Made by a program: the position numbers and the translations under genes. 64,000 nt of DNA from Octopus sinensis. Its lineage: Eukaryota. The stretch lies in NCBI RefSeq assembly GCF_006345805.1, contig NC_043001.1, positions 67,766,001 through 67,830,000 of the forward strand. Reading direction: 5' to 3'. Below the pieces are notes generated by a model. It was not told the origin of the DNA and did no database searches. It saw only the letters and a program-made list of their open reading frames with translations. Shown piece after piece: positions 1-64,000 of the stretch (positions are counted from its first letter, which is position 1; each line of letters begins with the position of its first letter).

Positions 1-120
1 TATGAGCCCAGGGTACTACTAGCTATGTAGGGTGTCACCGATCACATCTATATGTACCTACGGCACTTAGTAGTTATGTAGGGTGTCATCGATCACATCT
101 TATGTACCACAGGGTACTAT
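1..120. repeat. About 51-bp minisatellite (2.3 units visible)
   Basis: tatgtagggtgtca(c/t)cgatcacatct recurs at 25 and 76; cagggtact recurs at 9 and 110. Confidence 0.75.
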
Positions 121-581
121 GCCGAATAATCTGGTCTTAAATTACATCGTGGTAGAGTCATAAAGACCATTACAAATACATTTTGTTATATTAAAGTGTA
201 TTTAATTATTAATCATGGTGGTGCCCCAGCATGGTCACAAGAGGCTAATATCCGAAATGGATTAAGTATCATGGTATTTAATAGCATATCTCCATTATAC
301 ACTTCAACAACAAATATATACAGACTCCTACAAAGTGTAGGATTTAGAGTATTTATTCGTTTGCGAGTTGTACAATATACACAACTATATACACTATTAA
401 CGAACGCCAACATATACAGACGCCTAGTTTTCGCCCCCCCACACCACATACAAATATATAAACACATTCCACACACATACAACCCACCAACGAATATATT
501 CACAGATTCCAACACTTTACGCAGATATATACACACTTCATACACACACACTCGCTAACGACTATATATTAAGGACACAGG

Positions 582-629
<48 letters not shown>

Positions 630-1332
630 TATATATATACATATACGCACACACACTGATATTCTACTCCAACACACACAAACACCGAACTCCCACACAT
701 GTTCATCTGTGTTACTGTCAAGATCAAAGGTCAGCCTTGAACGAGCTGAATGGTTAAAGACGTTCCAGCCGTAACTCACCAGTCTATATACTTCAGTGTA
801 CAATATATCTATACTACAGCATTAAATGTGCCCCACCTAATTTCGCGTATATTGGGTGCATTTTAATAACAATAACCTTTTGTTTATATTATCAGAGATG
901 ATAAGAGGTTTCGAAAGTGCACAAATACACATATATCCAGTGGTCTTTATAGACACATTGGAGATACTGTTCTGCTATTTGCTGTTATGTATTTAATAAT
1001 ACGTACTTGCTTAACTTTAGACAGGTCAAACCTTTTTTTTTACTGGAGAATATTGTTTATTTCTTGTTCAGTTGTGATCGAGTTGATCAATGGCCAGAGG
1101 CTTTCCAGCTGTGACCTTCCCTTCTTATTTAAAGACAGAGCGAAGTGTATGACTAGGACTACATTATACAATTCGTCCTTTTTAAGACAGCAGCATGTTG
1201 TTTGTGAGAAAACTGATTGCTCTTCCAAGCATATCCAGTAACCATGTAGAGGTTCCCTCGATAGCTGGACATGTGCGCGAGTAAAGAACGTTAAAAACAA
1301 CAATGAGTGCCTCGTTCCCATTTATTTAGCTA

Positions 1333-1369
<37 letters not shown>

Positions 1370-1929
1370 ACATACAAAGAAACTACAATAACGCCAAAGA
1401 GGGAAACTCCACAAGGTCGACCAATTTGCAAGAAATATCAGCCAAATCACATACTACCATTTTAAAGATCAGACCCGACAATGTAGTCCTAGATAAAAAA
1501 AAAAAGTGACTCCCTTCAATATATACATGGACCACCCTAACACTGACTCCACCCGAATGAAAGAAAGTGAGAGAGAAAGAGAGGATTGAGTGTGTATAGA
1601 GAAGCCGCAAAAAGTGACATCATGCCATAACAACCATGACGTCATCGTTGTGTCCTACGTATACATACACACACACATGCATATATTTATACAAATCAAC
1701 ACACGCACACACGTGTGTGTGTGAAACAACCCTGCTCGAACCCTCGAAAAATGTGTTTAAAGCTGTATCATTTCCGTCGACATAAAGCAAATCTAGCACG
1801 TGAACCTCTTGTCAAAACTTCTCGCTTATGAGCTCCCTACCCCATCATCTCTTGGATCAGGGACTTACTCGTGATGTATGTTAATCTCTCTCTCTCTCTC
1901 TCTTTGATCTACGTACTATATCGACTCTA

Positions 1930-2700
1930 AAGCGCCCTACGTTTAGTCGTGTCCCCCATAATTTTCCTCCTATACATCGACGACCTACTTGTCTATTCAA
2001 CAACGCCCACTTTTCATTACTCTCCAAGCCTTCCGTATCCAACCAATATGTTCATACACATACATGATATCTGCACTGTCGCCATAAACAGAGTTTACAA
2101 ACATCAGCCAATATGGTGTCATGACAATCTTGTCTCTTCATAAACTCCGAACTCAAATCATCGCTCCCCACTCTTCTTAAACATGAATACGCAATTAAAA
2201 CCCTCATGATCGCTTTAAAATACTTAGGTCTCACTATCATCGAAGATCTCCGTTGACCAATACACATCCTTAACATAGCAAAGATTTTATCTCAAAGACA
2301 AGCCTTCTTCGGAAACAAAATATCTATCTAGTACTAACATCTATACAAAGACCCCGCGTGATCCACGATGACGAACTGCCTTTATATTTGGGACCGTGTT
2401 TGTTGCTGCGATACACATCCTTGATAGTATTGAGACAAGGGCTACTAGATTGTCATGAAGTCACTCACAAGCAGTTTCCTCTCTGTATTATTTCTATTAC
2501 TACTATAATGGTCTTTGCTGTCATGTCACCCTCCATGTAGACATTCCTTACTCATTCAAATCTTCTCTTCACACTCCACCTCAAGTCCGACACGAACCAC
2601 GACATCCGGTCCTTCCATTCCAGAACATCACCCCTCTGGAATTTAATTCCTGAATGTGTCTCAAGTGGAACAATTAATGGAATCAAGCACACTGTATTAT
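1930..2700 (+). mobile_element. Decayed CR1/Jockey-superclade LINE RT fragment
   Basis: SPIIFLLYIDDLL, KYLGLTIIEDLR and VSSLYYFYYYYNGLC motifs in broken frames. Confidence 0.6.
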
Positions 2701-3523
2701 GTTGAAAAGTTTCAGATCACATCTCAGGTCTGAGAAGAACTCCTCCCCTAACTCCTCCAACCATTTCCGAAGTCCCTCTAAATGTAGTCCAGACTAACGG
2801 TTTTAGTGATGCGAAATGTTTACAGTAAAGAATTGAAACAGGATCACAGACTTAGTTAACTGGTAGACAGACAGATAGAGTGGGGGGGGGTGAGAGACAG
2901 GGTTTCAGCTAAGTAATATAGAAATGTCAGTTGGTAAATGAACGGGAAGTGCGGAAACAAGACAACAACAGACAAGAGATGGATTAAAGGAAATTAATAC
3001 AAACTAACAAGTATAATAGTGTGGTTAAAAAACCACAAGGTTCCCTGTTCGATTCCTCTGAGTGGTACTTTTGGCAAGTACTTTAACCATAGTTTTGAGC
3101 TGATCAATATTTTGACAGACGGAAACTGCAGAAGTGCGTGTGTACCGAGTAAAACTGTCCCTCAACTTTAGACAATACTTTAGTCATTCGACAAATAGTG
3201 ACGGATAAATACCAGACAGAAAAACTACAAGGAGTCGAGATGATCAATTTTTTAATCGACCATAGTTGAAGGTGGTGATCCACTTTAATGATTAAAACTA
3301 GTAAAAAATATGAAGCAGATTTACAAAGAACTAGAATTAACCAGGTAAATGTAAACGAGAAAAAAGGAGAAATAAAAAGTAAAGCTGTGGCTACAAACTG
3401 TTCAACAATTGTTTATACGAATTTGTAAATCTTTCGTGGGTACATCGAAATATAGACAAATCATTATTAAACTTTCTGGAGAGATATTGATTTTACTTTA
3501 GATGGTCTTCATCTAGGTGTTTT

Positions 3524-3648
<125 letters not shown>

Positions 3649-4402
3649 TGTACAAGCAGCTGTCAGTCGCAAAGTTGTATGGTTTTGTAGCATGTACTAT
3701 TCTCTCGCTAATTGTTTTAGGTAACTATGTAGTCTGGAATAGTCATAGACACTCGTCTCAAGGCCTCTTAACTCTTGACCCAGAATGCGGACAGCTACAA
3801 GAAGTAAGGGTGCTGCGCTAGTACTCTGGCTGGTCTGTGTAAGCAATGTGAACCTCCTGAGATGTGGAACAAGGGCTAAGTTTAGCCTTGCATGAAAAGG
3901 CTACACTGCTACTGAATGGATAAATATATGCAGTTTAATCATTGCTTCACCCATTTTCCGACAGTTAGAAGAGATGAGGAATGTGTGTATTGATAGCCAA
4001 ATAGTAGAGAGAAATGAGCCAGATCTCAGGAAACGACATAGCGATGTGGTACTACGTTGTGGACCAAGCGCCCGTAGAGGGAGAGAGGGAGCTACGTAGA
4101 ATTAACACCATATTTCGACATATTTCCAACGAAACGTGGAAGCTGTTCGTTAACATAAGACGAAATAAAGCTGCAACTACTACTGCTGGTATCAATACTA
4201 AATACTACCACTACACATACTAGAGAGGGAACCCCTTTACATGGCCATTCCACTTTGCTAGAGTTAGCCGCCAAATCTTCTCCAAACCTTACTTGTAGTA
4301 GAGATTATTTTATTTGAAACTAATTCCTCTTTCAAAATAATTAAATCAGAAGAATGAAACACCTGAATGTTATAATAGCTTCCAGCGCGCGCGCACAGAG
4401 AG

Positions 4403-4448
<46 letters not shown>

Positions 4449-4764
4449 GTTTTGTTGCGGCATGATTTTATTCAGCAAAATATTACTACAGATGAGTGAC
4501 ACACTTAATGACTTGAATAATTTCGTAATAAAACATATTCGGCAGAAGTGTCGACCTGTCCTTCTATACATACTCTCATACATATAGTGAGTGTGTGTAT
4601 ACACATACATACTGTCAGCTAAAGTTAGTATTGGCAACAGTTTGGTCTTTCTCGATGGAAATAAGAAAAATAAGTGTCATGTCTTGGGCATTCTTGCATA
4701 ACTTATTGTTTAGTACCAGGTCAGCCATAAGGGATCCAGCTATGACCTTACTGTTTATTTTGTA

Positions 4765-5125
4765 TAGGCGTAGCTGTGTGGTAAGAAGTTTGCTTCCCGA
4801 CCACATGGTTTTGAGATTCAGTCCCACTGTGTGGCACCTTGGACAAGTGTCTTCTACTGTAGCCCCGGACCGACCAAAGCCTTGTGAGTGAATTTGGTAA
4901 ACGGAAACTGAAAAAAGCCCGTTTTGTGTGTGTATGTTTGGTTACCCCACCCATCCCGCTTTACAACCGGTGTTTGTGTCACCATAACTTAGCGGTTCGG
5001 CAAAAGAGAGACCAGTAGAATAAGCACCATGTTTTTTTTTTTAAATAAGTATTGGGGTCAATTCATTCAGCTAAAATTTGAGGTGGTGCAGTCTAATGAC
5101 TGAAACAAGTAAAAGGTAAAAGGAA
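4765..5125 (+). mobile_element. tRNA-derived SINE family A
   Basis: A-box-like tagctgtgtggt and B-box-like gattcagtccc, body ggcaccttggacaagtgtcttctact…ccgaccaaagcc, tail gactgaaacaagtaaaag. Confidence 0.85.
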
Positions 5126-8100
5126 AAAAAAATTAGAGTAGCGAACTGGCAGTTAGAGCGTTGGAAACAAGGTCGAATAAAATGCCTTGCAGTGTTTCTC
5201 CTGGATCTACATTCTGGCTTCAAGTTTTACCTTGGCCTTCTTGGGTGGTAACCTGACCCGTCAACGGTTTAACACCACCACCTGATACGTTTGGCACCTT
5301 TAGTGGAGTTCATATTCCTGCAAATATTCGGTATAGCTCTCCAGTTGGGGATACCTATCTTCACCTCTGAATAAGATATAAAAAAAACAAAATGTCCAAC
5401 ACCTTCTCAAACAAGATCCTATTAACTTTTAAAAATAGGAGGGGGAGATATGACAGCTAATCCCAACATTCATTTAGCTTCATTTAGCTTTCCGAGAGAA
5501 GGATCGTTGATTCAAGACTGCAACCAAATTTGTCACTGTTACTAGCACACACACACTCCCGCACGGATAAAGTCTTTGGAACAAGGAATCAAGAGAAATA
5601 TCGAAACTAAATGTTTTTGTTAATCTTCAGTCAACTGGCTCTGTTTCTCAGCTCGCATGGAATCCATATCACAGGAAATTGGTCTCAACTAACAGTAACA
5701 ATTTAACATACTAAGACAAGATCAGATATTTTCAGAGGTAGGAACAGAGGTTATAATCGTTTCAAGTGATATCGGTCTATTAACGGATTTAAGCCCAGAG
5801 TATAAAGTAAGAGAATGGCTAAACCAGCAGAATTCGAACACAGAACCGATAATGTAATGCGGAAATCTATTTTTAATAATAGTGAAACAGAATATGTGGA
5901 AGCCAGTGACGATCTGAGCCGGTAAAGTTATATAATTGCCGCTGTATGAATTATTTCTAATAATAGATTTCTGAGATTGGCACAAAGTCAAATGTTGGCA
6001 GTATCATAACAAGTCTGTCTTAAGCGAATATTTGACTGGAAAGATGAAAGGGGTGTAACTAAATACTATCGCCCTTATGAGAGATATTTTGGCGGGAGAA
6101 TTATAACCGATCAAATAAATGAAAACAATAATTCTTTCTAATTTTAGCTCAAGGCCAGCAATTTCTAGGGAAGGAGTTACTTGATTACATCGACCACAAT
6201 ACTTGACTGGTACTTTATGTTAATGACCACGAAAGGATGAAACGCAAAATCAACCTCGGCGGCATTGGAATTAAGAACGTTAAGAGCAAGAGGAGGAAAT
6301 GTTGCAAAACATTTTCCCCAAAGCTGTAATGTATTGATAGGGCTATAAACACATTGGCGGTGTTTGTCAAGATGTATACGCAAAAACATTCCTGCCACTG
6401 TCTTACTTTTAGGCATAGGGTATCGAGGACTTGGAATGATGGCATTGTGGTTCAAAAATAAAATATCAATAATATAGAGGATTGTCATCTAAAGTAGATA
6501 ATAGTTTAGTAGTTATTGAATGTTTTGTAAATAAGGAACCTCGCTATGACACACACCACTACATCATTTACTAAAATATTAACAAAATATTGTTAGTTGG
6601 CTACAAGATTAATTCAATTATCATTTTAAATAAATAATAAGTCTTGTCTACTATAGGCACAAGGCCAGAATTTTTGAAAGAGGAGGCTAGTCGATTACAT
6701 CGACCCCAGTGATACTTATTTTATCGAACCCGGAAGGATGAAAGGCAGAACAATGTCAGAAAAATTAGTACAGAAAGTATGGAGTCGTTCATCTTTTGTA
6801 AGGAATGAAAAGATAAGTTGGTGCCGGCGGAATTTGAATCTAGGAACAGTACAAGATAGGGACACTCTGGGCAGTTCGCCTGGATGCCCCACGAGTCAAG
6901 AAACTCAATGCTGATGTGTGTATCGAGTTTTGTGCAGGATCACAAGACTGTTTTGATTGGGGATCCATAATATTTGAAGACAATCGAGAGGAGACAAAAT
7001 ATTAGAGGGTAAAAACCAAGAATGAAAGGAAGGTGATGCCGTCTACACTTCCAGTTATGGGAATAGCATCAAAGCATGCTTTAAGTTTAATAAATGGGTG
7101 ACGTGAAGAATACGTACACCCGGTGGTTAGGGTTAGAGTTTTTAATACGCCGAAAACGGGTGGTGTACGTATCCTTTACCTCCGCCCCGTGAGGAATAGT
7201 AAATATTGGATTTGGAGTTCTACGGAGACTTGATGATGGGGAACCTGTCTAGTGCACAGTGAGCTGATTGAACAGGCGTATGATCAAAGGTATTCCATCT
7301 GTGACTATCCCCTCAGTTTACGTGTATGTAGGAATATAGATGTGTTTTCTTTATTACTTCTATCAAGTCAAACGACCAGATAGCCCTCGTTCTGTTGTTT
7401 TTAACATGTAAGAAAGGGAAGAGGTTCGTCACACGGTTTAACTTTAGTGAAGAATTTCGTTATTTTAATAGTTTTCCAAATTTTTTCTTCTTTTTGATTT
7501 CAGACATGACACTGTATCCTCTATATTCCAGCTGGCCATGATTACTGAGTAAAGAAAGAATAAAAATATATCCAAAATGTCCGAAGGTCAGTTGTATGCA
7601 CCCTATACATAAATTTTGTCATATTTTTCAGACAGTTTGTCTAAGATTACATTACAGCATATGTTACTATTTAAAAACACAATTGTATATATTTTGAGGA
7701 CGATTTTGCTGTTATTTCTAGCAAAGCTATCCTCCCTTCGTTTGCAAAATTCTGCATTCATTCGTTTTATGCAAATGGATTTCTGTAATAAAAAAGAGAA
7801 AGAATTTGGCATATCCCAACTTCATAGATCTTCACACATCTTCACACAAACTGCTTTAAAAAAAAATATCAGATATTGCTTACACAAAACACACGTGTGT
7901 GTACATCAACACATTTGCCAAAGTGTATACGATTTTTTTTAGCGGTCTCATTATTAGGTAGCAACAAAGGTTACAGACGTTGTAGCTCGCTATATACACA
8001 TACACACTTTTCGGTACTTTGTTTCAGATCGAGTAAATTTGTACCCACACCACAGAGAAACATCCTTCCCCTATACACTTATATAGTGTCCAAAAAGATT

Positions 8101-8130
8101 TTCTCGGTTGCTGTAAAAAGAAATAATATT

Positions 8131-9130
8131 GGTTTCAAATTTTGGCAGAAGGCCATCAAGTTCGGGGAAGAGAGTAAATCGATTACATCGACCCCAGTGT
8201 TCAATTGGTACTTATTTTATCGAACACGAAAAGATGGAAGACATACGAAGAGTATAACAGTTACAGACGGTTAATTACTTGGTTAACAATAATCCTTACT
8301 AACAGAGGCACAAAGTCAGACATTTTGGGGGAGGGGATAGTGGATTATATCAACCCCGTTTTCAACTGGTACTTATTTCATCAACCCCCAAAAGGATGAA
8401 AGGCAAAGTCAACCATGGCAGAATTTGAACTCGGAACATAAAAATGGACAAAATACCACCATGCATTTTGTCCGGTGTGTTAACGGTCTGCCAGCTCGCT
8501 ACCTTTACATTGCTTTCAAATTTTGGTACAAGGCTTACAAGTTTAGGGGAGAGTCCTAATTAATAACATCAACTCCAGTAATCAACTGGTACTTATTTCA
8601 TTCATCCTGAGAGAATTAAAGGCAAAGTCGACCTCAGTGGAATTTGAACTCAGAAAGTGAAGACGGATAAAATTCTGCTTTTGCCAGGTGTGCTAACGAT
8701 TCTGTCAGATTGCTGTCTTAATAATCTTTTCTACTCTAAGCACAAAGCCCAACATTTTAGGGGAGGGGGGGCAGTCGATTAGATCGACCTCAGTACGAAA
8801 CTGGTACTTAATTTATCGACCCCAATAGAATCTGAACTTAGAACTTAAAAGACAAACAAAATGTCACTAAGAATTTTATCTGTCAGCTTGACGCCTAAAA
8901 TAATAATAATGATGGTTTCAAATTTTGCCACAAGGGTAGCAATTTTGGAGGAGAGGGATGAGTCAATTACATCAACACGTGTTAAACTGGTGCTTATTTT
9001 ATTGACTCTGAAAGGATGAAAGGTAAAGTTGACCTTGGTGGAATTTGAACTCGGAATGTAGTGACAGGCGAAATACCACTAAGCATTTCATCCAGTGCTC
9101 TAATGATTCTACCAGCTCACTGCCTTAATG
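8131..9130 (-). mobile_element. Head-to-tail array of five family-B tRNA-derived SINEs
   Basis: Repeated cacaaggcc…gtcgattacatcgaccccagt…actggtacttatt…ggatgaaaggcaaagtcgacc…gaatttgaactc…ccagctcg units starting near 8131, 8302, 8509, 8725 and 8911. Confidence 0.85.
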
Positions 9131-9808
9131 ATAATGATAATAACAACAATAAACAATCAAACCAAAAGACTGGGTGTGTCAACCTAATAAGAGTAACAAA
9201 TGCCAAGGCAACCATTTTAGAAAAGAAAGATGGAATATTGGAAGCAAATTTTCAATGTGGTGGCTGTGACCAGCTACAAATTGCAGCAGTGGTAATAGAA
9301 GTGTGTATATTGAAATTATAAACCAGTATTTGATGTGGCATATAATAGTGAAAAATGCCAGGGTGTGACAGTGAGGTATATGTGTGTGTGAAACATTATA
9401 TTAAGGCTTATACTGTGAATAAATGACAAGATGATCACAATTGTAAAGCTTAAGGGGCAAAATAAGAGCAAAATAATATATTAAATAGGTCAATAAGGAA
9501 TCACCTACATAGTCTCGTAAACTGCTTGAAAAAGTAACCAGATCTCTTTCAATTTACACTCTCCTGTCTGAAAGAAGTACACATCAGATAATGTAGCCCT
9601 AGATATATTATGTCTGGAAAAAATGTAGTTATGGTAGGAACATCTTTTGAGAATAGATCTGGTTGATCAAGTCAGACCTGGAGGCAAAACAACAATTTGC
9701 TTATTTGCCACCTTAATAATAATATAAAACAAAAATTACTTAATGATATAATTAGCCTAATTAACATTGTCTTTCTGTAGCAATATTTTGGCTCCCATGA
9801 GAAGAGTA

Positions 9809-9908
9809 NNNNNNNNNNNNNNNNNNNNNNNNNNNNNNNNNNNNNNNNNNNNNNNNNNNNNNNNNNNNNNNNNNNNNNNNNNNNNNNNNNNNNNNNNNNN
9901 NNNNNNNN
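9809..9908. other. Assembly gap (100 N)
   Basis: Run of N of round length, a scaffolding placeholder. Confidence 1.
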
Positions 9909-10080
9909 ACTATATATTTGGTGTTATTTGCTTCAGTGTTATTTATTATTTACATTAATCTTAATCTTATTTCGGCCAGACTTCTTTCGTCACACTCCTG
10001 TGACCGCATCAGTGGTCCTTTGATTAAGATTAAAGTAAAAAATAAATAACACTGAAGCAAAATAACACCAAATATATAGT
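9909..10080. repeat. 58-bp inverted repeat (MITE-like hairpin) abutting the assembly gap
   Basis: 9909-9966 is the reverse complement of 10022-10080, with two mismatches and one indel. Confidence 0.85.
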
Positions 10081-10218
10081 GCGTGTGTTTTTATTGGCTA
10101 AACTGGCAAAATGACCATTCCGAAATATAACAACATCTGTTTCAACACACGACTTCACATAAAAAATCTTGCACAACAAATATTTAAACGTACATATATA
10201 TATATACATATACATATG

Positions 10219-10256
<38 letters not shown>

Positions 10257-11434
10257 CATACATATATATATACATACATACATATATATATATATACATA
10301 CATACATACACACACATATATATATATGTGTGCCACGTAAAAAACACCCAGTACACTCTGTAAAGTGGTTGGCATTAGGAAGGGCATCCAGTTGTAGAAA
10401 CCAAGTGAAATCTGACTGGAACCTGGTGCCACCCTCCTGCTTGCCAGCCCTGGTCAAACTGTCCAGCCAAAGTCAGTGTAGAAAATGAATGTTTGATGAT
10501 GGTGATATGGCATGCATATGGATATACATTTTATATATATATATAGCTGTAGATATAGCTGTGTGATTAAGAGGTTTGCTTTCCAAACTTTGTGATTTCA
10601 GGTTCAGGCCCATTGCAAAATAAATGACTTCTACAATATTCTAGGCTGACTAAGACTAAAGCTGTGTAAATGAATTTGTTTGATAGAAACTGAAAGAAGC
10701 CTGTTGTGTGCGTGTGCGCTTGAGAAGGAGAGAGAGAAAGAAAGAGAGTTTAGGTGTATTTGTTTACATTTGTACTTTACAAAAGTTGTAAGCTAAAAGC
10801 ACTGTTGTCACTTTTAACAACAAAGTGCTTACTCTCTTTGCAAGTTTGAAGATATGTAAAGAACCCTTAATTGAAAAACAGGTAAGGGTTAGCAACAAGA
10901 AGTCTATCTGGCTGTAAAAAAATAGCTTAGTAATGTGTGTGCTGAACCCATGCTAACAGGGAAAAATGAACATTAAAATGAATGTGTGTGTATATGTATA
11001 CACACACATCTTATTGTCCATTCTTTTAGACGACACACAATGTAACACATATATCTTACATACTATTGACTACAGGTGCAGAAAGTATGATACATGATTA
11101 CATATCTAGGCAGATGTCAAAGTTTTGTATTTCTAGTTTAGTAATATAATGTTTGAAGTACATCATCCGTCAGTTTGGCTCATTTTCTCTCTGCATATTA
11201 AAAGGTCAACCTTCCACAGCACTCACACAATAGTAACTCTCTCGAGTCTAACTAGTTCAAAGAGCAGCTGGACAAGGTTGTTGAGGGGAGCTCTTTACAA
11301 AGGGAGTGCACTCTTGATGCCCCCCCCCCAACTCATCTTGTATGTAAATAGACAATATAAAAGAGTATTCAGATCACTGATGTAGTTTTATTGAGAGAGG
11401 GGTTAGTATTTGTCATAAATTTAAAGTCTGTTCT

Positions 11435-11790
11435 CTATGCTGGCATGGATTGGATGGTTTGACAGGAGATGGCCAGCTGGGGAGCTGCCTGGGCTCCATT
11501 TGTCTGTTTTGGCATGTTTCTATGGCAAGATGCCCTTCCTAATGCTGACCATTTTACAGAGTGTACTGGGTACTTTAAATGTGGCACCAGCACCCAGGAA
11601 CCTGCAAGACTAGTATCTTTCAGCTGAGAGAGGGATGTAGAGGATATGCCTATATGCACGGATAGCCATGACTTTACTTAGCTTGAAGTGTCTTCTCAAG
11701 CACAGCAAACTGCCAGAGGTCTTGGTCTCTTATCTACTCTGTAAGGCCCAACGTTTGGAGATCCTTTCTCACCATTTCATCCCATGTCTT
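11435..11790 (-). mobile_element. SINE/RTE-related repeat family C
   Basis: gcatggattggatggtttgacagg…gatgcccttcctaatgc…cagagtgtactggg. Other copies lie near 10330(+), 13650(+), 16215(-), 20100(-), 22030(+) and 22290(-). Confidence 0.75.
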
Positions 11791-13149
11791 CCTTGGTCTA
11801 CCAAATAAGGGTACCATAACAAATAAAGACCAATACTTAACAGCAGTAACAACTAAAGATTAATGTTGCCAGACAAAATATAATTCAGAGGTTAAGTCAG
11901 ACAGAGACAGAGTTGTAAGAGATATGTCAAGCACTGGGGTTGATTTAATTAACCATAAACAAGAAACTGGAGTCCCTAAAGCAATCCAAATCCAGTGTTC
12001 TCTTCAATGTCATTCTAGCAATTTCTGTGACAAGCTATGCCAATATTTGCTTTCTCTTTGGTCAAAGATGACCTGCTACATGGTCAACAGTTGGTCTTTT
12101 ATACAATACTAACTGGCCCCATGCCATCAAAAGTGACAGCTAATTGTAGTATAGATAAATAATCACAGATACAAACATCCACATACTTCCTTTGTACACA
12201 CACATAGTTGAAACGCTGTTTGATTTTTCTTTTCAGCATTGAATGTTCACTATCCCACTTCCATTACACACAGACAGCATTTTAACTCTGCATGAGTATA
12301 TGTGTGTATGTAAAAGGGGAATTATGTGAATCACATAATTCCCATTTTACATACACACATATACTCATACAGAGTTGAAATGTTGTTTGGTTTTTTTTTT
12401 TTCACCGTAGAACTTCCATCATCCCACTTCTAAGTTTGCCATCACCCCTGACTTTCTCATTCATATGTTGTGATGGAGAAATACACAAGAGTATTATTAT
12501 AGTCGATTGTCCACATCTGCACCTTGGAAAAAAACATTTCAGCCTTGTTACATAGTATCAACACAGCAAGGCTTTCCAGGTGCAGATCTATTATCTAATG
12601 TGGTATACCAATGCCAAAAGAAGAGAAACTCATAGGGTACTTTTAGTAAGCATACCTTTCTAGTGTTGTACAGATAATGAGATACTGTACTTAAACTATG
12701 TGGCTTTGTTTTTATCACTGTGGCCAAAAAAATGACATCAGATATAACAACTTATAGTATTTATTAACACCTTATCAGAGACTGGGTACACAGAGAGAAT
12801 AATAGCTTAAATTTATTCATAGCATATGCAAACTTGGATAGAGCTGTCCCATTTTGAATAATAGTTAAAATGCCGTTAATGTGAATCTAATAGAAGCATT
12901 ACAGGTATGACTAACTAACTAACTAACTGACTGTATAGTTAAGAAGACTGTTTCCTAGTCACATAGTCTGGGCTCAGTTCCATTGTACAGCACCTTAGGC
13001 AGGTATCTTCTACTATAACCCCAGGTTCACCAAAGCTTTGTGAGAGAATTTGGTAGAGGGAATCTAAAAAAGCCTCTTGTGTGTGTGTAGGCGTGCATCT
13101 CTTCTGTATTTAAACATTCAAATTCTTCCTCTGAAGAAGGAGCTGGTTT

Positions 13150-13515
13150 CTAAAAAGATACAAAAGTCCATCTTTGAAATGTATATAATGGAAACTGTCA
13201 CATTTTAATCATGAGGAAAGTATTGCATAGTTTTACTGTTCCACTTACAGATTGTATTTGTAATGTGTGAATCAGCTGAAAAGCCAAGCTTATCCAGACT
13301 GAGAATTAGGCATTTACTTACAGAACCAAGTGCTCCAATTATTATTGATACAAATATAAATTTGTAATCCAGATAAAGAAGATGGAGGCTTTGAAGCAGT
13401 TGTTACCTTCTTTCTCTTTGATTTTCAAAGAGATATTCACATCAGCAGGATAGCTGACCTCTATGACGGTATTTGTTTTTACTTGTCTGTCCCAAACAAC
13501 AATATCTGGTTTGGC
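13150..13515 (-). mobile_element. Decayed RLE-type (R4/Dong-like) LINE, endonuclease and 3' end fragment
   Basis: Minus strand reads PDIVVWDRQVKTNTVIEVSYPADVNISLKIKEK...IIIGALGSV...LGFS, then QSVSGTVKLCNTFL. This is the PD..(D/E) restriction-like endonuclease signature. Confidence 0.65.
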
Positions 13516-13882
13516 TGATTGATTGATGTATGTATGTGTTTGTTTCTTTGTCTTGACATCACACGCAAATTGTTAACAAATGTCACTATCATACAAATGG
13601 AATCATTTCTTTGCAATATTCTGGACTATAGGAAAATATCACCTTGTTTGGAAATAGGTGAGGGTTGGCGACAGTTATCTGGCTGTGAGAAGCTCTGCCT
13701 CAACAAGTTTTGTCTAGCCCATGCAAACATGGAAAAGTAAATGTATTTAGTATATACTCGTTTGTTTATTTGCTAAATGTTGTTTTAAATTATATATACA
13801 GGCATGTCATATTTTCCATTTGTTGGCTTTTTATTTAATCCTGAAAATATTTATGTAATGCACACACATTAATTTTTTACTC

Positions 13883-13950
<68 letters not shown>

Positions 13951-15514
13951 GATGTATATTAGTGAGAAAAACCAATAAACTGGTATGTCAAATAAAATAT
14001 TTTGTGGTATTTAATCTGCCTAAATTACTCAGACTAGAAGTACAATGAACCAGCAATTGGTTGATTGGAAACTTAAATAACCAATGATAAAATTGTTTTC
14101 AAAGTGCATGATATAAATTGTTTCTAATTTCTAATTAAGATACAAGGCCAACAATCTAGAGGGCAAGGAGATAGTTAATACCATTATCCCCTGCACTCAA
14201 CAGGTACTTACATACCTTCAGGATGAAAGGTAAAACTGACCTTGGCAGGATTTGAGCTCAGAATGTTAAAGAGATGAAACAAAAACAGCAAGATATTTTG
14301 CCTGATACTCTTACAATTCTGCTAAACCACTGTTCTTGCATGATATAAAATAATAAAATACATTTTATCAAGTACTAAGCATATTTCTAACCTGTTTAAC
14401 ACAACTGAATCCAGAGGTAAACACTAACTTTGCATGTTGTTATATTTAGTGTCAAATTAAATGATCTCTGCATGATGTGCGTGCTGTCCTTTTGTTTTAT
14501 AATAGACTTAGTAGCGCTTCTTAATGAAACAGTAGGAATATTTGAATGTCAAATGAAACTTTGTAACTTACTTGCTGAAAGATGTTATTAAATGTAGAGG
14601 ATAAAAGAGACAGCAGTAACATTACTAGTGATTAACAGCATTTCATCTCACTTTTAGTCAGGTTTCAAAGTTTCTCTAGTCAAAGCGTGACAGACAAGCT
14701 TTCAACAGTATTTGTCAAGATGTGAATTTAATCTCTACAGCAATATTAGCTTCCATGACCTTCAATGGCTTTTTTTTTACAGCAGATTAACAAGTCTAAT
14801 CTTGGTTTAATATTAACCAATATCACTGACATTATAAGCATTCTCCCCACACCTTAAAATAGTGACTGTACATAATCAGATATATTCTTTGGAAAACTGT
14901 TTCATCATTTTAGACCAATGCCAACATCCCTTGCATCCAACATGCTTGTTGTGGAGATTGAAAACCCAAGCTTCAGAAGTTTTGTGTTTATATTATTACA
15001 CTGTAGGGTGTTAACTTTGAACAGAGAGATTCCATTTTGATGAGGATGAAGGCTGCAGGAATTAAAGTTGGTATTAGGTGACAGAAAGGAGGGGGCCTGG
15101 CAAATCAAAACAATAACTAGACGAACAAATAAACAAATAAAAAAAAAAAAACTTTTGTGGTGGCTCAAAACATTTACAGTTTAAAATGTAAATATATTTC
15201 AGGTACGAAAAGATGTCGGGTGAGTAGGTGGATGGATCATTGAATAAACACATACACACCCAACTTCATGATCACATACATAAACTCTCTCTCTCTCTCT
15301 CTGGCTATCCTACTCAGACTTTTGGAGATATATTTAAAAAGTGATTGTAAGCTATTTCTTCAGATATAATTTAAGATTAAGAGAAAATTCTGTTCATTTC
15401 TTATCTGGATTTAGCTTGATAGGATCTGCTTCTTGTTGCAACATGAAGAAAAGTTTACCCTATATCTGACACAGTTAAGCAGATCTTTCCAGTTGTGGCC
15501 ATCTTGTCTTTTTA

Positions 15515-16790
15515 TATGAGGTCTGTCCATGGAGAAATTGAAACTTTAAAAAAAAATGTCCAAATCCAGCTGGAACAGGGTTCTTGTGACAGTAGTGTTG
15601 TGTATGGGCAACCTTGACTTTCAGTTTAATCAAAACCACGAAGCCTCAAGTGTTAAAATGAATGTATGCTTAGTGCATTCGGTGATTTGCTGCAAATAGA
15701 ACAATGAAGGATTTGGTAGAGTAATAAGTTTGTGTGAAATTCTGTTTCAAACCAAGAAAAACTGTTATGGAATCTTTTCTGATATTGCAACAGCTCTGTT
15801 GAAAGAGTTGTGTGCAATGTCACAAGTAGTGCTTAAATGTCAAATTAGGAAGAACCTCCAAATCTGAACAATGTTCCACGACAACAGATGATGCTTACAT
15901 TGAGAAAGTGTGCTGTGAACTGAGAAAATTGAGAAAGTGTGTTGTAAATTGTGAAAGATCATTGCCCAATTGTCTCTGAAGTTTCTGAAGAAATAAGCAA
16001 GTATCAATAAAAATTTATGCAACATGATTCTAAAAGAGAAATTGAAGATGCACAAAATTTGTGAAGACCAAATTACTGCCTGGCAGTGACTGATCTTTTG
16101 AACGTTGATGTAAATTTTCTAAGAAGTATCATGATAGATGATGGAATGTTGGTGTATGGTTGTGATATTGAAACAAAAAAGGCAGATAACACTGTGGATC
16201 ATCATCATTTAACGCCTGTTATCTGTGCTGGCATGGATTGTATGGTTTCACTAGGACTGGCAAGCTGGAAGGTTGTACCAGATTCCAATCTAATTTGGTG
16301 TGGTTTCAATGACTAGATGCCCTTTCTAATGCCAACCACTCCGAGAATGTAATGGGTGCTTTTATGTGCCACCAGCACAGGTGCTACTTGTGTGACACCA
16401 ATATCTGTCATGACTGCGATTTTACTTGGCTTGATGTGTCTTCTTAGCAAGCACGGCATAATGCCAAAGGTCTTGGATAATTATTGCCACAACCATAAAA
16501 AAAAGAAAGTACACCAGTTGCTTTAATGTGAAAGCAATGTTGATTGCCTTTTTTAATTGGAAGGGCAACATTCATTGCAAGTTTGTTTCATATGGTCAAA
16601 TGATTGATAAAGTATTTTGTTGGATGTCTTGAAATGTGTGGAAAAGGATGTGTGAAAGACACCTGAGGATTGAGTTAACAAAGCCTGGATGTTACACCAT
16701 GACAATACATCTGTTCATGTGTCATTCCTTATCTTTGATTATTCGGAAGAGAATGAAGTGTCTCTTGCCACACAGCCACTCCATTTGAAA
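15515..16790 (+). mobile_element. Decayed mariner (DD34D) transposase, interrupted by a SINE at about 16215-16480
   Basis: Remnants of the HTH (V.VKFCFK..KT), IMIDDGMLVYGCDIETK (compare ITGDETWVYGYDVETK), VKAMLIAFFNWKG and WMLHHDN. TA-flanked TIR-like start tatgaggtctgtcc near 15515. Confidence 0.7.
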
Positions 16791-19189
16791 AGAATTAAGC
16801 ACCATCTGATGCAAACACAACCAAAACAGAAAAAAACCCCCCTAAAACTGTTGGAGTGATGGTGTGTCAACAGAGGAAGGTAACAGTCTTGAAGGAAACA
16901 AACCTGACTAAATTGTAATTAATGCAATAACAGTTTTTCGTTTTGAAAAGACTTCATATTCAGCTTACTTCTTGTTTTAAGATTGTACTGTGTGATATGA
17001 GAGAATCTGATCATTATTCCTGGTATGTGAACAACCAGAGAGGTTCTTTGTTGGTTCAACCAAAGAAAGATGCAATAGAGAGGTAAATTTTTAATGTTTT
17101 TGTCAAGAGGGAATGTAGGGCTTATGACCCTTTATTGTACCTCTGAGATTTGTAGGAGAGTGCAATCCTCAAACTAGAACACTAGCCCTAATACTTGCAA
17201 CAGAGTGGATCCTGCAAGACACCCAAGGAACTAGGTGGTGTTATAGTAAGATTTGAACTCAGAATGCAAAGAGCTGGAACAAGTACTACATAGCATCTTG
17301 TCTTACATTATTACAGTTCTACCAATCCACCACCTAGGAACTGTTTTTTTGCAGCAGCACTAAAAGGATGAGAAGAAAAGCTGATATCAGTGGGATTTGA
17401 ACTCAGAGCATAGACAGGCAGAACAAATATCATGAAGTATCCTATCTGATGTTCTAATGACTCCACAAATTCATTATGTTGTTTGTGTTGAATCAACACC
17501 AAAATAGAAGGCCAGAAGACAGAATCATTTTAAACTGCTATGACTGCTGAATACAAAATATTGCCCCTTGCCTCTTCAAAGCCCCTGCTGGAATCTTTAC
17601 TAAATGTAATTCAACAATTAACTATACCTTGTTCATAATTCCAAAGGTGAAGTATAATTTTTGTTTACCATTATTTTAATGTCTACTTCTCCATTCTTGC
17701 ATGGATGAGACAAAACTTTGTTAAGACAATATTTCCTATGGCTTGATGCCCTTCTTGACATTCGGGTTTGATCCACCTGCATGATACATTGAGTAAGTAA
17801 ATGTCTCCTACCACAGACTCAGGCTAACCCAAGCCTTGTGAGTAAAATTCAGTCAGACAGACTGCATCTGTGTTTGGATGGTAGACTGAATGTGCCTCTT
17901 GGCTTTTCACACCACCTCCTTGTTCCTGTATGTCTTTAGCTGAGTCCACTCTTTTGCAAGATAACTATATCTTGATGTGCTGCATCCTCCCCCAGTCTCT
18001 CTAGATAAGGCTGTTGTCTTTTCTTCTTTTGACTAAGTCACAAAAAAAAAGAAAAGAAAAGATATAACTATAATTAAAACCAACAAATCTACAACCTGTT
18101 TGGAATTGCTCAAAACCTTTTTACTCTACAGCATGAATATCACAACATTCCATCTCCATTCCTTTATTGTTGATCTGCCAAGCCTTCGTACTTATGTAAT
18201 AATCAACTCTCTGAAAGGAGTGGGTGTGTCATAAAATAAGTACCAGTATGACACTAGGGAAGGGAGAAAAAAAAAACATTTTATTTCTTGAGTGTTACCT
18301 GCTATATGACAGGTAACTTTGCATGTATAAATTTGCCATCATGGGAAACATAAGAAACTATGGTATACATGCAATAATTATAATTTAACTTTTATCAAAT
18401 TTCCAGGTGCATATACAAGACTATGAAATAAAAACTAATTTTTGAAAGAAAGATATTTATTACCTTAGAATAAAATTAAAATAAATTTCTCATTTGTATA
18501 CTTGCAATAAATATACAGTATTATTTTTCTAAATTTTATAAACATAATTGCAATGTACTCCAAGAACCTATCTCTGCAAATTTTCATAAAAAAAAAATAT
18601 TTTTCAGAAAAGCATCATTGCCTGCCACCAAGTCTCATATGTGCATTCACCCTGCACCTCTTATGCTAATTCTGTATTTCTTTTTTTACTCTCTCCACTG
18701 GAGCAATCAACCAACTAACATCTATTACTATTATATTAATAGATCATGACATAATGATCTTGAGACTCATTCTTAACACATTCTTAGTAACATTCATGAA
18801 TTCCTTCTCCAGAACCTCCAAAACTGCAGCTCAGGCACAGTAAACCATTTTAACCTGACATATCAAAACGTTAATTTCTTTAATAATCTTGGCACTTGGG
18901 TGAAATGTGTATATGTATTTTAGTTTTAGGTAAATGTTTATAGATAAACCTTTTATAACATGGTACTGCAGGGAAACTTTTTCTTTCAAAGACCATGGTG
19001 TGCAACTATAGAACCCATGTTTGGTCACAGGCATGTCATTACTGCTGTTGGGACCAGGTTTGTGAAATTTTGTTTTGTACACATCAGTTACTAGACATAT
19101 TGATTTGTACATGTATGTGTATACATACCATGTAGAGACTCCTTCAGATTAATTTGTGTTGAAGAGATATTCTTGAATTTTATAATTCC

Positions 19190-19975
19190 AGATGTGGAAG
19201 CAAAACCTAGAGTTGATAGACCTCCAAGTAAACTTAAAGACTAAAGTATTAAGTAAGACACAACTCTGTAACAGTCAGGGAAATGGCTTTGCTCTCTGTG
19301 CAGAGAGGGAGCAGACAAAAACTCCATTCAGTGTACTCTGTGTAAACTATGGATATAGTGGAAATAGAGGCAGCCGATTAGGGAGGGTAAACTTTACATG
19401 TGGCAGATGTTTAGAGGCAATAAATACAAGAAACACATGTCAAAAAGATTCTCTCAAATGCTTTGATGTTTCCCTAAAAGTAGCTAATAACTTCTGTTAT
19501 CTAGGGGACCTAATTATCAGTGAGCATAAGAATAGACTGGAAGAAGTTCAGACAACTATTACCTCTATAGCTAAAAAAGAAAATAAAAGATTTCCCTTTC
19601 AGTGTGAAGAGGTGGCTGTATGATGCCTCTATATGAAATGCAATGATGCATGGTAGTGGGACATAGGGTAGAGAGAAATGGAACCAACATGTTTTGCTGG
19701 ATAACACAAGTCTGCATGAATGATGGAATATAAGCTGTGCATAAGAGGAATTAAATGTTGTGTGCCAGAGAGAAAAGACAGTGCTGATACAGGCATGTAA
19801 TGCATATGTATGACAGCTATAGGAAGAGATGCAGGAGCTAAAGTGAATAGAACCTGAGGAAGAAGAAGAACCAAGAAAACATGGGATGAAATGGTGAAAA
19901 CTGATCTCAAGATATTGGACCTCAGGGAAGAAATGACAGGAAATCATGATGATTGGTGACATGCAATGCTAGAAA
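19190..19975 (+). mobile_element. Decayed RTE-clade LINE, C-terminal RT region with Cys-rich (PHD-like) insert
   Basis: LQVNLKTKVL, CGRC, NNFCYLGDLI and, in shifted frames, LYDA, GSGT.RVE, GRRRTKKTWDEMV. Multiple frameshifts. Confidence 0.7.
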
Positions 19976-21179
19976 CAAATATTGAAATGTTGGGAGTGAT
20001 AGAAGCTGGGTGTTCTAATATAAATTTATATTTGGACTTCTTGCCCAATAAACCCCAATTGAAACCATATCTGCTGCCTACCCTCCCTCTTGATATTCAC
20101 TGTATCATGCTGTCATCATTATTAACATTTAATGTGTTTTCCATACTGACATGGGTTGGGTGGTTTGACAGGAACTGGCAAGGCCAGAGGAGGCAACAAG
20201 TTCCATAGTTTGTTTTGGTTTGGTTTCTATGGCTGAGTGCCTTTCTATTGCCAACCACTTTACAAAGTGTACTAGGTGCTTTTTACATGGCACCAATACA
20301 TTTTATGTGGAACCTTGGTTTTTGGCTGTAAGGACATGCCTGACACTACATCTCTTCTCATTGTCCCATACCACTTGTATAACAAGGAATGGCACTGAAC
20401 ATACCTGTACTCATCCCCACTCCCACTATCAGTGCATCCAGCTGTTGCCCTTCTCTACTAACAGTCAACATTCTTTTTCTGTCTCTCACTACTTTCCCAC
20501 TCCTTACCCATAATGTTGTCTCTACCATCATACTCTTGTTCCTTTTACCCCAAACCATCCTGCCTCTCTTTTGTCATCACCAGCTACCACTAAACCTCTT
20601 CAAAAAAAACTGAAGATAACCAAAATGTGGTTCCAGTGCTATCAGAATTAAAGGAATTACATAACATTTCTGTAATTCTTCAGAGTTGCAAGTGTTGCAT
20701 AAACAATTTCTTTACAACTGATAACCAGAAGGGTTTTTATAATTTGATAAAGAAAAACATTTAAAAAATTAAAATAACATTAATAAATTAGTAATAAGGA
20801 AAATATTATTGATGTCATTTATAGAATGCGAGGGTGTGGACTACTGTAAATGACAAGGAAACGTATTTTACTGGGATATAGACTAAAATGAAGATAAGAT
20901 ACATATAAGGAAATATAGGTTCCTAATTTATTATATTTCTTTATAGGTGCAGGCATGGCTATGATTAAGAAGCTTGCTTTGCAACCATATAGTTTCAGGT
21001 TCAGTCCCACAGAGCAGCACACCTTGGGTAAGTCTCTTCTATTATAACCCCAAGCTGACCAATGCCTTGTCAATGAATTTGATAGATGAATGTGTGTGTC
21101 TTTAAGCCAGAGATTTGATAGCTGGGTGTGTGTCTTTGAATCAACAATTAACTCCTGTACCCAAAATTTTAGGCTTTAT

Positions 21180-21400
21180 GCCTGTAGCAGAATCGTTAGC
21201 ACACCAGACAAAATTACTTAGAAGTATTTCTTCTGGTTTTACATTCTGAGTTCAAATTCTGCAGTGGTCAATTTTTCCTTTCATCTTTTTGAGGTTGATA
21301 AAATAAGCATCAGTTGAACACTAAGGCCAAGGTATTTGACTTAGCCCCCACCTGCCAAAATTTCAGACCTTATGCTTGTAGCAGAAAAAAGAATATCATT
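21180..21400 (+). mobile_element. tRNA-derived SINE family B (sense on +)
   Basis: gcagaatcgttagcac…gagttcaaattc (B-box)…cctttcatc…gataaaataag. Reverse-orientation copies lie near 6150, 6640, 14140, 48445, 49040, 55205, 58457, 60057 and 60368. Confidence 0.8.
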
Positions 21401-23684
21401 ATCATTGCAGTTCTCTCCAGTTTTGATGATCTGAGGTATCCATGTCATGTCTCAGCTCCTTCCAACAATTTAGAGATGCAGTCTTTTCATCAACACATGC
21501 ACTGTTCTGAGTATGTCCACCAACTATGTACTTTCAATGATGTATGGCAATTCCAGCTTCTCATGCAAGGTCATGTGTTCTTTGAGATGGTTCTGAGTAC
21601 ACTAATCACAATGGGTATCATAATCACCTTTGCGGTTGTAGGAAGGGAATCATTATTAAGAATGATGAAGTGTTGAATGAGGAGGTTATGAGGGTGATGG
21701 GTGTTTCAGGACTGTTTAACTCTAGGTCAACATTGGTTGGTAAGTTATTGAGCAAGTGAAATTGCTGAGCAGGTGATGGACAGTGGGTGGAGTGTGGAGT
21801 TAGTGGGTACTTTTTACTTTCTTGAACATTGTAAGTGCAGGCATGGGAGTTTGGTTTAAGAACCTTGCTTCTCAGCCATGTGATTTTAGGTTCAGTCACA
21901 TTGTGCAGTACCTTGGCAATTGTCTTCTACATTAGCCCCAGGATAACCAATGCCTTGTGAATGAATTTGGTACATAGAAACCTGTAGAAAGCTTGTCATA
22001 AATGTATGTGGGTGTGGATGGTATTCTCTCTTATTTTCTCTGATAGCAAATTGTCCAGTGGCACTGTTTTCAAAGGCAAATGGAATGAAAAACCCCTTAC
22101 TTAAAATAAGGGCAAATGATATGGGCATCATGCTGTAGAAACAATGCCTCAGCAATATGTATTCATCTAACTCATGCCAGCATAGAAAAACAGATGTAAA
22201 ACAAACTGAATAATTTCAAGTAAGAATGAAAATTCTAGCTGCTGTAACATTTGCTCATTATTGGTGCAGTTATAATGGCTGATCATCATCATCATTATCA
22301 TCAACACTTTCATCATGTAATGTCACTGTTCTGTGTTGATATGGGTTGGACGGTTTGACAGGACTCAATGTGTCTGAAGACTGCATCGTGTGGCAATGTC
22401 TGCTTTGACATAGCTTCTATGGCTAGATTCCCTTCCTAACACCGACCACTTAACTGATATACCGAGTGCTTGCTTTTTTCATGGCACCAGCACTAGTGAG
22501 GTCATCATGCAGCCTGCAAGATTTAACTCCCCTTCAACTGAGAGAGGTTAAAGTGAGAGACAAGAGGGACAGAAAAGAATAGATTTCTTACTGTAGTGGA
22601 ACTTAATAAAGGCTACTGGGAATGGTCAGGATGGAAACAAAAAGAGATAAAATAGTGGTGATGCAGTGTGAAGGTAGATTCACAAGCTACAATCTTTGGT
22701 TTGGTACCTTAGCAATCCAAGTTAATTCAAATATTGTTGGAATTTAGTCAAAGAAATACAATAACATGGCATAGATAGATTGAAATGTCAATAAAATTGA
22801 ATCTTAACAGAATTGACAGAAAATTATTGTAGAGGTTAGCAGAAGGTGTTGACGGGGGGGGGGGGGTTTAAATAAGTATGTTCACACCTTAGTTTCAGTA
22901 TTCCAGAGCCCTACAGAAATTATTTCTTTGGTACTATTCATTCCCACTGTATTTTACACCCTACACTGCTAATGCTTGAAATGGAATGAAACAGATTTGG
23001 TGGAGTTTGAATACAGTCATGTGAGGTGAGAAAGAAGGGAATGAAGATATTAGTGAATAAATAACATATTCAGAGTTAGACATCACAGAATGGAATAATT
23101 ATGTTTACTTAAGGATAAACAACTTCTTACTTAGATTAAAGGATGTTAAAGGAAAATAGAATTGTTTCCACCATACTTGAGACGACCTTCACTTCTAAAG
23201 GATACAACTTTCAAAATGTCTTTATCCAATTTAAGACCTTTGCTAATAATTTTATGAAAGAATCTTCTGTAAATTTATATTCCAATCACATCAAGAAAGC
23301 TAATTATTTTAGGAAATCCCTCCAAATTCTTTATCATTTTCAAAATAAATTGACACACAATGTAAAATGCATACCTGTTGTCCAATTACATCCTCCTTGT
23401 ATATGAGTCACCTGTGCCAATATTAAAAGAGGTTTCGCATTTGGAAGAAAAATCTTTATGAGGAATATACAAGAGGTTGCTCAACCTATTGGAAACAAGA
23501 AACAAATTTCCCTCAAATCACACAATATTGCTTTTGTAATACACATGGATCAGTAGGTTGGAAAATGCAGTTTTGGTTCCACTATTTCCAGGAAAAAAGA
23601 CAGCATAGTCATAGTGTCTTTAACCCTAGTCTGCTTGGACAGGGCTAAACAACATCATTATGATGTTTTGCTCGATAAAATTAA

Positions 23685-23725
<41 letters not shown>

Positions 23726-23939
23726 CCATATGTATGTGTGTTTTAGCTATCATTCACAAGCCAGTATGACCGGATAGTTCACCCTCGACCCAGTGGAACA
23801 TATCGAGAATGAGACAACTGCAGGTATATGCCTGTCGTTAAAAGGGTGCACTGCACGGCACTGATCCCTTACCATTCAATGGTGCACCCTCAGATTTACA
23901 GTGATACACTTACCTCGAAACTCCACTTTAGCATTATTA

Positions 23940-24170
23940 TAAATTAGTGTCCACCCAGAATATTCTGAAGCACCCCCAGGCACGGAAGTCTAGTGACGGG
24001 CCTGAGCGGGTGGAGGCTGCGCCAGCACTAGGCTTGCACTCCTTTCAGCAGAGTAGAATAACGTGAAATGGCGCGCCTTACTCAAGGATACAATGCACCG
24101 CCCAGTCCATGAATCGAACTGATAACCTTACGATCGCGATGCCAACACCTTAACCACTAGGCCACGCGCC
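23940..24170 (-). mobile_element. tRNA-derived SINE family D (CORE-like central motif)
   Basis: Minus strand GGCGCGTGGCCTAGTGGTTAAGG (A-box)…AGTTCGATTC (B-box)…GTATCCTTGAGTAAGGC. A headless body of the same family lies at about 47940-48192. Confidence 0.75.
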
Positions 24171-25529
24171 CAATTAAGTGTACATAAACCAGTGTATTTA
24201 CACCCTCGTAAATGCATACAAAAGTAAGTCTATACAATACATGTATTTTTATGACCTACCCGTCTTCAGATATAGTGCTTGTCCAACGTGTCCTTCCTTT
24301 TTCTTTAAACGATAAGAATATTATTTGAGGGATATTTAGTTATTTCATAACAGGTCATGTGACTATATACCGGTTTCCCGCGATTAAAGAGGTAAACGAC
24401 TTACTTGTGTCTCGTTAGATATTTTACTTTAGGCACATATAATGCACTTTATACATGCATGTAACTCGCGTGTGTATATACATAAGATGAAATGTGTGTG
24501 TAAATAACATTATATATGGATACAACCCTCCCTTAGCCCGATACTAATAGGCCCACTCTCACATCAATGGACACAAACTAGGAATTAACTGTCCTTCATG
24601 AGTGTGTTTGCTGTGTGTATGTTACACACACAGTAAACATACATACAAGCATATAAAACTAGATGCATACAACACATGCATGCATGTATCTACGTTATGT
24701 ATTCTGATTATCTGAAATTACGCCAGACACAATGAAGACCTAACACACAGCTGGTAGTATTAACTGATACGTTAACATTTTAACATGCAATTTCTAAACT
24801 AGTTGCGTGAGGAAACACCCACGCAACAGAAAAATCATTGTTATTATTATCATTGACGTTATCAAATTGATTGTTATGGTAGCTCAATGTTGATTTAATT
24901 GAAGAAGCCGGTTAGTTATCAGTCTGATAACATCAATAAAGGTTATCGAGTACATATTTAGCCGGCCACAGATAAACACAATAAGAAGTACATCTATTTA
25001 CAGACACATTTATGTAATAATTATATACACAAAGTTCTTATATGGTCGCATAACCAGCTAGAAATAACAGCCAAATCTTATTCAAGGATTACACTGGATA
25101 ATTGTAGTTCTCGTCATACTATGTTTAATGAAAAGCGGGATGATAATCTTTGGAACGGCCTGCTTGATCAGGACCGGCTATACCTTAAAGGATAAAAAAA
25201 AACCCGGATCGAAAGATATCTTCTAAGTGGTCTCTACATTTGCTAGAAAGCGCAGCCACATGTACTCAAAACCGCGAGTCTGCTGTTTAAGAAAAGGTCA
25301 GTGGATAATGTGTTTATGGGTGCACAGTGCTCGAGGATAGGACGGGATACGTTGAATCGCCTATTAATCTAACAATATATATCAATGTATCCTTAGGATT
25401 TGTGTATATACTCATATATTTACACACGCACGCATTTTTATTGTATATAGCTCATATATATCTCATACGTTCACAGCAGACAGAAGGTAATGGCATGAAG
25501 ATTACTGGAAACAGGAACAATATTTGACT

Positions 25530-25835
25530 GATCCACATATATGTTTTACCGGTGAGTGTATTCAGGTTTTCGTAGCCCGCACTACAAGGCTATGTTGTAG
25601 CATCGTCTTCAAAGTTGTATGTTCTATACACATACGTGTGTGTGTATAAATGCATATACCCCCCTCCCCACATATCTGTAGGCGGATACGGTGATTATAT
25701 ACCATGGCTTTCCTTAATGGGAAATACAGAAATATGTGTACGTACGTAATGTATGTACAACGTACAACGGTGAAGGCGGTGCTCCGACATGGCCTTGTAC
25801 ACATTGATCACCGGTAAAATATCGATTCATGGATC
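25530..25835. mobile_element. Possible old MITE (about 300 bp)
   Basis: TTTTACCGGTGA at 25544-25555 and TCACCGGTAAAA at 25808-25819, with GATCCA/TGGATC at the outer ends. Confidence 0.4.
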
Positions 25836-27006
25836 ACATGTAGGTAAAAGGTTCGAAAACTCCACCGAATACCAACTTGGATCTGCATTATTGTTACCTT
25901 TGGAAGTAATCTGACGAATTGGGTTCGTATCACTGTTAGGACTGCTGTTGGGAAACCTCGATCCCCTTGTTTATCAAGAAAAACGACAAGTGATCACATG
26001 GTTAATCCGAGAAGCGATTGTATCATCGATAATCTTGTTTTAAAAAATCTCATTTACCTTCCTCATCTTTTAAGGACCGACATGAAATAAAAGAATGAGA
26101 TTGTATGTATGTGTGTATATACAAGCTATCACTATTATGTGTTATTAAAATGATACATACAAGTGTGTATACAGGTAAATTAATGTTTGAAATTAAATAT
26201 TAGATATAGGGGTACATATGTATACAATACATAGGATACCTTGAATGAAATAGTATTGAAAGTTCCAGTATTGACTTGGCTTTCTCTGATGGCCAAAGTA
26301 AACCTAAAGAACTAAAATATAATTTAAGGCTGCATTAATTGATAAAAAAATAAAAACGTTGAGCAGAATCATATTCTTGATGGGTTGAATTAAAATTGTT
26401 TGACGCTGGAAACAATCCAACATTCACGTGAAAACATTTTTTGTCTTTAACAAACATTCTCTCGGTAAATTTATTTTCAAGAGAAAGAATTTGCTTAATA
26501 ATATTTCAGAAAGATGGCAAGGAAGAAAAAGACGTGGAATTTATGTTGTTTGGGTGTTATCAATGTTTAAGGAATATTTATAGAAATAACGGAAATGGAG
26601 TTTGGCCAAGATGAAGCTTTCAAGATTTCTGAAACTAAACATAAACCAACAAATAACAATATACAACACACACACACACATATGTATGTACGTGTGTGTA
26701 TATAAACGTATTTTGGGGTGAATGAAAATATTATCAATAGTTGAAATTAGAAAATTATGATTATCATGTGCCTATCTATCTATCTATCTATCTATCCATC
26801 CGCACGCACAATCACATAATATATATACACATACAGGAAATGAAACGTGTACACGTCTTCGCATTTGCTATTTTTTCTTTTAGCCCATGTTAAGTAGGAG
26901 GAATTAAAATCAAAACAAAACCAGCAAACAGTAATTCTTCTATGATAAAGTTAAGACCAAGTCTGCAAAAGTTTAACCAAATATACAGTGTGCGCGCGTG
27001 TATGTA

Positions 27007-27051
<45 letters not shown>

Positions 27052-27793
27052 CACACACACAATTAGGAGACAATTAAGAACAGTTACGTCACTTGTTGGC
27101 ACCAGTCATATCAAATAAACCCCCCAAGACTTAAATATATAACCGACACTACTTTATAGAAATATGTTAAAACATATTACAACATTCTAGACATTAGTGT
27201 GTCGTCTGTGAATTTACAACAAGCACCTTGATACATAACTACCTTCCACTCTCATGTATAAAGATTATTATTATAAATAATATCAATGTTTGGTCATAAG
27301 ATAAGCGTAAAACATAAAATCTGAATAATTGATGTTAAGTCACTTGACGGTTATGGCTTAGTTGTATAAGAATAGATTTTAAAAACCCCAGACGTAATTG
27401 AATACATAATACAAGTGTGTGTATGTCTATTGACACACACATGTATGTGTGTATGTATGTGTACAAAGTATAAAACATGAGGACAAAAAAAAAAGTCGTC
27501 GTAGTAATAATTACACGCAACACTTACGTGTTTATATATATATATAAATGTATGTGTGTGTGAGTGTACATGCTGCTAGATACTGAAGTTGCTTTTCTTT
27601 TAGCGGCTTGTGTCTGTCTGTGTGTATGTATGTATGTATATATATATATTATATATATATATATTGAAAGCTTCATTGTATACGCAGTAGAAGTTGATTT
27701 GTATGTGGAATATGTAAGTTTATAAAATATATATATATATATCGCTATATAACACACGAGAGTGGATATTTCTTCTTTGCTTATCATCAATCA

Positions 27794-28650
<857 letters not shown>

Positions 28651-28786
28651 TGGGGGGTGGTAGCCATTTCAAGATAAGACGGTCACTTTTAATGTACTTG
28701 AGAGTTCTGACTAGTTTTGCTACATCGCTCACATTTACCCAAAGTAATTGTATTCACATCGTTAATATAAACACAGTGTGTGTATG

Positions 28787-28789
<3 letters not shown>

Positions 28790-28835
<46 letters not shown>

Positions 28836-28893
28836 ATATATATATATTATATATATATATGTATGTATATATATATATGTAATATATTATATA

Positions 28894-28926
<33 letters not shown>

Positions 28927-29103
28927 ATATATATATTATATATTATATTATATAATATTATATATATATATATATTATATATATATTATATATTATATAT
29001 ATATATATTATATATTATATATATATAATATATATATATATTATAATATATATATATATTATATATATAATATATAGATATATTATATATATATTATATA
29101 TAT

Positions 29104-29145
<42 letters not shown>
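28790..29145. repeat. Compound (TA)n microsatellite upstream of SIK
   Basis: About 350 bp of interrupted TA repeat. (TATC)n at 29550-29641 and (TA)n at 29960-30042 are nearby. Confidence 0.95.
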
Positions 29146-29547
29146 TATATATCACTATATGTGTGTGTGTGTCTGTATGCACATGTATGTATCTGTGTGT
29201 ATGTATGACGTATCTGCGTGTGTGAGAGAAAGAAACTGAGAGAGAGAGAGAGAGACTCTTTAATCACATCATTCATAAACAGCGTAGATACGTAATCATA
29301 CATTACGGATATAAACAACACATATACAATCATATATCGCTTATATGAACACAATGTGTGTGTGTGTAAATTAATTTGTATCCAATTTTTCTAACACGAT
29401 AATATATATATATATATATATATATAGTCATACCTCATGTATACACAGTGTATATATGCAGTTATACATAACTGATATAAACACGTTCATATGTAATCAT
29501 ACATCGATTAATATAAACACATTGTACGTATTACCGATATATGGTTT

Positions 29548-29643
<96 letters not shown>

Positions 29644-29955
29644 ACTAGAGGGGAAGAGAGAGATAGATGAAGAAAGAGACAGAGTGGGGAGACAAACAAT
29701 TATATATTGCTAATATAAACATAGTGTATAGTTGTAATGATACATCACTGTTATAAACACTTATTCATGTAATCATGCATACATCGCTGATATAAATAGC
29801 ATATGTAATCTCGCTTTTAACATACTCGGAGTTTAGACTAACTTCAGCCATAACGTTGTATTATACACAATATGTGTAACCACACATGACTACGGGTTTT
29901 GGTGAAGCTCATGACCCGCACGTATACATACATGATATATACAGCCATATACCAC

Positions 29956-30034
<79 letters not shown>

Positions 30035-30185
30035 ATATATATAAATGTTTAAGTAGTTGAATGAATTATCCTAGTATGGATAATTCGGTTAACCGATACC
30101 CGGGTAGCAAATTTACGTCAGAAAGCACGGTTGAAACTACATGCCAAGGGCAGAAATCACGTGGTTTCGTGTGGAAATTTGTGTC

Positions 30186-32455
30186 TTTTTTTACTATAGA
30201 TAAATGAAAGAATGGAGTCGAACGGCGATTTAACAAAATTCCTTTATTCTCGACATATGTTTCGAAGACTGCATATTCCTAATTCCGAAGGAATAAAGGG
30301 TGCATTATGCCGTCTTCTCATCAGGAAAGACAAGGAACCTATGTCAGCATCATGATGAACAAAAACTTTTAGATGACTGCCCACACGGAGTCCATAGTGA
30401 TAATGAGTGTTTCTTTAAAATAGTCCGTTATAAGCAGTGACGTCAAAATTGGTGAGATGGATAAGATTCTCAAAAGTTCAAGAGTTCAAAAATGGTTGGA
30501 AGGGGAAAGATCTAAGAATAGGGGTGTGACAGAATGCAAGTCGTATGTATGGTGATGCGTTGTTGTTTGCTTCTGCCAATGAGATTGAGTGCCTATGTGT
30601 GTGTATGTATATAACTGCATTTGTGTCTATGTGTGTGCATGATTGTTTGTGTGGGGGGATGAATGCCAAATACATCTAGTGGTGAAGCGACAGGTTTGTG
30701 TCTGTGACTTTGATTGTGCTTATGATAGAGAGAGGGAGAGGTAGAGAGACAAAGGTAGGACATACCCCAACGAATTTGGTAGTAGGCCTTCAAGTAACGT
30801 AGTATAAAAAAATTGTCTATGGTGTTGTTGTAGATGTGGAACCAAATTATTAAATTCAAGGAGCTTATCTATATTAATCATCATTCATATGAGTGGAAGG
30901 CGTGTTTCTTCCAGTGCATGCATCTATAGGATTTTTCTACCATTGTGTTTACAAAAGGGAATTTGGCGAAAAGTATATAGAAAAGCTCAGAATTACAGAC
31001 GGCACAATATTTTCTGCCCTTATCAAAAGGAAAGGATACAGACAATATGGACCATTCCAGCTTGAAAGTTATATTGCTGTCCTTAAGACGCCAAACTAAT
31101 TTACTTAGTCCAGTACTTTCTTGTTTCCTCTTATCTCGGAAAGTTGAATAATGATTGAAAATCCTCTGGGATAATTTAGAAGTAGTAGCTCCAACATAGA
31201 AGAAGACATCGGTACCGGAAGAAACCCTACACTGGTAAATGGAATTTCTAATTTTGGAATTACTGGACAAGAACTTTAATCTGTTAGGGTTTACCTCCGA
31301 GACTAAGACGGAGTTTTTATTATGATTGCTGTTAATATAACTGCTAGCACTGACCACTATACTATTTCTATTATTGTTACTATTATTAATTGTACTATCG
31401 CCTGTAATATCCCTGACTATAGAAATGCTGCCGTTGTTATCATCAATACTACCACTGTTATTAGAAATGCTGTCGTTGTTACCACTAACACTACTACTGT
31501 TAATAATCCGACTAATATTATTATTAATATTACCACTGTAAATGCCAACGCTGTTGCTATTATCAATACTATTTCTATTATTATTATTGTGTGTTTGGTT
31601 GGAATTGGTAAGAATAGTGTTGTAACTCCTGGGTGAAGAATCCTTGTTTAGCAGCTTGTTATTATGGGAGGCAATAATTTGCGATAGATTTCTAGTGTTG
31701 GAGAATGCAATCCTTACCTTATGCGAATTGATAGTAGAGTAATGCCTAGAATTCCTGGGAAAGTTCCTAGTTACGGCTTCACGGAACTGCAAAGGAAGGT
31801 TTGACTTGATTTGTTTTCCGAAAGGTATGACAAACCAGATATAGTTTTTAGTGGACTTAGAATTGTTCAAAGTGTTACCAGTTACATTAAAGGGAATATT
31901 TCTGTGCTGGAAAATTGGGGTTGGTTGCCGATTGCCTCCCCTGGTCCGTATATTATTTTTCTTAAGTATAGTGGTGCCGACGTTGTTAGAGCTGAAATCA
32001 TTATTCTCACTATTTCTATTGTTATTAGTTTTCTTATCCTGAGAAGTATATATAGGTTTAGAATGGGCCGGGTCGTTATATGATACTTTATCTCTATAAC
32101 CGGCTTTTGACAAGGCGGCGTTATAAAATTCCGCTTTCTGGTTAAAGATGTCGACATTAGCAGACAATTTTGACAGTCTTAAGGAAATATTTTAAACTAA
32201 ATTATCGGTAACAGTTTTGGCATGGTTACTGAAAACGCTGATATATTTAAGATTAGTAGAAGGCTTATGATAAGGGAAGTATGAATTATTCTGAAGATTT
32301 AGGGTAACATCTAAGAAGTTGGCTTTAGTTAATTCGTCGTCAAAAACTATGCTCAAACCCATTCTGCTAAAAAATCTAGCTAATCTGTTCTTAATCTTCT
32401 GTATCCTATTGTTCGGAGCATTCTGGAGGTAAAGTAGACAATCGTCTCGACATAT
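30186..32455 (-). mobile_element. Penelope-like retroelement (Neptune-type), 5'-truncated: RT C-terminal half, linker, GIY-YIG endonuclease, 3' UTR/pLTR with hammerhead
   Basis: The frame runs from 32455 (ICRDDCL...NFLDVTLNL...YHKP...SNH) through one in-frame TAA at 32194-32192 into ORF 32167-30881. That ORF contains IWFVIPF, IIASHNNKLL, IYQCRV...YVGATT...RIFNH...F (GIY-YIG), CAVC..E and RCMH. Downstream are the hammerhead, AATAAA (30248-30243) and an A-run at 30192-30186. Confidence 0.9.
30239..30337 (-). ncRNA. Type I hammerhead ribozyme (minimal stem III, Penelope pLTR type)
   Basis: Minus strand reads TTCCTT-GTC-TTTC-CTGATGA-GAAGAC...GTCTTC-GAAA-C-ATAT-G-TC|GAGA-ATA-AAGGAA. Core CUGAUGA is at 30324-30318 and GAAA at 30263-30260. 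Stem II is GAAGAC/GTCTTC extended by GCATA/TATGC. Stem III is the palindrome ACATATGT. The GUC cleavage triplet is at 30254-30252. Stem I is 4 bp, a 3x3 internal loop, then 6 bp. Confidence 0.88.
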
Positions 32456-33617
32456 CTATAACTGGTTGAAGTCCTTTATTTTCGGCCGAAAAGAGGTTGT
32501 CACAGTTGTAGGACAGCACTCTTCACTCTATAAGATGACGTCTGGTGTACCACAGGGATCTGTTCTTGGCCCCATTTTATTTGTTGCATATGTTAATGAC
32601 ATAGATGCCAACTTAAAGAATGCCACAGTGCTGAAATATGCAGATGACATCAAGCTGTACCTCGAAATAAAGAGGTCAGATCCTGTACACTATAGATCTC
32701 TATTGCAAGCAGACCTGGACACAATGCAGCAATGGATCATGGACTGGCAACTCAAGCTGGCTGTGGACAAATGTACCACCATGCATTTTGGGAGGAAAAA
32801 CCCAGCGTCCACCTATTCCTTCCACAACACTAATCTCAAAAAGTCTTCGTGTGAACGTGACCTGTTTACAAAAGGGAATTTGGGTGTTATTGTCGACAGT
32901 GATTTGCGTTGGACAAAACACATCGCTAAAATTGTCTAGAAGGCTGAGGGTGTCGTGGCATCACTCACCAAATCCTTTGTGAGCCGCTCTCCGACTAACT
33001 ATCTGCGGCTTTATATAGCTATAGTAAGACCTCACCTGGAATTTGCATCACCGGTCTGGAACCCCTTCTTGCCCAGGATATCAATCGTCTGGAAGCCGTT
33101 CAGCGATGTGCAACCAACAGAATACCCTCCATCAGGCATTTGCCATATTCTGAACGCCTTACTTCCCTGGGCATGGACACATTGAAACTCCGACGTCTGG
33201 CAGCTGACTTGGCAGACACCCATAAAATTATCAACCATCTTACGAACAATAACTCTGAGCACCTTTTCAAACTCCACCCGTCTAACACCCGTGGACATAT
33301 TTACAAAGTCAGAAAGCAGCACAGCTCCCATGACTTTAGGAAACATTTTTTCACGCTAAGAGTTGCTGAAGCATGGGACAAATTGCCGGCATCGGTTGTT
33401 AGTTGTCGGAGCACTGCATCCTTCAAAACTTCCATGCTTCCTGAGATTCGCCAACACTACACCTGATTTTCTCCACTCCATACACACACAAGCATGTATT
33501 TGACTCATACATTTTCCAGACATTTGTACATTACTGCATACACTTTATACGCACTTTCTGACAAATTGTGGTGCACCTGAGCACTGTATACAATAATTTA
33601 ATTATTATTATTATTAT
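32456..33617 (+). mobile_element. CR1-group LINE, 5'-truncated RT and 3' end with (ATT)n tail
   Basis: SGVPQGSVLGPILF, KYADDIKLY, DKC..MHFG, RPHLEFASPVWNP, LRRLAADL, RKHFFTLRVAEAWDKLP. Contains one stop and frameshifts. Ends in an attattattatt tail near 33600. Confidence 0.92.
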
Positions 33618-33852
33618 CATTTTTATACATACATACATACATACATACATACATACTACATACATACATACATACATACATACATACATACATCGTCAAA
33701 TCAACTAAACGAGCAATAAAATTAACAATAGCCAACAACAAAAGGACGTGCACTAGGAATGTATTAGTTTGACGATCAGTAAAAGTGAGAGATTTTGATG
33801 TTTCGAGTATAACTCATCGTCGGAAAAGAAGGAAAAGAAATCACCAATAGTA

Positions 33853-33884
<32 letters not shown>

Positions 33885-34059
33885 CACGCGCGCGGAGTCT
33901 TTGTTCCTGTGTTTGTTCCCCACCGCCACTTAATGACCGCTGTTGGTGTGTTAGTGGTTTGGCAAAAAAGACCGATAGAATAAGTACCAGGGGTCGAGTT
34001 GTGCAACTAAAATTCTTTAAGGCGGTGTCCCTGTATGGCTGTAGATTTAAGTAAAAGAT

Positions 34060-34130
<71 letters not shown>

Positions 34131-34330
34131 TACAAACAACTGAAATTTTATGCGTGGCCATAAAAGTTCTCTAATCTTTTTGTGTGCCTAGAGTCAAAGT
34201 GAGACAACAGCTGTGTCAGTGATGCTTATTGGGGCAGGAAAGAACAGGTGGCAACATCTGTCCTCTTGTCTCCAAATTAAAGAAATTCTGTGACTTAATT
34301 GAAAATTTCTGTTATTTTATCAACATACCA

Positions 34331-35019
34331 TGGCAGTCAAATGTTACTGTAATTTAGCCCCAGGAAACATCGTCTCCAGCTGGCTATACGACACAATATC
34401 TGTGTCCTTATATTTTTGACCAAGAGAGTTTAGCATCCACACTCAGCATATCTGTGTATCGCGATTTCTGGGTTATTTCTGTTCATCGACACAGAACAAC
34501 TGTTCGGCCAGAGGTGGCGCTGCTAAACTCTTGTTCGAAATATATAGTTTTCATAGTGGCACGCAGTCACTGATCTAATGAGATAGAAAATTTCTATTTG
34601 TAAATCTCTCAACGAGAGATATTGTCGTATAGCCAGCTAGAGACGATGTTTCCTAGGCTAAATACCAGTAACATTCGACTGCCACGTTATGTTGGCAAAT
34701 AATCTTTACTCTAGAGTACTGTTACTGAATATCTTTCATTGAGAAATTTACAAATAGACATTTTCTATTTTATTAGATCAGTGACTGCGTGTCACCTTGA
34801 AAACATTATATTTCGAACAAGAATTTAGCACCGCCACCTCTAAACAAACGTGCTGATAAAGGGAAACAACTCAGAAATCGCGATACACAGATATTGTTTT
34901 GTACTGAGTGGGGATGCTAAACCCCATTGGTCAAAAATATAAGGACATATATATTGTGTCGTATAGCCAGCTAGAGACGAAGTTTCCAGGGGTTAAATAA
35001 TAGTAACATTCGACTGCCA
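34331..35019. mobile_element. MITE-like foldback structure (about 690-bp imperfect palindrome with a third terminal-repeat copy inside)
   Basis: The left arm 34331-34612 is the reverse complement of 34739-35019. An extra inverted copy of the ~66-bp terminus (…atacgaca…/…cgactgcca) lies at 34619-34684. No clear TSD. Confidence 0.75.
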
Positions 35020-35488
35020 GTTCAGGGAAATCTTTGATCCTGGAGATTATCTCTTTTTATTTAGAGTTAGTCACAACTACTACAAGGCGTTTGTCTACTT
35101 TTTGTCGAAGTGAAATTGAATTTGAATAAACGAAGTTCACAACTTGTACAATATCTAATACATCTTTGTCTTATATTATCCGTATCCATGTCACTGGCAC
35201 TCTGAGTCTTTACCCTTAGGTCAGTTTTGTTACACACACACACACCACACACACACACACAACACACACACACACACACACAAACACATACAAACAACTG
35301 AAATTTTATGCGTGGCCATAAAAGTTCTCTAATCTTTTTGTGTGCCTAGAGTCAAAGTGAGACAACAGCTGTGTCAGTGATGCTTATTGGGGCAGGAAAG
35401 AACAGGTGGCAACATCTGTCCTCTTGTCTCCAAATTAAAGAAATTCTGTGACTTAATTGAAAATTTCTGTTATTTTATCAACATACCA

Positions 35489-36176
35489 TGGCAGTCAAAT
35501 GTTACTGTAATTTAGCCCCAGGAAACATCGTCTCCAGCTGGCTATACGACACAATATCTGTGTCCTTATATTTTTGACCAAGAGAGTTTAGCATCCACAC
35601 TCAGCATATCTGTGTATCGCGATTTCTGGGTTATTTCTGTTCATCGACACAGAACAACTGTTCGGCCAGAGGTGGCGCTGCTAAACTCTTGTTTGAAATA
35701 TATAGTTTTCATAGTGGCACGCAGTCACTGATCTAATGAGATAGAAAATTTCTATTTGTAAATCTCTCAACGAGAGATATTGTCGTATAGCCAGCTAGAG
35801 ACGATGTTTCCTAGGCTAAATACCAGTAACATTCGACTGCCACGTTATGTTGGCAAATAATCTTTACTCTAGAGTACTGTTACTGAATATCTTTCATTGA
35901 GAAATTTACAAATAGACATTTTCTATTTTATTAGATCAGTGACTGCGTGTCACCTTGAAAACATTATATTTCGAACAAGAATTTAGCACCGCCACCTCTA
36001 AACAAACGTGCTGATAAAGGGAAACAACTCAGAAATCGCGATACACAGATATTGTTTTGTACTGAGTGGGGATGCTAAACCCCATTGGTCAAAAATATAA
36101 GGACATATATATTGTGTCGTATAGCCAGCTAGAGACGAAGTTTCCAGGGGTTAATAATAGTAACATTCGACTGCCA
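35489..36176. mobile_element. Second copy of the MITE-like foldback structure (within the tandem duplication)
   Basis: Near-identical to 34331-35019, offset 1158 bp. Confidence 0.75.
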
Positions 36177-36387
36177 GTTCAGGGAAATCTTTGATCCTGG
36201 AGATTATCTCTTTTTATTTAGAGTTAGTCACAACTACTACAAGGCGTTTGTCTACTTTTTGTCGAAGTGAAATTGAATTTGAATAAACGAAGTTCACAAC
36301 TTGTACAATATCTAATACATCTTTGTCTTATATTATCCGTATCCATGTCACTGGGCACTCTGAGTCTTTACCCTTAGGTCAGTTTTG

Positions 36388-36443
<56 letters not shown>

Positions 36444-36444
36444 G

Positions 36445-36479
<35 letters not shown>

Positions 36480-36509
36480 GCACGCAGGCACGCGCGCACA
36501 CACAACACA

Positions 36510-36551
<42 letters not shown>

Positions 36552-38081
36552 CGGACTTCTTTTAGTTTTCGTCAACCAAATCCACGCACAAGGCTTTGGT
36601 CGGCCCGGAGCTATAGGAGAAGGCACTTGCCAAAAATGCTGCACATTGGGACTGAACCCGGAACCATCTGGTTGGGAAATAAACTTCTTACACACAGTTC
36701 ATACACACACACACATTATATATATATACGTTTCATATTCACCTCACAATGACAATCTGACAACGCTAATCTATAATTGATGAGTAACAATTATTTCTAA
36801 ACCTATAACTAACGTCACCTAGGAACAAAAATGATCTATTAACCTGCATAACTAAATGAAAACAAGAAAGCAAGCTAACGTACACTAACAACAGAAGTAT
36901 AACGATCGAACAAATTCCAGCTTAACACAACTGCGGACTTCTCTCATCAGCTGCCTAACGGATATCATGGTGATTTCGACATATCTACCTACCAACATGC
37001 AAACAAGTTGATAGTTCACCCTTCAATTTGACGGTGATGTAGATACACTAGCATGCAGATTGTGTTTTTATAATGTGAAAAAAAAAAATTACTCAACGGC
37101 AACATAAAAGCATGACATCTGAGTTGTAGAAGAGTAGAGGAGACCACTAAAATAGCTGAAGGACTTTTCAAACCTCGCAATATCATATGTTTGCAACGTA
37201 TAACTTAGTATGACATTCTGTGTGATTTAAATCCTGCGACCAAAATGGTAACCCATCCGAGCTTGCATGGTGAAGACGTCTTACTGGTTGAAAAACAAGT
37301 GTATGTCAGTGTGTATGTGTGTGTGTGTGCGTAAACACGAGCATATGTGCATGTGTGTATAAGTGCGTACGCATGTGAGTACGCGCACGCGCGTGCGTGT
37401 GTGTGTGTGTGTGTGAGTGGTTAGTGGTTTGCTCGCATTTCCTTGAAATGTGCTATGGAAGAAATGAATAACCTTCATCTCAACAACTACGGCGTTCGTA
37501 ACAGCAGGCCACTGGGGCAACAAGTGTAAGTGGAAGCACACACAACATCACATGCCACACCCCATATGCATATATCGCATATATGTAATGTAAGACTTGT
37601 AAAATATAGTAAAAAATATTATTTTGGGTGATTCAAATGTTTTCTGATATACAATTCAATATGTTAAGTAAAGTGGTAGCTGTGTTTATTGTATCAAATA
37701 TTTGCAGTGTATTCAGAGTTTCGGCCCAAGCTGATCTGTTCACGACTGGGTATGTGTACTCGTACACGCGTACACATACATATATGCACATATGAGTGTC
37801 TATCTGTACAGACACTCACACATGTATGTACACATACACACGTACACACACACATACACTCACACATAAAACAAAGAGATGGCAGCGGAAAAACCAAATG
37901 TTATGCAATCATCTTCATTAGCTGTTTCTGCAATAAGATGTAGTGGACTCTCAGTTGGGTACCAGGATAACATCCTGTAGCTTTCTGTCTCGTTATGCCT
38001 AAGCGAGATATTAATATACATATATATATTACATATATATGTATATAGGTAAAAACTTAAAGAGTGTGTGCGTTATGTGTT

Positions 38082-38144
<63 letters not shown>

Positions 38145-41119
38145 CCGTGATGGTATGATCAACAGAAAAAGTGCTTCAATTTTAGTTTTTTATGGCATGT
38201 GGATAGTGTCTGATGATTGTACTGTTGCATGTTCTCAGCACATGAAACTAATAGTAGCACATAAACACACACACACACACACACACACACAATATATATA
38301 TATATAATATATATATATATATATTATATATATATATAATATATATATGCACATATTACACCTATTTCTTTTCTGAGATTTCTTTGTATGTCTTCCCACA
38401 AACGAGTTAGTTTGAAATTCAGAAACTGCTCCGTTGTGGCAATTTAGATGCTTACCATAACTAGTGGAAGACACATATACACTCACATATACACTCATAC
38501 TTATACAACGGGCTTCCACACAGTTTCCGTATACTAAATTCATTTACAAAGCACTTGCCTGCCTGGAGTTACAGTAGAAGACATCCAAGATTCCGTGCAA
38601 GGGGACTGAACCCGAGACGACTTGGTTGTAATGCAAGCTTCTTAATCACACAGCCATTTTTTTTTTTTACTCTATCTATAACAATTTTTCGAATTATTCA
38701 TTGTCTTGCAACATTAATCCATTAATCCCTTTACCTACTTCCCATCAATCTGATCTCGTCGCAATTGTCATGGAAGAGAAAATAGTTAAAACAGCTTCTA
38801 CATAATGTTTGAAACGATACAGCGGTCTAATTGTCTGCCAAAGGAGTGTTTAATTCTTGCGTGACATGTCAATTAGTTAACGTGTAGTTTCGGGATTTAA
38901 AAGAAATGAAAGTAAATTGACCGGAAGTGATGACCCTAAAATTTCATGTAAACAATCTATTTAGCGCACGCAATGCAACACCGTTCTTGTCAGTTTCAAG
39001 TCGCAGTTTCGAGGAACGAAATTCTTGATGCTATAATACAAATCTTTAATTGAAGTTAACGGTCTTTGTGTGTTTCTGAATGGTTAACTTGTGTTTTCCA
39101 CGCTGCAGTCGCTTTCGTTTCAGATCAAAATACTAGCTATGCAATTACATTTCTGTAAATCTCTGTAACATAACAAATGTATTGGACTTACACATATTTC
39201 ATATAACAAGAAAACCGTACATATATATTTTATGAGATGTAAACAATCACTTTGATGTAACATAAAGTACGTTGGAACGGTGTACCTCAGTTGCTATTTC
39301 TGAACTACTTAAGATATCACAAGAAGGTACAACATAAGAAGGTGCCTCTAGATGCAACATAATGAAGGAGCCCTTTTAATAAAATTATTGAATTCACCAG
39401 GTCTCTTTATATTCTCTTTATGAAGTTATAGGATATCATGGTCTTCCTATCCAGTCAGTATAATATATTTTTCAAACCCCTTAACTGCACGTTAAACCCT
39501 TAATTTAGCCTGGTATTCTTTAATTCTTTCAAAATCTTCAAATTAGTGATGGTTATTGAATGGCGATGGTATACCTCTGACAGAAATGTTAGCAGTGGAC
39601 ATGAGATGGACTGAAAAGTACTACACTATATCGTTATAAGAAGCTCACTAAACTTGACAGAAGAATTCGAAAGTTTAATATATTAATTTCACAAGACTTT
39701 AAACCTCAAATGAGACAGCACTTTACATGTATAACTCATAAAATACAACGCAATTCACCATTACATTGCTTATCTTTTTACCACTTGCTTGGAATGTGGC
39801 CATGCTCGAACACCTCCTTGAAGGGCTTTAGTCGAACGGATCGACTTTAGTACTTCCGCTTTATAAAGCCTGGTTATTCTGTTATTCCATTTGCCGAACA
39901 CACACACACACACATACATACATACATATAAATGGCGGTGCCCCTGCATGGGGCCAGCTTTGGGCTGGAAGATATAAAGGAATAAAAGAACACACACGCA
40001 ACGTGCATGCGGTTACAAAGCTAGCTGCCTGCATCTTTTCATTAAGTATTTATCGAAGACAATATGGTGTAGACGCGATAATATTCTCCACTTAACAGGA
40101 TTAACAAAAAACATTTTGTCATACAGTGACTGAAAAGATTCGATGCCCCCCGCCCTATAGACAGTCGTCAGTAGTTTACCAAAATTAACTTCTTGTTTAG
40201 TCCTATATCAGCTCAGTGTCTCTACATTCCCTCTTATACAGTATGTATTTAATTCAAACCCCAAAATGCAGGGTGATTGACACTATGACTGACGATTCAT
40301 TACCGTTGAAACTTCGAATTTATAGTGACGTTGCATTCCCTTGAAAGAAATATTTAGACGCTGTACATTGGGTCCTTTATTAGTTCATGTCACCAGGTGT
40401 TTCTGAGGCTTTTGATAAACGCACACACCAAGTGCGCGCGCGCGTGCTTGTGTGTGTGTGTGTGTGTGCGTGTATGTATGTATATATATATATATATATA
40501 TATATACATACATATATTATTTGCTTCAGTCATTTGACTGCTGCCATGCTGGAGCACCGCCTTTAGTCGAGCAAATCGACCTCAGGACTTATTCTTTGTA
40601 AGCCTAGTACTTATTCTATCGGTTTCTTTTACCGAACCGGTAGATTACGGGGACGTAAACACGCCAGCATCGATTGTTAAGCGATGTTGTGTGTGTGCGT
40701 GTGTGGGGGCAATTTTTTTCCAGAATGAGATAAAAAAACCAAGGTTGTGAAGATTTTAGAACATTTATAAATATTTATTATATCCCTTCATCGAAGACGG
40801 TTTGAGAAGATGGTTAAGCAATAGTTAATTTAGATAAGATACGAAATAGAGAGTGAAGTGGAGGAATGAAAATATCCCTGCATATCTCATATCTATTTTC
40901 ATTCCACCAAAATTTCAGGCCTTGTGCCTTTTGTAGAAAGGTTTATCATAAACTTTTTCAAGTTTCACTTGAAAAGGAAAGTGACACCTGTGTAGGTTTT
41001 TCTACTACTAGCTTTAAAGCGCCTCACCTATTGAGAGTTTTATTTAAATTTGTTTGTTATTTTACTTACACGTTTTAAAACCCTTTTTTGTATCGTCCTG
41101 TTCTGCCATTTCAGGACTT

Positions 41120-41196
<77 letters not shown>

Positions 41197-43404
41197 CCAA
41201 CCATTAAAAAAAAAAACAAAGGAAGAAGAAAGAAGGAAGGAAACACAACTTGATCTGAGGCAACAAAAGTCTTTCACTATCTGCTGTCGCTTCAGTGGCT
41301 ATAGCATTTCATTCTCTTTCTTCCTGACACACGTCTCTGTGCAAACCCAGCTGCTTTACTTTGTGATATCATCATCGTGGTCGTCGTTGTCTTCGTCCCC
41401 CTCTTCCTCATCATTGTCATCATCATCATCATCATCATCATCTGTCGTTAACCATCTGTTGCTATTTTACGAGATGCAGCTTACAACTAATAATTATAGT
41501 ATTAGTATTAGAAGTAGTGATTGTTGTTCTGTAACCCTAGGCCAGCCTTGATAGACTAGACATATATATATGATCAAAAGACAATTTTATTAGTGATCCC
41601 CAACCCACGTCTCTTCTGAAATAGTCAAAGCAAAATTATCTAAAATACATTTAGTTGAATCCCAATTTGCTTGAAATACATTTCTCTAAATCATATTTTA
41701 TTTAAAGTATATTATTTAAAACAGTTAAAACGCATTTAGTTTTTAGACGGTTATCTAAACTAAATTTTATCTATTTAGTAAAAAGCACGTTGATCTAAAA
41801 CAGTTAAACACATTTAGTTGAATTATATTTATGTAAAACACAGTCAACAAACATTTAGTTAAACGTATTTAAAACACAATTATTAAAATACATTCATCTA
41901 AGACATCTCTCTACCTATTTTATCGTAACCTGAATGTTATTGGGCTGGTCTGTGTTGGTAACCGGTTGAATTGATGGATGAAAGTGTTTCTTGGGTTGCA
42001 TTTAGAAGTAATTGAATAACATCCGCAAACATTTAACAGAAATTTTTTTTATCGCATATAAAGATAAAACCGCGTTGGCCTTTTACAGATGACCTCAGCA
42101 ATAATTACATACTGGGAGAGAGATGCTGCTTGGAATTTACGGCAAGCTATCGATAAGGAAACATGCGGCTTGTCCAACAAATCTGGAAAGAATTGGGCTA
42201 TATTCGTGGTGGCGGACATGTGCCATCTATCTTAACATCTTCCTGGGTAGTCTGGCAGCTAAAAATGCACGCTGGAAGTCAAATTCTAGAATAGGGGACC
42301 GGAAATCAAATTCTAGAATGTTCGAGAAAACTTGTACACGCCATCGCTTCACGCTGATTGATCGTGTGAAACTATGGTGGTTTGCTTGTGATGTCTGACC
42401 GTGTATTCAGTGATTCGATTTCGAATCCGCGTTACAAGGTTTAAAAAAATTGATTTAACAAATTTATTTTAAAACATTTATTCATTTCGTTACGTATTCG
42501 CAAAATTCTTGGTGTAAATTTGTCTTTTTATCTTTAATCCTTTATCATTTACTTGCTTCAGTCACTGAACTGCGGCCATGCTGGAGTACCGTCTTGAAGG
42601 GTTTAGTCGAGCGAATCGACCTGAGAACTTATTAAGCCTAGTACTTATTCTGTCGGTGTTTTGTGCCAAATCGCTAAGGTACGGGGACATAAAGAGACCA
42701 GCAACAGTTGTCAAACTCTGGTAGGGAGCAAACGCAAAAATATATATACATAGGCACAGGAGTGGCTGTGTGGTAAGAAGCTTGCTTCCCAACCACATGG
42801 TTCCGGGTTCAGTCCTACTGCGTGGCACCCTGGGCAAGTGTGTTCTACTATAGCCTCGGGTCGACCGCAGCCTTGTGAGTGGATTTGGTAGACGGAAGCT
42901 GAAAGAATCCCGTCGTATATATATAAAACCAAGAGAACAAATTTCAAAAGCCAGTGTTCATATTCACTCAATATATTTCAAAGCCTCGGAATACTCCATA
43001 GCATACATAGGTGCATTCATACACACAAGATATAGTACAAAAATATATAAATATATATATAAAAATATAGAAATATAAAAATACATAACTGTACTTGCGA
43101 GGTTGTATGTCCGTATTAAAATCACTGAGGATATTAAAATATGCAGATGGTGAATGTATAGCGGTAACCCAAATAGATGAGGAAGCTGGTATAAAATTAT
43201 CTTACAAGGAATCTTGAGCAGGTGCAAAGTCTGACGGCCATTTCGAGAAGATATAGGTTGATATGGGCGAGTAAATTTCAACCATAACAATCATCTACAT
43301 TTCTCTCATCAGAGTTAATCTAAAGGAGTTATTTAAATCTTAAAATTTTAAGCAGCATGAGAGATTTTAGAATTTTTAAAAATCGAATGCTGTGTGGGAA
43401 CATA

Positions 43405-46400
43405 CTGTTCATAATTCTTTTTGCCCACAAGGGGCCAACACAGAGACAATACAAAATACGGGTCGATAAAAACGAATGAATTTTACTAAGAAATGGACAA
43501 CTTAAAAAATTTCTGAAAATATAGCGTATGATTTAAACAAACAAGCCCCGTTCCACCACTGAGATCTTTTAATTTTTCTTTATTCTTTACACTTACGCCT
43601 GGTCATTTATACCCAGCATTCGTGCCACTTTCTTTCATTTTTTGTTATATATCGCAGACGACAGACATCTCCTCTCCAGCCGTATTTTCCTTTTGAGATG
43701 GAAAGTAAAGAAGGTTACTAAACCTTGGTTGGAGATGAAGACGCCTGTCACTACTCCTTTCATTCGAGACTTCCATACTGCTTCTTTCGCCATAGCAATT
43801 ACAACGAGAAAACAAACCTTTCTTCCTTGTTAAAGGAAGACGGCAGAGTAATCTTAATGATTGATTCAGACGACAGTTGTACGCTTCCCATAGCAGCTGT
43901 TCGACATAAATCCACAATTTCGAGTGCAGGACAATTTCTCTGTCCTGCTTACATCTAGGACAAATCTGCGAAGATTGACCTCCATGCCTTGCGAGTTTAT
44001 CACGAACAGGTAAGACTCGTCTGTAACACTGCCAAGCCAGGGACTTTTGGAAATTATCTGAGGATCTTGTCTGGAATGTACGCCGGAACAGTCCGGCTAG
44101 TTGACCATCGCTGAGATCCAGGGCCTCTCCCAGGGTATCATCACACTTTGCCTCTACCAACCCTCTATAGAACGAAACCCTGACCACCGGCGTCACCCGT
44201 GCGAGAGAGACGATGAAAGGCTTGGCTGCATTTGGCCTGCCAAGGCCCTGCTTTCGGTCTACACCTAATCCAAGATTCCAGTCCACTAAAATTAGTGAAC
44301 TTAGGAAAATTTGCCTCGACGAACAGAGACCACACCTATTCCCCATCCAGCTAGAGCCAGAGATGTCTTATCCTCAACGCATGTCTGCGCATCTTTATCC
44401 ACAGCATTCCTAATCCACCCTTTAACAGTTTTTGGCAGCAGATAGAGCGCTTTATTTCTCCCCAACAAAAAGCAGAAGCGTAGTCTCTCCAACTTGTTTA
44501 GCCAAAAATTGGGGCAAGGCACGACGGTTAGGCGGTAGGTAATCACAGATACGATAAGCACATTTGTGACCCAGGGATAGTCACCGCTTAGACCAGGTCT
44601 GAGTTCGGAGGATCACCCTGCTCGTCATCTCGCTCCAGTTCTTCTCTATCTGGAAGTCCGGACCAAACCAAACTCCTAGCATTTTAACCGGGCCCTCCGT
44701 CCAACGCCCCACGACGTTGTTGGGAGGTATCGACTTGCCCTTCCAGGTGCGAGTTGCAAGCCGACTGACTTCTCACGGTTAATTTTTACTCCTGCCACCG
44801 CCTCGTATTCTTTAATGGCCTCACCTATCCTTTGTAGGTGTTTGACCTCGGATACGATGATGGTGATGTCATCCACGAACGCGGATACAAATCTGCCATA
44901 ACTTAGATCTCGCGGGACGCCCTTCATAGCCTCCAACTTCCGCAGCAAGGATTCGAAAGCCAATACGTACAAGAGTGGAGAAAGGGGACATCCTTGCCTG
45001 ACCGAGCGCTTGATGGAGAACGGCTCCGGAAGGAAACCGTTCACCCGAACGATCGAATCGATGTTGCTGTAAAGAGTAGTGATCCAACTAAGAAAGCTGA
45101 GGGGCAGCCCGAATGCCGCAAGGACCGACACCAGATACTGATAGTCAACCCTGTCAAAAGCTTTAGACTGGTCTAAATGGACCAGAGTCCCACCCTTGCC
45201 AGGAATTTTATTCACCTTCTCTATGGTATAGCGTATAAGATTGAGATTGTCCTGGACGATCTGCCGGGAATGGCACTCGTTTGCGCCTTCCCGACGAGTC
45301 CACCCGCGACACGCACCATCTTTTTGCTAGTACCTTGGTCAAAGTCTTCAGTTCTGTGTTTAGCAGAGTGATGATCTGGAAATTATCTACAACGTTCGTC
45401 TTGTTTGGGTCCTTTATTAGCAGTATCATTAACCCCGGCTCACAGACCTGGGTATAAACCAACTCTGCTCCCAGTGGCAAAGTAGGTATCCAAACAAGTC
45501 TGGCATACTATAATATAGCTCGTAAGGAAGGCCATCAAACCTCAGCGACTTGTCCACGCCGCAGTCCGACAAAGCCTCCTCTACCTCCACAGTTGTGATC
45601 GGTCCTTCACAGCTTTTCGATTCCCACCCCGAGAGACACGGCAACCCAGCGAGGAAGTCCGTAAAGTCCCTCCTGCACCCGGTTCACCGCTCCTCCCGAA
45701 AAGCTGAGCGAAATGCTCCTGAAAGACCTTACACATCTCATCGGTTTCGTTTACCAAGTTCTCCTGTTGGCTCGGCAAAGACTTTAGTGACGTTATTGTC
45801 ACGTTGCATCTCTATCACACGGGCCCAGCTGGCCGCCTTAATTCCTCCCTGTCCTATTGCACGCTGCTTTGCCCTGACTATGCACCCTTAGTGTTGTTAG
45901 GAGACTTTAACTCAATCTGCGATGCACGCGTGTATTGTGTTGGCTCGTGTACGGATAGGAGGGGAAACCCGTGACTCCTCGATTTGCTTAGGCATTTTCA
46001 GCTGGAAGATAGGTATAGACTAGAAAACCCGGATCGCTCCATTATGGACATGGATGAATAACGACGAGTCTTCTAGGTCTTATTTAGACAGGTTATTCGT
46101 TAGGAAAATAGATAAAGATTTAGTTAGGTGTCCACAGTTCCATTACGACATCTACAGTGATCGCAAACTTGTGATCTGTAAGTTTGACATAGATAAATTA
46201 TGTAGGTAAGGTCCCGGCTACTGGAAACTTAACAAGTCCTTGTAGCAGATGAGGAGTACAGGAGTCGGATTAGGTTGCTAGTGATGAGGGCATTATAAAC
46301 AACAATTAGTGGTATGCCCTCAAAAGTTCGAGTCCATTAGATATAGCAAAGCATTAGTCGCTAAGAAAAATAGAATAGAAAGGAACTTAACTAAGGATTT

Positions 46401-47655
46401 TCAAGAGGCACTGAGGTCTGGCTCTGCACCCCACGTGTTTAGCTTCGAGGTTTTGGTTGAGAACCAATCTCGCCACTAAAACTCGGGATGCAGAGCCAGA
46501 CCTCAGTGCCTCTTGAAAATCTAAACCCAGATTTTTCTTCAACAGAACTGCGACACCCCTCCCCCTTCCAGGTTGGCCTGGAGATATAAATTTCTCATAG
46601 CCGTTTAGGAGGGAGAAAAGCCTCTCGATCCATTCAGCCAAGTTTCTGTAACTACAATCACATCCAATGTATGCTACCTGAGGTCATTGAGGAAACGCCC
46701 TTGTTTCCAATTCGACCTCAGGCCACGAACATTTAAACATCTTACGTTAAGTGTAAACGTGAAGAAAACTCTTACCTTGGATGGAGATGGGCTAACGCTC
46801 ATCTCGTTATATTTAATTTGGGGCTTGTGAGGTCTCTATGACGAGGCCCTCATAAATTCGAAGAAAAAAATCTTTCTTCAGAGGGCCTACGTAATCTTGG
46901 AACTCCTTTTTAAGTTCCAAAAGTTTGCGCTGTCAATTTGGTATTTAACAATATGTTTGGGGGTGTTCATCGGATGTTGTATTGCAGTGTGAATTGTTTT
47001 TATTTTTGTTATTAATTTTTTGTTGTTGGTGTTAATGGCCATTAAGTTCGTGTCGGGGTTTGAGGTCGGGCGGGTATTAGGTCTTGGGGTTTTCTTTTTC
47101 GGGGTACTAGGGCTTGCGGGGGAGATTTTTCCTTTTGCCTTTTACTACAGTCCAATTACGGATGTCTTCTTCCTCCTCCGCCAGGGATGTTGTTGGTGTT
47201 GTTGTTGGTGGTGCTGGAGGCTTTGCTGCCTCAGACGTCGTGGTTGTAGCCGGTGTTAGTTGGAGCTGCTGCCTTGGCTTTTGTTGTGTTTCCGGAAGCA
47301 GGTGGAGCATCGTTGCCTTCTAGGGAGGAGGAGTGCACTTGGCCCTGATGTGACCTTTCTGGCCACATTTGTAGCACCGCGGCTTCCCCCCACGACATTC
47401 ACCTGTAGCTTACTCCCCCCACCACCTATACAGTATCGATAATTCCTTCCAGGTCCTCTGCCAATTCTGCTGTTCCAAAACGGTTGCTTGGAAGATGTTG
47501 ATTTTATCCCCCAAGCCCACCGTTATTGCTGCGCGAACAGGCAGCGTTCATTTTGGGTGGGATCTCTCCCAACCTTATCTTGAAGGTACGCCCGCCCATA
47601 TATGTTGGCAGGAGTACCACCCCTGTCGTTTTTAAAGTTTCTGTAGAGTGCTGCC
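43405..47655 (-). mobile_element. Tx1/L1-clade LINE, near full length, decayed and internally rearranged
   Basis: ORF1 zinc knuckle CYKCGQKGHIRAKC at 47376-47335. ORF2 starts at 46802 (LNVRCLNVRGL, APE). The APE second half (PLVLLGDFN...GPGYWKLNKSL) is inverted onto the plus strand at 45881-46428. RT motifs LDQSKAFDRV, SVRQGCPLSPLLYVLAFE and FVDDIT. C-terminal CPRC. The 5' end is cut by a SINE. Confidence 0.9.
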
Positions 47656-48190
47656 TGGCTTGACAATCGATGTTGCTGTGTTTACGTTTCCGTCACTTAG
47701 CGGTTCGGCAAAAAGAGACCGATAGGATAAGTATTAGGCTTACAGAGAATAAGCCCTGGGGTCGGTTTCTTCAACTAAAGGCGATGCTCCAGCATGGCCG
47801 CAGTCAAATGACTGAAACAAGTAAAAGAATAAAAGAAAAAATACACGAGTGTCAAACTAATACACCTACTCGTTGTTCTCTTACCTGTCTTCGTTTTTGC
47901 TTTCTGTGAATTTGAACTACACACACACACACACGTATATAAAGGGGTAAAGACCCCCTTCGGTCATGAATGACCATGGGTTTGCACCTAGAAAGTTACC
48001 CTCCTAGACACAAGTCTGGGCAAGGTTGTTTATGGAAGACCAGCAGTCGCCCATGCATACCAGCCTCCCCTCTCCACGCCACCAGTGTTATCCAAGGGAA
48101 AGACAAAGGTCGATACAGCTTGGCACCAGTGACGTCGCAACTCATTTCTACAGCTGAGTGAACTGGAGCAACGTGAAATAAAGTGCCTTG

Positions 48191-48234
<44 letters not shown>

Positions 48235-49548
48235 GACGGGGTTCTTTCAGTTTCCGTCTATCAAATATCTACTAACAAGGTTTTGATCAGCCCGGGACTT
48301 TAGTTGAAGCAACTAGTCCAAGATGCCACGCAGTGGGACTGAGCCCAGAACCATGTGGTTGGGAAGCAAGCATCTTATCACACACAGCCGCTTCTGCATT
48401 TAATACAAAAAAGTAAATGAATGGTTTGATGTAAAAAACTATCACAAAGTCCAAGCAATATAATGGTTTCTGATTTAGACAAAATGCCAACAATTTTGAA
48501 GGGAAAGTATTTGTCGATACAACCTACTCCAGTACTGATGGGTACTTCATTTTTTATCGATCCTCGAGGGATGAAAGGCAAAGATGACCTCGGAAGGATT
48601 TGAACACCAACGTAAAAAAACTAGGGTAAAAATACTGAAAGGTATTGTTTCTGATTTTCTAATAATTCCGCTACTTCACCTAAAAGATGTTAAAGTTACG
48701 ATACATACAAGGTTTTAACATCAATAGTAGTAGTTAATTTACCCCCCCCCCAAAAAAAAACCCAGCAGCAACGAAAGTAGAATTAGCCATTTGGCGTCAT
48801 TGTCCATTCCATAAACTGAAAACAAAAAAACTGCAAAGAGAATTTAACGAACATACGCTAAAAATCTATTACATTGTATGAAGACATATTACACATAAAC
48901 ACAACATATAAAACTACTTCCTTTATTTATAACCAAGTCGGCCACATAAATCTGTCATTACTTGGCTTAGTTTATGATGAATCACATTGCGACTTGTAGG
49001 GGAGGAGTTTCTCCGTTGGTATACCACCTCATATAGCAATGGTTTCAAATTTTGCCACAAGGGCAGCGTTCAACTGGTACTTACTTTATCGATCTGGAAA
49101 GGGTGAAAGGCAAAGTTGATATCGGCGGAATTTGAAACCACCGCGTATTATAATAACAACAATAATAATGATTTCAAATTTTGGGCTCAAGGCCAATAAT
49201 TCCGATGGTGAGCCGCTAAGCATTCGTTCGCTAAGCATTTCGTTCATTAGATTCTGCCAGCTCACAGTAAATATCCAGTGAAATAACAGCCTCCACAACA
49301 TGTACTTTACAGGCCAGATACCCGACAGAAGACCACAACTCGCATTACACACACAGCACGCAATACAAACACTTACACCGCAAAAGACTACAACCAACTT
49401 CCATAACAAAACAAACGGAAGCAATACAGTACCGGGAAGAGTTTGCTCTCCCCAACAACAAAAAAGAACACATAATGCCGCACACACCTCAGCAACATGA
49501 TGTAGTGGAAACCTGCCTGAAACTATCAAATGTCGAATAATAATAATA

Positions 49549-49587
<39 letters not shown>

Positions 49588-51309
49588 AACAACAACAATA
49601 ATAATGAATATTCAAGTGTCCTAGAAAGACATTCACTTAATCAATAAGTCATAGTCTTGTCATTTGTAATTATTTAAAATTGTTAAAATTATTCATCTTT
49701 TTTTTTCTTCCTTCATTGATTAATTCTCAACTATCGGGATGGTCTTCTTCAATCTACAAATGTAGCAAATTGTCTCTCGCATTTCTACGAATACATTTTT
49801 ATTGCGTTATTTTACACTTTATTGTATTTTATTGCAAGGAATGTGTATTGTTTTACTACAGTAAAGAACAAAAAAAACCCACACTAAAGGAGCAATTCAG
49901 ATGTTCATTACAATTGTTCGTGTTGCCTGGTGAAGCCTTTTCATTGTATCACACGGTTTTCCTCCTGCCCCGACAACAGAAGCGTTACTTCTGCGACAGT
50001 CTTTGTTCTTTTATCAAATTGATTTACAGGAGCAACTGATACATCAAACTCTACACCGAATTATTTCGATACAACACGATATGGTCATGTGGTTCAGATG
50101 TTTGATCCATTACCATTTGGTACCAAATTCGATCTTAGTGCATGCCTCTTTGAGAAAATGATATGTGCCATAACTGACGCAAGCCTTCTAAGTGATATGG
50201 AGTACCCGGAAATTTTGTAGTAAATTGTCGGAAAGACTTTACCCCAAATTAAGTGACTGACTTAACATGTCGCCCGGCCGAACCCAACATTTGGTCCTTA
50301 GATGCCTTATCAGAGTTTTATAAGGATTTGAATTAAGTCTCCACTCTGAGGAAACTCATTCCTTTTGTCACAGCAGTACGGGGACATTTACAAATGTCTT
50401 GATTGCTGTTGTTCCTTCCTAGATAAAGCTACAAGGCACACATGTATCAGGGTAACTGCAGTATGTTAGAAGTAAATGTTATATATCATATAGTTTCATC
50501 TATCTAGCTTTGGATCGTGCACTTTGTCTCTAGATTTCTACCATAATAGCAATATGTTGGTTTTTAGCGAGTTGGATGAAAAATATTAGTTATAATGAAT
50601 TTAGATTTCAAATCAAGTTCCATAAACTAAAGTCCGTTTAAGTTGCACCCACCTATCCCATTTCTTCCAATGATATTTGGCAAGATTACGTGGCTCCTTT
50701 TGATACAAGAATCAAAACCCTCAAGTATCCTCGGAATTAACAAACTTTACGGTTAGGGCTAGCGATTCATAGATATGTATTCTTTATCATTTACAAAAGC
50801 TGGAACATAAACACCAATGGCATTGAAATGTTAATTATTTAAGAAACAGATTGAGAATATTGAACTTTTTTTTTACCAAAATTAAAACCAATTCCATGCA
50901 TGCCTAATTTAAGATAGCCCTCTTACTCCAAAATAATTTAAACCTTCACCATTCTTAATTAGGTTATCCTCACCAATTCTGGTTTTACTTAGATCCGTAA
51001 TGTCTACAATGGAATTTCCAAGTTCGCATACAATGAGGGCTGCTCATTGTTCAGATCTTTCAGACAATTTATTCCAATTTCCAGTAGTTAAGGATATTCT
51101 TCTTTTTGCTTTATTGTTATGTCCGTTAAGGGTGTATCTTCTGGGCGTGCGTTCTCTTTTGAGATAGAGCTGAGGTTGGCAATGTGTAAGTAACCTTATC
51201 TATCCAAGGGAAACGTTCTAGTATAAGTTCTGAGTTAGAGACTTCTAGAGTATATCAACTTCTTGTCCCTGCCTCCCGTTCCTTATCACTGCTGGAATGA
51301 ATATAGAAA

Positions 51310-51311
<2 letters not shown>

Positions 51312-51369
<58 letters not shown>

Positions 51370-51396
51370 TCACTCACTCACACACACACACACTCA

Positions 51397-51440
<44 letters not shown>

Positions 51441-51712
51441 TATATATACACACACACACGCGCGCATACATACACTTTAATATTATCTGGGTAACAACCT
51501 TATAGCGTGCTTTCGAAAGCTTCTCTTCGGGTATTGCCCACCAGATGCTATCATGCAATAGGACCTCTCCTTTTATCTGGATACACATATGGAAATCCGC
51601 GTAGTTTCCGTCAACCCAATTTCGCCACAGGTCTTGGTCACCTCGGAGGTATAGCAGAAGACACTTGCTCAAGGAACCACGCAGTGGAACTGAACTCGAA
51701 ACCACACACACA

Positions 51713-51775
<63 letters not shown>
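51312..51775. repeat. (CA)n/(CTCA)n microsatellites flanking a SINE A head
   Basis: Direct reading. Confidence 0.9.
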
Positions 51776-51778
<3 letters not shown>

Positions 51779-52351
51779 GGAAGCAACTACTCATGGAACG
51801 GTAATGTAAACTAGATGAATATACTACGGCCACTTGTAGCGTTGATTATCAGGCACCGTATGAGACAATACTGGGCCTTCCATGTCCAGTCACAGACTTT
51901 TCGAAGGGTTTCCATACACTTCTCTTCTACTTCATATCACCCACATTCATTGGGAAGACCTCAAAAACACTTGGACAAAAACGCCGCGTAAGGATATTAC
52001 AGAACACGGAACTTCGTCAATACGAAGAGATAGCATGCACATTCCGTTCCCCAGTCTGTCTGTCTCTCATTTTCTCCCCTTCTCTCACTCTCTCTCTTTC
52101 TCTCTCTCCCTCTCTGATCCACGTAACGAAATACGAATCCACTCGGTTCCGATAATAACAAAAGCAATAGCACCCCATCACCATCATCGTCATCATCAAC
52201 AACAACAACAACAACAACAACACAAGCAACATGTATATATGCCCCCCCCCCTACAATCTTTATCACTCCCCTGTGTTTCTCTCCCCCTCTCTCTCCTATA
52301 ATGTCAACTTTCTATTTTGTCATTGCTTCACACTCTGCCTCTTTCTTCACT

Positions 52352-52399
<48 letters not shown>

Positions 52400-52760
52400 A
52401 TAATGTCTTTTCATGTCCTCGCAGTCAGTCTTCCAGCTCTCACCACTTTCAACCTAGTTTTTCTACTCCCCCTCTTTCTTCCTTTCTACGATGTTTGTTT
52501 TCTCGTTTGCTATGATGTCATTATGACGTCATTCGATCAGTCGCTGATCACACCGTACACACGCACCGAAACATCACTGAAAACTTCACCTCACCACGCA
52601 AGTAATAATATATTGATGTATGTATATGTATGTGTGTATGTCTGTGTGTGTGAGCGACTCTGTGTGTGTAGCGTGTGAGTGTGGGAGTATAACTGTGTAT
52701 GTATTACATTTGCGTGTAGGGACGTATGTGAATGTATGTTGTACATACACTCGTATGTAT

Positions 52761-52832
<72 letters not shown>

Positions 52833-52864
52833 TTTGTATGAATACGCACACATTTATATATATA

Positions 52865-53255
52865 GGCGCAGGAGTGACTGCGTGGTAAGAAGCTTGCTTC
52901 CCAACCATATGGTTCTGGGTTCACTTCCACTGCGTGGTACCTTGGGTAAGTGTCTTCTACTATAGCCACTGGCCGACCAAAGCCTTGAGAGTGGATTTGG
53001 TAGACGGAAACTGAAAGAAGCCCCTCGAATATATGTGTATATATGTATGTATTTGTGTGTCTGTGTTTGTCCCCCCCCCATCGCTTGACAATCGATGTTG
53101 GTGTACTTAAATCCCCGTAAGCTTGCGGTTCGGGAAAAGAGACCGATAGAATAAGTGCTAGGCTTATAAAGAACAAGTCCTGGGGTTAATTTGCTAGACT
53201 AAAGGTGGTGCTCCAGCACGGCCGCAGTCAAATGACTGAAACAAGCAGAACAATA
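52865..53255 (+). mobile_element. tRNA-derived SINE family A, full length
   Basis: Head ggagtgactgcgtggtaag through tail cagtcaaatgactgaaacaag. Other copies or halves lie near 3040, 10545, 12925, 20945, 21835, 33890, 36551(-), 38500(-), 39765(-), 40520(-), 42545(-), 42753, 47655, 48235(-), 51590(-) and 53485. Confidence 0.88.
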
Positions 53256-53317
53256 AAAGAATATATATATGTATATATACATATATATATTTGTTTGAAT
53301 ATATGTGTGTGTGTGTG

Positions 53318-53369
<52 letters not shown>

Positions 53370-53916
53370 GACATATATGTGTGTATATGTATATACATAT
53401 AGACATATATGTGTGTGTATATATATATATACATATAGACATATATGTGTATATATATATATATACAAATGTATATATATAGAGGTCAATTTGCTCGACT
53501 AAAAATGCGGTGCTCCAGCGTGGCCGCAGTCAAATGACTGAATCAAGTAAAAGAGTGAAGAGTATATGTGTGTGTATGTGTGTACATATATATGCATATA
53601 CACGCATATACAAATACACATTAGCATACATACATACATACATACATACATACATACATGTCTGCAGACAGACATATGTACATACGTGTATATATGTATC
53701 TATAAAGTCAAGTTAACACTCGTGAAACTATCTATTTGACTACATCTGTAGTTGCAGACATTTATAAGCCAACAATGGCAATACACACGGCAATTATAAG
53801 TCTATAGGAATACTATATAAATACACGCTCTCTAGCGTTGAGAGAAAGCGATACAAAGACACAGAGGGAGATTGATGTATACACAGTAAAGGAGTGAGAG
53901 AGTGAGAGATTGAGAG

Positions 53917-53957
<41 letters not shown>

Positions 53958-53992
53958 AGAGATAGAGAGAGAAGAGAGAGAGAGAGAGGAAA

Positions 53993-54026
<34 letters not shown>

Positions 54027-54182
54027 AAGAAGAAGAGAGAGAGGGAGAGAGAGAGAGAAAGAAGAAGAGAGAGAGGGAGAGAGAGAGACAGGGAGAAGCA
54101 ACAAACCAGTTTTTGTGATATACTGGAACTCATCAAAGTTACATGCATATATAAATATAGCAGGCGGAGTTTCCTCTTTGTC

Positions 54183-54250
54183 GTTGCCATGGTATTTAAA
54201 GCTCACTTATGACGTAGGCAGCGATCTCCCGACTTCGCTCTCGGCCAATA
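54183..54250. promoter_or_regulatory. Candidate promoter/enhancer motif cluster (X-box-like, TATA-like, CRE-like, CCAAT)
   Basis: GTTGCCATGGTA at 54183-54194, TATTTAAA at 54193-54200, TGACGTAG at 54210-54217, GGCCAATAA at 54243-54251, in CpG-retaining unique sequence between GA/CT tracts. Confidence 0.35.
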
Positions 54251-54336
54251 ATTATTTGCTTATTTTTTTTTACATGTTTTGCTAAGCATATACACCCACT
54301 TCTGTACCCATTTCACCAATCTAAACACACACACAA

Positions 54337-54396
<60 letters not shown>

Positions 54397-55398
54397 CACA
54401 CAGGCTCTCACAAACACACACACGAATATAGACACATTTTCATGTGATTGTCTTATTTGTTCTAGATAAAACTTCAAAACTTACCATAGCGATGGTCTCT
54501 ATACGTCGGCTTTGGATTACCTCGTCCCCACCTCACCCCACTCAGTCAGCCCAAGTCCCACATTAACCCATTATGTCCAAGCCTCCTTGTACCCCAGAAC
54601 TGAAATTCTCTTACTTTACGTCTTTTCTTCACTTCTTGGAACCGTTTAAGCGAGGCATAACGGTTACGCTCACCGGTTACAGTAGGTCCTGTGAAAGCTA
54701 TGGGAACAGAACAGCCATCTCCCTTCAGACCTAGCAGCATATATTTAATCTCAGTGTAAAGCTGTTATGTAACGTTGGGGAGGCTTGCTTTGTCTTTCAT
54801 TAAAGCTTCTTCAGGTTTAGCTTATTTCTTGCCAGCTACTGAGAGAAAGCAGAGACATCAACTCTTATGGAAAATATATTCAAAATCAGAACAAACCTTA
54901 TCCTATTTATACTGCAACGTTGTAAAGTTGGATGTAGATTAACTGAGGCACTGACACAGTGTATTTGCGGCAAAAAAAAAAAAAGGAAAAAAGAAAAGGT
55001 GCGCATGTGTCCTTAGTAGTGCTATGGGAATGTGATTGGGTGTAACATTGATCTTGTATGTATTTTCCATACATATTAATATCAGCCCATTCTCTCAGCT
55101 GCTGGGACAAAAGAATCCTGCCGAGACTTTATTTTACTCAACAATTCTTTTATATATTTAGATCTATACAGTCATACATTTATGTACACATTCTTTTATC
55201 AATGGTTTAAAATTTTGGCATAAGGCCAGCAAGCTCGGCGGAGGGTGTAAGTCGATTACATCGACCACAGTGCTCAACTGGCACTTATTTTATAGACCCC
55301 GAAAGGATGAAAGGCAAAGTCGACCCCGGTGGAATTTCAACTCAAAACATAAAGACGGTCGAAATGCCACTAAGCATTTTTCCAGTGTGTTAATGATG

Positions 55399-55452
<54 letters not shown>

Positions 55453-56682
55453 TAATTTGAACTAGCTTACAAAACAACCACAATTGGACTGGCCAAATAT
55501 CTCGAAATATCGAATGACTGGATGCTAAAGCTCGTGGAAAATCACGAGAGACGAAAGAAGCTTCATTCTATCATAAAGGAAAGCAAAAAATTTGCTATTG
55601 ATCTCGTGCAGGATACCCAAACTGAACAACCCGAGGGAAGTACGGCAACTATTGTTGCAAAGAAGGTGAAAATGATGGCAATGAAGAAAGCGCACGAGCA
55701 ATTGGCTGATAGGTGGGAGGAGAGAAACCTCTGCACGGCAAATATGTGACCCGCAGCAAACAAGCTGATGTTGACCAGAAGCAAACCCATCAGTGGCTAC
55801 GGAGCTCAGGGCTAAAAGCAGAGAGCGAAGGTTTCATCCTGGCTGCTCAAGATCAAAGCCTATTAACCCGGAACTACCAGGCCAATGTGATGAAAAATGG
55901 AGCAGACCCAAAATGCCGATTCTGCAACGACATGATTGAAACAGTGGACCACCTAATCTCTGGATGTAAAGTCTTAGCACCAGTGGAGTATAAATTAAGA
56001 CATGACAGAGTTGGCCAATATCTCCACTGGCTAATAAGTCGGCATTACAATATCAAAACTGCCGACAAGTGGTATAATCACCACCCTGAGGCTGTAACTA
56101 AAGGAGAAAATGTAACCATTCTGTGGGACTTTCCAGTACATACAGACCGAACCATCAAGGCCAATAAACCAGATATTGTTGTGAAAGACCAAAACAATAA
56201 AGTTTGCTTATTGATCGATATGAGCATCCCCTGTGATCATAATATCTCAGCGAAAGAGTTTGACAAGCTCAGAAAATATAAAGACCTACTCATTGAAATT
56301 GAGAAAATGTGGCATCTCAAGGCGGTTACAATACCAGTGATCGTAGGAGCACTAGGAATAATCAAGAAGGGAACCGAAAATTATATGAGAATGATCCCTG
56401 GCTTACCATCCCTGCAAGAAGTGCAAAAGATTGTCTTAACTGGTACATCACACGTATTGAGAAGAGCATTGTCGATGTGAGAACTGTTGGTGCTCATGTA
56501 TTTTAATTTAACTTAAAAAAAAAAAAAAAAAAATGAACGAACTACTGAGTTTGGTTTAATGGCCTACCAATGTATACTATGAGTTTCTTTGCCCTAGGAG
56601 TCGGGAAGACACTCGGCAAGAAATGGAAGCAAATTTGAAAGAAGAAAAAAAAAGTAATAATAATAATAATAATAATAATAAT
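55453..56682 (+). mobile_element. R4/Dong-clade LINE, 5'-truncated (CCHC plus RLE endonuclease), flanked by (TAA)n
   Basis: WLRSSGLKAESEGFILAAQDQSL, CRFC...ETVDHLISGC, ILWDF, KPDIVV...LIDMSIP, IPVIVGALG. Stop at 56480. (AAT)n lies upstream (55400-55452) and (TAA)n downstream (56655-56682). Confidence 0.92.
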
Positions 56683-58456
56683 TTATTCTTTTATTGGCCA
56701 CAAGGGCTAGTATAAATATACATAAAATTACATGTAACAACATAAAAGACGAACACAAAACGATACAATGGGTTTTCAAATCAAGTAAACATTATAAAAA
56801 ACAATGAAAAGTTAAAATTAAACAAAAATAAAATCTCCCAATATGGGGTGGCGCTTTAAGGTTACTCGTGGAAAACCCCACAAAAAGCCACTTGTGCTTG
56901 ATCAACAGAGCAAGAGCCCTTCTCCTTTTATTTCTTCACAGGTGTATGCTCAGAATTTGTCCTTTCACACTGGCCAATCTTCTAACATTCACCCTCTTTT
57001 CAACAAACTTGCTAGAAGGCAACACTTCCCTTTCCACCCTCACTTTCCTCTTCAAGTGAATCTTGCAAAAGTTGATGAGGGTTTGGCCAAAGAAGAAAGT
57101 GTCTGACTTTAGCCCTTTCAGACGAGTCCACCATACTACCTCTCTCGCTACAGCCACCAGACAATTAAAAATTGCCTGCTGCTCCTCGCCAAAGGATGGT
57201 GGCGGGGCAATCTTCAATATGGATTCAGCTGGTAGCCAGATCCGTCCCACACGTGACATCAGGTGTTCAACATAAACCCACAGGTCAGCAATGCTCAGGC
57301 ACTGGACTAGGGCGTGCAGAACGGTTTCGTCTCTCTGCGCACTCTTCGGGCAGGCCCGGCTGACGGCAATTCCGTGCCTGTAAAGTTTATCCCGAAAGGA
57401 CAGCGCCCCTCGGTAGCACTGCCAGGCAAGGGATTTCTGGAAGTCATCCATAGGCCCAGGCCCGAAATTTCTCCGAATCAGGCCGGTTAGTTGATCCTCG
57501 TCGACGCCTAGAGTTTCTCTGAGAACATCGTCGCACTTCCCTTCCACTAGCCCTCTATAGAACGTTAAAGTGGAACCACCACCGATTGCATTGCCCGCCT
57601 GGCGAAGGGCTGTGAGCGCTTGACAGCACTCGAGGTGCCAAGCGTCCCTCCTCTGTATACTCCTAATCCAGGTTTGCAGCTCAGTCAAAAAGACGAGCTG
57701 TGGAAAAATGAGTCTGAAAAACAGCAACCATACCTGCTCACCGTCAAGGAAACGCTGGAAATGCTGAGCGCATGTCTGTGCCTCAGCAGATGGATCGCCT
57801 GACCAGTGGTACCTGACCCTTCCACAAAAAGTCAAAGAGCAAGCGTACCAGCTTGGCCAACAAGCGGTCGGGACAAGGGACGATGGTCAAGCGGTAATAG
57901 ATGACGGATGCGATGTACGCATTCACCACCTCCGCTCGACCTTTCAGGGACAGCTTCCTCTCGGCCCATTTCTGGGTGAGATTGGCCACCCTGCTCGTCA
58001 CCTGGTCCCAATTTTTCGCCACCTGGAGGTCTGAACCGAACCAGACCCCGAGCAATTTAAACAGACCACCTGCCTAGCACCCCACGACACTGTTGGACGG
58101 CATGGACTTGCCTCTCCAGGTGCCTAGTTACAAGCCCACGGACTTTTTCGCGTTAATTTTTGCCCCTGTCACCGCTTCATATTCGTTCAGCGTCTCGCCC
58201 ATCAGGTCAGTGTGCCTGTGGCATAGGCAGACACGCTGTTTCCACCTCCTAGATCGCGCGGGATTGCCCTCGAAGCATCCAACTTGCGCAGTAATGGCTC
58301 GAGAGTCAATACGTACAAGAGGGAGGAGAGAGGGCATCCTTAGCGGACCGAACGCGAGATGTCAAACAGCTCTGAAAGGTGACTGTTCACCTGTATTATC
58401 GAGCAGATGTTGCTGTATAAAGCAGCGATCCACCCGCGGAAGACCGAAGCCGGTGA
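56683..58456 (-). mobile_element. Tx1/L1-clade LINE, 5'-truncated (RT end, C-terminal domain, 3' UTR)
   Basis: SVR.GCPLS, LGVWFGSDLQ, LSLKGRAEVVNAYIASVIYYRLT, FQKSLAWQCYRG.L..RDKLYRHG. Clearly paralogous to the 43.4-47.7 kb element, and shares the 3' terminal ...CCCTTGTGG(C/G)C...AAAAGAAT. Confidence 0.88.
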
Positions 58457-58608
58457 ATTCAAATTTTGGCACAAGGCAGTAGTTTCGTAGGTGAGGAGCA
58501 AATCAATTATATCCACCCCAGTGCTCAACTAGTACTTATTTCATCGATCCCGAAAGGATGGAAGTCAATGTCAAGCTAGCATTTGAACTCAGAACGTAAA
58601 TAGCAATG

Positions 58609-58656
<48 letters not shown>

Positions 58657-58715
58657 TAATAATAATAATAATAATAATAATAGGCCACAAGGGCTTACAT
58701 TAAAAACAACATGAA

Positions 58716-60056
58716 ATAATAATAAGTACTCGGATATTTTAGAAATGAATAAATTGATGGAGAAAGATATGACAGAAAAATTAAAAGTGGAATACTTGTG
58801 CAGTCTGAGACTAATCCTTAAGTCGAAATTAAACGGACGGAATAAGATCGAAGCTATCAACACCTGTGCGGTTTCACTCCTTAGATATGGAGCAGGGGTA
58901 ATCGCATGGACAGTAGACGAACTAAACAACTTAGACAGAAAGACAAGGAAGATGCTAACTAGACATGGGTCACTCCACCCCAAAAGTGACACAGACAGAC
59001 TGTATGTACCAAGAAAAAGAGAGGGAAGAGGACTTATTGGAAGGGAACACAGCATTAGAGCAGAAGAAAACAACATAGTATAGTATGTAAAAAATGCCAA
59101 AGAACCGCTATTATTAGAAGTAAGAAGGTCAGGCTTGTGTGAGATGAAAGATAGCAAAGATAAAGCAGTAGACAAGAAAATGAAAACGAATAAAACTAAA
59201 AATAGGTTGGTAAAGAAAAGAATGCATGGTCAGTTTCATAGAGATGTTGAAGATAAGATAGACAGAGAAAAATATGGCTGTGGATGACTAAAAGTGATTT
59301 AAGACTGGAAACGGAAGCTCTAATCTGTATTGCCCAAGAGCAAGCACTAAGAACAAATTACATAAAATACAGAGTAGACAACACAGCAGAAAGTGATAAG
59401 TGCAGAATCTTTGGACAAAACGGTGAAACTGTATGGCATATTACCAGCCAATGTATGCCACTAGCCCAGAAGGAATATAAGAGACGCTACGACAATATAG
59501 CCAAGCTTGTCCATTGGACACTTTGCAACAAGTATGGACTTGACAGAGCAAAAAGTTGGTACGACTGAAGGCATCGTCAAGAATAGAAATGCAAAGATCC
59601 TGTGGGATTTTATGATTCAGTGCGACCATGAGATAGAGAACAGGAAGCCAGGCATAGTCTTAATTGAGAAAGAAAACAAATTATACTGGATCATTGACAC
59701 AGCATGCCCAACTGACAACGAGGTATGCGATAAGGAAGAAAGAAAAGTCGAGAGATATGACAGGTTAGCTTGGGAAGTTAAGCAGTTGTGGTCGATGAAA
59801 AAGGTAGTGGTTGTACGAATAATTGTCGGAGCCCTGGGAACAATGAGCAAAAATCTTGAGAAGTACGTGGAACAAATAGGGGCTGCAATAAGGGTGGAGC
59901 ACGTGCGGAAAACATCACTGCTTGGAACCGCTCGAATACTCCGGAAGCTACTCGAAAAATAAAAGATATTACCTTAGACCACTGGTAGTGAACAGCTGAA
60001 ACCGTAATACATCTCCAGCGTTAGAAGCTGTACAAAGGCAATGATAATAATAATAA
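58716..60056 (+). mobile_element. R4/Dong-clade LINE, 5'-truncated, second subfamily
   Basis: ILKSKLNGRNKIEAINT, HPKSDTDRLYVPRKREGRGL, LETEALICIAQEQAL, ILWDFMIQCD, KPGIVLI...IIDTACP, IIVGALG. TAA repeats at both ends. Confidence 0.88.
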
Positions 60057-60274
60057 TTCTTTCTATTATAGGCACAAGGCCTGAAATGTAGGTGACGAAG
60101 TGGTTAAGTCAGTTCCATTGACCACAGTGTTCAACTGATACTTATTCTATGGACCCCGAAAGGAAGAAAGGCAAAGTGTACTTCGGCGGAATTTGAACTC
60201 AGAATGTAAGGACGGACGAAATGCTACTACGCATTTTGCCTGGCGTGCTAGCGATTCTACCAGCCCGGTGTTCT

Positions 60275-60367
<93 letters not shown>

Positions 60368-60600
60368 CTTTTCTACTAAAAGCACAATGCCTGAAATTTT
60401 GGGCGTAGGGACTAGTCGCTTACATTGACCCCAGTGTTTCACTGGTACTTAATTTATCGACCCCGAAAGGAAGAAAGGAAAAGTCGATTTCAGCGGAATT
60501 TGAACGTAGCGGCAGACGAAATACTGCTAAGCATTCCGCCCAGCGTATTAATAATTCCTTCTGTTATAGGTACAAGATCAGAAATTTTGTGGGAAGTTGC
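60057..60600 (-). mobile_element. Two tandem family-B SINEs separated by (AAT)n(AGT)n
   Basis: ggcacaaggcc/agcacaatgcc…gaccccgaaagga…ggcggaatttgaac motifs repeated. Microsatellite at 60277-60366. Confidence 0.8.
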
Positions 60601-61144
60601 TGGTTGACTGCATCGACCTGAGCGCTCGAACGCCTCTTCATAGACACTCACTCCCAGAAAGTGAAGGTTTATCCTCGGTTTGTCCTCCGAGAGTTGCTAT
60701 CTTCTAAGGCCGCCAAGCCCATTGATAGGGCCGGTGTAGCTGTGGACAGTAGTACCCTCTCCTAGAGACACACTTTGACAAAAACTAAGGAGTGTCTCAT
60801 TCCCAGTAGTCTTCTAGTCATGGCCAATGGCCACTTTAAGAGCATTATAGGCACCACCTTCGAGCAAAGCAATGTACTGAGATCTCGAAATACACAACAA
60901 CGGCCATAAATAAATTATAATTTGCTTCTCCACCCCGAAACATGGGGCTGCCAGGAAATTACCTAGTCTGCCTATACTTTAAGGTAGCACTGTTTACAGC
61001 AAGCCGGACACTAACCTGAAATTTCACAAATATCTTTTGTTATCCGGCAGGTTTATAGTCGGTTGTACCAGTTGTACCAGACAAGATGTTATCAGTAGCG
61101 CTCGTGTATTATTATATATGTATATATGTGCTTTAATGACTATA

Positions 61145-61262
61145 AAACGTATTATAACCTCCCCCGACGGTATCGTTAGCCCGTTCATACATTTGATTTT
61201 GCCTCTCTTCAAGACTAATACACTACACTTTCTCAGTCCGAACTCTATCAGCACTGAAGGTA
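61145..61262 (-). mobile_element. Short R4/Dong-type RT fragment
   Basis: IEFGLRKCSVLVLKRGKI..NGLTIPSGEVI matches the post-YMDD segment of the neighbouring elements. Confidence 0.55.
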
Positions 61263-61304
61263 TACACCGTATTTTATTTATTTATTTATTTTTATTATTA
61301 TTAC

Positions 61305-61358
<54 letters not shown>

Positions 61359-61362
<4 letters not shown>

Positions 61363-64000
61363 TAGTTTTAGTTTTATTGCGTGCTTTCACTTCACTACCG
61401 AGCGCAGCTGTGTGCCTTGGGTATGTGCTGTTGTGATGCTCTGATGATTTGTTGTGATGCTCTGATGGTTACCGTATGGAAAGTGTTCTGCGTAGGATGT
61501 GTGCAGTGCCTAGTAGTGCAATTTTCTCTATGTTATATGTGTTTGTAAGTCCTGGTGATTTGTTATGTATTTGTCCGAATATATTTTTATCATGCCTATG
61601 CACCTATTATGATAGGAATTGTTTCTGTTTTTAGATTCCTCATTCTGGTTATCTCTATTTCCAGGTCTTTGTATTTTGAAAGTTTCTCCATTTCTTTTAG
61701 AGACACGTTCTCATCTGCTGGTATTGATACATCAATTAGAAAGCATTTTTTTCCTTCATGATCTCTGACAACTATATCTGGTCTGTTGGCCTTAATTTCT
61801 CTATCTGTGTGTATTGGCATATCCCAGTGTATGGTTGCTTTCTCGTTTTCTGTGACCTTTTCTGGTGTGTGCCTATACCATCTTTTTTCTGTTGTTATTC
61901 CATAATGCTGGCATAGCTTCCAGTGTATGTAGGTTCCAACTCAGTCATGTCTGTGAATATATTCCTTCTTAACCAGGACTGGGCAGCAAGAGATAATATG
62001 ATTTATTGTTTCTTGTCCATCTCCACATATTCTGCAGTTACTAGTTATATTTCTTTTCATTACATGTTTTTGGTAATTTCTGGTAGGGAGGCTTTGGTCT
62101 TGTGCTGCAATTAAAAATCCCTCTGTCTCTGCTTTGAGTCCTGAGCTTCTCAACCATTGCTGGGGTTTTTCTTTGTCTATTTCTTTTGCATTTAGTTTAG
62201 TCCAGTATTTGCCACGAAGGGGCTTTTCTTGCCATCGTTTATCATGGTTCGTTGCTGTTCTATTTTTAGTTTGGATTTCATTTGTTTTATAGCTTTTGTT
62301 GCTTCTTCTTCTTCTTCTTCTTCTTCTTCTTCTTCTTCTTCTTCTTCTTCTTCTTCTTCTTCTTCTTCTTCTTCTTCTTCTTCTTCTTCTTCTTCTTCTT
62401 CTTCTTCTTCTTCTTCTTCTTCTTCTCTTTCTTCTTATTTTCTTCTCTTTCTTCTTCTTCTTCTTCTTCTTCTTCTTATTATTATTATTTGTTAGGTGGT
62501 ATGATTATTTGTTTGTATTTGTCAGCTTCCTTAAATACTGAGAACAGTTTTTTGTTTTGCTCGTGTTTTGCCGCTATTTGTATCAGTTTTCCTTCCTTCT
62601 GAAATAGATATTTTTGCAGTCCTATGGTGGTTATTTTATAGTAGTTTTCCAGCTGTATAAGGCCTCTGCCACCTTCTATACGTTGTATATATAGCCTTTC
62701 TATGTCAGATTTTGGGTGATGCATCCTAGATCCTGTCATTATTTTTCTTGTTTTCCTATCTATTTTGTTCAGTTCATTTAGTGTCCAGTTGAGGATATTG
62801 TAGCTGTAACTTATAACTGGGACGGCTAAAGTGTTAATACCTATTATCTTGTTTTTAGCATTGAGCTCTGTTTTTAGTATTGATCTAACTCGTCTATAGT
62901 ATTCTTTCTTTATTTTCTCTTTCATTTGTGTGTGTTGTGTCTTGCCTAGTTCATGGATTCCTACATATTTGTAAGTTTGGCTTCGGTCTAATTCTTTTAT
63001 TTTCATTGGTTTTATCTAGTGTGATGTTGCTACTCTTAACTAGTTTTCCTCTTTTCAGGGTTACTTTGGCGCATTTTTCTATTCCATATTTCATCTCTAT
63101 TTCTTTGGTAAATCCATGAACTGTCTTTAATAGTGTTTCCAGCTGTTTGTCATTTGTAGTGTATAGTTTTAGGTCATCCATATATAAAATGTGGCTGATC
63201 GTTTTGCCGTAACATTTATATCCGCATCCAGTTCTATTTAGCATATCCGATAGAGGTGAGAGTGCCAAGCAGAAAAGGAGTGGAGAGAGCGTGTCTCCCT
63301 GGAATATTCCTCTTCTAATAGGGATGGCTTTGGTTTCACAAGTCCCTCTTTTGTTTGGAGTTGTAGTACTGTCTGCCATTTATTCATAAAGTGTCCTATG
63401 TATTTTATAATTGTTGGTACTACTTTGTTAATGGCTAGTGTTTCGAGGATCCATGTGTGGGGGATGCTATCAAACGCCTTTTTGTAGTCGATCCAGGCCA
63501 TACTGAAGCCTTTCTTCTTTCTGTGGCTGTCTTCAGTTATGGCTTTATTGATCATTAGTTGATCGTTACAGCCAATATGAGCCTTTGCGGCATCCTTTCT
63601 GCTCTTCTGGAAACAGGTTGTTTTCGTCTAGGTGCTTGTTCAATCTTTGTGATATTACTGCAGTAAATGCTTTGTACATTGTAGGGAGACAGGTTATAGG
63701 TTTGTAGTTTTCTGGTTTTGCTGTCTCATTAGATTTGGGAATTAAGATGGTTTTCCCCTTCGTGAGCCATTCAGATGTGCATTCCTGTTAGATATTTCAA
63801 CCAGAAGTTGGGGATCTTGTCATGCCTAGGTGCCTTCCAGTTGCTTAGTCTTTGCAGTGCCTGGGTGACCTCTTCAGTTGTTATGGGGGTCCAAAGTTGC
63901 TCAGATGCTAAGTTTGTTGTTTTAATAGTCCTTTTTTTTGGTTGTTCATTCGCCGACCATATTTCTCTCCAGAATTCTTCCACTTCTTCTGCCGTTGGTG
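61359..64000 (-). mobile_element. R4/Dong-clade LINE, RT plus RLE, continues beyond the window; third subfamily
   Basis: WKAPRHDKIPNFWLK, AWIDYKKAFDSIPH, GIFQGDTLSPLLFCLAL, HILYMDDLKLY, HHPKSDIERLY, CRIC...ETINHIISCC, RPDIVV...LIDVSIP. The 3' end runs into (AAT)n at 61358-61290. Confidence 0.92.
62302..62489. repeat. (CTT)n expansion plus (ATT)4 inside the Dong-type ORF
   Basis: About 41 uninterrupted CTT units at 62302-62425, an interrupted extension to 62477, then ATT repeats. Confidence 0.95.

What the first reader, a model, noticed from the sequence alone, without database searches (positions are those of the whole stretch)
30239..30337. Intact hammerhead ribozyme 2.2 kb upstream of, and co-oriented with, the SIK kinase gene
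Seen: every catalytic core position is canonical (C3UGAUGA9, G12AAA, G-U-C17). All three stems pair. Stem I has the 3x3 internal loop that normally docks loop II, and stem II is extended with a ~12-nt bulge. Stem III is the self-complementary ACAUAUGU. An AATAAA follows the cut site. Established: Penelope-like elements carry minimal type I hammerheads in their pLTRs, and those with short palindromic stem III cleave best as dimers. Inference: the host Penelope ORF is truncated and has a stop, yet the ribozyme looks undamaged and points into SIK exon 1. It could cut read-through or upstream-initiated transcripts, insulating the promoter. If SIK has an upstream non-coding exon, it would act as an intronic self-cleaving element. 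It could instead simply be a young, unselected insertion. Only one copy is in the window, so dimer activity would have to be in trans.
Basis: partly seen in the sequence, partly recalled or inferred. Interest (0 to 1): 0.8.

Follow-up and report, generated by a model that had tools for sequence, protein, structure and literature searches.

The report
Hammerhead ribozyme in a dead Penelope-like retrotransposon
The sequence is a real, intact-looking hammerhead ribozyme, but it is the normal tail-end motif of a broken Penelope-like retrotransposon (Hydra clade) that landed about 2.2 kb upstream of an octopus SIK kinase gene, and nothing shows the host uses it.

Summary
On the minus strand at 30337-30239 there is a type I hammerhead ribozyme (HHR) with a fully canonical core and three helices. 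A relaxed descriptor finds only this site in 64 kb, against 0.007 expected per shuffled window. Rfam does not detect it, probably because helix II is 54 nt in a 45-position model.

It sits 0.55 kb downstream of a 5'-truncated ORF (32455-30881, one stop). That ORF encodes the end of a reverse transcriptase and a GIY-YIG endonuclease with the hallmarks of Hydra-clade Penelope-like elements (PLEs), and the element ends at a (TA)n run. Two Octopus sinensis paralogues (82% and about 71-76% identity) have the same ORF, 3'UTR, hammerhead and (TA)n layout. They show three compensatory pairs in helix II. Coral-metagenome relatives carry a minimal hammerhead in the same place.

Helix III is the palindrome ACAUAUGU. 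The monomer is predicted to misfold, while two copies form the classic double hammerhead.

The exaptation idea has no support. Window-private changes are 2/99 in the ribozyme and 38/832 in the ORF (P=0.30). One stop in 524 codons implies a young copy, in which an intact core is the neutral expectation. Verdict: a new member of a known kind, of low interest.

The parts
30239..30337 (-). Type I hammerhead ribozyme. Stem I is 30337-30325 paired with 30251-30239. Core CUGAUGA is 30324-30318. Helix II is 30317-30264. GAAA is 30263-30260. Palindromic helix III ACAUAUGU is 30260-30253. C17 is 30252, with the cut at 30252/30251.
   Evidence: Sequence read. It is the only descriptor hit in the window, with 0.007 expected. 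Fold and dimer cofold. It is homologous to paralogues L001 and L019, with 3 compensatory pairs.
30243..30248 (-). AAUAAA hexamer inside the 3' strand of stem I, 4 nt after the cut site.
   Evidence: It is kept in L001 (AAUAAUAAAA) and is AGUAAA in L019. A role as a poly(A) signal is inferred, not shown.
30200..30238 (-). Conserved segment after the ribozyme. In paralogue L019 the element ends here, directly at a (TA)n run.
   Evidence: 94.9% identity to L019; alignment A5.
30047..30199 (-). Further 3' extension shared with paralogue L001 only, running to the (TA)n microsatellite. It is either the true 3' terminus or a 'tail', so the 3' boundary is ambiguous between about 30200 and about 30047.
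   Evidence: Alignment A2. The segment occurs nowhere else in the window, L001 or L019, apart from an inverted copy of its end across the (TA)n in L001.
29947..30046 (.). (TA)n microsatellite abutting the 3' end of the element. This is the preferred insertion target described for Hydra-clade PLEs.
   Evidence: Target preference is from PMC8557442. L001 and L019 also end at (TA)n.
30338..30880 (-). 3' UTR of the element between the ORF stop and the ribozyme. It is poorly conserved and contains CA/TG-rich stretches.
   Evidence: 81% identity to L019 and not alignable to L001.
30881..32167 (-). Open 428-codon remainder of the PLE ORF. It holds the region after the RT (IWFVIPFG...), an N/S-rich linker, and a GIY-YIG endonuclease (IYQ...YVG...R...H...CAVCNSE...N...CMH).
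   Evidence: Homologues are P0001 and P0003 (O. sinensis) and P0002 (metagenome). Motifs match the Hydra-clade description.
32168..32455 (-). 5'-truncated upstream part of the same reading frame. It starts in RT motif C (ICRDDCLL) and has a single in-frame stop at 32194-32192.
   Evidence: Translation. Homology to L001 starts at 32454-32455.
27914..28048 (-). Context: coding part of SIK-family kinase exon 1 (MVMANS...[29 protein letters not shown], then a GT donor). It is not part of the element.
   Evidence: It sits in a GC-rich island at 27800-28700.

Best explanation
This is the 3'-terminal hammerhead ribozyme of a dead, 5'-truncated Hydra-clade Penelope-like retrotransposon that inserted at a (TA)n microsatellite upstream of an octopus SIK gene.

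In the active source element, the ribozyme sits in the conserved 3' module downstream of the RT-endonuclease ORF. PLE insertions are usually partial tandems, so one transcript carries two hammerheads. Their palindromic helix III sequences (ACAUAUGU) pair with each other into an 8-bp helix. That creates a double hammerhead which cuts 3' of C17 and trims the RNA. Cleavage is possibly helped by the element's own protein.

This genomic copy has one hammerhead, no functional RT and no partner. I judge it a passenger relic. It looks perfect only because the copy is young and the motif is small. If the region is transcribed on the minus strand, cleavage would be inefficient. It would depend on trans-pairing with transcripts of sister copies carrying the same palindrome, or on PLE protein.

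Shown here: the motif, its homology, its position in the element, compensatory changes, the in-silico dimer fold, and the absence of excess conservation. Inferred: the tandem/dimer processing role (from the literature), the lack of host function, and weak monomer activity.
For: The motif is canonical and unique in the window, with 0.007 expected by chance.

It is contiguous with a PLE ORF fragment. RT motif C, the post-RT region and the GIY-YIG endonuclease are present, along with CxxC...E...N...CxH. The CCHH motif is absent. The element ends at (TA)n. These are the features of the Hydra clade in PMC8557442, which also states that canonical HHRs lie near PLE 3' ends and are universal in Hydra.

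Two O. sinensis paralogues have the same ORF, 3'UTR, HHR and (TA)n layout: L019 at 82% identity and L001 at 71-76%. Between the window and L001, helix II shows 3 pairs changed on both sides, against 0-1 in slid controls. One of these (G-C to A-U, 30313/30268) is on the window's own branch.

The ribozyme and the 39 nt after it are the best-conserved part of the family: 94-95% against L019, compared with 86-88% for the ORF and 81% for the 3'UTR.

Distant relatives from coral-type metagenomes carry a minimal HHR 150-200 nt after the ORF. These are L002, L003 and L011 (L016 carries the same motif on the other strand). L002 scores 24.4 bits on Rfam Hammerhead_1.

The dimer MFE of -55.8 kcal/mol is the double hammerhead with an 8-bp trans helix III. 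Two monomers give 2 x -25.3. The monomer MFE mispairs the core, and the hammerhead-shaped monomer is only -21.9.

Neutral expectation: one stop in 524 codons gives d of about 1.7% and P(core intact) of about 0.78. Window-private changes are 2/99 against 38/832, P=0.30.
Against: No Rfam hammerhead model matches the window copy. I attribute this to the 54-nt helix II but did not prove it.

Only three family copies were available, so consensus and covariation rest on few sequences.

The orthologous locus in other octopus species, RNA-seq data and cleavage assays could not be examined. Host use is therefore unsupported rather than excluded.

The octopus family lacks the CxCX5C linker that defines Hydra-clade endonuclease linkers; it has an N/S-rich stretch instead. 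The RT N-terminal hallmarks (RWK, DKT) cannot be checked in truncated copies.

The 3' boundary is ambiguous, at about 30200 or about 30047.
Confidence: 0.85

Rival explanations
1. Exapted host element. The ribozyme, perhaps together with the AAUAAA in stem I, cuts or terminates read-through or upstream-initiated minus-strand transcripts and so insulates the SIK promoter. Alternatively it acts as an intronic self-cleaver if SIK has an upstream non-coding exon.
For: It is co-oriented with SIK exon 1 and 2.19 kb upstream of it. The core and all helices are intact while the ORF is truncated and has a stop. The window's ribozyme has fewer private changes than the ORF (2.0% against 4.6%), and the two it has compensate each other.
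Against: The difference is not significant (P=0.30). It is also expected from selection in the active element lineage before insertion, because the sister copy L019, at an unrelated locus, shows the same pattern. An intact core is the neutral expectation for so young a copy. The architecture is the dimer type, with no partner within 64 kb. Single PLE min-HHRs showed no detectable cleavage in vitro (PMC4209133). There is no evidence that the site is transcribed or lies inside the SIK transcription unit, and the GC island begins about 1.5 kb further downstream.
Confidence: 0.04
2. A non-autonomous retrozyme unit (a small hammerhead-bearing repeat mobilised by PLEs) rather than part of a PLE copy.
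For: Animal type I hammerheads are often carried by non-LTR retrozymes related to PLE pLTRs (PMC7229834 and bioRxiv 10.64898/2026.07.22.740005).
Against: There is a single copy and no tandem array. It is collinear with the PLE ORF and 3'UTR in three independent loci.
Confidence: 0.03
3. A chance match to the hammerhead consensus in AT-rich DNA.
For: No Rfam hammerhead hit, even at E<=10.
Against: 2 of 300 shuffled windows give any hit to a much laxer descriptor. The block is conserved in paralogues with compensatory pairs. It is at the expected place in a PLE.
Confidence: 0.01

Closest known systems
Hammerhead ribozymes of Penelope-like elements (Cervera & de la Pena 2014, PMC4209133; dimeric min-HHRs)
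   Same: Type I topology and a canonical core with G10.1-C11.1. Helix II is larger than usual. Helix III is very short with a palindromic loop, which implies dimer activity. The location is in the terminal repeat / 3' region of a PLE.
   Different: Helix II is far longer: 54 nt and about 19 bp with internal loops, against the 6-8 bp described. There is no unpaired nucleotide between A9 and G10.1. Stem I is long (4 bp, a 3x3 loop, then 6 bp). Only one copy is present because the element is 5'-truncated.
Hydra clade of C-terminal EN+ PLEs (Craig et al. 2021, PMC8557442)
   Same: A short element with a single ORF. The C-terminal GIY-YIG lacks CCHH. CxxC and CxH flank the catalytic E and N. Insertion is at (TA)n. 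A canonical HHR lies near the 3' end. The clade is reported from molluscs among other phyla.
   Different: The octopus family has an N/S-rich low-complexity linker where Hydra elements have CxCX5C. The coral-metagenome relative P0002 does have CNCRSKDNC. The RT N-terminal hallmarks cannot be seen in these truncated copies.
Poseidon PLE of Anolis carolinensis (PAc) hammerhead (PMC11167929)
   Same: A PLE-borne hammerhead whose cleavage is weak by itself.
   Different: The PAc ribozyme overlaps the ORF start in the pLTR and was shown to be protein-assisted and dispensable for insertion in vitro. Nothing has been tested for the octopus copy.
Host-conserved hammerheads (amniote intronic HH9/HH10; rodent Clec2 3'UTR discontinuous HHR) - from my own knowledge
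   Same: A hammerhead lying in or next to a host gene and co-oriented with it.
   Different: Those are stable monomeric ribozymes conserved at orthologous loci across species. Here the motif is the dimer type, is embedded in a recognisable young transposon copy, and its orthologous conservation is untested.
Rfam RF00163 Hammerhead_1
   Same: The same core and type I topology. The coral relative L002:1408-1452 aligns to the whole 45-position model (24.4 bits).
   Different: The window copy gives no hit at all. Even the minimal relative stays below the gathering score of 34.

Membership tests
Hammerhead ribozyme, type I | Conserved core: C3 U4 G5 A6 N7 G8 A9, G12 A13 A14, A15.1-U16.1, and H17 (not G) | tested here: met
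   All positions are canonical at 30324-30318, 30263-30260, 30253 and 30252.
Hammerhead ribozyme, type I | Three helices around the core, with helix I open and helices II and III closed, and a G10.1-C11.1 closing pair | tested here: met
   Stem I has 4+6 bp. Helix II has about 19 bp and is closed by G30317-C30264. Helix III has 2 bp plus an AUAU loop.
Hammerhead ribozyme, type I | Score at or above the gathering threshold of an Rfam hammerhead covariance model | tested here: not met
   No hammerhead hit at gathering score on 64 kb or at E<=10 on 29800-30800. The likely cause is a 54-nt helix II against a 45-position model. This cause is inferred.
Hammerhead ribozyme, type I | Site-specific self-cleavage 3' of position 17 | not testable with these tools
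   Needs in vitro transcription of a monomer and a tandem dimer, with a core-mutant control.
Hammerhead ribozyme, type I | Loop I / loop II tertiary contact | not testable with these tools
   A 3x3 internal loop in stem I and internal loops in helix II exist. No docking can be inferred from sequence.
PLE-associated dimeric hammerhead | Very short helix III with a palindromic sequence able to form an extended intermolecular helix | tested here: met
   ACAUAUGU is a perfect 8-nt palindrome. The cofold MFE of -55.8 kcal/mol is the double hammerhead with an 8-bp trans helix III.
PLE-associated dimeric hammerhead | Lies in the terminal (pLTR / 3') region of a PLE | tested here: met
   It lies 544 nt after the ORF stop and 40-190 nt from the element's end. 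The layout is the same in L001 and L019.
PLE-associated dimeric hammerhead | A second hammerhead nearby (tandem or pLTR pair) to form the dimer in cis | tested here: not met
   There is only one descriptor hit in 64 kb. The copy is 5'-truncated and has no upstream pLTR.
Hydra-clade Penelope-like element | C-terminal GIY-YIG endonuclease lacking the CCHH motif between GIY and YIG | tested here: met
   IYQCRVSSGTDVFFYVG has one Cys and no CCHH. P0002 has none.
Hydra-clade Penelope-like element | [quoted passage not shown] | tested here: met
   The window has CAVCNSE...VN...CMH, L001 has CNLCNSE...CPH and P0002 has CDLCLTE...CRH.
Hydra-clade Penelope-like element | CxCX5C linker upstream of the endonuclease | tested here: not met
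   It is present in P0002 (CNCRSKDNC). In the window, L001 and L019 copies it is replaced by an N/S-rich stretch.
Hydra-clade Penelope-like element | Insertion into (TA)n | tested here: met
   A (TA)n run abuts the 3' end in the window (29947-30046), L001 and L019.
Hydra-clade Penelope-like element | RT hallmarks (RWK, DKT, divergent RT4) and phylogenetic placement within the clade | not tested
   All octopus copies in hand are truncated at or after RT motif C, and no tree was built.
Host-exapted hammerhead | Fewer substitutions in the ribozyme than in the rest of the element on this copy's own branch | tested here: inconclusive
   2/99 against 38/832 window-private changes, Fisher P=0.30.
Host-exapted hammerhead | Presence and conservation at the orthologous locus in other species, and inclusion in a host transcript | not testable with these tools
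   Only exon 1 of SIK is in the window. The window ORF is not on record. No eukaryotic genome or RNA-seq search is available.
Non-LTR retrozyme | Tandem array of short hammerhead-bearing units without an ORF | tested here: not met
   It is a single copy, collinear with a PLE ORF.

The most novel reading that the evidence does not exclude
A transposon-derived, dimer-type hammerhead with an AAUAAA built into stem I has been kept by the host as a transcriptional boundary upstream of the SIK promoter. It would cleave and terminate read-through transcripts, with sister-copy RNAs supplying the dimer partner in trans.
Probability: 0.04. Interest if true: 0.55.

Novelty: new member of a known kind. 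Interest (0 to 1): 0.15.

Why it matters
It matters little beyond annotation. It shows that octopus genomes carry a Hydra-clade PLE family whose hammerhead has an unusually long helix II, supported by covariation, and which Rfam models miss. NCBI names fragments of this family 'myb-like protein I' and 'DDB_G0288805-like'. For the scan, the lesson is that an intact hammerhead next to a gene is the default state of a young PLE copy. It is not evidence of exaptation. If host use were nevertheless shown, it would be a rare case of a dimer-type transposon ribozyme recruited for promoter insulation.

Tried and rejected
- Rfam at gathering score on the whole window and at E<=10 on 1 kb gave no hammerhead hit. 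All hits were microsatellite artefacts such as mir-297.
- Pfam on the 428-aa ORF gave no GIY-YIG or RT hit. Classification therefore rests on homologues and on motifs from the literature.
- A simple pattern with helix II of at most 36 nt missed the site and returned only chance hits.
- I looked for a second copy or a pLTR in the window by repeat search and BLAST and found none.
- An exact look-up of the window ORF in public assemblies, to name the species, found nothing on record.
- I searched for further SIK exons, to build a query for the orthologous locus. Only exon 1 lies in the window. With intron 1 longer than 28 kb the gene may well exceed the 100-kb limit for DNA retrieval, so I dropped the orthology test.
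- No supplementary files of PMC8557442 are held.
- A second, distant PLE fragment in L001 (170-1243) has no hammerhead downstream.
- I first placed the 3' end of the element at about 30205. Alignment to L001 extends it to the (TA)n at about 30047, while L019 supports about 30200. This is left ambiguous.
Full report

Yes. Reading the minus strand gives the following layout.
- Stem I 5' strand: 30337-30325.
- Core C3UGAUGA9: 30324-30318.
- Helix II: 30317-30264, closed by G10.1-C11.1.
- G12AAA: 30263-30260.
- Helix III ACAUAUGU: 30260-30253.
- C17: 30252, so the cut falls between 30252 and 30251.
- Stem I 3' strand: 30251-30239.

Stem I has 4 bp, a 3x3 internal loop, then 6 bp. An AAUAAA (30248-30243) lies inside its 3' strand.

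Helix II is not a stem with a 12-nt bulge. It is 6 bp, a G.A mismatch, 5 bp, a 6x2 loop, 3 bp, a 2x1 loop, 5 bp and a UUC loop.

I wrote a relaxed hammerhead descriptor. It requires the core, G10.1-C11.1, at least 4 bp in helices I and II, and at least 2 bp in helix III. It finds exactly this one site on both strands of the 64-kb window, and hits only 2 of 300 dinucleotide-preserving shuffles, a mean of 0.007.

Rfam reports no hammerhead, either at gathering thresholds on the whole window or at E<=10 on 1 kb around the site. A plausible reason is the 54-nt helix II set against a 45-position Hammerhead_1 model. That reason is inferred, not shown.

SIK exon 1 is confirmed on the same strand. The ATG is at 28048. 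The peptide is ...[29 protein letters not shown], followed by a GT donor after 27914. The best solved-structure match is SIK3 at E=6e-8. The ATG is 2,191 nt downstream of the ribozyme.

**2. What is it part of?**

On the minus strand, a 428-codon ORF (32167-30881) lies upstream of the ribozyme. Read through one stop (32194-32192), the same frame continues up to 32455. There it begins abruptly inside RT motif C, 'ICRDDCLL'.

Its homologues are two Octopus sinensis proteins and one metagenome protein.
- P0001 is annotated 'myb-like protein I'.
- P0003 is annotated 'DDB_G0288805-like'.
- P0002 carries the RT end, an IWFNPPYS region, CNCRSKDNC, and a GIY-YIG domain ending in CDLC..E..N..CRH.

The window protein has IYQ...YVG...R...H, CAVCNSE...N...CMH and no CCHH. 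Craig et al. 2021 (PMC8557442) define the Hydra clade of Penelope-like elements by these features:
- a C-terminal GIY-YIG without CCHH;
- a CxCX5C linker;
- CxxC and CxH around the catalytic E and N;
- insertion into (TA)n;
- readily detected canonical hammerheads.

They report the clade in molluscs among other phyla, and they place PLE hammerheads near the 3' ends. The window element meets all of these except the CxCX5C linker. In the octopus family an N/S-rich stretch replaces that linker.

**3. Related copies**

*L001* is the O. sinensis locus of P0001. It holds a paralogue at 71-76% nucleotide identity with the same order: ORF, 3'UTR, hammerhead block, terminal segment, (TA)n. Its ribozyme is degraded: C11.1 has become G, one more helix II pair is lost, and C17 has become A.

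*L019* is the locus of P0003. It holds a closer paralogue, 82% identical over 1.85 kb. Its flanks are unrelated, so it is not the orthologue. It also has a single stop in its ORF.

Between the window and L001, three helix II pairs are changed on both sides while staying paired, against 0-1 in slid controls. One of them, G-C to A-U at 30313/30268, lies on the window's own branch. The long helix II is therefore a maintained structure of the family.

Against L019 the identities are as follows.

| Region | Identity to L019 |
|---|---|
| Ribozyme | 93.9% |
| Next 39 nt | 94.9% |
| ORF | 86-88% |
| 3'UTR | 81% |

The 3' module is the most constrained part of the family, as expected if it serves the element.

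Fifteen loci from metagenomes encode relatives of P0002. Some JGI record names suggest coral samples, but that origin is inferred. Where the region downstream of the ORF is present (L002, L003, L011), a minimal hammerhead lies 150-200 nt after the ORF. Its form is CUGAYGA, a 4-bp helix II, GAAA, then the near-palindrome CUCAGAGU and C. L016 carries the same motif on the other strand. L002:1408-1452 aligns to the whole Rfam Hammerhead_1 model at 24.4 bits, below the gathering score of 34.

**4. How it most likely works**

Cervera and de la Pena 2014 (PMC4209133) report four relevant points:
- metazoan PLE hammerheads sit in both flanking repeats;
- they have a very short, palindromic helix III;
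- they appear built to act as dimers;
- single motifs showed no detectable cleavage, and dimers or trimers cleaved weakly.

The 2024 study of the Anolis Poseidon element found its hammerhead active only with the element's protein, and dispensable for insertion in vitro (PMC11167929).

The folding results here agree.
- The monomer MFE (-25.3 kcal/mol) pairs the core AUG with CAU of helix III.
- The hammerhead-shaped monomer is less stable (-21.9 kcal/mol).
- Two copies fold to -55.8 kcal/mol as a double hammerhead with an 8-bp intermolecular ACAUAUGU helix.

So in the source element, two hammerheads in one tandem transcript would pair and trim the RNA. This step is inferred from the literature.

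The window copy is 5'-truncated, has no upstream repeat and has no partner within 64 kb. Any cleavage would need a sister-copy transcript or PLE protein in trans. L001 keeps the identical helix III palindrome. In L019 it is ACAUGUGU, which can still pair through G.U wobbles.

**5. Is there any sign of host use?**

With L001 as outgroup, the window's private substitutions are 2 of 99 in the ribozyme and 38 of 832 in the alignable ORF. The two ribozyme changes are the two sides of one pair. That is 2.0% against 4.6%, Fisher P=0.30.

One stop and no frameshift in 524 codons implies roughly 1.7% divergence since insertion, with a wide range of 0.04-9%. At that age, the chance that 15 core nucleotides are all untouched is about 78%. 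An intact ribozyme beside a lightly damaged ORF is therefore the neutral expectation.

A GC-rich island (45-51% GC against about 30% background) spans 27800-28700 and probably holds the SIK promoter and 5'UTR. About 1.5 kb of (TA)n, (TATC)n and other AT-rich DNA separates it from the ribozyme.

Whether an upstream SIK exon exists, and whether the site is transcribed at all, cannot be tested here. The orthologous locus could not be fetched either. Only exon 1 lies in the window, and the window ORF is not on record.

**6. Boundaries**

The 5' end of the fragment is at about 32455. It abuts a 5'-truncated LINE-type RT on the plus strand at 32466-33466 (RVT_1).

The 3' end is ambiguous. L019 ends at '...CATTTAT' followed by (TA)n, which corresponds to about 30200 in the window. 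L001 shares a further 150 nt or so with the window, up to the (TA)n at 30046-29947. L001 also has an inverted copy of the last 34-75 nt on the far side of its (TA)n. Either way, the ribozyme lies within the last 40-290 nt of the element.

**7. Comparison and verdict**

This is a PLE hammerhead of the dimer type, in a Hydra-clade-like element. Both are described kinds. The features particular to this family are:
- the 54-nt helix II, supported by covariation;
- the long stem I with a 3x3 loop;
- the AAUAAA inside stem I;
- the N/S-rich linker in place of CxCX5C.

I file it as a new member of a known kind, with low interest. The host-insulator reading is not excluded, but it has no positive evidence. 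I give it about 4%.

Noticed in passing
window 32466-33466 (+): A 5'-truncated LINE-type reverse transcriptase fragment (RVT_1, E=7e-17; ...VPQGSVLGP...YADD...) lies head-to-head with the truncated 5' end of the PLE, about 10 nt apart. Which of the two inserted first is unknown.
   Followed up: partly
window 34104-36354: Direct repeats spaced about 1.16 kb apart (a 300-nt pair at 100% identity and a 208-nt pair at 99%). They are interleaved with 93-116-nt inverted repeats at about 89% and flanked by (CA)n runs. This looks like a recent tandem duplication of a structured repeat. Its identity is unknown.
   Followed up: no
window 43645-45215 (-), 55713-57835, 62485-63379 (-): More retrotransposon debris. 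RVT_1 ORFs lie at 44676-45215 and 62951-63379. Weak zf-RVT hits are at 43645-44346, 55713-56480 and 56936-57835. The upstream half of the window is mostly LINE-like fragments.
   Followed up: partly
L001:10001-11056 (P0001) and L019:10001-10789 (P0003), Octopus sinensis GCA_006345805.1: NCBI names these gene models 'myb-like protein I' and 'uncharacterized protein DDB_G0288805-like'. Both are fragments of this PLE family's ORF. The asparagine-rich linker probably drew the names.
   Followed up: yes
window 31320-31600 (-), and the same region of L001 and L019: In all three octopus copies an N/S-rich low-complexity stretch stands where Hydra-clade elements have the CxCX5C zinc-finger-like linker, yet the frame stays open through it. 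The linker is proposed in the literature to guide (TA)n targeting, but these copies still end at (TA)n.
   Followed up: partly
L001:12471-12504 and about 12460-12540: On the far side of the (TA)n that ends the L001 element lies an inverted copy of the element's last 34-75 nt. It is 97% identical to the window's terminus. This suggests a second, extremely 5'-truncated insertion into the same microsatellite in the opposite orientation.
   Followed up: partly
L001:170-1243 (+): A second, distant (about 35% aa identity) Hydra-like PLE ORF fragment ends about 110 nt before the start of a RecQ4-like helicase gene (1357-5384) and is co-oriented with it. No hammerhead follows it. This is another PLE fragment just upstream of a host gene.
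   Followed up: partly
L002:1409-1451, L003:1394-1436, L011:3856-3897, L016 (- strand): Relatives of P0002 from metagenomes (some JGI record names suggest coral samples) carry a conserved minimal hammerhead: CUGAYGA, GUGC-loop-GCAC, GAAA, CUCAGAGU, C. It lies 150-200 nt after the PLE ORF in L002, L003 and L011. Helix III is a 9-nt near-palindrome with a central A.
   Followed up: yes
window 27800-28700: A GC-rich island (45-51% GC in a roughly 30% GC background) covers SIK exon 1 and about 650 nt upstream. It is the likely promoter and 5'UTR. It is bounded upstream by about 350 nt of nearly pure (TA)n (28790-29150, GC 1%).
   Followed up: partly
window 29884-30131 and L001:20450-20720: Sub-threshold Rfam hits to mir-297, mir-466, mir-1277, RUF21, a pestivirus 3'UTR and others all fall on TA/TG microsatellites. 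They are composition artefacts.
   Followed up: yes
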